Virus record (IMG/VR): IMGVR_UViG_3300028486_000080
Coordinates: 80,199 to 144,198 of that record
Source: a virus
Taxonomy: Duplodnaviria; Heunggongvirae; Uroviricota; Caudoviricetes
Strand: one strand, 5' to 3'
Length of the DNA: 64,000 bases
This document shows positions 1-64,000 of the stretch, one piece after another (position 1 is the stretch's first letter; every line of letters begins with the position of its first letter). The translations under genes were made by a program, and so were the position numbers. The notes under the pieces were generated by a model. It was not told the DNA's origin, did not search any database, and saw only the letters and a list, made by a program, of their open reading frames with translations.

Positions 1-232
1 TGTAAGTATCGCCTTGGGGAAACATCCCCAGGATAAGATCACCGTTAGCGAGGCGCAGCCATACCCATTGCGATCTCCCATCGGGACTCGTTGGGTCCGC
101 ATTGACGACATTCCTAACCGACTCGGCTGATGCCGGGTGCACATAGGCGAGAGTCGCGCGGGCGATAGATGCGCTGCCATCCTCCGAGTAAACCTCGTCA
201 ACGATGGCATGCGGCTGAATGAAACTCATGGA

Positions 233-532
233 TCAGTCTCCCTGCTCTTCACGATAGCAGCCGATACCGGCAGTCTTCAATGCACCAACCACTGCCGTGG
301 CACGAGCTAGCGCGTTGCCATCGCAGTTGTCATAGCCGACATACAGAACGTTGGTTGCGCCCTGATGCCCCTTGCGCTGAAAAATCTTGCCCAGAGACTT
401 GGCAGCCTTCTCCACAAGCTTGGCTTGCGCCTTGTCAGTTATCGACACGTAGACACGGCAACATCCGATGCCGCGCTCAGGATACACTGGGGCATTGAAA
501 GCGTCAGCCAGTGTGCGGGTCAGATCAGTCAT
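233..532 (-). CDS. hypothetical early protein (start placed at conserved RBS element)
   Basis: ORF 233..574 trimmed to the ATG 8 nt downstream of the AAGGAG/CAGGAG box in the conserved early element. Confidence 0.5.
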   Translation of the reverse strand: MTDLTRTLADAFNAPVYPERGIGCCRVYVSITDKAQAKLVEKAAKSLGKIFQRKGHQGATNVLYVGYDNCDGNALARATAVVGALKTAGIGCYREEQGD

Positions 533-601
533 TGTTCGACTCCTGTTGTTGATCGACTTCAGGCACCCTAACACAGAGGTATTACCAAACCGTTAAAAGA
601 C
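533..601 (-). promoter_or_regulatory. conserved early promoter/5'UTR/RBS element, copy 1
   Basis: minus-strand reading CTTTTAACGGTTTGGTAATACCTCTGTGTTAGGGTGCCTGAAGTCGATCAACAACAGGAGTCGAACAATG; shared with 5 other copies. Confidence 0.6.
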
Positions 602-889
602 TCCTTCCTCCTGCATTTCTAGCGCTTCCTTTTCCCCGTCTTCATCGTAAGACACGCGCGACTGGTCCAATCCGTGGCGCTCAGCCATTTCATAAGCCTC
701 AGCTTCAGCCCAGGTGCGCAGAGTCTTGACCGGAACAGCCCCCGGCATATCCGGCGCAATGTAAGTCTGCGAGCAAGCGCGTGAATTGCCCGCGCTATAC
801 TCTTCTACCGGCTGACTCTCGGCATCGTATGCCGTCACCGCGTAACCGTATGGCGTCGCCCAATACTGAATGTAATACGCCGCACTCAT
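593..889 (-). CDS. hypothetical acidic protein
   Basis: 98 aa ORF co-oriented within the early minus-strand block; no motif recognised. Confidence 0.35.
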   Translation of the reverse strand: MSAAYYIQYWATPYGYAVTAYDAESQPVEEYSAGNSRACSQTYIAPDMPGAVPVKTLRTWAEAEAYEMAERHGLDQSRVSYDEDGEKEALEMQEEGVF

Positions 890-1533
890 GCGATTTTCCC
901 TTCCTCGCTAAATTCATATTCGTTGCAGCGGATATTATCATCGACGTATTCCGCCGAATATCGGTAAGCACTTTCTTTCTCAAGCTGGCGATAAATCCAG
1001 CGCATGAAATCGCGAAGCGCTTCAGTGATTGCCAAGGCACCGGCAGTAAGGTCACGCGTGCCGTAGTCGTCACCGTCCGTCACCTCGATATCGGTGCAAT
1101 ACTCATGGTAGTAATGCCCGGAGTGCTTTACGCGAGCCTCCAGCTTGTAGAAATAGGGACGCTGCGCAGCCTGCAACGCATCGGCAATGGCGTGCAGCTT
1201 TTCGTCCTGAGGCGCGTAGGCACGGATAGCCTTTGGGGCGCCCTTGACGTAGCGATAGCGTCCCGAAAAGCAAGCGCCGTCACCTTGGCAAGAAAAGCCG
1301 GTGAAGTAGATGGCAGATTTGTAGCGCGTGGCACCGCCCATAGTCTGATAGGAGTCTTGATCAAACTCGATACCGAAAATCTTGGCGATGGACTCGATGT
1401 CATCGCCCATGCAATCAAGTAGGTCATCGTCCTGCGAAGCTTCACGATACCAGTCACGCGCGCGTTCCTTGGCGCGATCCGACAACTCGTCAAACTTGAA
1501 AAGCGTGCGCTCGATCACTTCAGTGCGGGGCAT
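886..1533 (-). CDS. conserved hypothetical phage/plasmid protein
   Basis: 215 aa ORF; start set by conserved RBS element (cat at 1531-1533); Cys/Gly-rich FSCQGDGACFSGRY segment; family not recognised with confidence. Confidence 0.55.
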   Translation of the reverse strand: MPRTEVIERTLFKFDELSDRAKERARDWYREASQDDDLLDCMGDDIESIAKIFGIEFDQDSYQTMGGATRYKSAIYFTGFSCQGDGACFSGRYRYVKGAPKAIRAYAPQDEKLHAIADALQAAQRPYFYKLEARVKHSGHYYHEYCTDIEVTDGDDYGTRDLTAGALAITEALRDFMRWIYRQLEKESAYRYSAEYVDDNIRCNEYEFSEEGKIA

Positions 1534-1598
1534 GTTCGACTCCTTTGTTCTCTCGACTTCAGGCACCCTAGCACAAAGGTACTAACAGACCGTTAAAG
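1534..1598 (-). promoter_or_regulatory. conserved early promoter/5'UTR/RBS element, copy 2
   Basis: CTTTAACGGTCTGTTAGTACCTTTGTGCTAGGGTGCCTGAAGTCGAGAGAACAAAGGAGTCGAACATG on the minus strand. Confidence 0.6.
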
Positions 1599-1901
1599 CC
1601 TCTCCATCAAATCATCATCGCCTTGCACGATCACCACGTCTCCCACGAGCACATCGCTCACCATGTGCCCGCCACCAGTCGCCCATGCGAGCGTTGCGAC
1701 ACGATTGATTGGAAGCCCGTTAAGTTTCCCCTCTTCATTACAAAACGCGACGCATCCCTTGTCACCGAAGTTCTCGAATAGCGGCACCAATTCAATGTAG
1801 CCGCCGACGATCTCTTGCAACTCTTCGAGCGTCGGTGCCTTAGTCAGCAGACGCGTCTCGGCAGAGCCGTCAGCACGAATGACTGTCAATGTTCCGTTCA
1901 T
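1593..1901 (-). CDS. DUF3846-like protein (paralog of 4387..4767)
   Basis: 102 aa; EEGKLNGLPINRVATLAW ... GDVVIVQGDDD pattern resembles DUF3846; shares the GLP.N..AT motif with ORF 4387..4767. Confidence 0.45.
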   Translation of the reverse strand: MNGTLTVIRADGSAETRLLTKAPTLEELQEIVGGYIELVPLFENFGDKGCVAFCNEEGKLNGLPINRVATLAWATGGGHMVSDVLVGDVVIVQGDDDLMERL

Positions 1902-2205
1902 TCGAATACCACCTCCACTTCACCACACCATGCACGCTTAGCCGTGCGCGTATCGAATAGACGCCACGCGTGCTTGCCCGAGTCGTAGACTGACAGCATG
2001 TAGGGCGGAAGCTCATAGTCGCGCGGCGTGTGGATAGCCTCAACCGCCTTAGCCGGGAGTCGCGAGGCTACCGACCAGAGGCGCTTGCCTTTCTTTGTCT
2101 CGTTCTCAAGCCCGACGAATTTGCCGTTAGCCTTTGCCAGCATTTCCTCGATCACCGTCTTGGCTTGCGCACGCGGCAGCTTGACCTTGTTTACCGTGAC
2201 CATGT
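1898..2205 (-). CDS. hypothetical early protein
   Basis: ORF 1898..2239 trimmed to ATG following the conserved RBS element (cat 2203-2205). Confidence 0.5.
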
Positions 2206-2268
2206 TCGACTCCCGTTGTGCTCCTACTTCAGGCACCATAGCATATACTCCTTAACAAGCGATTAACG
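2206..2268 (-). promoter_or_regulatory. conserved early promoter/5'UTR/RBS element, copy 3
   Basis: CGTTAATCGCTTGTTAAGGAGTATATGCTATGGTGCCTGAAGTAGGAGCACAACGGGAGTCGAACATG. Confidence 0.55.
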
Positions 2269-2416
2269 CGCGCGGATATATTTTGGTAAGGTTAAGGAAT
2301 CGTATCGTTTCCATTAAGGTAAACGTATGCCCAAACAAAATCGGGCGACACCCAGAGGATGCCGCCCGACTGTGCTACCGGCGAGGGGAGTCGAAGCCTC
2401 TAGCCAGCGCAACCTT

Positions 2417-2806
2417 TTACGTAGGGATGCCCCAATGATCGTTGGCGAACGAGTTGGTGCGTCCCGACTTGAGCTTGAGTGCCAGTGTGAACCCGCGAGG
2501 GTCACCACCACACCGGACCACTTCGGCGCCGTAGGTCTTGGCGATCTCCGAAGCCTTTGCACGTGCCGACTCAAGTTGCTTGTCGGCATGCGCTTGATCG
2601 TTATCCGTCCACTGCGGAACGCTACGCTTCAACTGATGATCATAGCGCTCGATACCGTTGCACTCGCTTTCCGTAATGCGCTGCACCTTGGAAGCGATGG
2701 AAAGCAGTTTCTTCACATCATTCGCAATCTGGAGCGGAGCGGCGACCTTACCCTCCAGTGCCAAGACTGCGGCAAGCTCCAAGCGACTTTCCATACTGGC
2801 GACCAT
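2417..2806 (-). CDS. hypothetical early protein
   Basis: 129 aa ORF; start codon directly follows a conserved early element copy (gcgactccg...). Confidence 0.5.
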   Translation of the reverse strand: MVASMESRLELAAVLALEGKVAAPLQIANDVKKLLSIASKVQRITESECNGIERYDHQLKRSVPQWTDNDQAHADKQLESARAKASEIAKTYGAEVVRCGGDPRGFTLALKLKSGRTNSFANDHWGIPT

Positions 2807-2870
2807 TTGTGCGACTCCGTTTGTTTCGATTTACAGAGACTAGCACAGAGGTACTAACAAATCGTTAAAG
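2807..2870 (-). promoter_or_regulatory. conserved early promoter/5'UTR/RBS element, copy 4
   Basis: CTTTAACGATTTGTTAGTACCTCTGTGCTAGTCTCTGTAAATCGAAACAAACGGAGTCGCACAAATG. Confidence 0.55.
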
Positions 2871-3092
2871 CTCTGCCAGCTTGCGAGAAATTTCTTGGGC
2901 GCTTAGCTCATTGCTCGCTGCTTTCTTCTGATGCACTTGCACCAGCCGCGCGGCGTGCGGCGCATCCGAGCGCTGCCAGAATTTGCTCATGGCGCGATGG
3001 AAGCGTGCCGTGTAATCGTGCGCTGTGCGGCGAGTCTTGAGCGTCACAGCGTGCGGAATCTTGTCGTGGCGGTCAGCATCTTGTGAAGGCAT
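2865..3092 (-). CDS. hypothetical small protein
   Basis: 75 aa ORF in frame-consistent early block. Confidence 0.3.
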   Translation of the reverse strand: MPSQDADRHDKIPHAVTLKTRRTAHDYTARFHRAMSKFWQRSDAPHAARLVQVHQKKAASNELSAQEISRKLAEL

Positions 3093-3121
3093 TTATCTCT
3101 CTCCTAGGGTTTGAAAAGGTC

Positions 3122-3331
3122 TCACCAGACCAGGGGGCACTTAGGCTCACCCGGAAGCATAAGCGTCACCTCTTTGGGTTTGGGGACGACAGGGCGAGGC
3201 GCCGCGGCGTGCTGCCGGTTGCCAGAATTTGTCTGCCCGTTCGCCCATTTCTTGATCTTGATCGTCTGAGAAGGCGTGCCGATCACCGAAGCTGGTGCCC
3301 AGAGCGGACCTTGTGCCATGCGTGCCATCAT
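3122..3331 (-). CDS. hypothetical small protein
   Basis: 69 aa ORF with GAGG-like RBS upstream. Confidence 0.3.
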   Translation of the reverse strand: MMARMAQGPLWAPASVIGTPSQTIKIKKWANGQTNSGNRQHAAAPRPVVPKPKEVTLMLPGEPKCPLVW

Positions 3332-3424
3332 TTACCTCAATGAAAGGTGAAGAAGTACACATAAAAGCAAACGCCCCGGCGCTATGCAAGCACCGAGGCG
3401 TTAAGTGGTGAACGGCGTATTAGC

Positions 3425-3988
3425 TTAAGCCGTGAAGTAAAGCTGCAACGGGTAGCTCGGCACGTTTTGGAGCGACTTGGTAGGGCGCAGCCCACCCTTG
3501 CGCTCGATTGCTACCAGAGCGGCACCACGTGACGGGGCACCAGTGCCCTCTACCTGCACCTTGCCATTGTGCACACGCGCGGGATACCAGCGGCGCTCCC
3601 CGTCCTTGATTGATCCCTTTCGGGGGTGCACCTTAGTTACGACGAAATACTCCCCGTGAAGGTGCGAGGCGACGCGCGCATCGTCAGTAGCGCAGTAGCG
3701 GATGATTGCCGCTACATCGTCAGGGACATTGGATGGCGCCTTAGGATGTGCGATCACCTCAGCATCCGGCACCTTAGCGATGGCGGCGCTCAGTGTGGGA
3801 TAATCACTCTTGTAGATGCGAACAGCGCCCTTTGCCTTAGGATCGAGTCTTGCCACATAGAACCGGTTAGCCTTACTATAGGCGAATAGCCCCTTGGCAT
3901 TGGGGCGCGTCACCATCGAGTCGGCGTGTCCGTTGTTCACAAACGATGTGAGAACAGCGCTCGGGTCTTTGATTGTGTTACGCGGCAT
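3425..3988 (-). CDS. hypothetical protein
   Basis: 187 aa ORF; no recognisable motif. Confidence 0.45.
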   Translation of the reverse strand: MPRNTIKDPSAVLTSFVNNGHADSMVTRPNAKGLFAYSKANRFYVARLDPKAKGAVRIYKSDYPTLSAAIAKVPDAEVIAHPKAPSNVPDDVAAIIRYCATDDARVASHLHGEYFVVTKVHPRKGSIKDGERRWYPARVHNGKVQVEGTGAPSRGAALVAIERKGGLRPTKSLQNVPSYPLQLYFTA

Positions 3989-4386
3989 TCGTTGAGTCTC
4001 CTGCTATGGTAAGGTTACGTGTCGCTAGTTCCTTTTCAGAAAACGGCGGCGGTAACCTTAGGTTCCTATACGATCAAGAATTTTTTCGTCTTGTTACGAA
4101 CGTGAATATAACACAGAGGTCTTAACAAAGTGTTAACACGATAGCGTGACCTACCATAATTTTTGGTAGGGTTACCTGATAATCAATCATTAGGGTTAAC
4201 AAGAAGACGGCTAACGATAGGTTAACCATATAACCCATCGTTAGAAGGCGCTTTGCCCTACACACACAAATTGCCGCCCATCCCAGGTGTAGACCAGCAC
4301 CCGGTTTAAGCCATATTCCGCGGTCACCGCCGCGATCTCTTGCTCAGGCATACAGGCGAACGCCCGCATGATTGTCAGGAAGGGAC

Positions 4387-4767
4387 TCAGAACCACACCC
4401 GACGCATAAAGAGCACCGCAGTCCCCGCAATGAAGTTGAGCATTTCCGGGTCCGCCACCGGGGGCGCCGAACTTCGCCCGGCAAGGTTAGCCGCGCGATA
4501 GATGGCAGTCGCGGTCTCATTGCGCGGCAGCCCGTCCAGCAGTCCAGTCTCATCCACAAACATATCGAGCGCGCGTCTGTTAAAAAGCACGCTCACATGT
4601 TCCAAACGCTTGCCGTCAAGATGCGGCTCGATAATGGTCCGTAGCAGATCGTAACCCGGCTCTCGTGGTAGCTCTCGCACCTCGACCGCAGACTCTTCAA
4701 ACGTCTGTCCTGGCTTGATGATGTGGTAGGTTGTCAGGATAACCGGCTTTGTCTTTAGCTCTGCCAT
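4387..4767 (-). CDS. DUF3846-like protein
   Basis: 126 aa; VSVLFNRRALDMFVDETGLLDGLPRNETATAIYR pattern typical of DUF3846. Confidence 0.45.
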   Translation of the reverse strand: MAELKTKPVILTTYHIIKPGQTFEESAVEVRELPREPGYDLLRTIIEPHLDGKRLEHVSVLFNRRALDMFVDETGLLDGLPRNETATAIYRAANLAGRSSAPPVADPEMLNFIAGTAVLFMRRVWF

Positions 4768-5012
4768 TAGATCGACACCCTCGCAGGTCGTTGGAACGAT
4801 ACAGATTTGCAGCCAGCCTTTTCGCGTATCTTTTCAGCGACGTGTACCATCGTCGATCCTTGATCGAAGACAAACGCCTCAGCACCACATATCCACATAG
4901 GGCGTCCGTCAAACATCCATATTTCGCCTATGACTAGATAGTCATCCGCTACCACGTGGTATCGCCCTTGTCCAGGCTCGTATCCTCGCAAATCTTTCTT
5001 CAACTCAGCCAT
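4767..5012 (-). CDS. hypothetical protein
   Basis: 81 aa ORF, ATGA overlap with downstream gene. Confidence 0.4.
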   Translation of the reverse strand: MAELKKDLRGYEPGQGRYHVVADDYLVIGEIWMFDGRPMWICGAEAFVFDQGSTMVHVAEKIREKAGCKSVSFQRPARVSI

Positions 5013-5019
5013 CGGCTAC

Positions 5020-6369
5020 TCACTTTGAAAGATAGATGTCTGAAATTTTCAGGGCGATGTCGCGAAACGCTTGACGCAATTGTGCGTCATCCGCGGCGTC
5101 ATACTTCATCGTGGCATCGGTAGCGCATTGAGATAGGGTCTCTTTCGCGGTGTAGTCGTCAAGCTTGAACCCTATCGTAAAAACATCAATGCCGTCTGCT
5201 TTCATCCGCTTGCAAATCTCCCGTGCTTGAGTCGCGGATGAACCGTTAGCCGCCGAGCACTTCCCCTTCAGATCGTCGGTGCGGTTTGATGTCTTATCCG
5301 CCGCACCGCTGGAGCAATGTTGGATATTATACTCTCCGTCTGTCATGAGCACCGCCACTTTGCGCACGCTCTTTTTCGACGGGTCATAAGCTTGAGGGCG
5401 CGCGTTGCTCGGGAAGCGCGCCGCCCAGTTAGGAGACAGCGCATAGTATGCCCATGCCGTGCCTATATGACCAGCCGTAGAGCCCGACGCCTTCAGATTG
5501 TCGATAGCATCCATGATCATTTGCTTGTCAGAAGACAGCGGAATGAAAACCGAAGCAGGTTCACACTTACCATCATAGGTGTATGGGCGCATTGGGTAGC
5601 CGTTCGCAGATGATGGCGGCGCATCGGTGTATGCTTGCGAGCCCGTGCGCTCCACTACGCAATAGCTTGTGCGCCGCCAATCCCGCGTCTTGCCGTTGTT
5701 CTGTTGGATGGACTTGGTAGCCGCCGCAGTCGGAGCACCGCTCATGATAGTAGAGAAGCGAGAACCCAGGTTGACCGACTCCGAGAACGGGATGATAGCG
5801 GCTTTTGAAGTCACATCGGATTGATTTTCATCGACTACGACGTTGATCAAATCCTTGGCGGCATCTTTCATTGCATCAAGCTTCGAGCACGGCGAGCACA
5901 TAGAGCCCGTTACGTCCAGCATGAGCGCCACCTCAAGATTGCCGCCAGTCTTGCCGCCCTTGCGCACTTGCGAGCGAGCGGCAACGTTGATGTCCAACTT
6001 TTCCACATGCACGATAGGTAGGAACATGGTTTTGACGATAGAGTGCTCGACTCCATCTAGCACCTTGGCTCCGTCCTGCTCAACCACTGTGAACTTGGCA
6101 GATGGCTCGCCTTGCACCCAGGGACGATTCTTCACGTTGGCGAGGTAAATCTGGCGTGCAGCTTCCGTAGCCGTCGCGAAGCTATCCGGGTTGACTTGAA
6201 GTGACCGCGCACCAGCGAGCACAGCAGCGTCAATCGCGCTTTGCGTTTGGCTTTTAGCGTGATACCAGCGCCCAACGTCAAGTGCGCCGCCAACGCACGC
6301 CACCATTATAGGCAACGAAAAGGCGAACATGACTGCAACGTTACCCCGGTCATCACGAAAAAAGCGCAT
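5020..6369 (-). CDS. TadE/TadG-like pseudopilin N-terminus fused to von Willebrand factor A domain
   Basis: N-term MRFFRDDRGNVAVMFAFSLPIMVACVGGALDVGRWYHAKSQTQSAIDAAVLAGARSL matches the TadE-like (Flp pilus assembly) domain; vWA signature ALMLDVTGSM plus MIDAS-like residues; embedded in the phage early operon. Confidence 0.65.
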   Translation of the reverse strand: MRFFRDDRGNVAVMFAFSLPIMVACVGGALDVGRWYHAKSQTQSAIDAAVLAGARSLQVNPDSFATATEAARQIYLANVKNRPWVQGEPSAKFTVVEQDGAKVLDGVEHSIVKTMFLPIVHVEKLDINVAARSQVRKGGKTGGNLEVALMLDVTGSMCSPCSKLDAMKDAAKDLINVVVDENQSDVTSKAAIIPFSESVNLGSRFSTIMSGAPTAAATKSIQQNNGKTRDWRRTSYCVVERTGSQAYTDAPPSSANGYPMRPYTYDGKCEPASVFIPLSSDKQMIMDAIDNLKASGSTAGHIGTAWAYYALSPNWAARFPSNARPQAYDPSKKSVRKVAVLMTDGEYNIQHCSSGAADKTSNRTDDLKGKCSAANGSSATQAREICKRMKADGIDVFTIGFKLDDYTAKETLSQCATDATMKYDAADDAQLRQAFRDIALKISDIYLSK

Positions 6370-6379
6370 CGACTCCTCC

Positions 6380-6568
6380 CTAGTTGATCGTAAAAATTAC
6401 CACACCCTTTTCGAGTAACGTTGCGACAGCAGATTCCACCGCCACCACATCACACTCAGGGGCATCCTTGGGCAGGTACACTGTTAGGGTGCGCCGCCCA
6501 ACGGTCCCGCCGACCACCGGTTGCTCACCGATGATTCGACGGGAAACCATGAGGGGATGATCGCTCAC
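6380..6568 (-). CDS. hypothetical small protein
   Basis: 62 aa ORF overlapping the upstream gene by 4 nt. Confidence 0.35.
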   Translation of the reverse strand: MSDHPLMVSRRIIGEQPVVGGTVGRRTLTVYLPKDAPECDVVAVESAVATLLEKGVVIFTIN

Positions 6569-6894
6569 CGCTGATAGTCCTGAATGCGGGTTGTCCGCAT
6601 ACCGGGGCGCCCATGCTTATCGAGAAGTGTAGACCAGTTGCGGAATTCTTCATCGCTGATGGACCAGCGAGTGAGCGCTTCCTGCAACGTGATCAGTCCA
6701 CCACGAACGGCGAGCACCACTTCAGCCTTGCGGCGGGTCACCCAGCGCGTGGTATTGGATGGCGGCAGATCAGCAGCGCTAAGAGGCTCGCCCTCCGGTC
6801 CAACTACATAGCGGGGCGCCGCTTTGCGTCCAGGCACAGCAAGTGCCTTTGCTTTTGGCTTGGTCATATAATCCTTTCCATGCGTTGACTTCAC
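6565..6894 (-). CDS. DUF1153-like helix-turn-helix protein
   Basis: RWVTRRKAEVVLAVRGGLITLQEALTRWSISDEEFRNW...GLR pattern typical of DUF1153 (alphaproteobacterial HTH family). Confidence 0.5.
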   Translation of the reverse strand: MKSTHGKDYMTKPKAKALAVPGRKAAPRYVVGPEGEPLSAADLPPSNTTRWVTRRKAEVVLAVRGGLITLQEALTRWSISDEEFRNWSTLLDKHGRPGMRTTRIQDYQR

Positions 6895-6932
6895 TATGAA
6901 AAGGAGGCTAGCACAAAATAGTTAAAGGAAAG

Positions 6933-7286
6933 TTAACGACGCCCCCCATGAATAAGAAATAGCCCCCCAGACCCTAAAGGCTTGGCACGCACAGGAGGCA
7001 CTAACTTAACCTCTTGCTTGCGCGTGTTCTCGTCCGACTTCAGGCGATTGAATAGCTTGCAATAGGCGCTTGCCTCAGCTTCGAGCCTAGGCAAATCGGC
7101 AGGGGTATCTGCGACCCATATTTCCAACACTTGCGCGGGGCGAAACGGGCGGGGATGGATAAGCTGGTAGCCCCAACATTTTCCCTTAACCAAAAACCGG
7201 CGCACCTCAGCAGGAAACATTGCCACCTCACATATGGAAAAGACCCTAGGCGTATACACGCCTAGGGCTAGTTTGGCACTCCCCAT
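6933..7286 (-). CDS. hypothetical protein
   Basis: 117 aa ORF. Confidence 0.4.
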   Translation of the reverse strand: MGSAKLALGVYTPRVFSICEVAMFPAEVRRFLVKGKCWGYQLIHPRPFRPAQVLEIWVADTPADLPRLEAEASAYCKLFNRLKSDENTRKQEVKLVPPVRAKPLGSGGLFLIHGGRR

Positions 7287-7306
7287 GCTAAAGAGTGCGG
7301 ATTTGC

Positions 7307-7546
7307 TTAAGCTTCTGCGACGCCTTCGCCTCTCCGGTCCACAGTTAGCTCATGATTAGTCGGGAACCCGCAAGCGCAGTTGTCGAAGTAAACAACCGTG
7401 CACTCAGGAGTCTCTTGCACAACTTCTGCCACAGCTTGAAATTCGCACTCGTATTCGATGTGGTCATGGTTAGGGTCCGCATACGGATCACCCTCCAGGT
7501 CCACGGCGTCACCGGGCTTCAAGTCTTTTACTTTGATCTTCATCAC
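7307..7546 (-). CDS. hypothetical small acidic protein
   Basis: 79 aa ORF, overlaps the upstream gene by 4 nt. Confidence 0.4.
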   Translation of the reverse strand: MMKIKVKDLKPGDAVDLEGDPYADPNHDHIEYECEFQAVAEVVQETPECTVVYFDNCACGFPTNHELTVDRRGEGVAEA

Positions 7547-7911
7547 GCCACCTTAGAAGACTGCCAACGCGCACGGCGCATGCGCTCAACTTCAGCCTTA
7601 ATAGTCGCACGATGCTGTGGCGTCTGACGCTTGTAGACTTTGAGATTGTAACCGTAAGGGATGCCCTCAAGCTCCGCCTTCAGGTCCGCATATTCTTCAG
7701 GCGTGGCAGGGCGCGTAATCTTGAGCACCCATCCCATATCGCAGGCGCCGTGCTGCCCCACGTGCTCATAGCACGTCAGTTTGTGCCCATATTCATCCCA
7801 AGGCTCGGCAATGAAAACTGCGGTAACGCCATCGCCATACTTTTTGGGATAGCGTGCGACGCGAAACATAACCGGCGTCACGTGCTCATCTTTCTGGAAA
7901 GCTTCCTGCAT
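7543..7911 (-). CDS. hypothetical early protein
   Basis: 122 aa ORF; start codon directly follows a conserved early element copy (cat 7909-7911). Confidence 0.5.
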   Translation of the reverse strand: MQEAFQKDEHVTPVMFRVARYPKKYGDGVTAVFIAEPWDEYGHKLTCYEHVGQHGACDMGWVLKITRPATPEEYADLKAELEGIPYGYNLKVYKRQTPQHRATIKAEVERMRRARWQSSKVA

Positions 7912-7972
7912 GTTCGACTCCTTTTTGTCTCGACTTCAAGCACCCTAGCACAAAGGTACTAACAAATCGTTA
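7912..7972 (-). promoter_or_regulatory. conserved early promoter/5'UTR/RBS element, copy 5
   Basis: ...GATTTGTTAGTACCTTTGTGCTAGGGTGCTTGAAGTCGAGACAAAAAGGAGTCGAACATG; overlaps the stop of the upstream gene. Confidence 0.55.
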
Positions 7973-8145
7973 CTCAGCTTCGATTGCCTTAATGCGTTCA
8001 CGGAGGCATTTTGCGCCTTCGTGCTTGCCCTCTTTCTCTAGCAGTTGCGCGGCTTGCTCGTATAGCTTGACAGCCTTATGGGGGATGCCCCGACGATAGT
8101 ATTCGTCGGCTTCCATTTGCAGCAGGATAGAAGGGGCGTGCATTG
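7970..8145 (-). CDS. small TPR-like helical protein
   Basis: ORF 7970..8227 trimmed to the ATG after the conserved RBS (cat 8143-8145); helical repeat-like YYRRGIPHKAVKLYEQAAQLLEKEGKHEGA. Confidence 0.4.
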
Positions 8146-8200
8146 TTCGACTCCTTGGTTGATAAAGGGTGTCAGAAGAGTGACACTCAGCCAGGGCACT
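8146..8200 (-). promoter_or_regulatory. partial copy (RBS/5'UTR part) of conserved early element
   Basis: ...CCAAGGAGTCGAACAATG on the minus strand. Confidence 0.4.
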
Positions 8201-8454
8201 TGTTTGCGGCTCGTCATGCTGCACCAACGAGGCTACGGCTACGCTATGAACCTAGCTTTCATCAGTCGTGGCGCCTTACGCATCGAAAGAATTCTCGATC
8301 CCGCTTTCCCGTTCGCTACCCCTAAGGGTCCAAATTAGGCGCTAGCCCTATGGATCAACTCGCTACTAGGTATGTGCCGCCGAGCTTCGCGTCTCGCTTT
8401 TCCCGTGCCTTTCGCCTTGTGGCTTCACTCTTCTGACTACACAAAACTAGCATG

Positions 8455-8600
8455 GGCGGGTTAACAAACTCTTAACGCGCCGGGCGCAGTGTCATTAACC
8501 TTAACGTTTAACCAGTTTACGACCTGTTAACCCTAATGCACGTTAACTGCGCCTGTTAACTTGATGTTAACCTGGGATGTGTTACGTTCAGGGCAATCGC
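8455..8600. repeat. cluster of six GTTAAC/TTAAC(C/G) motifs
   Basis: gttaacaaactcttaacg...cattaaccttaacgtttaacc...ctgttaaccctaatgcacgttaactgcgcctgttaacttgatgttaacc. Confidence 0.5.
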
Positions 8601-8810
8601 GAGAAAACTCGCATTTGAATTAAACCATGCTCGCACGTCCTTAACAGGGCGTGAACGGGCATTTTTGCGTTAATGGTAAACGAAACGTTAATGAACGTTT
8701 CAAAGTGAGACGGCGCGCGCCCGTTAACCAAACGGATTGCGCTCGCGAGTTCGCGCGAGTGCTAGAAAAAGCTCACGAGCCTAAAAATTTCGGATCGGGA
8801 TTTGAAAACC

Positions 8811-9383
8811 TCACGAGCCGAAAACCTCACGAGCCCAAAAAATTGACTGCACCATCGACATGCCGTGTCCCCGTGGGACAAATACTATGTTGGTTTTGTT
8901 GCTTTTTCTGAGGTTGTCTTCAGCGAGCATGGGTTGCAGGTTCCAGGGTACATGCAGTCCAGAGCGATCTTCACCCTTCAACGGTTCGATGTGATCTACG
9001 TGCCATTTCTGCCCGGTCGATAATTCTAGCTTACGTGCTAGCGCGAATACATCCTCGATAGCCCGCAGCATTTCGGGGTTGTCGAGCACCCATTTAGGTG
9101 TTGCATTGAGCAACATTGCTCGCGTTTTTGCTCCTTGAGCCCGCGTCTTGTGGCGATTGTTCTCAGCCCACTGCCGCGCGATCTCCCGCAGGCGATCATA
9201 GTTCTTATCACGGTATTTTGCATCATATGCCGCACGACGGTGGGGATGCTTCTTGCGGAATGCTATCGCATAGGCGGTATGACACACCTTGCACTTGGAC
9301 AGGCGTTTGTCTCGCGTATCGGGGCGATGGTGGAAGTCAGTGAGCGGCTTAATCTCGCCGCATGCTTTGCATTGCTTTGTCAT
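8811..9383 (-). CDS. HNH endonuclease
   Basis: N-terminal Cys4 zinc ribbon (CKACGE...CKVCH) and C-terminal HVDHIEPL...NLQPMLAEDNLRKSNK HNH motif. Confidence 0.75.
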   Translation of the reverse strand: MTKQCKACGEIKPLTDFHHRPDTRDKRLSKCKVCHTAYAIAFRKKHPHRRAAYDAKYRDKNYDRLREIARQWAENNRHKTRAQGAKTRAMLLNATPKWVLDNPEMLRAIEDVFALARKLELSTGQKWHVDHIEPLKGEDRSGLHVPWNLQPMLAEDNLRKSNKTNIVFVPRGHGMSMVQSIFWAREVFGS

Positions 9384-9429
9384 GGCGCAGGAGACTACAG
9401 ATATTAACCTTACTATGTCAAGCGCGTTA

Positions 9430-9600
9430 TCGTTAACTAGGCGTGAGTCGTAAGGCGAAAGGCGCTCGTCATTTTATGGGAGGATGCCCTATTTTCGTCG
9501 GGCGATACCTCCCCCTTCATTTTATTTGATGATGGGTCCACCCATTTTTCTGGGGGAAATGCCTCCCCCCTAGAGTCAATCTTAAGATGGGTCCGTTGCG
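9430..9600. repeat. iteron-like degenerate direct repeats in a 400-bp non-coding region
   Basis: four units of the form (C/T)ATTTT-N5-9-G-rich-CCCC(C) e.g. cattttatgggaggatgccc / tattttcgtcgggcgatacctccccc / cattttatttgatgatgggtccaccc / atttttctgggggaaatgcctcccccc. Confidence 0.4.
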
Positions 9601-9790
9601 TTTATTTCGCACGGTGCACTTATTGCGCTTTAACTCAATGAGGATGTGATGACTATGGGCAACAGTGGAGTGTGACACCTACATATTTATCTATGTGACA
9701 TGCGCGCAACGTCGGACTTAAATATGGTAGTTAAACTATAGGGTTCGCTTAACCTTAATTTATGAGTTCACGTGACACCTACCTAGAGTC

Positions 9791-10300
9791 ATGATTCGGT
9801 GGTTCCATAGATATAAGGAACATACGATGCCCCAGATCATGGCTAGAGTCACCCGGTTCGCCTCTGACTTCGGTAAGGGGCTGTGGAAGTTCACCCTTTC
9901 GCTGCCGCGTCAGGTGCTCGTCTTCATGGTCTACGCGGCTGTCGCCCTCCCGCTCGGCGGCGCCATCATGGATACGGTGCTCGTACCGATGCCCCTCTTG
10001 CATGAGGGTATCATCCCCCTAACGCTAGGCAACTTCTTTGTGTTCGCCTCGGTCGTGGTGCTCTTCATTGAGATCATGAAGTCTACGAACTACACTGATG
10101 CCGTCGTGCGCGACCACAACTATTCGATGTTGCTGCTATTGCTGTGTCTCGTGCTGCTCGCAGCCGTGCCCGCGTTCGGCACCATCACGTTCCTCGACTT
10201 CACCGTGCTTCTGCTCGCAGACGTGCTGCTCGGCTACAACGTCACGCAGGCTGTCGCCGGTCGCTCGCTTCAACTCGGCAACCTAACAGGTGGTAACTAA
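9791..10300 (+). CDS. polytopic membrane protein
   Basis: 169 aa with 4 predicted hydrophobic helices; ATGA overlap with the next membrane-protein gene. Confidence 0.5.
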   Translation: MIRWFHRYKEHTMPQIMARVTRFASDFGKGLWKFTLSLPRQVLVFMVYAAVALPLGGAIMDTVLVPMPLLHEGIIPLTLGNFFVFASVVVLFIEIMKSTNYTDAVVRDHNYSMLLLLLCLVLLAAVPAFGTITFLDFTVLLLADVLLGYNVTQAVAGRSLQLGNLTGGN

Positions 10301-10908
10301 TGGAAGCTATCAGCCCCGGCTTCATCGTCGGCTTCGGTATGGGATTTTGGGCTTGGGTAGTCCTCGCTATTTGGACGGTTTCCATAATCACGCTCGTGGC
10401 GTGGGAGCGCCCCGGTTCCGCTGCGCTGACAGTCGTCATCACCCTCGCTATCTTACAGTTTGTCGGCGGAAAAGACGTGTTGGGCTACATCCTCGACAAC
10501 CCCATGACCATCCTCAAGTGGGGCGCATACTACGTCGCGGTTGGCGTTGCTTACTCGTTTGTACGCTGGGATCAGGTTGGACGCGAGTGGCGTAAAAACT
10601 ACGAGTCAGCCGAGCCAGGAAGCGGCACTCAAAAATACTATTGGGACAACCAACCAGACGCGGCGCAGAGCAAGAGCCGTATTGTTTCGTGGACCATGTT
10701 TTGGCCATGGAGCATGTTCTGGTGGCTGCTCTCGGATGTCATCAAGAATGCTTTCGAATGGCTCTATTCAAAGCTGTCTGGCGTCTACACGGCTATAACT
10801 CGGCGCCACCTTGCGGGCGTGGTACCTCCTCCAACCCCCTTTCAAAAGGGTAATGCTGCGCAGAATTTGAATGCTAGAGAATCCTACTCGTCAAGCGACG
10901 GTGGCTAG
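10300..10908 (+). CDS. polytopic membrane protein (Trp-rich)
   Basis: 202 aa; 3-4 hydrophobic helices, WTMFWPWSMFWW aromatic belt. Confidence 0.5.
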   Translation: MEAISPGFIVGFGMGFWAWVVLAIWTVSIITLVAWERPGSAALTVVITLAILQFVGGKDVLGYILDNPMTILKWGAYYVAVGVAYSFVRWDQVGREWRKNYESAEPGSGTQKYYWDNQPDAAQSKSRIVSWTMFWPWSMFWWLLSDVIKNAFEWLYSKLSGVYTAITRRHLAGVVPPPTPFQKGNAAQNLNARESYSSSDGG

Positions 10909-11000
10909 TGATCAAGACGCGAGGTAGCCCGCGTTAACGGTATGTTAATCTTTTACATGTAGACCAAGGGAGAGTATGTAGCACGAGCCGGGGAGTTTTG

Positions 11001-11969
11001 ATGATTGTAAGCGCTGACACGATCCGTAACTTCCGTATGAAAGTTGATGTCGCCCTTGAGTCTCACCACTCATGGGTGAACATCTTTCTTATGACGTTGG
11101 TTATCGCCAACGTGTCCGCGTTCGCCCTCGCGACCGAGCCTGCTGTCCACGACCGCTACTTCACGGTGATCCTTTGGTTTGAGCTTGTCTCTCTCGCGAT
11201 CTTCTCCGTCGAGTATGTGGCGCGCATCTGGGCGCATCCTCAGCCTCGCTGGCGCTTTGCGCTGGAGCCGATGCAGATCATCGACTTCCTGTCTATCGTC
11301 CCGGCAGCTATCGCCCTCACGGTTGGGCATATCGATCTGGGCATCCTCTTCCTGCTACGCCTGATTCGTTTCATCAAGATCGTGCGCTATTCGCAGGGCG
11401 TCGGCTTGCTTTGGGCAGTGATCAAGCAGGAGCGTTCGGCGCTGTTCTCCTCTACGCTGATCATGTTCGGGCTTGCCGTTGTGACGGCGACGGTGATGTA
11501 TTTTCTTGAGCGCGACGCGCAGCCCGACAAGTTCGGATCGGTAGTGCAGGCGATGTGGTGGAGCTTCACCACGCTTGGTACTATTGGCTACGGCGATGTC
11601 GTGCCAGTGACGGTCGCAGGCAAGATCGCTACATGTGTGATGATGATAATCGGCGTCGGCACTTTTGCCATCCCCTTCGCGCTGATCGCGTCGGGCTTCA
11701 CAGCGCAGTTCTCTTTCACGCCCTCGCCGGTCACGGTACCTATCCCGGTTTCCGTCCCCGCAAACACGCTTGTCAACGTGCGCTATGCTGATCACGTTGC
11801 CGAGTTCGCACGACCAAACGGAGAGTCAGACGGCATCAACCTGATCCACCTCGAAGACCCGGTGATCGCGCGTGTGATCACTGATCTGTTGAACGGATCG
11901 GCAGCCGTGAATTTCAACGAGACCACGAAGACGTGGATCATAACGGAGGAACCGAATGCGATTGTTTAA
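11001..11969 (+). CDS. voltage-gated potassium channel homologue (6TM Kv-type)
   Basis: S4 voltage sensor LLRLIRFIKIVRY (basic residue every third position); pore helix plus selectivity filter WWSFTTLGTIGYGDVVP; S1-S6 hydrophobic segments; GGGAG RBS 5 nt upstream of ATG 11001. Confidence 0.85.
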   Translation: MIVSADTIRNFRMKVDVALESHHSWVNIFLMTLVIANVSAFALATEPAVHDRYFTVILWFELVSLAIFSVEYVARIWAHPQPRWRFALEPMQIIDFLSIVPAAIALTVGHIDLGILFLLRLIRFIKIVRYSQGVGLLWAVIKQERSALFSSTLIMFGLAVVTATVMYFLERDAQPDKFGSVVQAMWWSFTTLGTIGYGDVVPVTVAGKIATCVMMIIGVGTFAIPFALIASGFTAQFSFTPSPVTVPIPVSVPANTLVNVRYADHVAEFARPNGESDGINLIHLEDPVIARVITDLLNGSAAVNFNETTKTWIITEEPNAIV

Positions 11970-12219
11970 TGATGAAGTGCCTGAGGATATCCAGGCGAAG
12001 TATCTCTCGCTCGCAGAGACGGCGCTGGAGCGGATTAAGCACAACTTGCCAATCCCTAGCGACGAGCTTGACGTGTTGCGAGCTATCGTGCGTATATCGG
12101 ATAGTTCTCGTGGGGCTTCCCCCCTCATTGAGAACCTTCCACGGTGCCATACGAGCGGGCAGTTACTCTGTCCGTGTTGCGGTGAGCACCTAGGAACGGA
12201 AGCCCCGCCGCTGCAATAG
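11956..12219 (+). CDS. hypothetical small protein
   Basis: 87 aa ORF overlapping the channel gene end by 14 nt; C-terminal CPCCGEH cysteine cluster. Confidence 0.3.
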   Translation: MRLFNDEVPEDIQAKYLSLAETALERIKHNLPIPSDELDVLRAIVRISDSSRGASPLIENLPRCHTSGQLLCPCCGEHLGTEAPPLQ

Positions 12220-12282
12220 GTTTCAGCGCCCCAATTGCGCGCAGGCTTCCTCAGGCGCCCCTGATGCTTACCCCCCGAGGCA

Positions 12283-12849
12283 TCAGGGGCGCCGCTTCTT
12301 TACAGTGTAGACGGTCGCCACGCGAACCCGGCGATTAGGTGCCTGTTCTATCGGCACCCATTTCTCGATATGAGAACAGCAATAGTAGCCCCCGAGCACG
12401 ACCGCCCAATGTCCATCCGGCTCACGCTTGGTCCCGCATAGCTCAATCACATAGGCGACCCCAGCCTTTCGTTTGTAGGTCTTCAGCCACTTTGCCATTG
12501 TGAGGTGGTCTAGTAGCTCGCCATGGCACATGTAGAACAGGCGCATGGCGTAGCCGAGTTTGTGTAGAGCAAACTCCAGGTCTTCAGCCCGAGTACCGGT
12601 AACCACACTTTTCCGGTTCTTTCTATGGGCACGGATCAACTCACGAATAAGTTCCGTATCGGCACCAGTTATGGCGGACACGACCGCAGGTCCGCACCAT
12701 AGGAGGGTATTAAGGTTATGATTGATGGCGTAGGGCTTAACTGGATGCCCTTTAACCAACTCCGTCATTTCGATCTCAGCAAAGATCAACCCCGCAAGGC
12801 GGACCTTGGACGCAGCGCGATACTCAGCTAGGTATTGTGATCGCGCCAT
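12283..12849 (-). CDS. hypothetical protein
   Basis: 188 aa ORF; no recognised motif. Confidence 0.45.
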   Translation of the reverse strand: MARSQYLAEYRAASKVRLAGLIFAEIEMTELVKGHPVKPYAINHNLNTLLWCGPAVVSAITGADTELIRELIRAHRKNRKSVVTGTRAEDLEFALHKLGYAMRLFYMCHGELLDHLTMAKWLKTYKRKAGVAYVIELCGTKREPDGHWAVVLGGYYCCSHIEKWVPIEQAPNRRVRVATVYTVKKRRP

Positions 12850-12861
12850 TAACGTTAACCG

Positions 12862-12890
12862 TTGACAAGGGTGAAATGGTTTGCTAAGTT
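12862..12890 (+). promoter_or_regulatory. sigma70-type promoter TTGACA-N17-TAAGTT
   Basis: exact TTGACA, 17-bp spacer, TAAGTT; 38 bp upstream of ATG 12928. Confidence 0.5.
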
Positions 12891-12927
12891 AAGGATACAG
12901 CTTAACCTTAACAGAATAGTGACACAT

Positions 12928-13458
12928 ATGCAACCCCTCATCGAACCTACCAAGTTTACGATGGCTGATGGCTCACCAGTCGATCTCCCCGACAACGGTG
13001 CCTTTCACATGCTGGGTATCGACACCCTGACTGGAAAGGTGGACATGGTGCGCGACCTGCGGGAAGGGGCAGCTAATTCTTCGTGGCTGAAGGCTGCCGT
13101 ATCCTTGGTTCTTGAGGATCATGCGTCTCAATATTCTGAGACGCTGTTCGCGATGGCGGCACAAACAGAAGTCAACCGCAAGATCAACAAGCGCCCATTC
13201 ATTCTCAACAATGATCTGGCGATGCAGCTTATCTCTCGCTGCGCCTCACGTCTGGAGCAAGCGTATGTCCGCATGTACGGCTGGGATGGCTGTGGACGCT
13301 TTGAGGTGCTGCTACCCTATACGGTATCTGCTGTCTTCAAGAATGCATCAGGCGAAGAAGAACTCGACCTGTCTAAGTGTCGCCCCTACGTCAACGGAAC
13401 ATTTTACGTAGCACTAGGAGCGATGGGATGGGATGCGGTTGCAATTCCAGGGGCGTAA
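12928..13458 (+). CDS. hypothetical protein (start revised to ATG 12928)
   Basis: ORF track starts at TTG 12862, which is actually the -35 of a TTGACA-N17-TAAGTT promoter; first ATG at 12928 preceded by the gtgacacat motif. Confidence 0.45.
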   Translation: MQPLIEPTKFTMADGSPVDLPDNGAFHMLGIDTLTGKVDMVRDLREGAANSSWLKAAVSLVLEDHASQYSETLFAMAAQTEVNRKINKRPFILNNDLAMQLISRCASRLEQAYVRMYGWDGCGRFEVLLPYTVSAVFKNASGEEELDLSKCRPYVNGTFYVALGAMGWDAVAIPGA

Positions 13459-13476
13459 GGCGAAAGGCGCCCGTCA

Positions 13477-14067
13477 ATGATCGTGCTGGCAATCGACACC
13501 GACTCCAGAGGCGCTATGGCGATGCTCGACACGAGGCGCCTGATGCTCGACGTGTTCGCGACACCGACCGAGAAGATCAAGATGGCGAGCGGGAAGTCGC
13601 AGCTACAGATGAACTTGCCTGTCCTAGCTGCGATTTTGCACGATCTGACCTCGCATGCCGATGTGGCATGGCTGGAAAAGCAATGGGCTCGCCCAAACCA
13701 GGGCGTAACCAGCACCTTCGGATTCGGCAAGACCTACGGGGAATATCGGGGGATAGTGACGTTCGGGTTTCTCGAAAAAGAGTGCAGTCCGCTACCGCAA
13801 CTTCAAGAGCGCGTACACCTAGTTTCGGGCGCTGAGTGGAAGGGCAAGATGCGCCTGACGAAAGATAAGAAAGAAGCACGAGCGCTGGCGACGCAACTGT
13901 TTCCTGAGTGCGCTAGCGCGTGGAAGAGTAAGGATTCCAGCGCCGAAGCAAGCCTTTTGGCATTCTACGGGGCATCTATGCTTGGTGAAAAAATCCCTTT
14001 CGGAGCTAAGATCAAGCCGAGCATTGTTCGTTACACCGCGCACGCAGAAAGTCTTATTAAGCGTTGA
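13477..14067 (+). CDS. possible RuvC-like Holliday junction resolvase
   Basis: N-terminal MIVLAIDTDSRGAMAML resembles the RuvC catalytic-Asp motif; C-terminal AEASLLAFYG resembles the RuvC DAADALA region; weak. Confidence 0.35.
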   Translation: MIVLAIDTDSRGAMAMLDTRRLMLDVFATPTEKIKMASGKSQLQMNLPVLAAILHDLTSHADVAWLEKQWARPNQGVTSTFGFGKTYGEYRGIVTFGFLEKECSPLPQLQERVHLVSGAEWKGKMRLTKDKKEARALATQLFPECASAWKSKDSSAEASLLAFYGASMLGEKIPFGAKIKPSIVRYTAHAESLIKR

Positions 14068-14120
14068 CATCAGTCTACAGTAAGCTTATATATTTACCTT
14101 ACCGGTAAAGGAGAAATGAC

Positions 14121-14240
14121 ATGTCGAAATGGTTCGATGGCATCAAGGCGTGGCTCAAGCCAAAGACTGATGCGATTGGTATCCCCTGGTGGGTACCGTT
14201 GGTGGTTGTGGCAGTTCTTGTCCTAGCCGTCCTCTTCTGA
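14121..14240 (+). CDS. small membrane peptide (39 aa)
   Basis: ATG with AAGGAGA RBS; single hydrophobic helix; followed by GC hairpin 14249..14271. Confidence 0.3.
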   Translation: MSKWFDGIKAWLKPKTDAIGIPWWVPLVVVAVLVLAVLF

Positions 14241-14295
14241 AGTAAGGAGAGCCCCGGACCTTTCGGGGCTCTTCACTCCGCTGGGAGCCGACTAA

Positions 14296-14463
14296 ATGAT
14301 TGCCCTGTATGTATATTTGACAGCCGCCATCTACATATTTCTCGTGGGTCCAACTGTTTTGCCACAGAATAGCGCGCTGGTGCACCTGTTCTGGGCACTC
14401 CTATATCCAGTCCTGGTTCCTACTGCTCTTATTTATGCTCTTTACATCAAGATCACCCAATGA
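14296..14463 (+). CDS. small membrane peptide (55 aa)
   Basis: two hydrophobic segments; not in ORF track (<60 aa). Confidence 0.3.
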   Translation: MIALYVYLTAAIYIFLVGPTVLPQNSALVHLFWALLYPVLVPTALIYALYIKITQ

Positions 14464-14651
14464 AAAACGATTTTCACCTCCTAGTTGAGCGATTGAGAGC
14501 ACACAATCGCCACAAACGCTGGAAGAATTATCTGAAGAATACCAGTGGGTTACTGGGAATTGCCTCCTACAATGTGCGGCAATCTCGCGCCAATTCTGTG
14601 ACCTGGATTCGCTTCTTGACAGTGGTCAATGGTTAACCTATATTAAGGTTA

Positions 14652-16328
14652 ATGACCATGATGTCCTCGGCACGGCGCAACCTTAAGCGCTTCAAACCTC
14701 AATCGGAAGTCCAGTGGCTAGACCACTCTGACCGTGCGCGCCACCGCACGACCATTCGATTGCTCACCGATATGGCGATGGCGCTCGAATCGGGAACGCC
14801 TCTTACGCCTGCGCAAGAGGCGCTGGTCTATTCCGTCACTCAGTCTGATGTCATCGACACGCGCATCAACGCAGCGTGGAACATGCTTGATCAGACCACC
14901 CTCGACTTCACGCGCAAGCTTGCCGAAATGGCACCGTATGACCTGACGGCATTCCATGAAGTCATGAATCCCGACCAAGCTCCCGCCATGCATCAGATCA
15001 TGGTGTGCGAAGAGCTTATGAAGGTCGCGCGCGGCGAGACCAACACGCTGCTGCTTGCCATGCCACGCGGTGCTGCCAAGACAACGCTCGCCTCTAAGTC
15101 GTTCGCTCAGTGGTGGATGGGACTCAACCCTGACAAGCGCGTTCTGGCAGTTGGTCACGGTCAGAAGTGGATCGATAACGAAATCTCCAAGCCCAACCGT
15201 ACCGCCCTAGAGTCAGACAACTATCGTCTCGTCTTCCCCGACGTAGAGTTGAACACAAACGAGCGCGCTGGCGACTTCTGGCGCCTGCAAGACTGGAAAG
15301 GCTCCTACACATCGCGCGGCGCACTCGCAGGTATTCTCGGTGTGCGTTCGAACCTCGTCCTAGCCGACGACTTGTTCAAGTCTCCTGCCGACGCGTTGTC
15401 GGAGATCGTGCGCGAGAACATCTGGAATTGGTTCACCGCCGCCGTCATGCCGACGCGCCTCCCGTATGCTCCTATCGTGATGGTCAACACGCTCTGGCAC
15501 TCAGAAGACGTGATGAGCCGCATGATCAAGATGGCGGAAGAGAACCCTGATTCGATCCCGCAGCCATGCAAGATCATCAATATCCCGTGCCAGTGTCACG
15601 ATGAAGAAACTGATCCGCTCGGACGCAAGCTCGGTGAGTGGATTTGGCCCGAGTTCTACCCGCCATCGCATTGGGAGAACTTGCGCAACACAATGCCACC
15701 GACGTTGTGGTCCTCACAGTTCCAAGGCATCGCTCTCGACAAGCAGGGTGACTTCGTTGCTGAGGAAGACTTCAAGCGCTATGAGACGCTGCCGGTGAAT
15801 CGTGAAGGTCACCCTATCCAGTGGACCAAGACGGTTATGTCGGTCGATACACCGCTCAAGGGTGCCGACCGCTCGGACTACACTGCAATCTTGATCTTCC
15901 GCCGTCACGTTGACGGTACCCACTACCTCGTTGACGCGTGGCGCGGTAAGAAAAAGATGGATGAGATCATACGCGTCATGTCGCGGCTCATGACGACATG
16001 GGAGTGCGGATATGCCCTGGTAGAAGACTCAGCCATGGGCGCCCAAATTCTCCAGAACTACGGCAACAAGATGCCGTGCCCCATGGTGGCAATCCCCAAC
16101 TCACCGATGAGCACCAAAGAGTTCCGCTTCGATGCCGCTTCCACATGGATCACGAGCGGGAAGGTTCTCTTCCCGCAACAGGCACCATGGCTCACTGATC
16201 TGATCAACGAGTTTATCTCGTTCCCGAACGGGTCAAACGACGACCAAGTGGACGCGTTCTCTCAGTATTGTCAGATGGAACTCAAACGTTTCAAGGGCGG
16301 CACGAAAGCCCTCAAGATGCGGATGTGA
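14652..16328 (+). CDS. terL: terminase large subunit
   Basis: Walker A LLLAMPRGAAKTT, ATPase domain followed by nuclease-like C-terminal domain with acidic residues; 558 aa; typical size and order. Confidence 0.85.
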   Translation: MTMMSSARRNLKRFKPQSEVQWLDHSDRARHRTTIRLLTDMAMALESGTPLTPAQEALVYSVTQSDVIDTRINAAWNMLDQTTLDFTRKLAEMAPYDLTAFHEVMNPDQAPAMHQIMVCEELMKVARGETNTLLLAMPRGAAKTTLASKSFAQWWMGLNPDKRVLAVGHGQKWIDNEISKPNRTALESDNYRLVFPDVELNTNERAGDFWRLQDWKGSYTSRGALAGILGVRSNLVLADDLFKSPADALSEIVRENIWNWFTAAVMPTRLPYAPIVMVNTLWHSEDVMSRMIKMAEENPDSIPQPCKIINIPCQCHDEETDPLGRKLGEWIWPEFYPPSHWENLRNTMPPTLWSSQFQGIALDKQGDFVAEEDFKRYETLPVNREGHPIQWTKTVMSVDTPLKGADRSDYTAILIFRRHVDGTHYLVDAWRGKKKMDEIIRVMSRLMTTWECGYALVEDSAMGAQILQNYGNKMPCPMVAIPNSPMSTKEFRFDAASTWITSGKVLFPQQAPWLTDLINEFISFPNGSNDDQVDAFSQYCQMELKRFKGGTKALKMRM

Positions 16329-16668
16329 CCTTGGTCCCGTCCGTGATCAACTGATAGAACGGTATGCCTTCGCAGACGTTGAATACTGACTGGCAGTGCC
16401 CGCACTTTATGTTCACGTTCATGCCACCGCGCGGACCTTCCAGAAGCTCGCCCTTCGTGTCGCAGATAGGGCACGTGTTATTCTGCATGATCATCGACCA
16501 GCACCGCGTCTCTTCATCGACTTGAGCCTGACGCTCTGGTGGATGAGCGATCACTTTCGGCGCACCGTCCACCCACACGCCATCAATATTGATAGCCTCA
16601 GGACCAGGAGCGGCGATCTCATTCGCCATATTTTTGACACGACGGAATAGTTTATCCAACCACTTCAC
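16312..16668 (-). CDS. zinc-ribbon protein
   Basis: CPICD...CGHC Cys4 arrangement; 118 aa. Confidence 0.4.
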   Translation of the reverse strand: MKWLDKLFRRVKNMANEIAAPGPEAINIDGVWVDGAPKVIAHPPERQAQVDEETRCWSMIMQNNTCPICDTKGELLEGPRGGMNVNIKCGHCQSVFNVCEGIPFYQLITDGTKVTSAS

Positions 16669-16745
16669 GGACCTAACCTCTCACAGCTTTTCCTCCGACC
16701 ACCTTAACATGTCGGAAGAAGGTGTCGCTATTTGATACGGAAATT

Positions 16746-16761
16746 AACGCTAATTAGCGTT
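16746..16761. promoter_or_regulatory. perfect 16-bp palindrome AACGCTAATTAGCGTT (operator candidate)
   Basis: in the divergent intergenic region between 16668 and 16859. Confidence 0.45.
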
Positions 16762-16858
16762 TGCCGAGTTACCGGGTTGACTGAAACAACCACAGGTCTA
16801 GGATCAAATCAGAGGAGTGGAGTAACCTTTACGGTTTATTTCAGAAACCGGAGACTGT

Positions 16859-17224
16859 GTGATGGATACGAATGAAGTTGTGAAGATGCACCGTGCCGCG
16901 CTTTGCGCAGCACCCACTGTGAGCGTAAGTGCCAAGGTATGGGCGCGCATCGTTCTCTTGGCATCAGGCATCTTCGCTGTTCTTGTTGCCATGGGTGACT
17001 TGATCGTGAAGCACTACTGGTTCGGCGTTATCACCGCCCATTTGACGGTGATGCTGTCAACCGATGCGCTCGCGCATGTCTACCACTTGCCGCATTTGGC
17101 TACGGCAACCAAGGTCGCGATCTTCTGCGACTTCGGATTGCTCTTCTTCGAGTGCTTCGAGCTTTACAAGCATGAGAAGGCGCTACGTGAGGCTAAGGAG
17201 AGCGGAACAGAGGTTACCCACTAG
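16859..17224 (+). CDS. membrane protein
   Basis: 121 aa with 3 hydrophobic helices. Confidence 0.45.
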   Translation: MMDTNEVVKMHRAALCAAPTVSVSAKVWARIVLLASGIFAVLVAMGDLIVKHYWFGVITAHLTVMLSTDALAHVYHLPHLATATKVAIFCDFGLLFFECFELYKHEKALREAKESGTEVTH

Positions 17225-17233
17225 TCCTTAATA

Positions 17234-17264
17234 CCCAAGCGGCGGCGCTCTTCACGCCGCTTGG
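17234..17264. terminator. hairpin between convergent genes
   Basis: CCAAGCGGCG...CGCCGCTTGG 10-bp stem between 16859..17224 (+) and 17221..17439 (-). Confidence 0.35.
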
Positions 17265-17611
17265 CGCTTTCTCTGCGTTGGAGAAAGAAAACAAGTGCGA
17301 CTGACGCCAGTACTGCGAACGTCAAATACATTTCAGTCATCCTTTCCTCCAAAGGATACGCGCAGTTTTGATGGGATGCGCGAAGGCATATAGGTACCCT
17401 TGCCAGAACGGCTTGCCCTGATTCATGACCGAATAGCACAGCAAGAACAGTGCCGCTCCTAGCAACAGTATTCCGGCGATGTGCAGGGCGATGGTCATAG
17501 GGCGGTTACCACGTTCTGATATTGGTGTTGCAGGGATAGCTAATATCACCATAGAAGTCTTCAAGAAGTCAACGCAAATCGATCTGATTTTAACCTTTAC
17601 GGAAGGGACAC

Positions 17612-18079
17612 ATGGACATCATCTGCGATATCGACGGCACCATCGCTGACAACACGCACCGACTGTTTCTCGTGCTCAACGATCCTAAGGATTGGGAGCA
17701 ATACCATCGCCGCTGTTCCGAAGATGTGCCTATGGTTCCGATGCTCGATCTCGTGCGCTCTCTGCACCACGCCGGGCACCGCATCGTCTTCTCAACGGGG
17801 CGCCCTGAGCTTACGGATGAGGGCGCCGACGTGCGCACACAGACGGAAATCTGGCTCAAGATGAACCTGTATGCTCACCTCGATTACACGGACGTTCTAT
17901 TCATGCGCCCTCAGCATGATCGTCGTCCCGATTTCCAGGTGAAGGTGGATAACCTCGCCAAGATCAAAGGAGCGGGGTACAATCCGACCATGATCCTCGA
18001 TGACCGTGAACGTTGCCTTGATATGTATAAGGATCAGGGCATCTTCTGTCTTCGAGTAGGGGACAAAGGAGCTTACTAA
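17612..18079 (+). CDS. HAD-superfamily phosphatase (Pnk-phosphatase / 5'-nucleotidase-like)
   Basis: N-terminal DxDGT motif ICDIDGTIADNTH; second motif FSTGRPE; terminal D-rich motif ILDDRE. Confidence 0.6.
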   Translation: MDIICDIDGTIADNTHRLFLVLNDPKDWEQYHRRCSEDVPMVPMLDLVRSLHHAGHRIVFSTGRPELTDEGADVRTQTEIWLKMNLYAHLDYTDVLFMRPQHDRRPDFQVKVDNLAKIKGAGYNPTMILDDRERCLDMYKDQGIFCLRVGDKGAY

Positions 18080-18252
18080 TGGCTATCGCTGCAATCTGGT
18101 ATATGTTCATCCTGTCCACCTTCAGCGGACAAGTTTATGGAACAGGCATAACGACGGTTGAGTTCAACGACCAGAATGCTTGTCTAGTGGCGGCGAAGGT
18201 TCTCAAGGAACAGCAGCGACGCGATATCACTGCTTGGTGCGTGCCTCGCTAA
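18079..18252 (+). CDS. small hydrophobic protein (57 aa)
   Basis: TAATG overlap with the HAD gene; N-terminal hydrophobic segment. Confidence 0.3.
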   Translation: MAIAAIWYMFILSTFSGQVYGTGITTVEFNDQNACLVAAKVLKEQQRRDITAWCVPR

Positions 18253-18746
18253 GACCACAGATGTTCAAGGTCGCGCTCGCGTCCCATCGCGCGCGCGACC
18301 GCTACCCATACCGCATACTCTCGATACTGCTTAGCGGCACGCTGACTGAGAAAGCGTAGAGCCTTATACAGTTCTTCATTAGGTTCTTTGACCACGAACA
18401 GCGCATACTTGTAGAGCGCGACGTGATGCTCGTGCACGCTTTCGATCAAACCATCAAGTTTCTGATAGTACCCGCGCGCTTCGTGAGTGTAGGCGTTGAC
18501 TAGCCGTTCCCATGCCAGCGCTTGCCATGCTAGATCGGCTCGCGTTTGCTTATCGTTGCTCAGTGATCGACTACCGATGATCGCCATATCGAACGCCGCT
18601 ACACCGCCATACTTGCTGGCTTCATCCAACACCTCACGAACCTTTTCGGAATGATCCGCGAAGAAGGTGTCGATGTTTTTCTCACAACGTTTGATTTCGA
18701 GTTCAGTTACAGGCTCGCCAAACACTTCAAGCTGCATCTGTGTCAC
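18249..18746 (-). CDS. hypothetical helical protein
   Basis: 165 aa ORF, 4-nt overlap with neighbours. Confidence 0.45.
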   Translation of the reverse strand: MTQMQLEVFGEPVTELEIKRCEKNIDTFFADHSEKVREVLDEASKYGGVAAFDMAIIGSRSLSNDKQTRADLAWQALAWERLVNAYTHEARGYYQKLDGLIESVHEHHVALYKYALFVVKEPNEELYKALRFLSQRAAKQYREYAVWVAVARAMGRERDLEHLWS

Positions 18747-19320
18747 CTACTTTTTCGTGTAGTCCGCGATACCAACTGATAAATTCCTCAGCCGACTCCT
18801 CATGCGACAACGGGGTTAAAACTTTGTCGAGAGGCTGGTAAGGGAACCGTGCGATCCAGTCGGAGTTTTTAACATACTGAGAGGCTTCTGTTACAAGGGC
18901 GATCTTATCCGCCTTCTTGATCAATTCCACCTCCTCACTGGAGGGCATCTTACCGACAAGTCTCATGAAGATGGCTGTATCGTAAGCGCGCTTCGCGGAC
19001 TCGATGATGTCATACCCGGTTCGATCCGCGATGTACTCAGCAAACGGAGTTGGGATGTCGTTGATGTAACCCTCGTGTCCATCATGTAGAAGCCCAAAAA
19101 GCGCTGCTCGATAGGAGCCCTTCAGGACGTATAGGATAATCCATGCAACGAGAACGCTGTGCTGCGCGACGCTCCAGAACTTTCTAGTCGCCCCGGCAAA
19201 GCGTCCGACGTTTGACAAGTGATGCGCCACATCCTCGACACTGATGTCGCTGTCCTCAGGGTTGTCGTAGAAGAACCTTCCGCCGCTAACCGTCGTGATC
19301 CAGTATTCGTGTGACATCAA
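18727..19320 (-). CDS. HD-domain phosphohydrolase (YfbR-like 5'-deoxynucleotidase)
   Basis: VAQHS...LLHDGHEGYINDIPTP matches the H..HD..D metal-binding motif of YfbR-type HD proteins. Confidence 0.6.
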   Translation of the reverse strand: MMSHEYWITTVSGGRFFYDNPEDSDISVEDVAHHLSNVGRFAGATRKFWSVAQHSVLVAWIILYVLKGSYRAALFGLLHDGHEGYINDIPTPFAEYIADRTGYDIIESAKRAYDTAIFMRLVGKMPSSEEVELIKKADKIALVTEASQYVKNSDWIARFPYQPLDKVLTPLSHEESAEEFISWYRGLHEKVGDTDAA

Positions 19321-19371
19321 TCGCCTCCATATTTACGTTAATTCATAACATCAAAATGTGACGCTCACAAG

Positions 19372-22300
19372 TCAGATGTCGTCACGATCATACGGAGGGA
19401 TGTGAGTGTCAACGTTATCCAGCGCCTCAAGATAATCTGCTTCATCGATGATGCGCAGAGAGTGTAGTTTGGTGATGACTTCACGGCGAGTAGGTAATAC
19501 TAAGGCTTTGACTGTCTTGTTCTCGCTACGGATTGTGCGAGACATATCGGAGGGAAGTCTACCGAAGTATTTCTTGAACAGTTCTGTATACTTACTACGC
19601 TCAAACCGCGCTGACCCTCCTGCTATGAACTTGAGGTAAACTTCAAACGCAGCTTTTAAGCTTTCGTTCTTTACTACGAACTCTGCATCAAGTCCCCAAG
19701 ATAACGTTACCGGTAGAGGAACAGAGTCACCGACACTAGTCAAGCGCCCATACTTGATGAACTCAAGGAAGAATTCGGATGCCGGGTCGATTGACTGACC
19801 AATCTGTCCACGCTTAGCCTCAGTGCTCGGTGGATTGAACAGGTCGCTCCGCGTCAGTCCATGATCTTCAGGCTTCCAGTTCTTGATGTGATGCAGCCAG
19901 AAGCGGCAGCCGTTCTTCTCAGTCAGCCATTCACGGAGATTTTCGAAGTAGGCTGTCTTCTGCTTCTGGGCATCTGACGTGCGGATCACGAAGAAGCGAC
20001 GGTCGTCACTGTCCAAGTGAAGCGCATGTTCCGAGTTCGATGTGAAGAAGTAGCGCGTGAAGTGCGGCACCATGTAGGTGTCGATACCCTTGCGCTCGAT
20101 ACGCAGCGTCTCTTGCGCTACCTTACCTTTGAGGTATGCCGCTTGACCCTTGTTGCCAGCAAACAGCGCCTCATCGGCGTAGAACACAAGCTTGTTCTCC
20201 GCCAGCCCGTTGAAGTTGCCGGTGAGATCGTTAGGGCTTGCTGACTGCACATAGTAGGGGCTTAGCATGTGGCGCAACCCGTGCTCGAACACAATAGATT
20301 TGCCGGTACCTTGCCCACCAAGGATCACAACACTGGAGTGTGGCTTAAGCCCTGGGTTGGTGAAGATGTCCCAGATGTATAGCTGAAGCCAGTTGAAGTT
20401 GCGCTCATCACCCTCGCACCAGATGTTCTTCAAATGGTCAAGGATGGGCGACGCGTCACCCTCCAGCGGTTGCATGCGGAAGCCTGACCACATGTTGAAC
20501 ATGCCGTCATCGGTCTCTTCATTCGGCTGACCAGGATCGAACGTAACGCCGCGGTACATTTTGATATCGCGACAACGCGTGTTCCACACGTTGAACATCA
20601 ACTCAGTCTGGAGGCGATCTTTCCCAGTGCGCGGGTCTTTCTTGTAAGCCTCCACTGTCCAGTTGGAATATCGGAGTGCCATAGATTCCTTGCTGAGCAT
20701 CTTGGGGACGCCAGCCTTCCGGCTTTCTTCCAGATCAAGGAACATCGTGGTTGTGCCGTTCTGCACTTTGGCGAACAGAGAGGTGAGGAAGTTCATATGT
20801 TTGACTACAAGCTCAGCATGCGTCGCCGCGGCTAGATAGTCAGACTGCTCTTTGAAAGCACGCTCTGTCTGCACATGGGTGCGCCCGTAGTAGGCGGCGA
20901 TCTTTCGAAGCGCAGCGTCGCGCTCGCGCCCGACGATCTGCTCGGTTAGTAGGTCACCGATAGCGCGCGCAAAATCAAAGTCGCGCAGCTTGGCGACCAT
21001 CTTGCCGAACTCGCCTGCTGATACGAGCACTACTTCAGGCATCTGTCGCGCGAACTCAGCGACCGAACTTATGTCAGCCTTAGAGGCGGCGCACATAGCC
21101 GCCATGTGTTCAGGATCAATTACGATACCGTTAGAGGTTACAGACTTGGTGAAGTCCACTAGATGCTGCGCAAAGCGTGCTTCCAGCAATTGCTCTTCGA
21201 GCTTGGTCAAGGCTTCAGCCTTGTCCTGAATCGAATGAAGCTCCGTGAGCTTCAAGTCAAAGTCAGGAATCGTATCTGGGTCGATACCCATACCCTGTGC
21301 CGCTTCATTGACCGGGATGTCAATGTGCGCAGGCGCGTCCAACTCCTGGGGTTTTGGAAGTCCAAGATCATCAGCGGTGACGTAACCATCGAGAATCAAC
21401 TTCTTAAGGAAGTCCAGGCGTCGATAGTTGGAAAGATTTTGACATGAGTTGTGCTGACAGTAGATAGTCCACGGACGCTCCTCACCATCACCGGTAACAG
21501 CGAAGGTGCCCAACCCCCCCGGCTCTGTATGATCCTCTTCAAAGGGGCACTGAATGTGGATGCCCTCTTTCCCCCCCGAACGGGGACCACGGATGTGATC
21601 CTCAGGGAGGCAATTGTGCAGCATACCTTCTATGTCGAAGGTGTCTTTGTTCTTGCGATCCCATACGGGGATATCGATACGCCGCCCATTCTTGTCGTAT
21701 ACGATGTAGTCGGTCGGAGATTTCTTCGTAACAGTGCCGTCAGCATTGACTTTCTTGTCAGTGCTTGAGCGCTGCGAGCGAGGATAGTTCGTATAGTCAA
21801 GTAGGGGACCATCATAGAAGCGCACGAAATGCGTGTTGGTACCGACAAGGTGCCCCGGCATGTAATGCAAACGGGACGGATCGGAGCAAGCCTCATCGTA
21901 TTTGAGTTCTAGGGACTCACCGACTCCGTGGTAGATCGCCTTGTAGGTTTCAACAGCTACACTTGTGAGCTTGCTCAGCTTGGCGAGAACGATAGGCTTG
22001 TCACCTAGAGGAAACACCACACGTAGTTTATCTTCAGGTGCATGCTCGATTAGGTAGACGATACCGTTACCAGTATGCGCGGTCTCGCCGGTGAATTTTA
22101 CGTCGGTAAGGTGCCCCTTCTTTGTGGCTTTAAGATACTCAAGCATGGACTCCAGGTCAGGAGTCGTCTTGGCGCCAGCGCGCTTTGCCCACTTGTCGTA
22201 GGCGTCGGTCTTCACCGTCGTAGAGGTGCGCCCGTGATTGAATGTGGTGTAGAGGACAGCCTTCAAGCCTGCCTTGGCGAGGATGTCTTCAACTTCCTTC

Positions 22301-22533
22301 ACCGAGTTGGTGCCGTCGATATCGTAGACCAGACAGTTGACTTCAGGGACCGAAGTCGCGGCGCGCTTACCACCGACCAGACGCCCTGGTAGGAAGCACA
22401 TGCCATCTTTGTCTTTGCGGGGATTGTGGATTGAGAGCAACTTAATGAGTTGCTGTTCAGTAAGAGCCTTCTCTTCGTATACTTTCGTTTCTGCGCGTGG
22501 CGCGAACGTAATGCTGTACTTAAGGTCCGTCAT
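19372..22533 (-). CDS. primase-helicase (AEP primase-polymerase domain plus D5-type SF3 helicase)
   Basis: AEP motif CLVYDIDG near N-terminus; Zn-binding C/H cluster (IQCPFEEDHTEPG...CQHNSC); Walker A VILGGQGTGKS and Walker B FYADE in C-terminal half; 1053 aa. Confidence 0.8.
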   Translation of the reverse strand: MTDLKYSITFAPRAETKVYEEKALTEQQLIKLLSIHNPRKDKDGMCFLPGRLVGGKRAATSVPEVNCLVYDIDGTNSVKEVEDILAKAGLKAVLYTTFNHGRTSTTVKTDAYDKWAKRAGAKTTPDLESMLEYLKATKKGHLTDVKFTGETAHTGNGIVYLIEHAPEDKLRVVFPLGDKPIVLAKLSKLTSVAVETYKAIYHGVGESLELKYDEACSDPSRLHYMPGHLVGTNTHFVRFYDGPLLDYTNYPRSQRSSTDKKVNADGTVTKKSPTDYIVYDKNGRRIDIPVWDRKNKDTFDIEGMLHNCLPEDHIRGPRSGGKEGIHIQCPFEEDHTEPGGLGTFAVTGDGEERPWTIYCQHNSCQNLSNYRRLDFLKKLILDGYVTADDLGLPKPQELDAPAHIDIPVNEAAQGMGIDPDTIPDFDLKLTELHSIQDKAEALTKLEEQLLEARFAQHLVDFTKSVTSNGIVIDPEHMAAMCAASKADISSVAEFARQMPEVVLVSAGEFGKMVAKLRDFDFARAIGDLLTEQIVGRERDAALRKIAAYYGRTHVQTERAFKEQSDYLAAATHAELVVKHMNFLTSLFAKVQNGTTTMFLDLEESRKAGVPKMLSKESMALRYSNWTVEAYKKDPRTGKDRLQTELMFNVWNTRCRDIKMYRGVTFDPGQPNEETDDGMFNMWSGFRMQPLEGDASPILDHLKNIWCEGDERNFNWLQLYIWDIFTNPGLKPHSSVVILGGQGTGKSIVFEHGLRHMLSPYYVQSASPNDLTGNFNGLAENKLVFYADEALFAGNKGQAAYLKGKVAQETLRIERKGIDTYMVPHFTRYFFTSNSEHALHLDSDDRRFFVIRTSDAQKQKTAYFENLREWLTEKNGCRFWLHHIKNWKPEDHGLTRSDLFNPPSTEAKRGQIGQSIDPASEFFLEFIKYGRLTSVGDSVPLPVTLSWGLDAEFVVKNESLKAAFEVYLKFIAGGSARFERSKYTELFKKYFGRLPSDMSRTIRSENKTVKALVLPTRREVITKLHSLRIIDEADYLEALDNVDTHIPPYDRDDI

Positions 22534-22579
22534 CTAAGTCTCTCCGCCCTGCCATCACAGGGCAGGGCACGGGGGTTGC

Positions 22580-22900
22580 TTAAAAATCAGCAAGGAGAGG
22601 GTCGTCGTCCTCTAGATACTCAGTGAGTTCCCAATCCGCTTCGGATGGCGTCTCGTCGTACACTTCCTCGTCTGCGAGTTCTTTGCTTGCTAGATTGTCC
22701 GCCAGCGTATTAAGGTTAACGACGACGGAAGTCCAATATATAGGGTCATTTTCGAGTTTGTCAAGGGCAGGAACTAGCCCAAGGACGGACGCTAAGGTAG
22801 TCAGGACAGCCGACGCGTTGCCCTGTTCGATTAAGGTTACCATTGTCGAATGGGCTTCGTCCAGCTTTTTCAGCGCCTCACATGGCGATAGCTCTTGCAT
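22580..22900 (-). CDS. small highly acidic protein
   Basis: 106 aa, C-terminus EEVYDETPSEADWELTEYLEDDDPLLADF; candidate DNA-mimic type protein, no family recognised. Confidence 0.4.
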   Translation of the reverse strand: MQELSPCEALKKLDEAHSTMVTLIEQGNASAVLTTLASVLGLVPALDKLENDPIYWTSVVVNLNTLADNLASKELADEEVYDETPSEADWELTEYLEDDDPLLADF

Positions 22901-22959
22901 AGGTCTTGATCTCCGTTTACCTTAACCATACATAGTAAGGATAATGATCTCGCGCAAGG

Positions 22960-23670
22960 ATGCTCAGGATGAATAATGTGGTTACCTTCTCCCGACGCCC
23001 GGCTCATGCCGACATCGCAGCAGACTACTGGCCCAAGGTGGGGTATGGTATAGTAGTCCAGCGGCTATGGGAGAACATCCCAGAAGAACGTGGCGCCACG
23101 GACTATTCCTACGTGATCAAGCCTACCCTTGAGACATCCACATGCTCGGTAACGGTGCGACGCAAAGGCGAAGACACGGTAGTCCTGTTCAACGCTTGCG
23201 AGGATGTACAAGATAATAACGACCTGAAGGCGTGGTTCGTCCTCAACGACAAGCGACTGAGACGCCTATTGCCTCGCGCTGGTAAGCTTACAATTGTGGG
23301 GAAAATTGGACACCAGGAGGGGGAAAAAATTTTCTTGATCCACTACATTATTGTGGACAACGAGATAGTCATGGATGAAGTTAGCATTCGAAAACTGATG
23401 GAGCCGGGGGACTTCGGAAGTGCGATCTATGCCGTACCGTGCACCAACATAGTTGAGCTTACCATAAACAAGAACACGGGTGGTGTCAGCTTCCCGTTCA
23501 TGAACAACGCGGCGGAAGGCTTGACAATAATCGGTATCCCCGTTAACGTTATCATCCCGCGCGAAAACGGCGGTGCTCCTGTCCTCAAGGCGAGCCTTGT
23601 CCACATGAGATTTATGTCGTTCACGCACGTAACCCCCAAACGCGCATTGACACTGGAGCCTGCCGCATGA
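22960..23670 (+). CDS. hypothetical protein
   Basis: 236 aa ORF. Confidence 0.45.
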   Translation: MLRMNNVVTFSRRPAHADIAADYWPKVGYGIVVQRLWENIPEERGATDYSYVIKPTLETSTCSVTVRRKGEDTVVLFNACEDVQDNNDLKAWFVLNDKRLRRLLPRAGKLTIVGKIGHQEGEKIFLIHYIIVDNEIVMDEVSIRKLMEPGDFGSAIYAVPCTNIVELTINKNTGGVSFPFMNNAAEGLTIIGIPVNVIIPRENGGAPVLKASLVHMRFMSFTHVTPKRALTLEPAA

Positions 23671-24125
23671 TGAAAGTCATCGAAGTTGTAGTCGAGCCTG
23701 AAGCTCTTCCTGTGATGCTTATTCCGGTCGAACCGGAACCGCAGCGAACTAGTTCCTCACCCGACGCTAAGTATCATCTGGGATGTGATGCGGTGCTCCG
23801 GGATGATGTGTATAGCGACGACACGGGGCTATCGAATGTAGAGAAGTGGCATCAGGCGCAGTCTATTTTTGGGGAAGCTGAGAATATTTTCGCTGAGCTA
23901 TCTTACGAGGAAGTATTTGAGGGGGACGATCCTTACCGCGCGCAAGCCGCCGCCTTCGTTGCCGACCTTCGGGCGCAACACTATCTCGCCAAGATCAGAG
24001 AAGATCGCACTAACATGTACCTTCACAGCCTGTTCGTCTGTCAGGCAACATGGCGCACTAGATTCTTCGAGCGCGCAAACCTGGAGAACATTTCTCAGAT
24101 GATGCGCGACGCACGCTTGATTTGA
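23667..24125 (+). CDS. hypothetical acidic protein
   Basis: 152 aa ORF, ATGA overlap with the upstream gene. Confidence 0.45.
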   Translation: MMKVIEVVVEPEALPVMLIPVEPEPQRTSSSPDAKYHLGCDAVLRDDVYSDDTGLSNVEKWHQAQSIFGEAENIFAELSYEEVFEGDDPYRAQAAAFVADLRAQHYLAKIREDRTNMYLHSLFVCQATWRTRFFERANLENISQMMRDARLI

Positions 24126-24128
24126 CCC

Positions 24129-24157
24129 TTGACAAATAAAGCTTAATGCACTATATG
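24129..24157 (+). promoter_or_regulatory. sigma70-type promoter TTGACA-N17-TATATG
   Basis: exact -35 hexamer, 17-bp spacer, TATATG -10-like hexamer. Confidence 0.45.
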
Positions 24158-24341
24158 AGGTGCACACTGCCTGCTATAGGTTTCACCTAGGCTTTCAATC
24201 CGAATGGTGCAGGGTTCAACTCCCTGGGTGGGCGCCACTTTATAATCGGGAGAGCACGATCATGAACGGCTGAATACATTAGAGCGCCCCCGTCACTGAA
24301 TTTCTTGTGGACTTCAACCCTCAGAAATTCAGGAGACGATC

Positions 24342-24683
24342 ATGTCTAAGCACTTTCTCAAGATCAAAGTCACTTCCCTTGCTGCCGAACAGAAGCTCAT
24401 TCGAGCCGAAGAACGGCGCTTCAAGAAGCGTAAACAAGGCGCACACCCCGTGCGTGAAGCGCTTTACTTCCACCGCACGAAGGATATCCGTCCCGAGTTG
24501 CGTTGCGCTAACCTCGCTTACGGTTTCTTGAAGGGTATCCCGTATAAAACGATGGAGACCAAGGCGTACACTCAGCCGGATTGGACTCGCGTGCGCAAGC
24601 TCGCTGAGAAGTTCGGTGAAGACGATAGCCGCGTTATTGCCCAGCGCTACGCGCAATGGCTTAGCGAGGCTGGAGTAACCTGA
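24342..24683 (+). CDS. hypothetical basic protein
   Basis: 113 aa ORF with AGGAG RBS; preceded by a sigma70-like promoter. Confidence 0.45.
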   Translation: MSKHFLKIKVTSLAAEQKLIRAEERRFKKRKQGAHPVREALYFHRTKDIRPELRCANLAYGFLKGIPYKTMETKAYTQPDWTRVRKLAEKFGEDDSRVIAQRYAQWLSEAGVT

Positions 24684-24842
24684 CGACAGCAGGAAGACCG
24701 TGAGTAAACTGCCAAAGCCATCGACGCAGGTAACGCGCCTGCTGGGGTTAGTAACAGTGTTGGTCTTGGTGCGGCATAGTCGAGTCCTCTCAGGCGTGAG
24801 GGGCTGACATAGCCGAGACTGTAGGCTCACCGTCGTCAGTTA

Positions 24843-24884
24843 AAAGCGCGTCAAGCTCACAGACAGCTTGACGCGCTTTTTTTT
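24843..24884. terminator. rho-independent terminator (bidirectional-capable)
   Basis: 14-bp perfect stem AAGCGCGTCAAGCT/AGCTTGACGCGCTT, 7-nt loop, followed by T8. Confidence 0.75.
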
Positions 24885-24924
24885 ATCCGGTAATCTTCCA
24901 TTAAGGTTACTGGAGAATATTAAC

Positions 24925-25500
24925 ATGCCGTCCCCCTGGAAAATATACTCAAGCCTCAAGGTCGATGATGGCTTGAAGAAATTCGTCAAGACTGTGCGCA
25001 ACCACCACAACGGCGCCGAGTTCGTGGACTCGATCTGTATTGAGACACGCAAGGGCTCAGGCATCTACACCGAAGACCCTGTGTACATCTTCCACCAACC
25101 GAATCCTCCGAACGGCTACCACCCATATTTCGCTATGTATTGGCGCCCTGAGTATCCAGGGCAGAAAGAATATCGGCTCTACATCGCGAGCGGCGAGAGC
25201 TTCGATCCAGAGGTGCAAGCGCTTCTGGTGCCGAACAAGAAAGGCACGGGCGGTCAGCTAATCTATAGCCGCTACCGTCATGACTACTTCACCACAAACG
25301 ATGGCAAGAACATGATCGATGGTGGGCGAGACTACGTGCGCCACACGCTGCCAGAGGGTGGTGAGATCGTGACGCTGAACATCCATACCCGCGTCTTTCA
25401 CTACCACGGCGAACTCTATCAGGGGGACTTCACTAAGGAACGTGAAGCCATGCGCTTTTTTGGACCAGCACCGTATGGAGTAGACGTAGATGCAGTATGA
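24925..25500 (+). CDS. hypothetical protein (start revised to ATG 24925)
   Basis: ORF 24868..25500; upstream part overlaps the terminator, so the ATG after ggagaatattaac is preferred. Confidence 0.4.
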   Translation: MPSPWKIYSSLKVDDGLKKFVKTVRNHHNGAEFVDSICIETRKGSGIYTEDPVYIFHQPNPPNGYHPYFAMYWRPEYPGQKEYRLYIASGESFDPEVQALLVPNKKGTGGQLIYSRYRHDYFTTNDGKNMIDGGRDYVRHTLPEGGEIVTLNIHTRVFHYHGELYQGDFTKEREAMRFFGPAPYGVDVDAV

Positions 25501-26077
25501 TCCAATTATCGTGGCTTTCTGCGGACCACGGCGCCACGGCAAAAACACCGCAGCCAATGTGCTGCTATCGATGGGCTTCATTGATGAACCATTCGCTAAG
25601 CCTGTAAAAGAAGTTTGCGCTATAGCTATGGCTGAGGACGTACTTCTGTATATGTCCGATTCCACCAAAGAAGAGCCTTCAGAGACTTATCCTGAAGACA
25701 CACGTCGGACTATCATGCAGCAGGTAGGTACGGAGCTATTCCGCTCGCGTTGGCCAGACATCTGGGTTCGTAACTGGAAGCGGCGCATCAGTCGCACCAA
25801 CAACGGATACTTTACGTGCACCGATCTTCGCTTTCCAAATGAGGCTGAAGCAGTAAAAGCGCAAGCTAATCACCTGATCATCCGCGTAATCAATCCAAAC
25901 AAACCGGAACCAACTGACGCGCATGAGTCTGAAATTCACTATAAGACTCTGCCCGTCGATGTGGACATCCTCAACGACGGCTCAATTGCAGACTTACACG
26001 ACAAAGTAATTAATGCCGTCCGGGAACGTTGGGATTTTCTCCCATACAATTCAACCCAAACACGGAGATTCAAGTGA
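25490..26077 (+). CDS. P-loop kinase, deoxynucleoside monophosphate kinase-like
   Basis: Walker A FCGPRRHGKNTAA; approx. 195 aa; position among dNTP-metabolism genes. Confidence 0.45.
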   Translation: MQYDPIIVAFCGPRRHGKNTAANVLLSMGFIDEPFAKPVKEVCAIAMAEDVLLYMSDSTKEEPSETYPEDTRRTIMQQVGTELFRSRWPDIWVRNWKRRISRTNNGYFTCTDLRFPNEAEAVKAQANHLIIRVINPNKPEPTDAHESEIHYKTLPVDVDILNDGSIADLHDKVINAVRERWDFLPYNSTQTRRFK

Positions 26078-26430
26078 CAGTATTCGACAACCTGCGCGAC
26101 GCAAACCGGGCGCGGCAGAAAGAATGGGACACGGGAGGGAAGATAACTCTTGCCTACCGTGGTAACGAATTAGGGGGAGAGTGTGGAGAGGCACAGAACG
26201 TCATCAAAAAGATTGAGCGCGAGCGGCTTGGTATCAAAGGATCACGCGCCACTAAGGAGCAGCTAGCGGAGGAGTTGGCGGACATCATCATATGCGCCGA
26301 TCTAATCGCGATGGATATGGATATTGATCTTACTGTCGCTACCGCCCGCAAGTTTAACAAGACTTCCGAGGAAGTCGGACTTTCAACACGTATGCTCGTG
26401 GAGCTTCCTGATGGCTGGAACAACCGCTAA
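26029..26430 (+). CDS. MazG-like nucleotide pyrophosphohydrolase
   Basis: ELGGECGEAQNVIKK and EELADIIICADLIA motifs typical of small phage MazG-like all-alpha NTP-PPases. Confidence 0.55.
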   Translation: MGFSPIQFNPNTEIQVTVFDNLRDANRARQKEWDTGGKITLAYRGNELGGECGEAQNVIKKIERERLGIKGSRATKEQLAEELADIIICADLIAMDMDIDLTVATARKFNKTSEEVGLSTRMLVELPDGWNNR

Positions 26431-27304
26431 GATCATAATGGATAGTGTGGGTGTCGCTAAGGCGCGCATTACCACCTTCGAAGTAACGTGTCCGCGTATT
26501 ATTCTGGCGGAAATCGGTACACACCGCATCGTGACAAAGAGCGCCGCATCATCGCGCGCTATCCCCGTATCGAAGCGTATAGAAATGGTGGAAAATGATC
26601 CATGGATTCCTAAATCATTCGGTAAAAACAAACGCGGCATGTCATCCGATGAGGAGCTAGATGATTCCACCGCGGCTGAGGCGCGCGGAGAATGGATGTA
26701 TGCTATTCGCAACGCGCTATGTCACGCCCGAGCTATGGAGAAGTTTGGGCTGCACAAGCAATTTGCTAACCGAATCCTAGAGACATACTCTTATGTCACG
26801 GTAGCCCTGACGGCGACTGATTGGGACAACTACTTCTGGCTCCGTCGCGGACCAGATGCGCAGCCTGAGTTCAAGGAATTGGCTGATGCAATGTGGGAAG
26901 CATATGAGGACAGCATCCCTGTCAAACGTGTCAATCACCTCCCGTACACGGAAGGTGTAGATATGACGTTACCGCTTGACACTCTAGCAATGATTTCGTC
27001 TGCCCGTTGCGCGCGCACGTCTTATAAGACTTTCGACAATAAGGTGTCCACCGTGAAGGACGACCTTGACTTATGTAAAAAGCTCACTGATCAGGCTCAC
27101 TTGTCACCATTTGACCACCCAGCCATCGCGGATTTTGTGTCTTACGACCACACACGGGAAGGTTGGTTTTGGGCTAACCCTGCTGATGCCCGGCAGTATT
27201 GGGGATGGCGCCCGTACCGCGTTTGGGTGGAAAAAAAGTTGGGGCTGAAACTCAAGAAAAATCCGTATGATATGATCGACCCGTCGCTGATTCTCGACGA
27301 GTAG
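26411..27304 (+). CDS. thyX: flavin-dependent thymidylate synthase (ThyX-like)
   Basis: GTHRIVTKSAASSRAIP resembles the ThyX RHR...S..S.R motif; start moved to ATG 26411 (the upstream part of ORF 26324 overlaps the previous gene). Confidence 0.55.
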   Translation: MAGTTAKIIMDSVGVAKARITTFEVTCPRIILAEIGTHRIVTKSAASSRAIPVSKRIEMVENDPWIPKSFGKNKRGMSSDEELDDSTAAEARGEWMYAIRNALCHARAMEKFGLHKQFANRILETYSYVTVALTATDWDNYFWLRRGPDAQPEFKELADAMWEAYEDSIPVKRVNHLPYTEGVDMTLPLDTLAMISSARCARTSYKTFDNKVSTVKDDLDLCKKLTDQAHLSPFDHPAIADFVSYDHTREGWFWANPADARQYWGWRPYRVWVEKKLGLKLKKNPYDMIDPSLILDE

Positions 27305-27422
27305 GGTTGACGTTAACCTTAACGTCACCTATATTGCATCATTCAACCCATGGATGCCCGATGACACGAGGGCGCATTTGCTTGCGCCAGCGGGGGAACC
27401 TTTGCGCTTTGGAGAATAAGAA

Positions 27423-29333
27423 ATGACCCTAAACCTCTATCAACAAGTCATTCACCGTTCACGCTACGCACGTTGGTCAGAGGAGGAAGGGAGACGCGAA
27501 GATTGGGACGGGACGGTTGATCGTTACTTCGGCTTTTTCGAGTCACACCTAGAAAAGCGCCACGACTACAAAATCCCCCCCAAGCTTCTAAAAGCACTCG
27601 ACAAGGCACTCCGCAACATGGAGATCATGCCCTCCATGCGCACCTTCATGACTGCCGGTCCCGCGCTGGAGTCATGTGAAGTCGCCAACTACAACTGCGC
27701 TTACCTACCCGTCGACTCCGTGCGTGCATTCTCTGAGCACATGTACGTGCTTATGAGTGGCAGCGGTTCTGGCTTCTCCATCGAGCGGCGCTTCACTGAT
27801 AAGCTGCCTGAGATTCCACACGAGCTTCATCCAACCGATACCATCGTGAAGGTATCTGACAGCCGCAAGGGGTGGTGCGTTGCCCTCAATCAGTTCCTCC
27901 AACTTCTGTTCGGCGGCAGCATCCCAGGCTATGATACTTCCAAGCTTCGCAAGGAAGGCGAGAGGCTGAAGACGTTCGGCGGATACTCGTCTGGTCCGAA
28001 GGTGCTCGAAGAGCTATTCGAACACATCATCAAGGTCTTCCTCAAGGCTCGCGGACGTAAGCTCCGTCCTGTGGAAGTCTTCTCTATCTTCTGTTTCATT
28101 GCTCAGATCGTTGTCGTCGGAGGCGTGCGTCGCTCGGCAACAATCGCTCTGTTCGATAAGGACGACGTTGAAATGCGTCGTGCGAAGAGCGGCGCTTGGT
28201 GGGTGGAGAACCCGCACTACGCTATGGCTAATGTATCAGCGGTATTCGAGTCCAAGCCAGAAGCCGTAGAGTTCATGGACATCTGGCGCGATCTCACTGC
28301 GTCTGGATCGGGTGAGCCGGGATTCCTCAACCGTGCGGCGTTGTGGGATCAATGTGATGCTATCGGTAGAGCGACGCGTGAAGCCAATGGTGATCGCATC
28401 TACTTTGGCGTCAACCCGTGCTGCGAGATCATCTTGCGCCCGTATGAGTTCTGCAACTTGACTGGCGTGGCTATTCGCCCTGAGGATACGCTGGAGGATT
28501 TGGTCCGAAAGGTACAGCAAGCGACTATTCTCGGAACGTGGCAATCTACGGTCAGCGAGTTCGATTACCTGCGTAAGATATGGAAGGACAACGTTGACGG
28601 AGAGCGGCTGCTTGGTGTCTGTCTCGCTGGGATGATGGACCACCCCGTGTTGTCCAAGAAGACCGAAGAGAGCCAGGAGTGGCTGAATATCCTTCGCAAT
28701 GAGGCGTGGATAACCAATCAGAAGTTTGCGGGCGACATCGGCATTGAGCCCTCGGCTTCTGTCACGGCTGTCAAGCCTGCCGGTAACTCTGGTGAACTCT
28801 ATGATGTGTCCTCGGGCATCCATCCTCGGTTCGCTCCATACTACATCCGCACGATTCGTCAGTCTAACGGCGACCCGATGACAAAGTTCCTCCAGGAGCA
28901 GGGTGTGCCTTGGGAAGTGTCTAAGCAGAATCCGAGAGATATCGTTTTCAGCTTCCCTATTAAGTCTCCAGATGGCGCGATCTGTGCCGACCAGCTACCG
29001 GCATTGGAACAGCTTGAGCATTGGTTGCACGTGAAGACGCACTTCACGACGCACACGGTTAGCTGCACTATATACGTTAACAAAGATGAATGGCTGGATG
29101 TCGGTGCCTGGGTATACAAGCACTTCGATCAGGTGACCGGGCTCAGCTTCCTACCGTACGATGACCACACCTATGAGCAGGCGCCCTATCAAAAGATCAC
29201 GAAGGAGGCTTATGACCTGTTTATGGATCAGATGCCTACAGAGATCGACTGGAGCCAATTCAAGGAAATGGAAGACACAACCACGGTCAGTCAGGAGTAC
29301 GCCTGCACGGGCGGAGCCTGCGCTCTGGTATAA
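27423..29333 (+). CDS. nrdJ: ribonucleotide reductase, class II (B12-dependent, monomeric type)
   Basis: active-site segment GVNPCCEIILRPYEFCNLTGVAI (NPC.E...E.CNL hallmark); C-terminal CTGGAC cysteine pair; no NrdB partner in the window; 636 aa. Confidence 0.65.
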   Translation: MTLNLYQQVIHRSRYARWSEEEGRREDWDGTVDRYFGFFESHLEKRHDYKIPPKLLKALDKALRNMEIMPSMRTFMTAGPALESCEVANYNCAYLPVDSVRAFSEHMYVLMSGSGSGFSIERRFTDKLPEIPHELHPTDTIVKVSDSRKGWCVALNQFLQLLFGGSIPGYDTSKLRKEGERLKTFGGYSSGPKVLEELFEHIIKVFLKARGRKLRPVEVFSIFCFIAQIVVVGGVRRSATIALFDKDDVEMRRAKSGAWWVENPHYAMANVSAVFESKPEAVEFMDIWRDLTASGSGEPGFLNRAALWDQCDAIGRATREANGDRIYFGVNPCCEIILRPYEFCNLTGVAIRPEDTLEDLVRKVQQATILGTWQSTVSEFDYLRKIWKDNVDGERLLGVCLAGMMDHPVLSKKTEESQEWLNILRNEAWITNQKFAGDIGIEPSASVTAVKPAGNSGELYDVSSGIHPRFAPYYIRTIRQSNGDPMTKFLQEQGVPWEVSKQNPRDIVFSFPIKSPDGAICADQLPALEQLEHWLHVKTHFTTHTVSCTIYVNKDEWLDVGAWVYKHFDQVTGLSFLPYDDHTYEQAPYQKITKEAYDLFMDQMPTEIDWSQFKEMEDTTTVSQEYACTGGACALV

Positions 29334-29358
29334 TCGTTAACCTTAACGTTTAAGATTA

Positions 29359-29397
29359 CCTCCAGGGCTTGACTATTGCGCCCTGGAGGGCTATATT
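29359..29397 (+). promoter_or_regulatory. promoter TTGACT-N17-TATATT embedded in a 10-bp inverted repeat (CCTCCAGGGC / GCCCTGGAGG)
   Basis: inverted repeat arms 29359..29368 and 29380..29389 flank/overlap the -35 and spacer; 30 bp upstream of the wHTH regulator gene. Confidence 0.5.
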
Positions 29398-29426
29398 AAC
29401 CACACCAATTAACCTTAAGGTGACAC

Positions 29427-29690
29427 ATGACCCTCCAGCGCAAGACCACCGACGTGTCTACCGTTCAGCGTGACATCCTCAAGCATCTGCGCACGGCAGG
29501 TCAGCGGGGTATGACCGACGATGAAATCGCTGATGCTCTTCATCTTGAAAATCTAACCACTGCCTCCCAGCGCCGCGCCGGGTTGGAGAAGGCTGGTCTC
29601 GTGAAGGAGCTTGGCGTCACGCGCTCGATCAATGGCAAGATGAAGAACGTATATGTCGTGACCAAAGAGGGCAAGGACGCGGCAGACTGA
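29427..29690 (+). CDS. winged-helix transcriptional regulator
   Basis: 87 aa; LKHLRTAGQRGMTDDEIADALHLENLTTASQRRAGLEKAGLV typical wHTH (MarR/PadR-like); promoter and inverted repeat immediately upstream. Confidence 0.55.
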   Translation: MTLQRKTTDVSTVQRDILKHLRTAGQRGMTDDEIADALHLENLTTASQRRAGLEKAGLVKELGVTRSINGKMKNVYVVTKEGKDAAD

Positions 29691-29704
29691 TTTAGGAGAT
29701 TACC

Positions 29705-30682
29705 ATGGCAATTCTGACTGTCGGTGGGGAAGCTGATTGCTTTCTATTGTGGACGGGTGCATTTGTAAACGACAATACCGCAGGACGCTTTGATGCGGAC
29801 GCATCACGCACGTCGCTTGTCATAGAACAGGGGGTAAGCGAGTACCAACTTCCGATTGCTGACGCGCCGACCGAGCTATATGTCCACATGTATCTTTATG
29901 TCGATGGTGTGGCGGCAGACGACTTTATCTTCTTCTATGGCGACTTGGGAGACGCGATCAAGATCACCCTAGAAAGTGATGGGCGGTGGTCCTTCTATAA
30001 GTATATCTCTGACGCTTACACGCTTCTCGCAACTACTACTAATCCTGTTCTTGTCGATGCGGCAGGAGCTATCGACATATATATCAATATCAGCGCAGTT
30101 GGAACAATTCGCTTGTCCTTGGACGGGACGGAGATTCTGTTGTATGAAGGCGATACAACAGGAGATAGCTCATACTTCAGCGATATTGTTTGGCAGGGCG
30201 CTTCTGGCATGACCGCCAACCTATCGCAGGTCATCGTCGCTGACGCGGACACGATTGGTATGAAGCTGGTAACTTTGCCGGTAACTGGTGCAGGCGCCAT
30301 AAGCGATTGGACGGGCAACTATAGCAACATCGATGAGGCAGACTTGAATGAAGCTGACTTCATTAGTGCACTTGAAGTCGATACTGTTAGCGTTTTCCAG
30401 ATGACTGATATCCCCTCCGCTTTTGCCGGGTACGCAGCTTTGGCGTTTGCGGTGGCGATGACGGGCAACAATCCCGCGGACACTTTCATTGGCAACATTC
30501 AAGCGGCAGTGCGCCCCGATAGCACCGTCTTCTACTCGGGAGATTCTACTACACTTGCACAAGATGGTATTACCACGGGCAGCGTGTTCGTGTTCAACCA
30601 AGACCCAAGCACAAGCGCAGCTTGGACTAAAGCCCGTGTCAACGGTACGCAGATTGGCGTCAAGTCCGTGGCAGGCGAATAA
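29705..30682 (+). CDS. hypothetical beta-rich protein (possible virion or surface protein)
   Basis: 325 aa, S/T/G/D rich; ATGG overlap with the next gene. Confidence 0.4.
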   Translation: MAILTVGGEADCFLLWTGAFVNDNTAGRFDADASRTSLVIEQGVSEYQLPIADAPTELYVHMYLYVDGVAADDFIFFYGDLGDAIKITLESDGRWSFYKYISDAYTLLATTTNPVLVDAAGAIDIYINISAVGTIRLSLDGTEILLYEGDTTGDSSYFSDIVWQGASGMTANLSQVIVADADTIGMKLVTLPVTGAGAISDWTGNYSNIDEADLNEADFISALEVDTVSVFQMTDIPSAFAGYAALAFAVAMTGNNPADTFIGNIQAAVRPDSTVFYSGDSTTLAQDGITTGSVFVFNQDPSTSAAWTKARVNGTQIGVKSVAGE

Positions 30683-31473
30683 TGGCTATAGCCTATACGA
30701 CAGCGTGGGAAATTAGCCTCACCAACAATCAGAATTTTTTCTACAATACGACGGCGCGATATTGGATCGATTCTGCGTCTTTTGATCCTATAGTCCCAGT
30801 CCCGGATGGGCAGACACATGTGCGTCTGCGTTTTGTCGCTTCGGGAACGGCAGCGCTTAGCATCAATAGCGCTTATATCGGACATGGGTATGATTACGAT
30901 AGTCCAGGTTTTCCAGACAGCGAATCCTATTGGCAGGCTAAAGACCTAACACCTATTACATTTAGCGGTGAGACCGATGTGGTAATTCCACAGGGGACTA
31001 CCCTATTGTCTGATCCGATTCCGTTCGTGTACGACGGCACAAGTCCAATTATCATCAGCATGGATGGTCCGCTTACAGGACCGAGTGGGTACAAGTATAC
31101 AAATTTCAACATCGCGGGTGGCGATGGCTGGCAGCCTTGGGAGATTTCCGGTGATGGGCAGCTAGCATCAACACTAGTGCTTGAAGGTTACGTAGCTGGA
31201 GAAAACATCGGTTCCCAGACTTCTGGTCCGCGCGGTATTGATCGTTTCGAGTGGGGAGTTGATACGGAAGCACTGGTCCCGCTTAAGGTATCCAAGCTCA
31301 CTGGCTATGCCGTAGTCTTCGAGCTAACCCCCATGGAGGTATCCAAACTCACAGGGTACGCGGTGGTAAAAGAGGCTAGTGCGCTCAACGTTAGTAAGTT
31401 AACAGGATACGTTGTCGTGCGCGAGGGTGGTAATCTGATTTACCAGTATAGCTACATGCCTGTCGTTAACTAA
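30682..31473 (+). CDS. hypothetical protein with three C-terminal VSKLTGY(A/V)VV repeats
   Basis: 263 aa; tandem decapeptide repeat three times near the C-terminus. Confidence 0.45.
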   Translation: MAIAYTTAWEISLTNNQNFFYNTTARYWIDSASFDPIVPVPDGQTHVRLRFVASGTAALSINSAYIGHGYDYDSPGFPDSESYWQAKDLTPITFSGETDVVIPQGTTLLSDPIPFVYDGTSPIIISMDGPLTGPSGYKYTNFNIAGGDGWQPWEISGDGQLASTLVLEGYVAGENIGSQTSGPRGIDRFEWGVDTEALVPLKVSKLTGYAVVFELTPMEVSKLTGYAVVKEASALNVSKLTGYVVVREGGNLIYQYSYMPVVN

Positions 31474-31505
31474 ACTTAAAGACAGACGTGACACACCTCC
31501 AGGTC

Positions 31506-31519
31506 GGTGATATATCACC
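31506..31519. promoter_or_regulatory. perfect 14-bp palindrome GGTGATATATCACC (operator candidate)
   Basis: 30 bp upstream of the SPFH gene start. Confidence 0.4.
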
Positions 31520-31549
31520 CTCAGGTTTAACCTAAACTGGAGAGCCTTA

Positions 31550-32494
31550 ATGGCACGAACGTTCGATGACCGCTACGACTCGTTGGGTCGGGAAACCAAG
31601 GCGCGCGGTCTGGGTTGGAAGATTGGCGTGGGTTTAGCCATCTTCCTGGGACTCCTCACCGCATGGCTCAGCTACTACACGGTGGATCAGGGCGATGTTG
31701 GCATCGTCAAGCGCTGGGGTGAGCGGATCGCCATCAGCGATCCGGGGCTCCACTTCAAGGTTCCGTGGATCGATACGGTCGATGAGATCGAAGTCCGCAA
31801 CCGCAAGATCACTAAGGAAATGGACTCGTCGTCGTCTGACCCGATGTCTCTGCCCATCGTCGTGACGATGAACTGGGAAGTGAACAAGAAAGACATTGGT
31901 GCCCTTTATGACGAGTATGGCGGGCTAACGCAGTTCGAGGAACGCATCCTCATTCCGCGTTTTCTTTCCGGCTCTAAGACGGCGGCATCACGCTTCTCCG
32001 TCAATGATCTGGTGCTCAATCGCGACAAGCTCCAGACCGAGATCGGCAAGGTGCTCGATGAGCGTATGCCAACCAACGTCATGGGCGTAACCGGTGTGTC
32101 GGTGGAAGACGTTCTCTTCCCGCCTGACTACATGAAGCAGATCAAGGACAAGCAGATTGCTCGTGAAGCTGCCTTGACTGAGAAGTTCACCCTGGAGCAG
32201 CAGAAGTACAAGTCGCAGCAGATCACCCAGACTGCCGTATCGCAGGCGAATGCTGATCGCGCCAAGGCGGACGCCGAAGCTTACGGTATTACCAAGAAGG
32301 GTAATGCTGAGATCGCTGTCATCGAAGCCAAGGGTAAGGCTATTGCAGCGAACCCGTTGATCATCCAATATACGAATGCATCCAACTGGAGCGGCAAGCT
32401 GCCCGATACATTCATCGGCGGCGAACAGGCAGGTAACATCCTGTTCAACTTGCCTTCCCAGAATGGTGCCCAGCGCGCGGCAACTACGCCTTAG
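31550..32494 (+). CDS. SPFH/band-7 (prohibitin/HflC-like) membrane protein
   Basis: N-terminal TM helix then YYTVDQGDVGIVKRWGERIAISDPGLHFKVPWIDTV band-7 core followed by a coiled-coil region. Confidence 0.75.
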   Translation: MARTFDDRYDSLGRETKARGLGWKIGVGLAIFLGLLTAWLSYYTVDQGDVGIVKRWGERIAISDPGLHFKVPWIDTVDEIEVRNRKITKEMDSSSSDPMSLPIVVTMNWEVNKKDIGALYDEYGGLTQFEERILIPRFLSGSKTAASRFSVNDLVLNRDKLQTEIGKVLDERMPTNVMGVTGVSVEDVLFPPDYMKQIKDKQIAREAALTEKFTLEQQKYKSQQITQTAVSQANADRAKADAEAYGITKKGNAEIAVIEAKGKAIAANPLIIQYTNASNWSGKLPDTFIGGEQAGNILFNLPSQNGAQRAATTP

Positions 32495-32530
32495 GCAAGC
32501 CGGAAATACCTAAGGGTAGTGTCACAGTGG

Positions 32531-32560
32531 AGCCCGGCGTAGAATCCTACGTCGGGCTCT
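32531..32560. terminator. hairpin terminator between convergent genes
   Basis: GAGCCCGGCGTAG-aatc-CTACGTCGGGCTC 13-bp stem (1 mismatch) followed by TTGTC. Confidence 0.45.
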
Positions 32561-32765
32561 TGTCATCTATTCTGGCAGCAGCGAAAGCTAGCCCTACAGA
32601 AAAGTAACCCAGCCCCGCCGCGGTAACCACGTGAGCCATAATAAGGTCCGATGTCTCTCGGCTGAGACCACCGGCACGGCTCGTGTGTAGAAAGTGCTCC
32701 ATAGCTCGCACCACCACATCATCAGCGCCTAGAATTACGCTGCGAACGGCATTCTCGCTGATCAT
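32547..32765 (-). CDS. hypothetical small protein
   Basis: 72 aa ORF with ATGA overlap to the CAP gene. Confidence 0.3.
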   Translation of the reverse strand: MISENAVRSVILGADDVVVRAMEHFLHTSRAGGLSRETSDLIMAHVVTAAGLGYFSVGLAFAAARIDDKSPT

Positions 32766-33292
32766 TGCTCACTCCCTAGAACCATAGCCCAGAAATGCTT
32801 GTACTTCGTGTTCAGCTTATCGACGCTAGCTATGCCGATTTCTGTCACTTTGGGGTTGAGGAGGTTGGCGTTGTGCCCAGGGCTTGCTTTCCACTCAGCG
32901 AACGCCTGTTCCCAAGAGTCCTGTCCACCAGCCACGTTCTCAGCGACGACGGTCCACTTGTAGTCGTAGGCTTCGACGCGCTCCTTTACCGAAGCATACT
33001 TGCCGTCAAATGGGTTTAGGAAATACCCCTGGTCATGCCCGACGTAATCATTATCAGCCATATACGTGGCTTGGAACCGCGCCGCCGCGGTGAGGCGCTT
33101 GCTCCACTCCAGTGGCTTCAGCCCCTTCGAAACGCGATAGTCGTTCACGTCCTTAAGACGAAGCTCCGATTCCGTCAGTGTCTTCTCCACCGTTGGGCTG
33201 GAGTCGCTAGGCGAAAGACCCACGACGTTCTTCACGCTGTCACACGATGCGAGGCTCAGCGTCATCACTAGGGGGAAGATGATCTCTTTCAT
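32762..33292 (-). CDS. CAP/SCP/PR1-domain lipoprotein
   Basis: lipobox LSLASC after the signal peptide; CAP motifs GHDQGY..NPFDGKY and GHNANLLNPKVTEIGIA. Confidence 0.6.
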   Translation of the reverse strand: MKEIIFPLVMTLSLASCDSVKNVVGLSPSDSSPTVEKTLTESELRLKDVNDYRVSKGLKPLEWSKRLTAAARFQATYMADNDYVGHDQGYFLNPFDGKYASVKERVEAYDYKWTVVAENVAGGQDSWEQAFAEWKASPGHNANLLNPKVTEIGIASVDKLNTKYKHFWAMVLGSEQ

Positions 33293-33308
33293 CAGTATTT
33301 GTCTCCTG

Positions 33309-33524
33309 TTAGATTCCCAACTCAGGGATATTTGACCATCCCCACTGGTTAGCTATTTCAGCACCAATCTGCACAATATGATTTCGGGCTTCCATGTGAT
33401 AGAACCGTTGGTATCCATCAGCAGCATTGTTGGCTAGCTCTTCTTGATCCTTTGCGGCTGCGACGATGGCATCCAGCACAGCTTGCTCAGCATCCTCGCG
33501 ATCCATGTCAGTACTTTGCTCCAT
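33309..33524 (-). CDS. hypothetical small acidic protein
   Basis: internal ATG chosen to limit overlap with the upstream gene. Confidence 0.3.
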   Translation of the reverse strand: MEQSTDMDREDAEQAVLDAIVAAAKDQEELANNAADGYQRFYHMEARNHIVQIGAEIANQWGWSNIPELGI

Positions 33525-34173
33525 GCTTGACGGGACGAGTCTTGTTGAAGGCGAACTTGGCATCCATGATCGGCATGTAGTCGATACCCAGCAGACGGCA
33601 CACCTCAATGGTCGCGGTCAATGCCGCAGCTAGGTCAAGATGGTACTGTGGGCACTGAATAATATATGAGCTTCCCAAGTCATCCCAGACTTCGAACTCC
33701 GTCTGCACACTTTTGCGGTGAGCGTCGAGCGCCTTTGAGATAAGGTGGTGCAGGACCATCAGCTTATCGTTGAGGCTGCCGTATTCCACTCCGTCGAGGA
33801 AGCCATGCACTGTCATTCCATAGACGTGGTTCATGATCTCATCGAAGTCAGCCGTGACGTAGGCGCCGCAGGCGTCGTAGAGCCGGATGATGGTATCGAC
33901 GATCTCGACATCGACTGCCTTATATTGTGGCAGCTTGTCGTCCTGCCCATTGGTCCAGGAAGCCTCATAGGCTTCATCCACCTCGCCATGGATCAGAGCA
34001 ATCACCTGACCGAAATCCCGCTCTGGCTCCCCGTCGAGCGGCCAGAAACCCTTAGCCTTGTTCGCCGCATGAACGGTCCAGGCTATATCTGCATGACACA
34101 TATGTGTCAGGAATCCCTCATTGGTCGCGATAGCTTCCTCAAGCTCAGCACGTTGCTCACGGATATCGGTCAT
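33508..34173 (-). CDS. MazG-like / all-alpha NTP pyrophosphohydrolase domain protein
   Basis: VIALIHGEVDEAYEA segment resembles the MazG-type EExxE metal-binding helix; weak. Confidence 0.35.
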   Translation of the reverse strand: MTDIREQRAELEEAIATNEGFLTHMCHADIAWTVHAANKAKGFWPLDGEPERDFGQVIALIHGEVDEAYEASWTNGQDDKLPQYKAVDVEIVDTIIRLYDACGAYVTADFDEIMNHVYGMTVHGFLDGVEYGSLNDKLMVLHHLISKALDAHRKSVQTEFEVWDDLGSSYIIQCPQYHLDLAAALTATIEVCRLLGIDYMPIMDAKFAFNKTRPVKHGAKY

Positions 34174-34270
34174 CTAGGTAATCTTTCCTGTTAACGTTAA
34201 CTTGTATCCTAGACCTAGCAACCCCACATATGTTCTGTCAACCTTAATTTTCATATACGGGGACAAATAA

Positions 34271-34945
34271 ATGGCGCGACCTGCGGGACTTCAAGTCAAG
34301 CTCCACCCTAACCTAACTCCCACTCAGAAGGAAGTTCTCCGCTACCCAGACTATCACTTGATCTTGGAGGGTCCGGCTGGTACCTCTAAGACCTACTTAG
34401 CCCTCGCTAGGGGACTTTCACTCTTAAAGAACGATGACGTAGAGAAGATCATCATCATACGCTCAGCCGTAGAGACTCGATCCATCGGCTTTCTACCGGG
34501 CGGCAGAGACGAAAAAATGGAAGCTTATGCAGCGCCATATATCCACCTGATCAGTGAGTTATCCCCCCAACGTAATTACGCCGCATTGATGAACACCAAA
34601 CTCTTGGAGTTCCATTCAACATCATTCTTGCGTGGCTGTACGTTCGATGATGCCTTCATCATCTGTGATGAGTATCAGAACATGAACGCGCACGAATTGG
34701 AGACCATAGTCACTCGTGTAGGTGAGCGCTCGCACTTGTGCTTATGCGGCGACGGTGATCAATCAGACTTACGCGGCGACGAAGCCCGAGAGCACAAGCT
34801 GGTTCTAGAAATCCTCACGCAGATGGAGGAATTCTACTATGTCAAGTTTGGTGTTGAGGATATCGTGCGCTCTGACTTCGTGCGCCGGTACTACGAGGTA
34901 AAAGAGCAGGTATACAAGGGTGGCGTCAAGAGAACTCTGGCTTGA
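34271..34945 (+). CDS. phoH: PhoH-like ATPase
   Basis: Walker A ILEGPAGTSKTYLA, Walker B FIICDEYQN; size and motif spacing typical of phage PhoH. Confidence 0.85.
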   Translation: MARPAGLQVKLHPNLTPTQKEVLRYPDYHLILEGPAGTSKTYLALARGLSLLKNDDVEKIIIIRSAVETRSIGFLPGGRDEKMEAYAAPYIHLISELSPQRNYAALMNTKLLEFHSTSFLRGCTFDDAFIICDEYQNMNAHELETIVTRVGERSHLCLCGDGDQSDLRGDEAREHKLVLEILTQMEEFYYVKFGVEDIVRSDFVRRYYEVKEQVYKGGVKRTLA

Positions 34946-35001
34946 CCATCTTGTATCCGACGTAGATTTGAGCCACGGCGATTGAGGCACCTAACGCCAC
35001 C

Positions 35002-35451
35002 TCAGTCCCGTGGCTCGAAAAGAAAGATATCGCAGTCAACATCAATAAGCTCCTGTATGATAAGAGGCTTGACGGTATCCCAAGAGAGACCGCCTAGCCC
35101 GCATCCTAGGGCAGGGATCGCAATGGAAGTGATCTTTTCTCCTTCTATGGCGCGACGCAACGCGGGCAACGCGGAAATAACATACTCCAGCTTCGAAGGC
35201 AGCCGGGGGGTGCTCTTCGTAGGGAAGCTGATGATGAATTGCGGAATAGTCAAGCCTGTGGCATGCACGGCGACTGTGCCTGTCTTTATGTCCCCGCCGC
35301 GACAAAGCTCGCGGTATTCGTGGAAGTATTCAGGAAAGCGCTCCTTGAAAGCGAGAGCGATGCCGCCGCCCATCACGCCTTCACAGTTGACTGCGTTAAC
35401 GAGGCACTGACACCCAGAGGCAAATAAGTCACCGTTAGTTGCGATTAACAT
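35002..35451 (-). CDS. macro domain (ADP-ribose binding/processing) protein
   Basis: LVNAVNCEGVMGGGIALAFKERFPE (macro N-x6-GGG-V motif) and IAIPALGCGLGG distal motif; start at ATG 35451. Confidence 0.7.
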   Translation of the reverse strand: MLIATNGDLFASGCQCLVNAVNCEGVMGGGIALAFKERFPEYFHEYRELCRGGDIKTGTVAVHATGLTIPQFIISFPTKSTPRLPSKLEYVISALPALRRAIEGEKITSIAIPALGCGLGGLSWDTVKPLIIQELIDVDCDIFLFEPRD

Positions 35452-35680
35452 GGGCGTCCTCTGCTTTATCACACCACTCAGCGAAAGCGCGCCCGAGCGC
35501 GGCATCATCCATCACTTCCAGCACTGTCTTAGCCATCGGTGCTGATAGCGGGTAGCTTTCACCGATACGTTCGGCGGCGAACGCTTGAATGAGAGGATTG
35601 TTATAGTCCCGACACGTCTTGCCTAGATCGATAGCCTCAGCGTCAGTTAGATTTCCCGCCCGTTGCTGTGTCGTCTGCAT
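35435..35680 (-). CDS. hypothetical small protein
   Basis: 81 aa from internal ATG of ORF 35435..35788. Confidence 0.3.
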   Translation of the reverse strand: MQTTQQRAGNLTDAEAIDLGKTCRDYNNPLIQAFAAERIGESYPLSAPMAKTVLEVMDDAALGRAFAEWCDKAEDAHVNRN

Positions 35681-35873
35681 TATCTTTAGCCCATCCCATG
35701 ATTTTGTACTTGAGGAAATCCCCAATGCGAGCGGCGATGCCGCAATGGATTTTATTGCGCCCGTAGGTGGTGACGTGCTCGCCCTCACCTACCTTGCGCG
35801 CGACGATGACGACTTGATCGTAGTCGTAGAGCTTCGCGATCTCACGCGCCGCCTTGATTGGAATCCGCTTCAT
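35643..35873 (-). CDS. hypothetical small basic protein
   Basis: 76 aa ORF. Confidence 0.3.
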   Translation of the reverse strand: MKRIPIKAAREIAKLYDYDQVVIVARKVGEGEHVTTYGRNKIHCGIAARIGDFLKYKIMGWAKDNADDTATGGKSN

Positions 35874-36246
35874 AATCGTTCTCTTCGAATACCCACTTCT
35901 CCGAGCATAGATCGCAGAGGCTATGCCAACCCTCCCAGGTGTGGATCACCGGAGCATCGGGAGCAGCCTCCCACAGCTTTTGCAGCCACTCAACCGCAGT
36001 CATCCATGTATCGCCACGTTGCGCTGCGCACTGTTCGAGAATCTGAGCGATGGTGGGGATGTGATAGATGCCGAAGGTCTCGACCTGTGGCTCATTGATG
36101 TTGACGCCCACCTTCTCGAAGATCGCTTCGATATGGACAAGCTCATCGGTGAAGATGTTCCACCATTGCTCAGGGGTTTGGATTGACACAGACTGGTTCA
36201 CCCTTCTCATTGACGGTCTGAACGGAGCCAATCGGGCAGTGGACAT
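35842..36246 (-). CDS. hypothetical protein
   Basis: 134 aa ORF. Confidence 0.4.
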   Translation of the reverse strand: MSTARLAPFRPSMRRVNQSVSIQTPEQWWNIFTDELVHIEAIFEKVGVNINEPQVETFGIYHIPTIAQILEQCAAQRGDTWMTAVEWLQKLWEAAPDAPVIHTWEGWHSLCDLCSEKWVFEENDYEADSNQGGA

Positions 36247-36323
36247 TACCCGGCTCTAGCAGACCCAAGATACCGATAGTGAGCGTGACGGCAAGCGCGA
36301 TCAGCGCTAGCGTTAAAATCAAT

Positions 36324-36896
36324 CTAGGAAGAGGCATTCATCCTCGCTACGAGTTCATCCATATGAAAGGGGTAGTAATCGTTCTTTTCGACTGAGACGT
36401 TGAGGTAGCGGGGGTCGGGCGCTCCGTTGAGCATCACATCCTTCTCATGGATGTGTCCGTGGATGCACCACTTGTGTCCGTACCCCAGGCTCATCGGGTG
36501 CCAGGGGAAGTGGCACATCACGAAGGGCATCTTCCAAGGCTCAAGATCATGCCCCACGCGGCACGGCACGACCTTATAAAAGTGGCGTCGATATGCCAAT
36601 ACATCTAAGCCGTCATGGTTACCAGGGATGAGCACCTTCCGACCATTAAGGCGGGGCATGGTCTCATCCATAGCCTCTTCACCTTTCGAGCCGTAACCGA
36701 AGCCGAGATCACCTAGCATGTAAACTTTATCGTTAGGCTTAACACGGGCGTTCCAGCGCTCGATCATCACCTCATCCATTTCCTCTACACAGGAGAAGCC
36801 GGGGCGGATAAGGTTACCGTCATTGCCCTTAAAGGTTAATATCTTGGCGTGGCGGTAGTGTTGATCGGAGGTTACCCAGGTATCGTGCATCACCAA
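36324..36896 (-). CDS. calcineurin-like metallophosphoesterase
   Basis: motif I DTWVTSDQHYRH, motif II GDLGF, motif III GNHD and histidine-rich HGHIH block. Confidence 0.7.
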   Translation of the reverse strand: MVMHDTWVTSDQHYRHAKILTFKGNDGNLIRPGFSCVEEMDEVMIERWNARVKPNDKVYMLGDLGFGYGSKGEEAMDETMPRLNGRKVLIPGNHDGLDVLAYRRHFYKVVPCRVGHDLEPWKMPFVMCHFPWHPMSLGYGHKWCIHGHIHEKDVMLNGAPDPRYLNVSVEKNDYYPFHMDELVARMNASS

Positions 36897-37114
36897 ATCT
36901 CATATGGGGTGGCGTCAAACTTCTCTCCACTACAGCCGCACGTGACCACGAGGATCAAGCCGAGCGATGTAGGTGAAAAGCTCCAGGTGAACTGCCCGCC
37001 GATGGCGCCTGTATAGGACAGACGCTTGCCCTCTAAGAACGCGGCAAGCTCTTTGGCAAGAGCGTCCGTCGTGAAGTAATCGCACACAGGTGTCTTGACG
37101 GTCACGGGCTTCAA
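36890..37114 (-). CDS. hypothetical small protein
   Basis: 74 aa ORF. Confidence 0.3.
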   Translation of the reverse strand: MKPVTVKTPVCDYFTTDALAKELAAFLEGKRLSYTGAIGGQFTWSFSPTSLGLILVVTCGCSGEKFDATPYEIW

Positions 37115-37147
37115 GGAACCACCTCCAACTCAAGCTGATAGTATAGT

Positions 37148-37345
37148 TTAGCCGCCGCCATAGTTCACCCCCGCGCACCTGGGACATACATCGCCCGCTT
37201 GAGATAGCATCACCCACCCATGAAGGTAGGCGTAACGCCTAACGTCACGGATACCCTCGGGGACGAACAGGATCGCCGGGCAGTAGGTGCACTTAATCTT
37301 TTCACACATACCGGCACCCATAAAGGTTACTCGGGAGCTTGTCAA
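37148..37345 (-). CDS. small zinc-ribbon protein
   Basis: CTYC...CPRC Cys4. Confidence 0.3.
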   Translation of the reverse strand: MTSSRVTFMGAGMCEKIKCTYCPAILFVPEGIRDVRRYAYLHGWVMLSQAGDVCPRCAGVNYGGG

Positions 37346-37446
37346 GCGGAACCGGCTGACAACCGGCGCCGGTTAGCACGGATAAATCCGCTACTGAGCC
37401 AGCCGGTTCCTAGCCCGTGTGGGAGTTCCACCCACACGGGAGTCTC

Positions 37447-37854
37447 TTAGAGATCGTCCGCGTTGAGGATGCGATTGATCTCGGTATCGGCGGCGAGTTT
37501 CGCCTTCATGACGTTGTGGGCACCGACGATGGCAGCCTTCGCAGCGTCAGGATGGAGAACCGTGCTCTTGTTGCCCTGGGTCACTACCATAGGGGCTTCG
37601 ATATTGAAATTGCGGAGGAAGTCGTTGTAGTCGAGCGTGCCGCCGCTGATCGACTTCTTGGCACCCCAGGTACCCTTGACGCGGGACTTGAGGCTCTTGG
37701 GCTTCGCCTGCTTGGGGACGAAATCTTTGCCCGTGACGGACTTGATCGCGGCAAGCTCCTCTGCGGACTTACGTCCGCGCTTGGAGATAGCGCGCTTAAA
37801 GACCTTGCGCGTGCGCGCGTCAGCTTTCTTCAGGTTTTCTGCGAGGACATTCAT
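37447..37854 (-). CDS. lysine-rich hypothetical protein
   Basis: ORF 37447..38043 trimmed to ATG 37854 because the upstream part overlaps a tRNA gene. Confidence 0.45.
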   Translation of the reverse strand: MNVLAENLKKADARTRKVFKRAISKRGRKSAEELAAIKSVTGKDFVPKQAKPKSLKSRVKGTWGAKKSISGGTLDYNDFLRNFNIEAPMVVTQGNKSTVLHPDAAKAAIVGAHNVMKAKLAADTEINRILNADDL

Positions 37855-37922
37855 TAAGCTACTCCTACTGGTTAACAAATGCAGATGCCATATGATATGC
37901 AATTGCCTTGCCAATTTCAAAT

Positions 37923-37999
37923 TGGCACTAGCGAGTGGGTTCGAACCACTGTATCCCGATCCACAATCGAGCGCTCTCACCCATTGAGCTACGCTAGCA
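37923..37999 (-). tRNA. tRNA-His(GTG)
   Basis: minus-strand cloverleaf: acceptor gctagcg/cgctagt, anticodon arm ctcga-ttGTGga-tcggg, T-arm agtgg-gttcgaa-ccact, encoded CCA. Confidence 0.6.
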
Positions 38000-38001
38000 T
38001 T

Positions 38002-38085
38002 ATTGGTGCTCCAGGAGGGACTCGAACCCCCACGCCTAGGCACGTGGTCCTAAGCCACGCGTGTCTACCGTTTCACCACTGGAGC
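38002..38085 (-). tRNA. tRNA-Leu(TAG)
   Basis: acceptor gctccag pairs with ctggagc; anticodon loop cttagga; long variable arm; T-loop ttcgagt. Confidence 0.55.
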
Positions 38086-38087
38086 GG

Positions 38088-38161
38088 TGCCCTACCCCGG
38101 GCTCGAACCGGGAAAACTCGAATTTTAAGTCCGATACGTATACCAATTCCGTCAGTAGGGC
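38088..38161 (-). tRNA. tRNA, anticodon loop cttaaaa (TAA) in a short-variable-arm body
   Basis: acceptor gccctac/gtagggc, T-arm cccgg-ttcgagc-ccggg; class I length but a Leu-type anticodon, so identity is uncertain. Confidence 0.4.
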
Positions 38162-38185
38162 TGTTAGATTGTTACACTTTCTTAA

Positions 38186-38270
38186 TGGTGCGCCCGGTAG
38201 GACTTGAACCTACACGCCTTGCGACATTCCCTTTTGAGGAGAACGCGTCTACCAATTTCGCCACGAACGC
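38186..38270 (-). tRNA. tRNA-Leu(CAA)
   Basis: acceptor gcgttcg/cgggcgc (two G-U), D-loop aattggtaga, anticodon arm ttctc-ctCAAaa-gggaa, long variable arm, T-arm gtagg-ttcaagt-cctac, CCA encoded. Confidence 0.55.
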
Positions 38271-38271
38271 A

Positions 38272-38349
38272 TGGTGCCGATAGGAGGACTCGAACCTCCA
38301 TTTGCCCAGACTCTCGATCTGGTGCGTCTACCAATTTCGCCATATCGGC
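38272..38349 (-). tRNA. tRNA, anticodon unassigned (GAG-like loop with C33)
   Basis: acceptor gccgata/tatcggc, T-arm ggagg-ttcgagt-cctcc; anticodon stem-loop ambiguous. Confidence 0.4.
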
Positions 38350-38361
38350 TTTTGTAAGTTT

Positions 38362-38448
38362 TGGAGGACCGAGTGAGATTCGAACTCACGTTGGGCTTTC
38401 GCCTTCCGATTAAAAGTCGGGTGCCATCGTCCGCTCGGCCACCGGTCC
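38362..38448 (-). tRNA. tRNA, class II (Ser-like D-arm), anticodon unclear
   Basis: D-arm tggccgagcgg resembles tRNA-Ser; T-arm gtgag-ttcgaat-ctcac; anticodon loop reads cttttaa. Confidence 0.45.
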
Positions 38449-38633
38449 TGAAGACCTAGCCGTCGAGCGGTTAGGTCAGTCGATGGACGAGCTTTTTAAG
38501 TCGTAAGGCATGCAACGACAATCGCGCGGCGTGTGCGCCAGCGATTAAATGTCGGAAGATGTTCGTTGCGTTTGTCATGACGGGATATATAAGGTATCTA
38601 TATGCGTATGTCAACAGGTAAAGGTAAATAAAA

Positions 38634-38918
38634 ATGTCTGCGAATATTGCTCTGCTACCGCTCTCCACTGATGAGATTTTCAAACTTGTCAGGCGGCAGA
38701 TCAAAGCCAAAAAGCTGAAAACCGCAACGCTATCCACGAGAGCCGGATGCTTCTATTTCTACCTGCGCCTCGACAAAGACACGACCATCACTGTTGCTAT
38801 GTATCTAGATGGGCGGATGTCGATGTCGTACACCTCCCGCCTCGCTGGCAAGGAGCATGTCATCTGGTTCAGCAAACAGGAGCGTCAGGCATTGGCGCCA
38901 TCGTTGGTGCAACTGTGA
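38634..38918 (+). CDS. hypothetical small protein between tRNA clusters
   Basis: 94 aa ORF; weak. Confidence 0.25.
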   Translation: MSANIALLPLSTDEIFKLVRRQIKAKKLKTATLSTRAGCFYFYLRLDKDTTITVAMYLDGRMSMSYTSRLAGKEHVIWFSKQERQALAPSLVQL

Positions 38919-39056
38919 AGAAGCTGTGGCGGTGGATCACGTCTTGGTGGCGACCGAAGCCGCAGTACACTCAGATTGAATGGCAGGTTGATCTCGTAGT
39001 CATATGCGGCAAAGGCGCGGCGCGCATCTGGGGCATCGAAACCTCCGAAGAGGAAG

Positions 39057-39130
39057 TGGAGCGAATGAAGGGAATCGAACCCTTGTAACCTGATTGGAAG
39101 TCAGGGACTCTACCATTGAGCTACATCCGC
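39057..39130 (-). tRNA. tRNA-Gly(TCC)
   Basis: anticodon arm cctga-ctTCCaa-tcagg; T-arm aaggg-ttcgatt-ccctt; acceptor gcggatg/cattcgc. Confidence 0.6.
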
Positions 39131-39499
39131 ATTGTCTCGTTACGCTCTAGTATCTCCATAAACTCTACCGCCTTGTCCCGCTTGATCCGTAGATAAGGGA
39201 TCAGTTGGGGCAGCAGCGCCAGCAAGTCCAACTGCTTCGTGACATGCCACGTCAGCATCGGCTTTCTGTTATCCGGCACCTTCTTGTTACGGACGCGACC
39301 GCAGCCCGTAATCTCTTGGCACCACTCTATACTCCCGAAGTGCGTGTTGTGCACTTGAAGGCACAGGGCTCGATATCTTTTTCCACCGCGACCAGTGACC
39401 GTGTGGATTGAGAAGTTTCCCTCACCGTCAATGTAACCGGCGATCCAAGCCGCGTCGGTCTTTCGGAGGCGCTTTACAGTGCAAGCTCTAAGTACACGA
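39121..39499 (-). CDS. LAGLIDADG homing endonuclease (single-motif type), start uncertain
   Basis: AWIAGYIDGEGNFSI LAGLIDADG motif; the 195-aa ORF in the track runs through two tRNA genes, and no in-frame ATG lies between the motif and the tRNA at 39507. Confidence 0.5.
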
Positions 39500-39506
39500 G
39501 CGATGG

Positions 39507-39580
39507 TGGTTCTCCTGCGAGGATTCGAACCTCGATCTTCAGCTTCAAAGACTGCTATCCTACCGTTAGACGAAAGGAGA
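39507..39580 (-). tRNA. tRNA, anticodon unassigned
   Basis: T-arm cgagg-attcgaa-cctcg on the minus strand with complementary acceptor ends. Confidence 0.4.
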
Positions 39581-39581
39581 G

Positions 39582-39655
39582 TGGTTCTCGAAGCCTGACT
39601 CGAACAAGCATTCACCGCTCCAGAGGCGGGTGTCCTACCATTAGACGATTCGAGA
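39582..39655 (-). tRNA. tRNA, possibly Gln(CTG)
   Basis: acceptor tctcgaa/ttcgaga; anticodon loop ctctgga with a 4-bp stem. Confidence 0.4.
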
Positions 39656-39663
39656 ATGGACGC

Positions 39664-39739
39664 TGGAGCATAAGGTGGGACTCGAACCCACAGCCTCTTC
39701 GTTGGCAACGAAGCGCTCTAACCCTTGAGCTACAAATGC
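39664..39739 (-). tRNA. tRNA-Gly(GCC) with U5-U68 and U6-U67 acceptor mismatches
   Basis: D-arm gctc-aagggtta-gagc, anticodon arm cttcg-ttGCCaa-cgaag, T-arm gtggg-ttcgagt-cccac, CCA encoded; acceptor gcatttg vs cttatgc. Confidence 0.5.
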
Positions 39740-39740
39740 G

Positions 39741-40067
39741 TTAGCGTTGTCGTCCAGTCCAGTAAGCGTCCATGTTCTCTAGTGCCATCCGCAGATGGCG
39801 CTCTCCTTCAGGGTTTGCCGAGTGGATATTCCACCGGTAGTGTTTGCCAAATCCGTTACGCGCCCAAAGTTCAAGCGTATCGGCTACGATCTGAGAAGTG
39901 TTGTCTCCTCCGAGATCGTGATCGAAGGAGATACGATAGATGTCATAGTCAGGGTTCAACAGCGCTTGTAGTGCTTCCTCCGCCGTGCGCGCGATGATCC
40001 AACGCACGTAGTTGCCGGTTGGCGGCATACGCTCATCATCGATCCACAAGGCGCAGTAGTAACCCAT
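39741..40067 (-). CDS. hypothetical protein
   Basis: 108 aa ORF between tRNA genes; family not identified. Confidence 0.4.
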   Translation of the reverse strand: MGYYCALWIDDERMPPTGNYVRWIIARTAEEALQALLNPDYDIYRISFDHDLGGDNTSQIVADTLELWARNGFGKHYRWNIHSANPEGERHLRMALENMDAYWTGRQR

Positions 40068-40080
40068 CGTCTAAATTCCC

Positions 40081-40160
40081 TGGCGAGCATACCGGGACTC
40101 GAACCCGGTTTTCAAGGTGGACAGCCAAGCGTAATAACCCATATACGATACGCCCCAAGC
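40081..40160 (-). tRNA. tRNA-like element (atypical, possibly pseudo-tRNA)
   Basis: T-arm ccggg-actcgaa-cccgg and CCA present but no consistent anticodon arm found. Confidence 0.25.
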
Positions 40161-40163
40161 CAA

Positions 40164-40238
40164 TGGAGCCGGATACAGGACTCGAACCCGTGCAGCCGCC
40201 TTACAAGAGCGGTGCTCTACCTGTTGAGCTAATCCGGC
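40164..40238 (-). tRNA. tRNA-Thr(TGT)
   Basis: acceptor gccggat/atccggc; anticodon arm ccgct-ctTGTaa-ggcgg; D-arm tagctcaacaggtagagc. Confidence 0.6.
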
Positions 40239-40415
40239 GATGTGTTTGGGAGGGGGCGCGCGAAACGCGACTTGTATGATTACAGGCTTGCGCCCTGCGC
40301 AACCATACGCGCGCCCCCGGTGGTATCGAGACCACCGAGAGTGTTTGTGCCTTGAAGGCGCGTATGTTGCAGCATTTTGATCATGAGGGCTATATAAACC
40401 CTAATGATCCCGATG

Positions 40416-41786
40416 TCAAGAGCTAAGTGCTGCATTTTTTCTAATAGTCGAAAAGCTCTCGGGGTAGCGCACATAAGGGGCTTCCCATAACACTTCGAAC
40501 TGATGATGCTGCTGGACTCCGCGCTTGGACTTCTTACCTTTGTCAGTCACCGGCTCTTTGAAAACATCGACAAGCTCGCCGTTGATATGCGCCGCTGACG
40601 CCTTCATCGCATACTTGAACGTATCGCGGTTGACCTTCTGAAGAAGCCCACCACCCATACCAAACGCGATGTTGTCGATGGACCATCCATTGTTCATGAG
40701 CACATCCATCATATCGACAATCGTATCCGGCTCCATGCCGTCGCCTTGAATGATACGCAGATAGGGTGGCAGAACTTTGTAGCCTTTGCCGTTGGTCGTG
40801 AAACCGAACCGCTGCGCGAGGCTTTCGAGCACAGCGAGCACCACTTCATTCGGACGCCCACTGTCGGGACGAATGACAAGCGTACCCCCGCGCGACATGA
40901 CCTCATGACGTAGGCGGTCGCCCCAAATGTTTGAGACGGCATTGTAGATATCGTAAGAGTCCGACACGACTGAGAACAACGCCCCAGGCTTGGAGAATTG
41001 CTCAATCATATTCCGGTAGGCATCAACTTCGCGGTTGCGTCCCCACGAGGTGATGGTGCTGTGTTCCGCGGCGGGTATGGAGAACCCAGGCATGTCGATA
41101 TCGGAGTATGCTGCATAGTACTTGTCGAAGGCTTCCAGCGCCTCCATTGTGTCGGTGCCTTGGAAGTTGATCAGATGTGCGAGCCCACCCAGACCAGCGC
41201 TTTCGCTAGAGGATGCCCCACGTGCTCCGAAGTCGTGGAGCTTGTAGTCCAGACCATGAAGCGTATCGCATGTTAGCGCCATGTAGCGCTGGATGCGTTT
41301 TTTGATCTCGCGTGAGACAGTTGCGACAGTGGATGGATACCAAATTGCGCGCAACAGCGCGGTCTCCACGAAGCTCGTCAGCCAAGGCAGGCGATCATCA
41401 GTGTTCACGACCTGAATTTGTGGCGTGCCGATAGGTACAGGCAAGCCGCTGGGGAGAGATTGAATACGCAGCGGCAAGAATCCGCCGTGTTTGGTGACGA
41501 TGTAAATCCAGTCTTCGAGGTTGAAAGGAACCCCATGACGACGACATATGTCGCTGGCACGCGCAACATCGTCAGCGGTGATGGGATTACGCAGATAGTC
41601 CAGCGCAAACTGCACCGCACCGAAATGAACGATTTCGACGGGTCCATATTTGTCTTGATCGAACCAGCGCTTGGCTTCATTGCTCAAGCCGCGCGCTTCG
41701 ATGTAGGACCACACCTTCGTAGTCCCTGGAGGGTATTGAAGGTAGTGGCTCATCTTGTAGCTGTCGGTATGAAGAATCGGGTTCAT
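40416..41786 (-). CDS. nadV: nicotinamide phosphoribosyltransferase (NadV/NAMPT)
   Basis: N-terminus MNPILHTDSYKMSHYLQYPPGTT is the NAMPT signature; 456 aa; adjacent NMNAT gene. Confidence 0.85.
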   Translation of the reverse strand: MNPILHTDSYKMSHYLQYPPGTTKVWSYIEARGLSNEAKRWFDQDKYGPVEIVHFGAVQFALDYLRNPITADDVARASDICRRHGVPFNLEDWIYIVTKHGGFLPLRIQSLPSGLPVPIGTPQIQVVNTDDRLPWLTSFVETALLRAIWYPSTVATVSREIKKRIQRYMALTCDTLHGLDYKLHDFGARGASSSESAGLGGLAHLINFQGTDTMEALEAFDKYYAAYSDIDMPGFSIPAAEHSTITSWGRNREVDAYRNMIEQFSKPGALFSVVSDSYDIYNAVSNIWGDRLRHEVMSRGGTLVIRPDSGRPNEVVLAVLESLAQRFGFTTNGKGYKVLPPYLRIIQGDGMEPDTIVDMMDVLMNNGWSIDNIAFGMGGGLLQKVNRDTFKYAMKASAAHINGELVDVFKEPVTDKGKKSKRGVQQHHQFEVLWEAPYVRYPESFSTIRKNAALSS

Positions 41787-42109
41787 TTTATAGCTCCTAA
41801 GAAGCTCTCAATGAATGGGATGATGTCCGCATCATGATCGACGTGCGGGCGAACTACTCTGATGAGCAGCGCAGCCTTTTTGAGGTAATCTTGCTGCGAA
41901 TGCTCTTGCCACGTAGGGACACCATTTTTGATGAAGTAGAACCAACCACATCCGTCCGTATGGTTCCACCGACACAAACGGTCGTGCAGCACGATAGCTA
42001 CTTGCTGATCTAGCGTCAGCGCTGTTAGATGCTTCTGTTCCTCGATGAGTTTCGCCTTCTCGGCTTCAAGCTCAGCGATCTTCTTATCGATGCTGGATAC
42101 ACTGTTCAT
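41783..42109 (-). CDS. hypothetical protein between nadV and nadM
   Basis: 108 aa, N-terminal coiled coil; ATGA overlaps on both sides. Confidence 0.45.
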   Translation of the reverse strand: MNSVSSIDKKIAELEAEKAKLIEEQKHLTALTLDQQVAIVLHDRLCRWNHTDGCGWFYFIKNGVPTWQEHSQQDYLKKAALLIRVVRPHVDHDADIIPFIESFLGAIK

Positions 42110-43125
42110 ATCCCCACCATCACTTCCAGGATTGCGTAATGATCTTCGAAGAGCATGTCACGGTTGCGGCGTATCTCATCGAATGGCTTCCAGAAAGCTC
42201 GCTTGGCGTCGTCTCCACCTTTGACCTTTGGTAGAGACTCGCGCTCTTCGAGCTTGAACAGATACGCCTCGGTAATCGTGCGCCCACGTTCTGAGCGCAT
42301 CGGATCATCGAACGTCAACTGCTTGGTGATTGACCCTTCTAGAACCCGATCAGGGACTTTGATCTTAGTCTCTTCCTTGAGTTCTCGGAGCACTGCCTGC
42401 TTCAGAGTCTCAGTCTGATTGACGAAACCTCCAGGCAATGCCCACAAACCCCGCCCTGGAGAGGATCGGCGCTGCACCAGGAGGATGTGACCTGACTGGA
42501 CCACTACGGCATCTACCGTCTGGAATGTGGGCTTGTACGGGGCGACCGACCACTCTTCCTTATAGTCCTTGATAACGCGGAATTCTTCACGTAGCCAGCC
42601 GACGACAGGTTCAGCCGCCTTTCGGAAGGCTATGAAGTGTGCGTCGTTTATGAAGTCCTCGCGATAGACGCCCACCTCAAGCCAACGCCCACGGAACATG
42701 GTGCCGCTGAAGTCAGCAACCTCCTGCACCTCGACGTAATCCCATTGCGGGAACTTATGGAGGTAGTAGGTGGTGTGATCCTTATCGAGTCCGACGATAC
42801 CGATCTTGATTGGATCGGCGCTGAACTTTTTGTGCGTGATCGAATGGACGACATCCTGAAGTGATGCCACCCAACGATCATCGTTGTAGGTGTGGTCGTG
42901 CTGTACACCGAAGTGGATGCGCGGATCATTCTCCGGGAAGCACGCCTTGATCATGGCGATTCGCTCCGCGCTGGAGAACGGATTTCGGGTAGATCGGGAT
43001 TTCTGATGGGAGCCCAGAACGAAGATCAGGTTCTTCGATTTCTTCAGGGCTTCGAGGGCAACGTGATGGTGCCCTTTATGGTAGGGCTGGAATCGCCCCA
43101 CGAAAACGAGGTAGTCGTATTCCAT
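42106..43125 (-). CDS. natV: bifunctional NMN adenylyltransferase / Nudix ADP-ribose pyrophosphatase (NadM-Nudix, NatV-like)
   Basis: (H/T)xGH nucleotidyltransferase motif FVGRFQPYHKGH; Nudix box GGFVNQTETLKQAVLRELKEETKI in C-terminal half. Confidence 0.85.
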   Translation of the reverse strand: MEYDYLVFVGRFQPYHKGHHHVALEALKKSKNLIFVLGSHQKSRSTRNPFSSAERIAMIKACFPENDPRIHFGVQHDHTYNDDRWVASLQDVVHSITHKKFSADPIKIGIVGLDKDHTTYYLHKFPQWDYVEVQEVADFSGTMFRGRWLEVGVYREDFINDAHFIAFRKAAEPVVGWLREEFRVIKDYKEEWSVAPYKPTFQTVDAVVVQSGHILLVQRRSSPGRGLWALPGGFVNQTETLKQAVLRELKEETKIKVPDRVLEGSITKQLTFDDPMRSERGRTITEAYLFKLEERESLPKVKGGDDAKRAFWKPFDEIRRNRDMLFEDHYAILEVMVGI

Positions 43126-43207
43126 AGATAGCTCCTATCTATGAGGGTGGAACCCTCCCGTCTATCGGGTGGGCATGTAGTCTAATGTAGTATATCTTCA
43201 GCGGATG

Positions 43208-43807
43208 TCAAGCCTTATCGCGTATTTCAGCGTAAGAATGATCTAGGCGCGCGGGGAACGCCTTATCGATCTCCTGTGTCGAGAGGTACACGTCGTAATA
43301 CACCGCCTCATAGCCAAAGGGGCGATACTGATTGACGCCTCGTGGTGCGATAATGCGTGAGTAGGCTTTCTCGCCTGAGCGCTTTACCTCACTTTCATAG
43401 CTGCCATAGTAGTCGCCTGCGAAGATGAATTCGTAGACATGATCCTGCCAGACGCAAGCCGGAACTTTCACAAGGTATTGAGGACCGAGCTTCATCGGGC
43501 GAGCCCATGCCGTGATCTCGCCAGCCTTTAGCGCATCCAATACATGCCGCACAGAGGCGAGAGGCGCGCGGCGCTCGATGAGATTCAGTGCGTCGAGCAG
43601 CTTAGTGTCTGGCAATGCGCCATCAACACCGTTGTCGTTCTTGCCGACATGAGCGAGCGGAGGAGGACTCTGGTAGGCGTCGAGCGGCGGGTTGACTAGC
43701 GGCTCTTGCCGCACAACACGTGAGACTTCAGCCAAGCGCTCCGGGTTGCGGAATACCTGCACTTCGGGTTCAGCCTTGAACAGTTTCCATAGAGCTTTGA
43801 ACATCAC
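43208..43807 (-). CDS. hypothetical protein
   Basis: 199 aa ORF. Confidence 0.45.
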   Translation of the reverse strand: MMFKALWKLFKAEPEVQVFRNPERLAEVSRVVRQEPLVNPPLDAYQSPPPLAHVGKNDNGVDGALPDTKLLDALNLIERRAPLASVRHVLDALKAGEITAWARPMKLGPQYLVKVPACVWQDHVYEFIFAGDYYGSYESEVKRSGEKAYSRIIAPRGVNQYRPFGYEAVYYDVYLSTQEIDKAFPARLDHSYAEIRDKA

Positions 43808-43880
43808 TCCACCTCATCAAATGGCGCCAGCACGCAGAACACGAGCACAGCGAGACACAGGACAATAATGATCTGATAGA

Positions 43881-44078
43881 TCATGAACGGCTGCGCTTTT
43901 TCTCGCGTTCCTCATCCGCTTCTAGCTTCCATTTAGGACAAGCGGCGCCCGTCTTGGGATTGATTTGCGAAGGCGTACCGAAACGTGTCCAGTGCGCGAT
44001 CTTGCGGGCGATGTAGTCGAGTTTAGGTTTGTCAGCCACGGTAGCGATCTCCACGAGAATGACCGATATATCGTCCAC
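43881..44078 (-). CDS. hypothetical small protein
   Basis: 65 aa ORF. Confidence 0.3.
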   Translation of the reverse strand: MDDISVILVEIATVADKPKLDYIARKIAHWTRFGTPSQINPKTGAACPKWKLEADEEREKKRSRS

Positions 44079-44253
44079 GAAGGGCTGAAATGACCGCCAG
44101 AACAGCCAAAATGACCGCGACGAGGGTATACAGCGGCGCTGAAGAGAGGGTGCTGAATGTCACCACTGAACCGATAGCGTTGCCGATGAGTAGCCAGCGC
44201 ATAGTTATCTCCTGTTGAGCCCTAGCATTAACGTAAATGATTAGGGTTGTCAA
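44032..44253 (-). CDS. small membrane protein
   Basis: 73 aa with two hydrophobic helices. Confidence 0.3.
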   Translation of the reverse strand: MTTLIIYVNARAQQEITMRWLLIGNAIGSVVTFSTLSSAPLYTLVAVILAVLAVISALRGRYIGHSRGDRYRG

Positions 44254-44298
44254 GCGCCAATATCACTACCATATTAGTGTTAACCATTGGAGGGTCAT

Positions 44299-44505
44299 AT
44301 GAAACTATTCATCGCTCTAGCAGTCACATTCTTACTAGCGTTCAGTGCTCAGGCGGCGCCTAAGCACCATTCGGGCGCATATAACCATCACGCGCATAAA
44401 CATCACGACGCTCGGCGCTGGCATCAGAACCGTTGGCGCCATCGGCATCATGGTCCGCGTCGCCCGCGTCCCTACTTCGTGTTCCCGTTCTACTTTGGCT
44501 GGTGA
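44299..44505 (+). CDS. secreted histidine-rich small protein
   Basis: GGAGGG RBS then ATG 44299; signal peptide MKLFIALAVTFLLAFSAQA; mature part HH..HKHHD..RRWH..RHRHHG. Confidence 0.45.
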   Translation: MKLFIALAVTFLLAFSAQAAPKHHSGAYNHHAHKHHDARRWHQNRWRHRHHGPRRPRPYFVFPFYFGW

Positions 44506-44528
44506 TACCTTGACACCCTTATCCTGAC

Positions 44529-44804
44529 TTGTTAAGGTTAAGGATGATCAAGATTAAAGCACAGCTATACGTGCAAGGTCGTGGCGTCGCGCGCGACCTT
44601 GCCGACATCACCATCTGGACAGAGATCGACAACGCCCATCACGGGTATCGGATCAGCTTGCCTGATGTCGAAATCAATGGACAGGTTAAGAAGCGGCGTA
44701 GCGCGCACCAGAATATTTTGCACGTCCTGCAAGAGGTGCTGGATAACGCGGACCTGAAAAAGCTTGGGGAGGACTACATCCCCAGAGGCGGCGTAATCAG
44801 GTAA
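44529..44804 (+). CDS. hypothetical small protein
   Basis: 91 aa ORF. Confidence 0.35.
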   Translation: MLRLRMIKIKAQLYVQGRGVARDLADITIWTEIDNAHHGYRISLPDVEINGQVKKRRSAHQNILHVLQEVLDNADLKKLGEDYIPRGGVIR

Positions 44805-44805
44805 T

Positions 44806-44879
44806 TGGAGACGCGAGCCGGAATCGAACCGACATCCGATGAGTTGCAGTCAACTGCATAGCCATTCTGCCATCGCGTC
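44806..44879 (-). tRNA. tRNA, anticodon unassigned
   Basis: acceptor gacgcga/tcgcgtc, T-arm gccgg-aatcgaa-ccgac, CCA encoded. Confidence 0.4.
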
Positions 44880-44885
44880 ATGTAG

Positions 44886-44973
44886 TGGAAGACCAGAAGG
44901 GATTCGAACCCTTGTAGGGCTCGCGCCCGGCTGATTAAGAGTCAGCTACCATTAGCCACTCGGTCACTGGTCT
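44886..44973 (-). tRNA. tRNA, class II, anticodon unassigned
   Basis: acceptor agaccag/ctggtct, T-arm aaggg-attcgaa-ccctt, long variable arm; anticodon loop reads ctcttaa. Confidence 0.45.
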
Positions 44974-45031
44974 ATATTTCAGTCCTAAGGGCATTTTCAC
45001 TGCGCAGTGAAAATGCCCATTCTAGTGAAAG

Positions 45032-45107
45032 TGGTACCCCGTCTAGGAATCAAACCTAGTCAATGACCGGGTGTAAACCGGATGCCGTCCCATCTGGCTC
45101 ACGGGGC
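45032..45107 (-). tRNA. tRNA, possibly Val(TAC)
   Basis: acceptor accccgt/acggggc (G-U), T-arm ctagg-aatcaaa-cctag; anticodon loop tttacac. Confidence 0.45.
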
Positions 45108-45120
45108 ATAATTCATAGTA

Positions 45121-45211
45121 TGGTGCTCGTGCTTGGATTCGAACCAAGTCGAGAACGCTGATCTGGCGCTGAAAGGTTTATAAGACCTCCCTGTGTCCAA
45201 CACCCACGAGC
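45121..45211 (-). tRNA. tRNA, class II, anticodon unassigned
   Basis: acceptor gctcgtg/cacgagc, T-arm cttgg-attcgaa-ccaag, 91 nt with long variable arm; anticodon loop reads cttataa. Confidence 0.45.
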
Positions 45212-45264
45212 GTATTTGCAAGTGGGCTACATATTCGTCCTTCCATAACCTTCTTCCTTCAAAT

Positions 45265-45339
45265 GGTAGACCCGGCTGGCTCTGCCCCAGCGACCTTTCG
45301 ATTATCGGTCGAACGCTCTCCTCACTGAGCTACGAGTCT
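45265..45339 (-). tRNA. tRNA, possibly Ile(GAT), noncanonical T-loop
   Basis: D-arm tagctcagtgagg; anticodon arm ttcga-ccGATaa-tcgaa; T-arm gctgg-ggcagag-ccagc. Confidence 0.4.
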
Positions 45340-45345
45340 ATGTAT

Positions 45346-45421
45346 TGGTGGACAAGGCGAGGATCGAACTCGCTGCCTCCTGATTGCAAGTCAGGCGCTC
45401 TCCCAGATGAGCTACATGCCC
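45346..45421 (-). tRNA. tRNA-Ala(TGC)
   Basis: anticodon arm cctga-ctTGCaa-tcagg; G3-U70 Ala identity pair; D-arm tagctcatctgggagagc; T-arm gcgag-ttcgatc-ctcgc; U6-U67 mismatch. Confidence 0.6.
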
Positions 45422-45504
45422 GTAACTAAATTCAACATGGCGAGGGCTGATTAACGACCTACCCTTCTTACCTCCCGGAACGGTCATGCGGGCGGCCATT
45501 TATT

Positions 45505-45602
45505 TGGCGGATGCGGGATGGATTCGAACCTCCACGACTGTTACGTCCAAACGGTTTTCAAGACCGGTGCCGTTACCCAGCAATCTTTCGGCTTACGCAT
45601 CC
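45505..45602 (-). tRNA. tRNA-Ser(TGA)-like, imperfect T/acceptor arms
   Basis: anticodon region ggcaccggtcttgaaaaccg nearly identical to bacterial tRNA-Ser(UGA); long variable arm; T-stem has a mismatch. Confidence 0.45.
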
Positions 45603-45606
45603 AAAG

Positions 45607-45700
45607 TGGCGGAAGGTCTGGGATTCGAACCCAGGTGACACGGGAACGCCGGTCAAACGCGCTAGCAACGCGCCGGTTTCAGCCTCTCACCCAACCTTCC
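45607..45700 (-). tRNA. tRNA-Ser(GCT)
   Basis: acceptor ggaaggt/accttcc, anticodon arm gcgcg-ttGCTag-cgcgt, long variable arm, T-arm ctggg-ttcgaat-cccag. Confidence 0.55.
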
Positions 45701-45705
45701 AATTC

Positions 45706-46215
45706 TCACGCGATCAACACTAGCCGTAAGTGAAGCTCAGTGACGATTGCTTCCAAAGTCGATAGCTGGATTTCTCCGTTGCCGTTTTCGACCTTCGATA
45801 TCGTCGCCTGCCTAACTCGTGCCAGATTAGCCAACTGCTGTTGAGTCATCCCCTTTTGGCGCCGCAGTGTTCTTATCTGCTCGCCAAGCGGGAGATCATC
45901 AAATTGGTTGAACCAAATCCAGGCTGTTTCGATGTCCTCAGGTGTGGTCATGAACCATTCGGTTCTACCGCGCCTGTGTTCCTTGAGCTTGTTGTGTATT
46001 GCTCGCTCAAGGGTCGTGGCATCGTCGCACCAGATGATTAGATCAACCACCGGCTCCTCTTGCATCGCGGACTTGAGTGATAGAATCCGTTTTACCGGAT
46101 CGCCTCTCGACATGCCGATCTTCAACAAGTAGGGACCGAAGCGCTTTGTCTGGCTCGGATAGTGAAACGCGTAAACTGCCTCCTGACCTTTACCTATCTG
46201 TTTCTCTACGTGCAT
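45706..46215 (-). CDS. T5orf172 (GIY-YIG-like) domain protein fused to XRE-family HTH
   Basis: N-terminus PYLLKIGMSRGDPVKRILSL...TEWF matches the T5orf172 domain; C-terminal LRRQKGMTQQQLANLARVRQATISKVENG is a classic XRE HTH; sits inside a tRNA array. Confidence 0.6.
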   Translation of the reverse strand: MHVEKQIGKGQEAVYAFHYPSQTKRFGPYLLKIGMSRGDPVKRILSLKSAMQEEPVVDLIIWCDDATTLERAIHNKLKEHRRGRTEWFMTTPEDIETAWIWFNQFDDLPLGEQIRTLRRQKGMTQQQLANLARVRQATISKVENGNGEIQLSTLEAIVTELHLRLVLIA

Positions 46216-46279
46216 CGTCCTTAACCTTCATTCGTTACCGCGTATGTTAACCATACCACGATTAACTAAGAAGGTCAAT

Positions 46280-46370
46280 TGGTGGGTGACGGACGGAATC
46301 GAACCTCTTGCCATTAAGGATCGGGGTTACAACCCGACGACAGCCCAGCCATCCTTACTTGCGTCACCCA
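46280..46370 (-). tRNA. tRNA-like element, weak T-stem (possible pseudo-tRNA)
   Basis: acceptor gggtgac/gtcaccc and CCA present, T-loop aatcgaa, but T-stem pairs poorly. Confidence 0.25.
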
Positions 46371-46519
46371 AATTTCTCCTACCGCGGCGCCATGAAAGGC
46401 GAAGGTGTACGCCAATCATAGCGCCGCTCGAATTGGTGAGGAGCCACCGGGTGGACCCGCGCCCTCTGTACCGCTAGCCTCACGGCACCCTATCTTCCCC
46501 TCCTCAGGGAAGTCTTGAT

Positions 46520-46597
46520 TTGGCTGGTCCGGTAGGAATCGAACCTACCTCTATGCTGGTTAACAGCCAGCCGCTTTCACCTTGATTGCTACGGACC
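46520..46597 (-). tRNA. tRNA-Asn(GTT)
   Basis: acceptor tggtccg/cggacca; anticodon arm gctgg-ctGTTaa-ccagc; T-arm gtagg-ttcgatt-cctac. Confidence 0.6.
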
Positions 46598-46598
46598 A

Positions 46599-46675
46599 AT
46601 GGTGCTTGTGGATGGTGCTGCCCCACCGACGCGCGCCTTTTCAAGACGCCGCTCTACTACCTGAGCTACACAAGC
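46599..46675 (-). tRNA. tRNA, anticodon unassigned, noncanonical T-loop
   Basis: acceptor gcttgtg/cacaagc with CCA; T-loop lacks TTC. Confidence 0.35.
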
Positions 46676-47153
46676 AAAGTCTATGTCTTACCTTTCTCCG
46701 AACACGAAAAAGCCGCCTAGATTTCTCTGGCGGCTTGGACCCGATAAACTGTGGAAGCTTCGCTTACGCACACCCATCCGTTCCCAGCCGCATCCCTGCG
46801 ACGGACTTATTAAACGAATAAATGCTGGCGCATATTACGAGCATTACACAGTCATCCTACAGCGCCGCGTGGGGCGCGATTACGTTGATGTGGGAGATAT
46901 AAACCCAATCCACCCTATTGTCAAGGGGTTATTTTAACTTTTTTCTTATCCACCTTCGGGATGCGCGCCCAAGCGACAACTGTCTTGTCAGCTATCGCGT
47001 CTGATCCTAGGGATGTGCGCCAACAAAACGGACCACGGGGTCCAACATGCTTTGTAGCCCGATAGGAGCCGACAATGGGCACCAATCCCTCTACCAGATC
47101 ACACAGTAGGAGTAACCGCCCGCGACGCGGCGGGCGGCTATAATTCCACTCCA

Positions 47154-47459
47154 TCAGCGCCCCCGCTTACCAAATTCCTTCGTGCGCGCCGGGGCATCAT
47201 TCTGCGGACCACCAGGACCAACAAGCGCCGGTTGCTGCGTCGAGAATGACTGTACGACGCTCTTCTTCAGCACTTCGATACGTGCCACATCAAACCACGC
47301 CTCATCGGGCAAGGTCTGTGCCTTACCTACAACCTCGGGAGTGATCAGGAAGCGTACGCATCCATTGAGAAATTCTGACTTTGCAGTCGCGATACCCTTG
47401 AAGCCGGTGACAGTATCTTTAACCTTATCACCAAGCTCTGGCGTCTTGTCGGTTGACAT
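47154..47459 (-). CDS. hypothetical protein
   Basis: 101 aa ORF. Confidence 0.4.
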   Translation of the reverse strand: MSTDKTPELGDKVKDTVTGFKGIATAKSEFLNGCVRFLITPEVVGKAQTLPDEAWFDVARIEVLKKSVVQSFSTQQPALVGPGGPQNDAPARTKEFGKRGR

Positions 47460-47488
47460 TACAAGTCTCCTATGTTAACCTATTTCCC

Positions 47489-47764
47489 ATGAAACAGGTA
47501 AATGACATTCAAAAGCTGCTGCTAGCTGAGGGCTGGATTCGCATCACCTCAAAGCAATGGGTTAAGGGTGACACTATCCTATCCCTTTCTGAGGAAGTCG
47601 TTGAACTCCTCGATACTTTGTATAACCGGGGGTTCATCGGAGGGCTACACCGCGGTCTCTACGAGCAAGAGACCATGGAGGACGTTGAAGCGGGCGATCA
47701 GCAAGCTTTGGCTGAAGCCCGCGCCAACTACTTAGCCCTTGCAAGCCGTCAGATCGATCTTTGA
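47489..47764 (+). CDS. hypothetical protein (start at ATG 47489)
   Basis: internal ATG of ORF 47453..47764 preceded by gttaacc motif. Confidence 0.4.
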   Translation: MKQVNDIQKLLLAEGWIRITSKQWVKGDTILSLSEEVVELLDTLYNRGFIGGLHRGLYEQETMEDVEAGDQQALAEARANYLALASRQIDL

Positions 47765-48106
47765 TCGAATGAAGCGTGCAACGTCGTCAGCGTTGAGCAC
47801 ACCAGAGTGCTCACGGTGAAAGCGATTGCGCTCCCAATCACACTCGGTGATGCCTTTCACTTCCCAGCCTGGACCCTCGCACATGTACTTGCCGTTGGTG
47901 TCCTGCACCACGACATCGGCGTGCCCTCGCCACATGAAAGTGTGACCGTCAACGTCGATCTTATTCCAGTCCCCCTTCTCTGTCGTGATGCGCTTGCCGT
48001 GGAAGTCTTTGTCGCGTTTCCGAAAGCCGCCGCTCATATGGGTAACCTTTCCCTGATACAACAACACCAGCCTACCCAGAGGTAAGCTGGCGTCAAGGTG
48101 CCCCAT
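47732..48106 (-). CDS. hypothetical protein
   Basis: 124 aa ORF, start preceded by the aaccttaat motif. Confidence 0.4.
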   Translation of the reverse strand: MGHLDASLPLGRLVLLYQGKVTHMSGGFRKRDKDFHGKRITTEKGDWNKIDVDGHTFMWRGHADVVVQDTNGKYMCEGPGWEVKGITECDWERNRFHREHSGVLNADDVARFIRSKIDLTACKG

Positions 48107-48174
48107 ATATTAAGGTTAAGTGGCTTCCCAGATAGCTTGCCACAAGTGAGGTTATTTAGGTTAATTTACAAGTG

Positions 48175-48477
48175 TCAAAAAAGGATCGACCGGACAAGCT
48201 CAGCCCGTGGATCGCCGTCAGCCTCTAACTTCTCAACCCACTCTTCTAGGAGCAACCCGCCCTTGTCGTTATTGCACTGATGACATACGAACATACATAG
48301 AACGTGTGATCCACCCTTACACTTGGGGATGATGTGATCACGAGTGATGTTCCGAGGATTGCACTCAGGCTCTTCGCGGCGCTTGTTCATTGGCTGCCCA
48401 CAGTAGGGGCACGGTGTGCCTCCGTAGTCCTGGTACTTTCTCTTGGCGCGCTTTCCACCGCCAGCGTTCGGAATCAT
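48175..48477 (-). CDS. HNH endonuclease (small)
   Basis: CPYCGQ...RDHIIPKCKGGSHVLCMFVCHQCNNDKG: HNH with paired Cys zinc site. Confidence 0.65.
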   Translation of the reverse strand: MIPNAGGGKRAKRKYQDYGGTPCPYCGQPMNKRREEPECNPRNITRDHIIPKCKGGSHVLCMFVCHQCNNDKGGLLLEEWVEKLEADGDPRAELVRSILF

Positions 48478-48492
48478 GACACGTCCGTGTGT

Positions 48493-48567
48493 TGGTGCCG
48501 AAGGGGTGAATTGAACACCCTACCCTTCCCTTACGAGGGGATTGCTCTACCGATGAGCTACAACGGC
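48493..48567 (-). tRNA. tRNA, possibly Thr(CGT), with U5-U68/U6-U67 acceptor mismatches
   Basis: D-arm tagctcatcggtagagc; anticodon loop ctcgtaa; T-arm gggtg-ttcaatt-caccc; acceptor gccgttg vs cttcggc. Confidence 0.45.
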
Positions 48568-48613
48568 GTCAATGATCGAGTGATCATAGAGTGAACTTAT
48601 GATCGCTCGGTTA

Positions 48614-48690
48614 TGGTGCCCCAAAGAGGATTCGAACCTCTGACCTTCACCATACCAAGGTGCTGCTCTGCCGGGCTGAGCTACCGGGGC
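48614..48690 (-). tRNA. tRNA, possibly Thr(GGT)
   Basis: T-arm agagg-ttcgaat-cctct; anticodon loop ttggtat with a 4-bp stem. Confidence 0.45.
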
Positions 48691-48696
48691 GTATTT

Positions 48697-48770
48697 TGGC
48701 AGGTGCCGTAGGAATCGAACCCACGTAAACCGGGTTGGAGCCGGTTGCTCTACCATTGAGCTAGACACCT
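48697..48770 (-). tRNA. tRNA-Trp(CCA)
   Basis: anticodon arm accgg-ctCCAac-ccggt; D-arm tagctcaatggtagagc; acceptor aggtgtc/ggcacct. Confidence 0.6.
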
Positions 48771-48776
48771 ATAACT

Positions 48777-48851
48777 TGGTCGCCCTGGTGGGAATTGAAC
48801 CCAACGCAGCCCGCTTGAGAGGCGAGTGGTCTACCACTAACCTACAGGGCG
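48777..48851 (-). tRNA. tRNA, possibly Glu(CTC)
   Basis: acceptor cgccctg/cagggcg; anticodon arm ctcgc-ctCTCaa-gcggg. Confidence 0.45.
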
Positions 48852-48855
48852 AAAT

Positions 48856-48932
48856 TGGTCCCGCATGTCGGACTTGAACCGACGACCTTCCGCTTGAAGG
48901 GCGGCTGCTCTTCTCTTCTAAGCTAATGCGGG
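48856..48932 (-). tRNA. tRNA, possibly Glu(TTC)
   Basis: acceptor cccgcat/atgcggg; T-arm gtcgg-ttcaagt-ccgac; anticodon loop ccttcaa. Confidence 0.45.
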
Positions 48933-49037
48933 TTATTCGCGAGATTGGTTCGTACCTACTTTTGGCCCCGCAGGCACCAATTTCACTTACGAACCAATCT
49001 CTCGGAAAAGGTAGGATGCTCCTACCCTTTCGGTATT

Positions 49038-49115
49038 TGGTAGCGGTAGTCGGATTCGAACCGACGATTTCCGAGCTTATGAGGCTGGTGAGGACGACCG
49101 CTCCTCCATACCGCA
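49038..49115 (-). tRNA. tRNA, anticodon unassigned
   Basis: T-arm gtcgg-attcgaa-ccgac on the minus strand with CCA; D/anticodon arms irregular. Confidence 0.35.
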
Positions 49116-49118
49116 AAA

Positions 49119-49195
49119 TGGTCTACCGTGTAGGATTCGAACCCACGTGACCGTGTACCCAAAACACGTGCCTGACCAGACTAGGCTAACGGTAG
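49119..49195 (-). tRNA. tRNA-Pro(TGG)
   Basis: acceptor ctaccgt/acggtag; anticodon arm cgtgt-ttTGGgt-acacg; T-arm gtggg-ttcgaat-cctac. Confidence 0.55.
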
Positions 49196-49455
49196 TAACG
49201 AAACGCAAAACGCACCGACTCCTGAACCCCATGCTCACGCATGTTGATCTGGAACCAGTGCGAATTTGTAGAGATTTTGGAAGTGTTTAGTGCTTACAGT
49301 TCGCCGGTTCCGGTCAACGCGTAGTTGGCCAGGGCATCGGTTCGAACATGGTAACAAAAGAAAGCACGGAACACATTCCTCAAGTTTGAATTTGCGAGAC
49401 AAGCCCTGTATAGCCGGTTTATCTCAATCACGCTGCGGGATATATAACCCCTAAT

Positions 49456-49920
49456 TCATCGCTTGTCAAGCCCCCTAAGACGAAATTCTCCATTTATTGC
49501 GTCGAGGACTTCTTTATCGTGAAGCGCATCAATGACGAACCCCAATTGCGCATCCGAGAAAGTCGATACCATTGTGCTCGGTTTCCCATCCCATTTGACG
49601 TACTTGTTGTTGAATACCTCAGGCTTCACCGGATAGAACTCACCGATAGTGCCCTTGACGATGAAGTCACCGACTGACACATGGAGCGGACCTTCAAGGG
49701 TATTCGTGATCAGTTCTAAGGATATGCCCCCATCACGGTCGATGTGGGTATTACAAGTGATATTGCTTCCCGCCCATGCAGCGATGCCGTCGAAGCATTC
49801 CATGCTGCCGGTCCACTCGATGGCTTCAACCGATACGGAACGCCCTACGAAGATTGCGGGTAACGGACTATTCTCAAAACGCATATGTCTATCGCCCTGT
49901 AGACTGCATCGGATCGGCAT
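49456..49920 (-). CDS. hypothetical protein
   Basis: 154 aa ORF. Confidence 0.4.
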   Translation of the reverse strand: MPIRCSLQGDRHMRFENSPLPAIFVGRSVSVEAIEWTGSMECFDGIAAWAGSNITCNTHIDRDGGISLELITNTLEGPLHVSVGDFIVKGTIGEFYPVKPEVFNNKYVKWDGKPSTMVSTFSDAQLGFVIDALHDKEVLDAINGEFRLRGLDKR

Positions 49921-50153
49921 CGCGCTCCTAGCAGGGTTTGCGTTCTGATCTCGTGATCGATGTCTTCCCGCTGCAACCCGCGGCAGGTTTCGATGAACAC
50001 GTTGATCAGTCTTTCCTCATCAAGTTCCGATAGCGCGGCATCATACTTCTCAGCAGCTAGCCGCATTGCCTTGAATAACTCGGCACTGCGAAGCTTGTTG
50101 ATCTCGGAGTCTATATTTACCGGTGCCATCTTAGCCATAGTTAAGCCTAACAC
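49845..50153 (-). CDS. hypothetical helical protein
   Basis: 102 aa ORF overlapping the downstream gene. Confidence 0.35.
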   Translation of the reverse strand: MLGLTMAKMAPVNIDSEINKLRSAELFKAMRLAAEKYDAALSELDEERLINVFIETCRGLQREDIDHEIRTQTLLGARCRSDAVYRAIDICVLRIVRYPQSS

Positions 50154-50822
50154 ATGCTCTCAGGCAAAGCAATAGCCCCCGGATTGCTCCGAGGGCTAAG
50201 GGAAGGCTTTCTGTTGCTAAGCGCCTTCAGAACTCCAGTAGAGGGTGTCCACTAGCTACCGTTAGGCAGCGATGCGGAAGTCCTCAACCATAGGCGAATT
50301 GTCGTTCGCATCTATGTGGTTCTTGCGTTAACGGAGCTTGCGCCCGACTGTCTCTTTTCCGCCTACAACGCCAGTCGATCCTAGTTCCGCCCCATCAACA
50401 GCACACTCGGGACTTGTCTTCCGCCCGTGCCTCTTTAACAGTGTGCTGGTGGTGGAGCGGCGGGGTACTGCCCCCCGGTCCTGTCCGTCTTCAGTTGAAC
50501 GTCATCAACAGTGATGGGTATATGGCATGTGTGAGGTTATTTGTCAAGAGCCTTTGAAAGATGCAGAGCGCGCTCGGGATCGAACCGGGACACCCTTGCT
50601 GTTGCCAAACTTAGACCTACCCGCCCTTGCCGGATCATCAGTCGCGTGGTTCAACGATACCCACGCCAAGCTAGTGGCTCTACACCTTTCAAAAAATCTT
50701 GCTACCGGGTACGAAGTCGCTCTGGGCTCCGTTCTCACCTGTGCTTAGGCTGCGCTTTTGTTACCCAAGGAAGCACCCTTCAGGCGTTTGTGGCGCGTAC
50801 TAGACCCAGCAGCCTGATAACC

Positions 50823-51371
50823 CTACTCATTAGGATTACTTTTGTCAACCCTAAAATCCCAAAAGACGCGAAAAATTAGCCACGCAACCCCTAGAACCGA
50901 AAACGCAACCAACAGCCACCACGTCAGCGACTTGCCCTCAGGCTTCTCAGCCACGGACAACGACGGGGCGTCCTGTGTCCCAGGACGAGGGACAGGGTAG
51001 CCGGGCGGCAGAGCCTCGGGACGTGTCGGAGCGATGACCACCGCAGGGGGGCGCACGACGATTACCGGAGGATTGGGCGGACCCATCTTCGGCTTCACGC
51101 TTTGTTTCTTAACCTTACTAGACTTGCGTGCCGCCTTTACCGAGGACTTTCGCTGAGGTGCCTTTTCGGCTCCAGGCTTGGGATACTTGGTACCAAACTC
51201 CAGAGGCTCACTCAGATCGCGGCGCATAGGCTTTTCACGGGAGGGATACTCCGCGTTGGGCCACGGGTAAGGTTCATGAATAACCTTATCATCTGCCCAC
51301 ACAGTCACCGATATGACTATAAGTGCAGCAAGTAAGAGACCAAAAAAACCTAGACTGCGACCGGATGACAT
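50823..51371 (-). CDS. proline-rich single-pass membrane protein
   Basis: N-terminal TM helix, Pro/Lys-rich low-complexity centre, second TM near the C-terminus. Confidence 0.45.
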   Translation of the reverse strand: MSSGRSLGFFGLLLAALIVISVTVWADDKVIHEPYPWPNAEYPSREKPMRRDLSEPLEFGTKYPKPGAEKAPQRKSSVKAARKSSKVKKQSVKPKMGPPNPPVIVVRPPAVVIAPTRPEALPPGYPVPRPGTQDAPSLSVAEKPEGKSLTWWLLVAFSVLGVAWLIFRVFWDFRVDKSNPNE

Positions 51372-51471
51372 TATAACACCTCTTGCTTAATGCTCGCGTT
51401 AACCTTACTTTTATTATTGACAGTTGTCAACCTCTGTGCTCTGATGTTAACGTTAATGAATAGTTAGCTTT

Positions 51472-51777
51472 GTGAGGTTTGTAATGTGGTATGCAGGTAT
51501 TGTGATTTGCAATCTGATCATTGGAAAGTGTTCAGTTATGGGGCTGGCGCCTGAAGGTAAGACAGCCTTTGAAGCAAAGGAGCAGTGCCAGCGAACGATA
51601 GAATCGGGCATGAGTAAACTCGCAAAGCTCGACATCGACCGCGTTAGAGGAGCGCTTAAGGAAAATACCATCACGATTAGTGGTGGGTGCCTTAACCGTC
51701 CAGCCGACTGGGAGCGTGCCCCATACGAATTCCAGTATTGGTTCGGACCAACCCCGCGGAAAAAGGAAGTCCTCTGA
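51472..51777 (+). CDS. small secreted/membrane-anchored protein
   Basis: N-terminal hydrophobic signal-like segment; 101 aa. Confidence 0.4.
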   Translation: MRFVMWYAGIVICNLIIGKCSVMGLAPEGKTAFEAKEQCQRTIESGMSKLAKLDIDRVRGALKENTITISGGCLNRPADWERAPYEFQYWFGPTPRKKEVL

Positions 51778-51780
51778 TGT

Positions 51781-52049
51781 TCGGGTTAATTTTAACGGTT
51801 TGCCTAGCTTCAAGTCCCGCCTGTGAGTCAATCGACCACCGCACGTGTGTGCGCACGAAGCTATGCTCGGTCCAGTTCGAGCCGGTAGCTGTTGATGTTA
51901 AGCCTAATGAAAAGCAATGCTTTATGCAGGGATCGATGTACCTAGCAAAACCGGGAGGCTGGCAAGACAAGCATCCAGAGCTTCGCATCAAAGCCATTGC
52001 TTGCGGCGAAGCGGTGGACTTCAACAAACATGCTGAGCAGGAGATTTAA
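51781..52049 (+). CDS. small lipoprotein
   Basis: MFGLILTVCLASSPAC lipobox-type signal; internal start of ORF 51738. Confidence 0.4.
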
Positions 52050-52051
52050 TT

Positions 52052-52246
52052 ATGTGGATGCTCGTGGCTGTAGCGTGCCAGCTTTCTGCGATCAATGAGT
52101 GCAAAGGTGTACGTTTCTCAATGCTTGGGGCTGCTACCAAGCGTGAGTGTCGCTTTCAGGGTATCGAAGCGACGAACGAGTGGGGCAAGAAGAACCCCGG
52201 CTGGTTCATCCGTCGCTGGGATTGCGACAACACTGACTTCAAATAA
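52052..52246 (+). CDS. small secreted cysteine-containing protein
   Basis: 64 aa, N-terminal signal-like MWMLVAVACQLSA. Confidence 0.35.
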   Translation: MWMLVAVACQLSAINECKGVRFSMLGAATKRECRFQGIEATNEWGKKNPGWFIRRWDCDNTDFK

Positions 52247-52247
52247 T

Positions 52248-52324
52248 TGGCGAGCACGGCAGGACTCGAACCTGCAACCCCAGGGATAGAAGCCCCGTGC
52301 TCTGTCCAATTGAGCTACGTGCCC
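52248..52324 (-). tRNA. tRNA-Arg(TCT)
   Basis: acceptor gggcacg/cgtgctc; anticodon arm cgggg-ctTCTat-ccctg; T-arm gcagg-ttcgagt-cctgc; CCA encoded. Confidence 0.6.
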
Positions 52325-52329
52325 TCACC

Positions 52330-53142
52330 TTAGCGACAAGTCACGACGCGTCTAAGTAGTGCGTTCAACGGAGCTTCCGGGAACTCACGATCAGGCGCGT
52401 CGTTCTCCAGGCTCTTCAACCCGGCGAGCATGTGCGTAACCCATTCTTCGATGAGTGGGTAAGGCGCAACCTGTGCACCTTCGAATGCTTGATGCTTGCG
52501 GTTCTTCCAGTCTTCAATCTCAGCAAGCACCGGAGCACCAATGCCTTCCACCTCGCGCAGCAATTGATTGAAACCTACAGGTGGAATTTTCCACTCGTGT
52601 TGTACCATCCACAGGGCAGCGAGGATCGGACGAAGAACGTAGACGTACTTCTTCACCGAAATGTTCTTGCCGAAATTACCTTCACCGAACTCGCGATTGG
52701 TCAGCGCGACGTAGTGCTTCATCAGACGAAAGGCTGAGTAGTGCTTCTCTATAGCCTCACGTAGTCCGATGATGAAAATGTTGCTGCCATCCACATAGCG
52801 AGTGTCGCAGAACAACCACTCGATCAGCGATGGGTTGGAAGCTTTTGCCAGCGTCATCGTCTTGAAAATGTCCCACCCAGAGAGATCGTATGGAAAGTCC
52901 ATCTTCTCCAACGTAGGAGGCGGAGCCGACATCTGGAGGTAACGCTGCGCAGGAGCCGTGAAGATGAAGCGCACATCATAGTCGCTGTCAGGCGAAGCTA
53001 AGCCCCACGCCCGACTGCCGCTTTCAACAGCATAGAGCACGCTCACACCGTTCTCGGTCTCTATATCAGTCAGCATCAACTTGATGCGGGCTTCTGGCGT
53101 CAACATAGTTTGGTCTCCCGACCAGTTTGATTTGGAGAGCAC
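52330..53142 (-). CDS. Pol-beta superfamily nucleotidyltransferase (COG3541-like)
   Basis: LYAVESGSRAWGLASPDSDYDVRFIF = GS-x9-13-[DE]h[DE]h nucleotidyltransferase motif; 270 aa; flanked on both sides by tRNA genes. Confidence 0.55.
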   Translation of the reverse strand: MLSKSNWSGDQTMLTPEARIKLMLTDIETENGVSVLYAVESGSRAWGLASPDSDYDVRFIFTAPAQRYLQMSAPPPTLEKMDFPYDLSGWDIFKTMTLAKASNPSLIEWLFCDTRYVDGSNIFIIGLREAIEKHYSAFRLMKHYVALTNREFGEGNFGKNISVKKYVYVLRPILAALWMVQHEWKIPPVGFNQLLREVEGIGAPVLAEIEDWKNRKHQAFEGAQVAPYPLIEEWVTHMLAGLKSLENDAPDREFPEAPLNALLRRVVTCR

Positions 53143-53209
53143 GGTTGGATTCGAACCAACGGCATCCAGCTTCGGAAGCTGGCACTCTAGTCCGCTGAGC
53201 TACGTGCCC
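53133..53209 (-). tRNA. tRNA-Arg(CCG)
   Basis: acceptor gggcacg/cgtgctc; anticodon arm ccagc-ttCCGaa-gctgg; T-arm gttgg-ttcgaat-ccaac. Confidence 0.6.
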
Positions 53210-53365
53210 ATAAAGAAACCCTCGACAGATCGATCCCTTGGGGGCTGTCGAGGGTTCCAACGACTAACCAGGGGTTGACCTATCGCATTTGATCGCTCCC
53301 TATACTGTTACAGATACAGGGAGGCTAGTCCAGCTATAGGCTGGAGGCAAGCTTAATTCGGATTT

Positions 53366-53442
53366 TGGAGGACACGGCAGGATTCGAACCTGCAACCTCA
53401 TGCTTCGTAGGCAAGCGCTCTGTCCAATTGAGCTACGTGTCC
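53366..53442 (-). tRNA. tRNA-Arg(ACG)
   Basis: acceptor ggacacg/cgtgtcc; anticodon loop ctACGaa; T-arm gcagg-ttcgaat-cctgc. Confidence 0.55.
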
Positions 53443-53510
53443 GCTGGTCGCGTCCACGTCTCAGGTGGACACGTTAAATTCGCTGTGCTCTACGTCGCCG
53501 GGTCATAAGT

Positions 53511-53861
53511 TCATTCCTTAGGCAGGGCAGTGAAGCCTATTGTGAAGTCAGGGCTAGCCATGTACGCCTCAGCCACCTCTCGAAAGAAGGCGGCAGCAGC
53601 CGTGTTGATGGCAGCAATCTGATGACAGTATATATCAAGCTTAATTGTGGCTTTGTCAAGGGGGAAAGTGCCACCAATCTGATGAATCTTCTTATAATCC
53701 TTCGTGACCTTGCAGAATAAGGTCCACTGCCCTTCTACGATCCCCTCGTTGACTACCCAGAATTTGGGCCAGAGTTCGTATTCTGGTCCTCTCGCGTCGG
53801 CTCCAGTGGCAACTCCATCTGATCGTCTACGTCCGCCCCCGTTGTTCCCAGCGCTTCCCAT
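53511..53861 (-). CDS. hypothetical protein
   Basis: 116 aa ORF. Confidence 0.35.
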   Translation of the reverse strand: MGSAGNNGGGRRRSDGVATGADARGPEYELWPKFWVVNEGIVEGQWTLFCKVTKDYKKIHQIGGTFPLDKATIKLDIYCHQIAAINTAAAAFFREVAEAYMASPDFTIGFTALPKE

Positions 53862-54123
53862 CCGAATACCTCACTTCTGGGAACCCACACACGGTGATGT
53901 CCCATATCTGTTTCTCGCCCCAGATCAACTAGCACCTCATCATCGCGATACCCAACCGGGTACCCTATGTCGATGCACCCCTCCTTGATCGAACGACGAT
54001 CCACGACCACACTTTCGAACGCAGGACCGAACTCATCGTCCGCCAGTTTGATATCGACATGAACTTCGGCGATGGGATGCGCGAATGGACTACGCCGTTC
54101 GTTGTGCACTCTTAGCCACATGG

Positions 54124-54762
54124 TCAGACTCGCTTCTTCGCCATGTTCTCAGCGATGTTTTCAGGATGCCACTGACAGGTGTAGGACGGGTAGTAGTCGT
54201 CCGCATGATCAGTTCCCACACGCAGGATCAGTAGATCATTACGGCGGTCACGAAACTCCAGACCATCAGCCTGTTCATTACGTCCCAGATACTCACTCAC
54301 CGTCCAGCGAGTGATACGCACCGGGACGTTGATGTAATCGATGCGATCCGCGAACTGGTATAAGGAGCCTGGGATGACCATCGGTTGGTTACACGATGAG
54401 CGGTATCCATCGCTTGGGTCTTCGAAGATGAAGACCGACACGTCATCAAGATCGAGCGCTACACCATGAGCGTGCGGATCAAACGGATGGTGCACATCGG
54501 TACGGATCGCCCGCAGCGTGCGATCACCAACAAGAGCATCCCAAGTGGACATCACAGCCATAGCTTTGCCCCGATCATTCCAATGGCTAAGCCATACAGT
54601 ATGATGAGCAGGTAGCGCATGGTCGTGCACTTCCAACACGGAGGGCAAGATACCTCTTGCCCGGTTACTAGTTCCCACAGGCATACGTGCGCCCACAGGA
54701 AGATAGAGAACCAATGTGCGATGAAGTTCCAGATGGCTCCGAGACCGAACATGGTCAGCCAA
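54124..54762 (-). CDS. hypothetical protein (N-terminus uncertain)
   Basis: 212 aa ORF; N-terminal part overlaps a membrane-protein ORF, so the true start may be internal. Confidence 0.4.
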   Translation of the reverse strand: MADHVRSRSHLELHRTLVLYLPVGARMPVGTSNRARGILPSVLEVHDHALPAHHTVWLSHWNDRGKAMAVMSTWDALVGDRTLRAIRTDVHHPFDPHAHGVALDLDDVSVFIFEDPSDGYRSSCNQPMVIPGSLYQFADRIDYINVPVRITRWTVSEYLGRNEQADGLEFRDRRNDLLILRVGTDHADDYYPSYTCQWHPENIAENMAKKRV

Positions 54763-54809
54763 CGCAACGACTCAGATGTCTTTTTCCAATCCATCAGAAC
54801 CAATTCCAA
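54552..54809 (-). CDS. small two-helix membrane protein (holin/spanin candidate)
   Basis: 85 aa with two hydrophobic helices; directly downstream of the spanin-like and endolysin genes. Confidence 0.35.
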   Translation of the reverse strand: MELVLMDWKKTSESLRWLTMFGLGAIWNFIAHWFSIFLWAHVCLWELVTGQEVSCPPCWKCTTMRYLLIILYGLAIGMIGAKLWL

Positions 54810-55198
54810 GGTAGAGCTTTGCTGAAGTCGGGATACTCAAACGGGGGCACCGGATCGGTGTCTGTGCGGTTGGGCTGCCCTTGCGGATTAGGCGGAGCGA
54901 GCGGGGAGTTGTTGAATGGATCGAACTTCTGCGGCACCTCATCAGGATTGCTGACCCAGCGCTTAATCTGCGCCTTACAGGTTGAGGCATCGATAGCTGC
55001 GTCTCGCCGCTCAATCATTCGCTTGTAGGAAGCTAGGCGACCGTCGTATTTTTTAAGCTCAGCTTTGAGTTCCGCGATCTCGGTAGCCATCTTCGAGTAG
55101 TTGTTCACAAATGCCCAACCGAAAGTCGCAACAAAGATCACCAGCAGGGCAATGCCGCCGTACTTGATCGTCTGCCACCAGTTAAGCACACCAAACAT
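54794..55198 (-). CDS. i-spanin-like protein (N-terminal TM plus coiled coil)
   Basis: TM helix GGIALLVIFVATFGWAFV, coiled coil MATEIAELKAELKKYDGRLASYKRMIERRDAAI, Pro-rich tail; adjacent to the endolysin. Confidence 0.45.
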   Translation of the reverse strand: MFGVLNWWQTIKYGGIALLVIFVATFGWAFVNNYSKMATEIAELKAELKKYDGRLASYKRMIERRDAAIDASTCKAQIKRWVSNPDEVPQKFDPFNNSPLAPPNPQGQPNRTDTDPVPPFEYPDFSKALPWNWF

Positions 55199-55244
55199 GA
55201 TTAATCTCCTATGGTATTAAGGTTACCCTATTAGGTAAAAAATG

Positions 55245-55964
55245 TCAAACCCGTTTTATGAAGGTGTCGTGCACCCATCCCATCGCATAGTCTTGACTCT
55301 CTTTCTGGTAGCTGATTAGCCGCCAGTCCCCGTCCTCCCGGAGAACTGTTACACCGTCTCCTTTGTCGAGCGTGTCTATGTAATCAAACTCAGCCGATGG
55401 ACCCGCATACGTTCTGATATGCCCTGTAACGACATAGCGCCCCAGAGAGTTAGCATTTCCTAGCTGAACGAACTGACGATATCGGTGGATAGGGAACTCA
55501 ATCGTAGGGTCGTAGTAGTGGCGCTCTACAGGTGTTGCATCGTACGCCGTAATTATATCTCGGATGCGGTAGGTTTCAACGATGAGGGGAGTTATAGCGT
55601 CCAGAACTTCTAGCTGGGAATCGGTAAATCCGTTATCCTCAGTGCTCTCTAATTGAATACCGATGGACACACTGTTGAGTCCCGAGTAACCCTGCCAATA
55701 GGACGCCCCACAGTGCCACGCTCTTTCATTCAATAGACAGCGTTGATATATTTCTCCCGTGCGCGCAATCTGGATATGCGGACAGGACTTTGTAGCGTCC
55801 TCCATATAATCCCACGCATACTGTAGTGTGTGTTGGATCGCATGGAATACGAGAAACTTCGGGTTGATGATAGAATCGTGCGTGTAGTTTTTGGTCGGGA
55901 AGTAACCCGCACCGATGAGTCTATCATCCTTGATTGTAAAATTTGTTTTCATGTGCAGAACCAT
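55245..55964 (-). CDS. N-acetylmuramoyl-L-alanine amidase endolysin (Amidase_2/PGRP fold)
   Basis: AWHCGASYWQGYSGLNSVSIGIQLE matches the Amidase_2 zinc-site region; C-terminal beta-rich binding-like domain. Confidence 0.7.
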   Translation of the reverse strand: MVLHMKTNFTIKDDRLIGAGYFPTKNYTHDSIINPKFLVFHAIQHTLQYAWDYMEDATKSCPHIQIARTGEIYQRCLLNERAWHCGASYWQGYSGLNSVSIGIQLESTEDNGFTDSQLEVLDAITPLIVETYRIRDIITAYDATPVERHYYDPTIEFPIHRYRQFVQLGNANSLGRYVVTGHIRTYAGPSAEFDYIDTLDKGDGVTVLREDGDWRLISYQKESQDYAMGWVHDTFIKRV

Positions 55965-56713
55965 GGCGTCTCCACGGGGACATCATCGTCCACCGTGATC
56001 GTGTAGCACGGTGCCTTGGCTTCCTTGCCTGCCAGCGGAAACAACTTGAGATCATTGTACAGCGAACTACCCTCGAACACCGTATCGTATGCCTTACACT
56101 TTTCAACGAAAGCCGTATTGAAAGGACCATGCGGTTGGATGATGGCTGTAGAAGCAAGACCACTTAGCGCCTCCTCAAGATCAGTCGAGAAGTTGCCGTT
56201 AATAAGCTTCGCGGCGAAGCATGATGGACGATGGCGCTCGATAATGATCTTGAGCACTGTTTTTTCCCGCTGAGACAACAACCCAGCGGTGGCTGAGGCT
56301 TCTAACAGAGGGAGAATTTGCGCAGGGTTTTTGGGTGCCAGAAAGATACCGGTGTTGTCCCCGTCAAGAGCCTCTGCTACAGCGTCATCGATTGATAGCT
56401 TACGCTGCGGCATCCGTACGTAGAAGTCCTCGTTAATGTCTGCAACAAAGCGGCGCTTCCAACGCGCATCGCCTTTCGCTCGACAGTATACAGTATGGTC
56501 CTCTCCAAACGCTAACGCCTCACCGTTGATCGTGCGGAAGATTCGACGGGGCTTATCCTCAGGCGTCGATACTGTTGCCTCGTGCTCTTGCCCATACCAA
56601 TCCACGACTTTGAATTTTGGTGGCAACTCTTCCACAGGCACGAGCTTAGATAGTGTGCTGCCTTCGGTTAGAGCACGCACCTTTGTAAGACGTGTAAGCG
56701 ATAGCTCTGCCAT
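55949..56713 (-). CDS. hypothetical virion-associated protein
   Basis: 254 aa in the tail-gene operon. Confidence 0.4.
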   Translation of the reverse strand: MAELSLTRLTKVRALTEGSTLSKLVPVEELPPKFKVVDWYGQEHEATVSTPEDKPRRIFRTINGEALAFGEDHTVYCRAKGDARWKRRFVADINEDFYVRMPQRKLSIDDAVAEALDGDNTGIFLAPKNPAQILPLLEASATAGLLSQREKTVLKIIIERHRPSCFAAKLINGNFSTDLEEALSGLASTAIIQPHGPFNTAFVEKCKAYDTVFEGSSLYNDLKLFPLAGKEAKAPCYTITVDDDVPVETPWFCT

Positions 56714-57453
56714 TAGAGTCTCTTACCCAGAAGTGTGAACGAAATACCAGCAGCCGTAGCGTCAGGTGTGGCGGGGGCTTCGAGTGTCAACACATCACCA
56801 TACTCAAAGAGAACTTCATCTGCGGTAGTTACGAACGTGAACGTTCCATCTGTAGCAATAGTGATAGTACCGACGGGTGTTCCATTCTTGTTGACAATGA
56901 TTTCGAACGATGCCGTAGGATCGGTCCCTACGCTTCCAACAGAGCCGAGGAAGTCATTCTGGTATTCCACCGACTCAACAAAATTGTATCGGAGCATAAT
57001 ATCGGATGCTCCAGGTGTGCCAAATGAATAGGCTCCTACCGTGTGAGGAGGGTTTGCTGCCAGAGCGATGACATCCTCGAAATCGATAAGAACCAGCTTA
57101 GAAGAGAATGGAGGGATGACCGAAACCGCCTGAGTACCTGAGGTCTGAAGGGTAACAGAGAAAGCCTCTTCATTCGTTACCGCGATTATGCGCTTCGTTT
57201 GAAGCGGTGTGGTATCCTCAATCTCGGAAGGAAACGTCAGAGTTACATCGCCGCTATGCCCGGATACACGCAGTGCGCCATAGCGCAGCATATCTAGCAA
57301 ATTGACCGCGATAGTGCCTCCTGCGGACGCATCAAATTCTAGAGGCTCATTAAAGGCAGACTCTAGGGCAGCCACACCGTCGTTGACCGTCTGGAACGCG
57401 TTTGTCTGGTTGGGTGCCAACTCATTAATGAGTAGGATTATGCTCTGTCCCAT
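56713..57453 (-). CDS. tail-associated protein (beta-rich)
   Basis: 246 aa, T/S/G-rich; ATGA overlap with both neighbours. Confidence 0.4.
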   Translation of the reverse strand: MGQSIILLINELAPNQTNAFQTVNDGVAALESAFNEPLEFDASAGGTIAVNLLDMLRYGALRVSGHSGDVTLTFPSEIEDTTPLQTKRIIAVTNEEAFSVTLQTSGTQAVSVIPPFSSKLVLIDFEDVIALAANPPHTVGAYSFGTPGASDIMLRYNFVESVEYQNDFLGSVGSVGTDPTASFEIIVNKNGTPVGTITIATDGTFTFVTTADEVLFEYGDVLTLEAPATPDATAAGISFTLLGKRL

Positions 57454-57454
57454 A

Positions 57455-59611
57455 TTAGTTTCCTCTCAAGAATTCGATGACACGCTGCTGCCCTGGAAGA
57501 TAAGGCTCGGCACGCATGTTGTGGGTATTACCGAAGAAGTCAGCGCAGCGCGGTAATGTCTTGTCACATCCAGGAGCGTAGACAAATTTGTCTCCTACTT
57601 GGATGTCATATGGTAGCTTCTCGTAAAGCTTTGCTACCTTTGATGTGTTGTCCCATACGCGAATAAAGCTGGTGCGCCCAGCGTTGTTACCAGACAGCCA
57701 AACAATCTTACCGCTATAGAAGAGTGTGGATGTGATGCTTAGTCCAACAATTTCGAACGTCTTCTTGTCAGTAACATCACTTACCTCATCGAAGCCAAAG
57801 TGCGGCTGTCTACACTGTACAACCGCAGCGCCGTCTACCGTATAGTCGTTCAGGTCAAAATCATACGTCGGCTCTTCATCCGCAAGTAGACCATAATCAG
57901 GGTCGTTTACATGCTCATATGCCGTCACAATAAAATGCATCTTGGCATCATCAAACACGACGTTCGCGGCTGAGTCTCCGCGTGCATAAAGCGTGATGCG
58001 CATCTTTGCCGAGCCAGCGGGTGCACGTCCGCCAGCACGCAACGTATACCACTCGCCTGTTGGACTAGTCGTATCGTATCCAGAGTCGTAGGTTGCCAAG
58101 ATACTGTTCGAAGAGTTCAAGAACTCCAATGTAATGCGTGGATCACTATCAGTGTCAATGCGTGCAACTTTAACGGACGCCTCACCATAGTACCAACCAG
58201 CCGTTAGATTGTCAGATGTGGGTGATCCTGGGATGTTCTTAGTCTGTGATAGCTGATAGACTTGGTTTGGGTTGCCGCTGCCGTTATTACCTCCTCCGAG
58301 AATATACGAACCAGCCTGAGGAGTGAGCCCACCAAATGTCGTTCCAACTTTCCAATACGAGCCTCCGCCAAAAGTCCACCCCGAGATACCGCTAGTACCG
58401 TTGCTAACAGCCCCGTTGGACTCAAAGCTAGGGTTATCCATGTTGATGGCTTCGTTTGCTCCCCGCGCTGGTAGACGCATAGTTCTGAAGACTCGATTGC
58501 TGAATGATGCAACATCATTCTCCCAATAGCGTAGAACTATCTGATCGAAGGCAACTGTGGCAGCAGAGCCTTCGATACGCCGCGCGCGGATGCCGATACG
58601 CACGTGACGCGTGCCGGGAAGCATGAAGGCAGCTACACCTATACCCTCCCATACTTGATATTCCGGTTGGATGTAGTCTGATGTCTGAACCTGAAGCGTG
58701 TTACCACTGTCATCGAACTGTTCCAGGTACACCGCACCGGTATTAGCGAGCGAGGCGTTGGTGCTAGCGATAAGCCCTGACAGGTCAAGCGTATATAGCC
58801 CAGCATCCACATCAGTATCGGTGACGCCTAGGTCGGATAGATCGAAATCCTGGTACAGAACAAATTCTTCTGCGTCTCCAGTGCCGCCTTCTAGGTAGTA
58901 AGTTCCGGCTCCCGGCGTGAAATTGTCTTCCACCTTCCAGAAGGATGTGGCTCCATAAAACCACCCGGTTATCCCGGAGTTACCGTTGGCTACAGTTGAT
59001 CCGTTAGCTTCGAACCCTGGGTTGGTCACTGTTACCGGGGTGAAGTCAGTTGGAACTAGAAACCAATCAAATGTCTTCACACGCTGCCGATTGCGCCGTA
59101 TGCGCGTCGGTACATTGACAATACCACACTTCTTCCCTCCCAGGTTGACGCGACATGTCGGTGAATATTTTTCAACGATAGTCTTTTGTAGCGCTTGGGT
59201 GAGACCGCGTAGCTGAACAGTGACATTAGTCTCACTGTTGAAAGTTATGTCGCCCAGGGTTCCCTTCTTAAGCGCGATAACACCATCACTTGGGTCTTCC
59301 CAATTCACTATGACCATTTCAAATGGTGCCTGATCATACAGTCCGTTCTCGAAGTCTTCCTTTTTGAGGTAGACGCCATCGAGTACGAAATATAACTCAG
59401 CGTTATCCACGCTAAGTGTGTCAGTGCTTTGCAGGGCAGAACGGCTGTAGGACGCCTCAGCACGGTAGATATCTCCGTCTATTGTAATAGAGGAGTCGTG
59501 CGTCGTGAGGCGCACCACGCTACCATCGGTGCGGGTGATCTTCAGGCACTCGGCAAGTGACGTAACTTGCTGTGCAATATGTGTCTGAAGGGCTGAGGGT
59601 ATCGTGCGCAT
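57455..59611 (-). CDS. distal tail protein, BR0599/DUF2163 family (GTA gp13-like) with two inserted carbohydrate-binding-like modules
   Basis: N-terminus LKITRTDGSVVRLTTHDSSITIDGDIYRAEASYSRSALQSTDTLSVDNAEL and C-terminus CDKTLPRCADFFGNTHNMRAEPYLPG match DUF2163/Phage_BR0599; internal duplicated approx. 60-aa module NP(S/G)FE(S/A)NG...G(I/T)(S/T)GW..G...WKV. Confidence 0.6.
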   Translation of the reverse strand: MRTIPSALQTHIAQQVTSLAECLKITRTDGSVVRLTTHDSSITIDGDIYRAEASYSRSALQSTDTLSVDNAELYFVLDGVYLKKEDFENGLYDQAPFEMVIVNWEDPSDGVIALKKGTLGDITFNSETNVTVQLRGLTQALQKTIVEKYSPTCRVNLGGKKCGIVNVPTRIRRNRQRVKTFDWFLVPTDFTPVTVTNPGFEANGSTVANGNSGITGWFYGATSFWKVEDNFTPGAGTYYLEGGTGDAEEFVLYQDFDLSDLGVTDTDVDAGLYTLDLSGLIASTNASLANTGAVYLEQFDDSGNTLQVQTSDYIQPEYQVWEGIGVAAFMLPGTRHVRIGIRARRIEGSAATVAFDQIVLRYWENDVASFSNRVFRTMRLPARGANEAINMDNPSFESNGAVSNGTSGISGWTFGGGSYWKVGTTFGGLTPQAGSYILGGGNNGSGNPNQVYQLSQTKNIPGSPTSDNLTAGWYYGEASVKVARIDTDSDPRITLEFLNSSNSILATYDSGYDTTSPTGEWYTLRAGGRAPAGSAKMRITLYARGDSAANVVFDDAKMHFIVTAYEHVNDPDYGLLADEEPTYDFDLNDYTVDGAAVVQCRQPHFGFDEVSDVTDKKTFEIVGLSITSTLFYSGKIVWLSGNNAGRTSFIRVWDNTSKVAKLYEKLPYDIQVGDKFVYAPGCDKTLPRCADFFGNTHNMRAEPYLPGQQRVIEFLRGN

Positions 59612-60228
59612 TACGATGGGTCTTTGAGTTCTACGACATTGATGCCGTCAGATGAATTGATGCGGTGTGCTTCCCAAGATATTTCTAGTTGGTCGATATC
59701 GAAGCGGACAGGAACATCGAACTCACACGTCACCTTGATTGTGTGAGTATCGGGCGGGGGCGACACGAAAGTGATGATCCCTGTCGTATGATCAACTGTG
59801 TAGTCTGTGGTTAGCGTCTTAACGACATCGTTGACTTTGACTACGACTGTGCCGTTTACTGGCTTTTTGATGTCACGCACATAGCTGTAAATACCTACGG
59901 CATATGTCTTAGTGATCTGGAACTCGTTTTCGACACCATTGCCGGTACCGATGAGGGAATCGGTTAGCCGCCAGTCACCCCAATCGCGCATGCGAAAACC
60001 GGTGGCACGCCCACGACACACGTAGAACATGGCTAGGACGGTCTGGAAGTCGTCCTCATGACGGATTCCGTAGGACAGGTCATACTTGGCGCGAGATTTG
60101 GACCAACTAGAATTGCGCTGCTCGTATCCAGCCTCCGACTCGAAGATAGTCGTTCGAAAGCCAGGACCACCTTGTGATCCTTCCGATACTTCAATATCAA
60201 GTCGTTCCTCGATGAACGGGGTGGGCAT
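59611..60228 (-). CDS. tail protein, DUF2460 family (GTA gp12-like)
   Basis: N-terminus MPTPFIEERLDIEVSEGSQGGPGFRTTIFESEAGYEQRNSSW matches the DUF2460/TIGR02217 signature. Confidence 0.6.
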   Translation of the reverse strand: MPTPFIEERLDIEVSEGSQGGPGFRTTIFESEAGYEQRNSSWSKSRAKYDLSYGIRHEDDFQTVLAMFYVCRGRATGFRMRDWGDWRLTDSLIGTGNGVENEFQITKTYAVGIYSYVRDIKKPVNGTVVVKVNDVVKTLTTDYTVDHTTGIITFVSPPPDTHTIKVTCEFDVPVRFDIDQLEISWEAHRINSSDGINVVELKDPS

Positions 60229-60290
60229 GGCGGTCCTAGGGTGTTAAGGTTAATTTGGTAACGTTAATATATAGCCGGAAAGGCTACATG

Positions 60291-63200
60291 TCAAGAGGGC
60301 AACTCGGGATATTTCCCTGGCGGGAAGGTGACGAATGTAGGGCGTCCTACTATAGTATCATCATCCGCTATCGCGACTATTGCGAGGTGAACAGGATCGA
60401 CTAGAGGGTCAGATGCCAGGAAAAATGTCGCGTTATGAGGCTCTAGCTCCCCTAGCGGAATCACTTCTATGACGTAAGCCCCATTTTCATCCGCGTCCCA
60501 ATTTTTTTCCTTGACGACGCGCTGCTCAAACGTAGTTAGATCACCAGGGACAGCGAGCAAGAATACGAGGAACGCATTACCCGACCCTGGGATGAAGTCG
60601 TTGACTAGCTCACCACAGTTGTCGATATTATTAACTTCATATGCACGGCGATATTTCCAATCGATGTAGCACGCAAGATCGTCTCCACCCACGATAAATC
60701 TACGCACGTCCCCCGGTCCTGGCGGGCGAACAGAGCCGCCATCCACACTGACATTGAACGACAGGTTGGGGACGCCCGCAGGGAGTGGACGACGATAAAT
60801 GATCTTACCCGGCTCTAGACCAACCGTATAAGTCGGATCGACGGTCATTATCTTAAAGCTCTCAGGCGTGTAGAGATATGCGTGCTCCCCTACCACATGC
60901 TCACGCATGTAGCTCTCAGTCCCATACTGCCCACGGCTAAGAGCGGTGAACTCGACTATTCCTCCGCCCAAGTCATTGAATTGCCCAAATCGGATGTACT
61001 CACGACCGACGATAAGCAACGTATTAGTGGTGAGAAAATCCACCGTCTCTTCGTGGTTGAACGCAATGGTCAGAACGCTGTCGCTATCCGTCAAGAACTG
61101 TTGTGGATAGATGTCTAATGGGGCGACTGTGACCAATCCCGAGTGCAGTGCCTCTGTATGAGCCGCGGAATTATAAAGGGGACTACCAGTCAAGCGGATG
61201 CTGAATGTTGTAGACTCGATCTCACGCTCGGGAGCATCGATGCCGGTGTAAACAACTTGGCTGCCACCCAATGAGCGGGTGACATCCTCGTTGGTAACGT
61301 TGGGAAGGAATAGCGCAACAGGTCGGTATACTGGGTGTTTTGTAGGTCGCACCAACTCGCTGCCGGTAGAAAGCTGCGCGGCATCAAGCGTTACTGAGAT
61401 ATCCATGTTGCTCTTGTCGTACACGGCTCCTTGCACTTGCATAGCGAAGTCTGGTGAAAGAATCGTGGAGCCAACGCGATATGTCTGCCCATTTATGGTC
61501 AAACGATCTTGAGGAACTATCCCAAGCATTTTTGACAATACAGACACACTCACAGTGGAGGCTGACGATATACGGTTAGTCAGCACCTTCTCCAACTTCT
61601 CACGAACGGATACTGGGTTATCTAAAAGCTTGAGAGTGAATAGAAGTTCTCGCACATCGTCTTGGTCAAGGTCGGGATTGAGAGTAGCTGATTGTGTGTC
61701 TTCTATAAGCCCGGTATCGTCGATAGCCACAAATGTAGCAGTCACCGTGTTGACCACAGAAGTTGATGCCTCTCGGCTAGTTTTGAGAGAGTCAGCAATG
61801 ACATCAGTTGACTGATCGGCACTAACTTGGTCAGTGAACGCACTTAGCGATACAACAGTCAAGCGCTGTCCATCATCCACGACAGCGACCTGATATAGCT
61901 CCATCATTTGCGTCATGATACCGGCTAGGTTCGTCTTATAGTCGATCATGAACCCATCAAGATACTGGTCATCGAGAGCGTCGGTATTGAAGATACCGCT
62001 CACACCTGTCTGTGCCGCTAGCGTATCCAGTATTGCTGAAAACGCGAGTCGATTAGGAACCATGCGGTCAAGGAATACTCGTGATAGCCCCTCTGCCGTA
62101 ATATAAAGCAGTGAGCGTGTTCGGCTATCATAATACTGTGCTCCGGTGATGGATGTAACTAGTGAGCCGTAAGTGGTTACCTCACCGGTAGAAAGGGTCA
62201 GCGCGTAAATAGTATCGTCACCATCAGCGAAGTAATGGATGGTGTCCGCAATAACTGTGGCGCTTTCTGCTGGTAGTGACAGCGTTGGAATGGTTCCTCG
62301 CCACACGATTGCAAAGTCGGTGCTGACCTTGGCGGATACTCCATTCGAGAACATGAGCACGAAACTATTGTCTGCGATGTCTCGCACCAGGGAAACAATA
62401 GATGCTCCGGTAAGATCACCAAATACCACGGTATGTGATGTGAACACGTGTGGATCGAGAAGCATATTATCCGCACTTAGGACATCGTAGCGCAGCACTT
62501 TCAGATCAGCGCCATCGATAGCAAACTGCACGTATGATATGAAGTCACCTAGAGCCAGCACTAGTGCTTTCTCTACGGCGTAAGGTGCCGAGGTGGTGTA
62601 AGCTGTTAGAAGCTCAGCCGTCTCGGCGCTGTAGTCAAAGCTCACAACAGCAATGTTGTTTGTTGCGGAATCTGCGATCAATGCTAGCTCGTAGGCTGCG
62701 ACATTGGCATCGTAGTATACCATACTGTCGCTGTAGCTAGCCGGGGCTATGCTCCCAAGAGAAGCCACAACACGATTGCGATATGGATCAACTATATCCC
62801 CATCAGACCAGACATATCCACTCTTTAAGGTGACGAATGGCGCAGCTACATCGGCGCTGTATTTGTGCTCCAGAGTATCGAAATCGTATAGAAAACTTTC
62901 GTCTTCAGAGGCATTTGCTACGTAGGCAATACGCGTTCTCTGATCAACCGTGATGTAAGAGTTGTCAACGGACTCAACGATTGTATCCAACACTGGATCA
63001 GCCGTGTCAGGTGTCGTTGAGAACACCTCGAACCGAAACGAAGGAAAGCTATTTGAGTTGAACAACTGTACATCCACGTCTCGGAAAAGGACGCCAGTGA
63101 TGCCGCGATTAGCGGGCACACGCCCGAAGCCTTCCTCTGTGGCGATATTAGCCTGAACATGCTGAGCCTCGCTGCCACTTATAAATTCCAGTGTGGGGCG

Positions 63201-63992
63201 ATACACAGCTAGACGTTCAAGATTATACTCAGAATCGACGAATGATGCCGCATTTAGATCGATTGATCCATTATTACTTGTTAGAACGGGTGCACCATTC
63301 TCATCTAGTTCTATTGCATTATTGAGGATCAGGATATCATTCATCCACACACGCAAGATTCCCGTCATTGGACCGACGCAAAGTCCAACCAGGAAGTCAA
63401 TCTTAGTGACGATATCAGTGTATTCAGTGACCTTGTTGTCGTTGGTCTGACTGTATGTCACCTCCTCTTCAGTTTCATTACCGATCCAAATGACATTACC
63501 TGCCACAACATAACGCCCAAACACACGCGGAATAACTACGTAGGCGGAGTTTGATGTGAGCTTTGCTATCGTCGGCTCATCAGCATCTTCAACAACTGGA
63601 GCCTCTGGATCAGGGTCAGTTGGCTGGCTGCCAGGATCATCATCATTACCACCACTATGGTGTGTCCCCTTAACACAGCTACGGCACTCACATTCATTGG
63701 CTATACTCGATATACAGTCCCTATAATCACTCTCAGCCGCGTCATCGCACCCATCCGGTATGTACCATCCATGGGCAAGCCCACAATTACCTTCATACAC
63801 CCAGCACTCAAACACCTGCTGATAAAACTGAACGCCACAGTCTTGTGTCTTCTCAAAATAGCATTGAAATAGCTGACGCTTACCCTGCTCCTCTTCACGC
63901 GAGCACTTAGGACCAATGCCTTGTATCGTCCCGTCGTTGTCTTGACACTTTTTTGCATAGTCCCCGCCGCTGGCGTCTATGCCCTCGTACAT
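60291..63992 (-). CDS. giant virion structural protein (tail fibre/host-specificity candidate), N-terminus may extend beyond window
   Basis: 1233+ aa, beta-rich, S/T/V/D/N-rich; Cys-rich N-terminal approx. 110 aa; immediately upstream of the GTA-like tail genes. Confidence 0.55.
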   Translation of the reverse strand: MYEGIDASGGDYAKKCQDNDGTIQGIGPKCSREEEQGKRQLFQCYFEKTQDCGVQFYQQVFECWVYEGNCGLAHGWYIPDGCDDAAESDYRDCISSIANECECRSCVKGTHHSGGNDDDPGSQPTDPDPEAPVVEDADEPTIAKLTSNSAYVVIPRVFGRYVVAGNVIWIGNETEEEVTYSQTNDNKVTEYTDIVTKIDFLVGLCVGPMTGILRVWMNDILILNNAIELDENGAPVLTSNNGSIDLNAASFVDSEYNLERLAVYRPTLEFISGSEAQHVQANIATEEGFGRVPANRGITGVLFRDVDVQLFNSNSFPSFRFEVFSTTPDTADPVLDTIVESVDNSYITVDQRTRIAYVANASEDESFLYDFDTLEHKYSADVAAPFVTLKSGYVWSDGDIVDPYRNRVVASLGSIAPASYSDSMVYYDANVAAYELALIADSATNNIAVVSFDYSAETAELLTAYTTSAPYAVEKALVLALGDFISYVQFAIDGADLKVLRYDVLSADNMLLDPHVFTSHTVVFGDLTGASIVSLVRDIADNSFVLMFSNGVSAKVSTDFAIVWRGTIPTLSLPAESATVIADTIHYFADGDDTIYALTLSTGEVTTYGSLVTSITGAQYYDSRTRSLLYITAEGLSRVFLDRMVPNRLAFSAILDTLAAQTGVSGIFNTDALDDQYLDGFMIDYKTNLAGIMTQMMELYQVAVVDDGQRLTVVSLSAFTDQVSADQSTDVIADSLKTSREASTSVVNTVTATFVAIDDTGLIEDTQSATLNPDLDQDDVRELLFTLKLLDNPVSVREKLEKVLTNRISSASTVSVSVLSKMLGIVPQDRLTINGQTYRVGSTILSPDFAMQVQGAVYDKSNMDISVTLDAAQLSTGSELVRPTKHPVYRPVALFLPNVTNEDVTRSLGGSQVVYTGIDAPEREIESTTFSIRLTGSPLYNSAAHTEALHSGLVTVAPLDIYPQQFLTDSDSVLTIAFNHEETVDFLTTNTLLIVGREYIRFGQFNDLGGGIVEFTALSRGQYGTESYMREHVVGEHAYLYTPESFKIMTVDPTYTVGLEPGKIIYRRPLPAGVPNLSFNVSVDGGSVRPPGPGDVRRFIVGGDDLACYIDWKYRRAYEVNNIDNCGELVNDFIPGSGNAFLVFLLAVPGDLTTFEQRVVKEKNWDADENGAYVIEVIPLGELEPHNATFFLASDPLVDPVHLAIVAIADDDTIVGRPTFVTFPPGKYPELPS

Positions 63993-64000
63993 GTCTTCAA

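Follow-up and report, generated by a model that had tools for sequence, protein, structure and literature searches.

A predicted NAD+ salvage operon with a putative small-protein partner in a large tailed phage

The closest described counterpart of the locus reported here is NARP2, an NAD+ reconstitution pathway with experimental precedent (10.1101/2024.02.11.579819; 10.64898/2026.01.28.702374). When expressed, the NadV/NatV pair of phage KVP40 abolished Thoeris, DSR2 and aRES defence, and NARP2 over-produces NAD+ also when no defence system is present. A macro-domain phosphatase, Adpp, was recently found to extend NARP1 against a defence that produces modified ADP-ribose. Macrodomains of the AdfM/DarG2 type are likewise a validated phage counter-defence, and their substrate is ADP-ribosylated DNA, not NAD metabolites (PMC13309987). 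Below, we describe a phage locus in which a NARP2-type enzyme pair shares an apparent operon with a gene for a conserved small protein.

The phage and its nadM-orf108-nadV operon

The window, by which we mean the whole 64-kb stretch of DNA analysed, represents part of a genome that measures at least 165 kb. It carries terminase, baseplate-hub, RcGTA-like tail and endolysin amidase genes, together with RNR, ThyX, about 30 tRNAs and a permuted alpha-type tmRNA. Judged by its gene content, the source is a large tailed phage, siphovirus-like with RcGTA-like tail genes, and its host is probably an alphaproteobacterium. Megablast with the locus as query found no match among 50,697 phage records, and the IMG/VR relatives of its NadV reach at most 56% identity, so that a genome close enough for synteny comparison is absent. 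The block that holds the operon also contains MazG-like, PhoH, RNR and ThyX genes and tRNAs.

Three genes on the minus strand make up the locus: nadM-Nudix (42106..43125, 339 aa) comes first, orf108 (41783..42109, 108 aa) lies in the middle, and nadV (40416..41786, 456 aa), encoding a nicotinamide phosphoribosyltransferase (Nampt), comes last. Both enzyme genes are intact, and the coordinates given for them in an earlier note on this DNA proved exact. The same note had placed the two directly side by side, overlooking orf108, which shares a 4-nt ATGA overlap with each of them. A Shine-Dalgarno sequence, TAGGAG, is found 8 nt ahead of the nadM ATG in an upstream control region (43126..43211, minus strand) that also contains a promoter-like sequence, TTGACA-16-TACATT (43211-43184). 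The latter is a candidate promoter only, because the count of promoter-like matches in the region does not exceed shuffle expectation; terminator-like matches within the operon were also not above shuffle expectation. The lone promoter-like site upstream, the Shine-Dalgarno sites and the ATGA overlaps together indicate that the three genes form one operon with coupled translation. Across 80 viral contigs from IMG/VR, picked by NadM similarity alone, nadM and nadV are co-located in 70.

The NadV protein begins with MNPILHTDSYK, which includes the NPILHTDSYK start that the earlier note had read as a nicotinamide phosphoribosyltransferase signature. It matches the Pfam profiles NAPRTase (2.8e-58) and NAMPT_N (6.7e-19), NCBIfam NF006629 (551.6 bits, with an equivalog cut-off of 405) and phrog_448 (1.3e-143), and shares 49% identity with human NAMPT (423.7 bits; PDB 2gvg and others). 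The human and the virus-borne enzyme align end to end with all catalytic motifs kept, except that the last 30 or so residues of NadV diverge and lie outside the NAMPT alignment. Each of the 17 NAMPT active-site residues that were checked is present, among them Y10, F186, R189, the nicotinamide-specificity aspartate D212 and the autophosphorylated histidine H242. NadV is widespread in large phages, with 2017 records in the phage collection.

NadM-Nudix matches CTP_transf_like (2.3e-14) and NUDIX (1.6e-20) in Pfam, as well as the NCBIfam model for bifunctional NMNAT/Nudix proteins, NF003786 (400.8 bits, cut-off 397). Such enzymes are recognised by (H/T)xGH and SxTxxR motifs and by a C-terminal Nudix box, Gx5Ex7REUxEExGU. 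Here, the first two are supplied by GRFQPYHKGH at residue 10 and SGTMFR at residue 140, while the box, GFVNQTETLKQAVLRELKEETKI, occupies residues 233-255 with K in place of the penultimate G. The protein aligns end to end, with the same catalytic motifs, to the NadM-Nudix enzymes of Synechocystis (slr0787, PDB 2qjo; 300.6 bits) and Francisella tularensis (PDB 2qjt; 217.8 bits), from which it differs in being virus-borne. It shares 32% identity with KVP40 NatV over residues 7-339, which is the full length (E 3e-55). Nearest to the two enzymes are those of the roseophage DSS3P8 type, with identities of 54% and 48%.

The profile searches, the alignment of catalytic residues and the HxGH and Nudix motifs named in the earlier note all came out as it had anticipated. 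NARP2 calls for a phage genome that encodes a PRPP-using, Nampt-clade NadV and an Nmnat. By its family scores, its similarity to human NAMPT and its active-site residues NadV belongs to that clade; the Nmnat is found in nadV's own operon, and the nearest homologues of both products are phage genes. The note's classification of the pair as NARP2-type, established rather than novel, agrees with the family scores, the catalytic residues and the NatV homology. Conceptually, the two-enzyme core is not new, NARP2 being established and its genes common in large phages.

The two proteins very probably have the activities predicted from their sequences. NadV would convert nicotinamide and PRPP to NMN, and the N-terminal domain of NadM would then make NAD+ from this NMN and ATP. 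ADP-ribose would be split by the C-terminal Nudix domain into AMP and ribose-5-phosphate, and the latter could be turned into PRPP by the host Prs, so that both products of NADase cleavage would be recycled. With good confidence, we regard the operon as an NAD+ salvage module of a large tailed phage, which by analogy with KVP40 NARP2 would act against NAD depletion and which has orf108 as a possible partner.

The middle gene, orf108

The product of orf108 is small and helical, and its residues H42, C46, H50 and C54 are invariant (LHxxLCxWNHTDGCGWxY). The family to which it belongs is large, occurs almost exclusively in phages, shares an invariant H-x3-C-x3-H-x3-C pattern and had no matches to Pfam or to known folds; the N-terminal extensions of longer members, inspected by eye, were uninformative. 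Loci of this family were gathered by a back-translated motif scan. In the contigs selected by motif, approximately one-third to one-half of the family lies inside NadM/NadV/macro clusters, where the stop and start codons of adjoining genes often overlap. These associations span at least eight lineages with mutual identity below 65% and at least four gene orders. In four loci (L026, L130, L167 and L183), an orf108 homologue accompanies macro genes where NadM is absent. We put at even chances the idea that the orf108 product binds metal and serves the NadM/ADP-ribose-processing part of the module as an accessory or regulatory partner.

Alternatively, orf108 could be an unrelated small phage gene, either a moron or an independent anti-defence gene, that is prone to insert at this position and has no tie to NAD+ salvage. 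Most members of the family do lie away from NAD genes: of the roughly 26 metagenome loci that extend far enough on both flanks, 14 showed no NadM, NadV or macro gene near the homologue. The only cultured carriers are Bacillus phages of the genus Bequatrovirus, in which the gene sits among unrelated small genes. Homologues occur in merely 6 of the 80 NadM-selected loci and were undetectable in KVP40 and every other NadM-bearing isolate, and KVP40 NARP2 functions as two genes without one. A 104-aa ORF between NadM and NadV in DSS3P8 was considered as a relative and showed no similarity (BLASTP E 17); an unrelated ORF in the same slot suggests an insertion hotspot. Against such chance insertion, the family is rare and yet adjoins NadM, NadV or macro genes in many divergent lineages and several gene orders, and its pairing with macro genes where NadM is missing points to ADP-ribose biology and away from positional accident. 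We consider an unrelated gene to be a tenable reading, somewhat short of probable.

Role of the module and its genomic neighbours

By keeping NAD+ available during infection, the module could blunt NAD-depleting defences such as Thoeris, DSR, SIR2-HerA, SEFIR and aRES. An anti-defence role of this kind, argued by analogy with KVP40, is the function we lean towards. As the NAD+ output of NARP2 is independent of defence, the presence of these genes could be accounted for just as well by a benefit to metabolism alone. The operon would in that case be an auxiliary metabolic module without a specific part against immunity, supplying the NAD+ that the phage needs to make nucleotides and DNA in a nutrient-poor host. 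Its neighbours are indeed classic auxiliary genes (the MazG-like, PhoH, RNR, ThyX and tRNA genes listed above), and NadV is common in large phages, being present not only in the records already mentioned but also in 22-33% of medium and jumbo phages (PMC9503650). As the sole explanation it nevertheless appears doubtful, given that the KVP40 pair abolishes three defences and that the module recurs beside macro/Nudix ADP-ribose-processing genes, a pattern best explained by conflict. Metabolic and counter-defence roles are compatible with each other.

Macro-domain and metallophosphoesterase genes had been pointed out near the operon in the earlier note, and both are real, at 4.9 and 3.5 kb past nadV, respectively. 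The macrodomain protein (35002..35508, minus strand, 168 aa) matches Pfam Macro (2.7e-20) and NCBIfam antitoxin_DarG (2.6e-54), the latter at profile positions 3-149 of 338 only. Its best PDB relatives are 5m3i (116 bits) and 5m31 (100.6 bits), and it shares 31% identity with PhiKZ gp104 AdfM (E 6e-19). Aligned with DarG and AdfM, it retains the VN asparagine, FPTK with the catalytic lysine, and LGCGLGGL. DarG2-like orphan antitoxins are expected to combine a DarG-type macrodomain carrying this lysine and asparagine with the loss of the C-terminal DarT-binding domain, and the window protein shows each of these features. It is hence a candidate DNA ADP-ribosyl glycohydrolase of the DarG2/AdfM type and a candidate anti-DarTG2 factor. 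Identity with Adpp, a Poa1p-like ADPR-1''-phosphate phosphatase, was rejected, as Poa1p chains scored about 22-23 bits against 116 for DarG and the gene lies 4.9 kb outside the operon. The metallophosphoesterase (36324..36896, minus strand, 190 aa) is calcineurin-like, with matches to Pfam Metallophos (5.1e-06) and phrog_547 (4.2e-48). Its sole PDB relative, aq_1665 (1xm7), is itself without assigned function. It may be an accessory gene.

The earlier note had further joined these two genes and the operon into a combined island, that is, one anti-NADase/anti-ADP-ribosylation unit that might, for example, turn modified ADP-ribose into a substrate that the Nudix domain can recycle. Elsewhere, such neighbours do recur, which gives the proposal some support. 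Phosphoesterase homologues are found within 7 kb of NadM in 10 of the 80 loci, from 4 of the 53 lineages separated at 70% NadM identity. In three of these loci (L041, L042 and L045) they directly follow nadV, and L005 is one additional case near NadM. Macro ORFs occur within the same distance in 20 loci, which represent 8 of the 53 lineages; all of them lie to the nadV side and none upstream, and in contigs such as L014, L032 and L035 they stand between NadM and NadV. The extension of NARP1 by Adpp also offers a precedent. What does not carry over is the macrodomain of the window itself. The operon-embedded macros form a distinct clade in which NAYTQ replaces FPTK and the DarG catalytic lysine is missing, and their profile is nearest to BT1257, SCO6735 and Poa1p, whereas the window protein belongs to a family that acts on ADP-ribosylated DNA (PMC13309987). 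In cultured phages for which both positions were tabulated, the phosphoesterase does not adjoin NadM, and an ADP-ribose substrate is not required by NARP2.

The macrodomain and phosphoesterase genes, moreover, do not adjoin the operon: 12 tRNA genes and a homing-endonuclease-like ORF intervene, as does a gene for a cyclic-phosphate processing receiver (cREC) protein (39741..40067, minus strand; Pfam cREC_REC 2.7e-16), which lies on the operon side of the tRNA array. Phosphoesterase, cREC and MazG-like genes fit phage RNA-repair neighbourhoods (PMC9503650). The intervening tRNA and cREC genes look like RNA repair, and the cREC protein is probably related to it and outside the NAD module. A single functional island in this phage is rather unlikely.

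The interest of the locus lies in the surroundings of its core. The characterised KVP40 NARP2 is a bare gene pair, whereas here and in many uncultured phage contigs the pair is wired to a conserved, apparently metal-binding small protein, and in other lineages to a distinct macro-domain clade or a metallophosphoesterase. Given the extension of NARP1 by a macro-domain phosphatase, these accessory genes are candidate players in a further layer of the NAD+ arms race. We tentatively propose that orf108 is a third component of some phage NARP2 modules, one that might regulate, stabilise or redirect the handling of ADP-ribose by NadM-Nudix or macro proteins; alternatively, it could inhibit a host NAD/ADP-ribose enzyme and be carried along with the salvage genes. 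In a wider view, a variable accessory shell (the CCHH protein, the NAYTQ-type macro clade and the phrog_547 metallophosphoesterase) may surround NARP2 cores, in parallel with Adpp and NARP1. The phage would also combine a candidate anti-DarTG2 macrodomain with an operon for NAD+ rebuilding.

Comparison with NARP2, NARP1-AP and AdfM

The locus resembles KVP40 NARP2 in its two enzyme families, in the bifunctional architecture of NadM-Nudix and in being phage-encoded. The earlier note had called it the same gene pair as in KVP40, which is true of the enzyme families and the NadM-NatV homology but not of the arrangement. In KVP40, natV lies at 94.5 kb and nadV is absent from the surrounding 86-104 kb, with no copy within 8 kb on either side, whereas here both belong to one operon. 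KVP40 is T4-like and has no detectable homologue of the CCHH protein; the present phage is siphovirus-like with RcGTA-like tail genes, and the CCHH gene orf108 is inserted between the two enzyme genes with translational coupling.

With NARP1-AP (Adps, Adpp and Namat), the locus shares the plan of an NAD+ reconstitution operon that includes an accessory gene, in NARP1-AP one that handles ADP-ribose; the nearer analogues are the contigs with macro ORFs between NadM and NadV (L014, L032 and L035). The core enzymes differ, the window operon has a CCHH protein and no macro domain, and Adpp is Poa1p-like where the window macrodomain is not. That NadV is instead a NARP1-type Namat using ADPR-pyrophosphate from an Adps partner is highly improbable: Namat and Nampt are homologous, and weaker matches of NadV to Nampt-labelled PDB entries score 205-218 bits, but bona fide NAMPT is far closer and its PRPP/nicotinamide site complete in NadV, and on this similarity and these active-site residues a Namat identity was rejected. 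In addition, nadV shares an operon with an NMN adenylyltransferase gene, and no phage with both NARP1 and NARP2 has been reported. NARP2 is told apart from NARP1 by having no Adps partner; no PRPS-like ORF was found among the scanned subset of window ORFs (64 kb of at least 165 kb).

The window macrodomain, finally, is comparable to AdfM (PhiKZ gp104) and DarG2 as a stand-alone DarG-type macrodomain with the FPTK lysine and the asparagine. Unlike AdfM, it comes from a non-chimallivirus phage, and it is nearer to bacterial DarG, with 116 bits to the M. tuberculosis DarG macrodomain, than to AdfM.

The NAD+ salvage operon

Two enzyme genes that the earlier note had placed at 40416–43125 were found exactly there on the minus strand: nadM-Nudix at 42106–43125 (339 aa) and nadV at 40416–41786 (456 aa, N-terminus MNPILHTDSYK). 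They are not direct neighbours: a 108-aa ORF (orf108; 41783–42109, minus strand), overlooked in that note, is flanked by both. The nadM stop and orf108 start overlap in GGGATATGAACAGT, and the orf108 stop and nadV start in ATAAAATGAACCCG. TAGGAG Shine-Dalgarno sites lie 5′ of nadM and of nadV, and a single candidate promoter-like site (TTGACA-16-TACATT) lies directly 5′ of nadM. Taken together, these features indicate a three-gene operon, nadM-orf108-nadV.

NadV matches the Pfam profiles NAPRTase (2.8e-58) and NAMPT_N (6.7e-19), and NadM-Nudix matches CTP_transf_like (2.3e-14) and NUDIX (1.6e-20); NAPRTase, CTP_transf_like and NUDIX are the domains that the earlier note had expected. Both proteins exceed the curated cut-offs of their NCBIfam equivalogs (NF006629, 551.6 bits against 405, and NF003786, 400.8 bits against 397, respectively). 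NadV shares 49% identity with human NAMPT (423.7 bits) and keeps all 17 residues mapped by alignment from the NAMPT nicotinamide/PRPP site (Y18, F193, R196, D219, H247, S275, D279, R311, D313, G353, D354, G383, G384, R392, K400, K415 and K423), including D219, the nicotinamide-specificity residue, and H247, the autophosphorylated one. NadM aligns over its full length with two NadM-Nudix enzymes of solved structure, 2qjo from Synechocystis (300.6 bits) and 2qjt from Francisella (217.8 bits), and carries the motifs GRFQPYHKGH and SGTMFR and a Nudix box. The catalytic residues, whose loss would have spoken against the module, are thus present in both enzymes. NadV is unlikely to be a NARP1-type Namat, since it is far nearer to true NAMPT than its weaker PDB matches (205–218 bits) and no PRPS-like Adps partner was found among the window ORFs scanned.

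The NARP2 pathway was defined from the Nampt and Nmnat of phage KVP40, which turn nicotinamide, PRPP and ATP into NAD+; it cancels Thoeris and DSR2, with aRES added by later work, and is carried by ~1% of phages (10.1101/2024.02.11.579819; 10.64898/2026.01.28.702374). The window NadM is 32% identical to KVP40 NatV across residues 7–339 (E 3e-55). Homologues occur in 2017 (NadV) and 485 (NadM-Nudix) phage records, and of 80 IMG/VR loci selected by NadM similarity, 70 have NadV no more than 7 kb from NadM. As the gene pair is common and NARP2 already defined, the core is a further case of NARP2: the module is real, was correctly classified in the earlier note as established rather than novel, and is ordinary at its core. 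The enzymes very probably have the activities predicted for NadV and NadM-Nudix. The operon would most likely make NAD+ from nicotinamide, PRPP and ATP, and its Nudix domain would recycle ADP-ribose to ribose-5-phosphate. A counter-defence role is somewhat favoured and is put no higher because sequence does not separate it from a purely metabolic benefit.

The orf108 family

The orf108 product matched no profile in Pfam or NCBIfam, and its sole PHROG match (phrog_12218) is of unknown function. An exhaustive HMMER search recovered a family of 928 representative clusters of stand-alone ~100-aa proteins. H42, C46, H50 and C54 are invariant in a 62-sequence alignment, within the motif LHxxLCxWNHTDGCGWxY that follows an N-terminal helix, a pattern of histidines and cysteines that suggests a metal site. 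The cultured phages that carry the family are confined to Bacillus Bequatrovirus (20 records), where its gene neighbourhood is unrelated, and no member was found in NadM-bearing isolates, KVP40 included. It is almost absent from bacteria, with one real match in 185,579 genomes.

Family loci were collected by a back-translated motif scan, blind to NAD genes, of IMG/VR and then of metagenomes. The family member adjoins NadM in 12 of 24 IMG/VR loci, mostly directly upstream with NadV next; together with the window and locus L011, these cases form at least eight groups with <65% mutual identity in the small protein. The metagenomes yielded 71 members, mostly in short loci, 19 of them with NadM in the locus. 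Where there was room on both sides (~26 loci), NadM or NadV was present in ~9, a macro domain alone in 3 and none of these in 14. Gene order varies (X, family member): X-NadM-(macro)-NadV, NadM-X-NadV as in the window (L066, L071, L170, L188), NadV-X-NadM (L157, L162), NadM-...-X-macro-NadV (L127), and macro-X without NadM (L026, L130, L167, L183). A neighbourhood kept while gene order is shuffled is the usual sign of functional linkage. The link is not obligatory: a family member is present in only 6 of the 80 loci selected by NadM. What these neighbourhoods share seems to be ADP-ribose processing, by Nudix or macro domain. That orf108 is a metal-binding accessory to the NadM or ADP-ribose-handling part of the operon is, judged from sequence, an evenly balanced proposition.

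In locus L017, an orf108-NadM-NadV cluster is followed by a Nuc_deoxyri_tr2 protein (nucleoside 2-deoxyribosyltransferase-like, 7.4e-34; 6300–6896) and a clear Macro domain (7069–7536), a neighbourhood enriched for ADP-ribose and nucleotide processing. In Roseobacter phage DSS3P8 (L001), the closest cultured relative, a ~104-aa hypothetical ORF (gp111, 8615–8929) likewise lies between NadM and NadV, but no similarity between it and orf108 could be detected; small genes may preferentially settle at the site between the two enzyme genes.

Host and genomic surroundings

The window encodes terminase, amidase, class II RNR, ThyX and RcGTA-like tail genes (DUF2460, phiJL001 gp84 N-terminal domain, BR0599). 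A permuted two-piece alphaproteobacterial tmRNA (50199–50551, minus strand; RF01849 104.5 bits, RF04321 108.5 bits; tag peptide predicted by ARAGORN, ANDNSPMVEDFRIAA) points to an alphaproteobacterial host. There was no DNA-level match among phage records; at the protein level, roseobacter and rhizobial phages come closest (54% for NadV and 48% for NadM of DSS3P8). The same sequence is also present in a Logan assembly and a 165-kb JGI contig. The genome is that of an uncultured large phage whose host is probably an alphaproteobacterium.

The region 37923–53442 holds some 30 tRNA genes, every one of them minus-strand, interleaved with small ORFs. Rfam adds two that ARAGORN did not list (45267–45339, 46603–46675), and tRNA-Val (45032–45107) and tRNA-Ile (45121–45211) were called by ARAGORN only. 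A LAGLIDADG homing-endonuclease-like ORF (39121–39708, minus strand; Pfam 22.4 bits, below the cut-off of 23.1) is wedged among tRNA-Gly and two tRNA-Gln genes; as listed it overlaps the tRNA-Gln genes, so its true start is internal. Two more minus-strand ORFs among the tRNA genes resemble mobile nucleases: a T5orf172/MUG113 (GIY-YIG-like) and HTH protein (45706–46215) and a 100-aa ORF (48175–48477) whose HNH-like pattern CPYC...HIIPK...CHQCN was judged by eye only. Dispersed in the tRNA region is an RNA-repair or stress-type set comprising a cREC_REC protein (39741–40067, minus strand; Pfam), an RlaP nucleotidyltransferase (52330–53142, minus strand; 5.6e-55), a MazG-like pyrophosphatase (33508–34173, minus strand; PHROG matches only) and PhoH (34271–34945, plus strand); no RNA ligase or kinase was found among the window ORFs scanned. 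Unusual phage cargo includes a voltage-gated-type ion channel (10998–11969, plus strand; Ion_trans 1.6e-30), a TadE/VWA protein (5020–6369, minus strand), an SPFH/Band 7 protein (31550–32494, plus strand) and a CAP-domain protein (32762–33292, minus strand).

Macro domains and phosphoesterases near NARP2 cores

The macro-domain ORF (35002–35508) and calcineurin-like phosphoesterase (36324–36896), both on the minus strand, that the earlier note had joined to the operon as a combined island are real genes. Among the 80 loci picked by NadM similarity only (L038–L117), a macro-like ORF lies within 7 kb in 20, always on the NadV side and mostly between NadM and NadV, with none upstream. Homologues of the window phosphoesterase (phrog_547) occur in 10 of the 80, directly 3′ of nadV in L041 (2742–3341), L042 (9615–10214) and L045 (10250–10810) and no more than a few kb from NadM-NadV in L043, L046, L047, L052, L057, L060 and L089, with L005 as an extra case; most of these loci come from one NadM lineage. 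Of 53 lineages at 70% NadM identity, macro domains occur in 8, the phosphoesterase in 4 and the orf108 family in 4. Macro domains and the phosphoesterase thus recur, in a minority of cases, beside NARP2 cores, which supports the island idea in general terms. Among solved structures, the phosphoesterase has a single relative, aq_1665, a protein of unknown function.

For the window itself the island reading is limited, because its macro domain belongs to another clade and an RNA-repair-like stretch (12 tRNA genes, the LAGLIDADG-like ORF and the cREC gene, with RlaP and MazG-like genes nearby) separates the operon from the macro and phosphoesterase genes. What is gained beyond the core is a conserved but uncharacterised third gene, along with the macro/phosphoesterase accessory shell of NARP2 cores; both lend themselves to concrete experiments.

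Taken as a set, the tRNA, LAGLIDADG-like, cREC, RlaP and MazG-like genes fit the RNA-repair neighbourhoods that Iyer et al. describe in phages (PMC9503650). The macro clade set between NadM and NadV in numerous contigs of uncultured phages (L014 7554–8021, L032 9614–10096, L035 6100–6633 and the 20 NadM-selected loci) carries GCNCFxTMGxGIA...NAYTQ...YIGMGLAGGD, lacks the DarG lysine (NAYTQ instead of FPTK), and has a profile nearest to BT1257, SCO6735 and Poa1p; it may be a NARP2 counterpart of Adpp, the macro-domain phosphatase of NARP1-AP. The window macro domain, in contrast, retains FPTK, matches Mycobacterium tuberculosis DarG at 116 bits and is 31% identical to PhiKZ AdfM, which strips DarT2 ADP-ribose off DNA (PMC13309987), and is most plausibly a candidate anti-DarTG2 factor in its own right.
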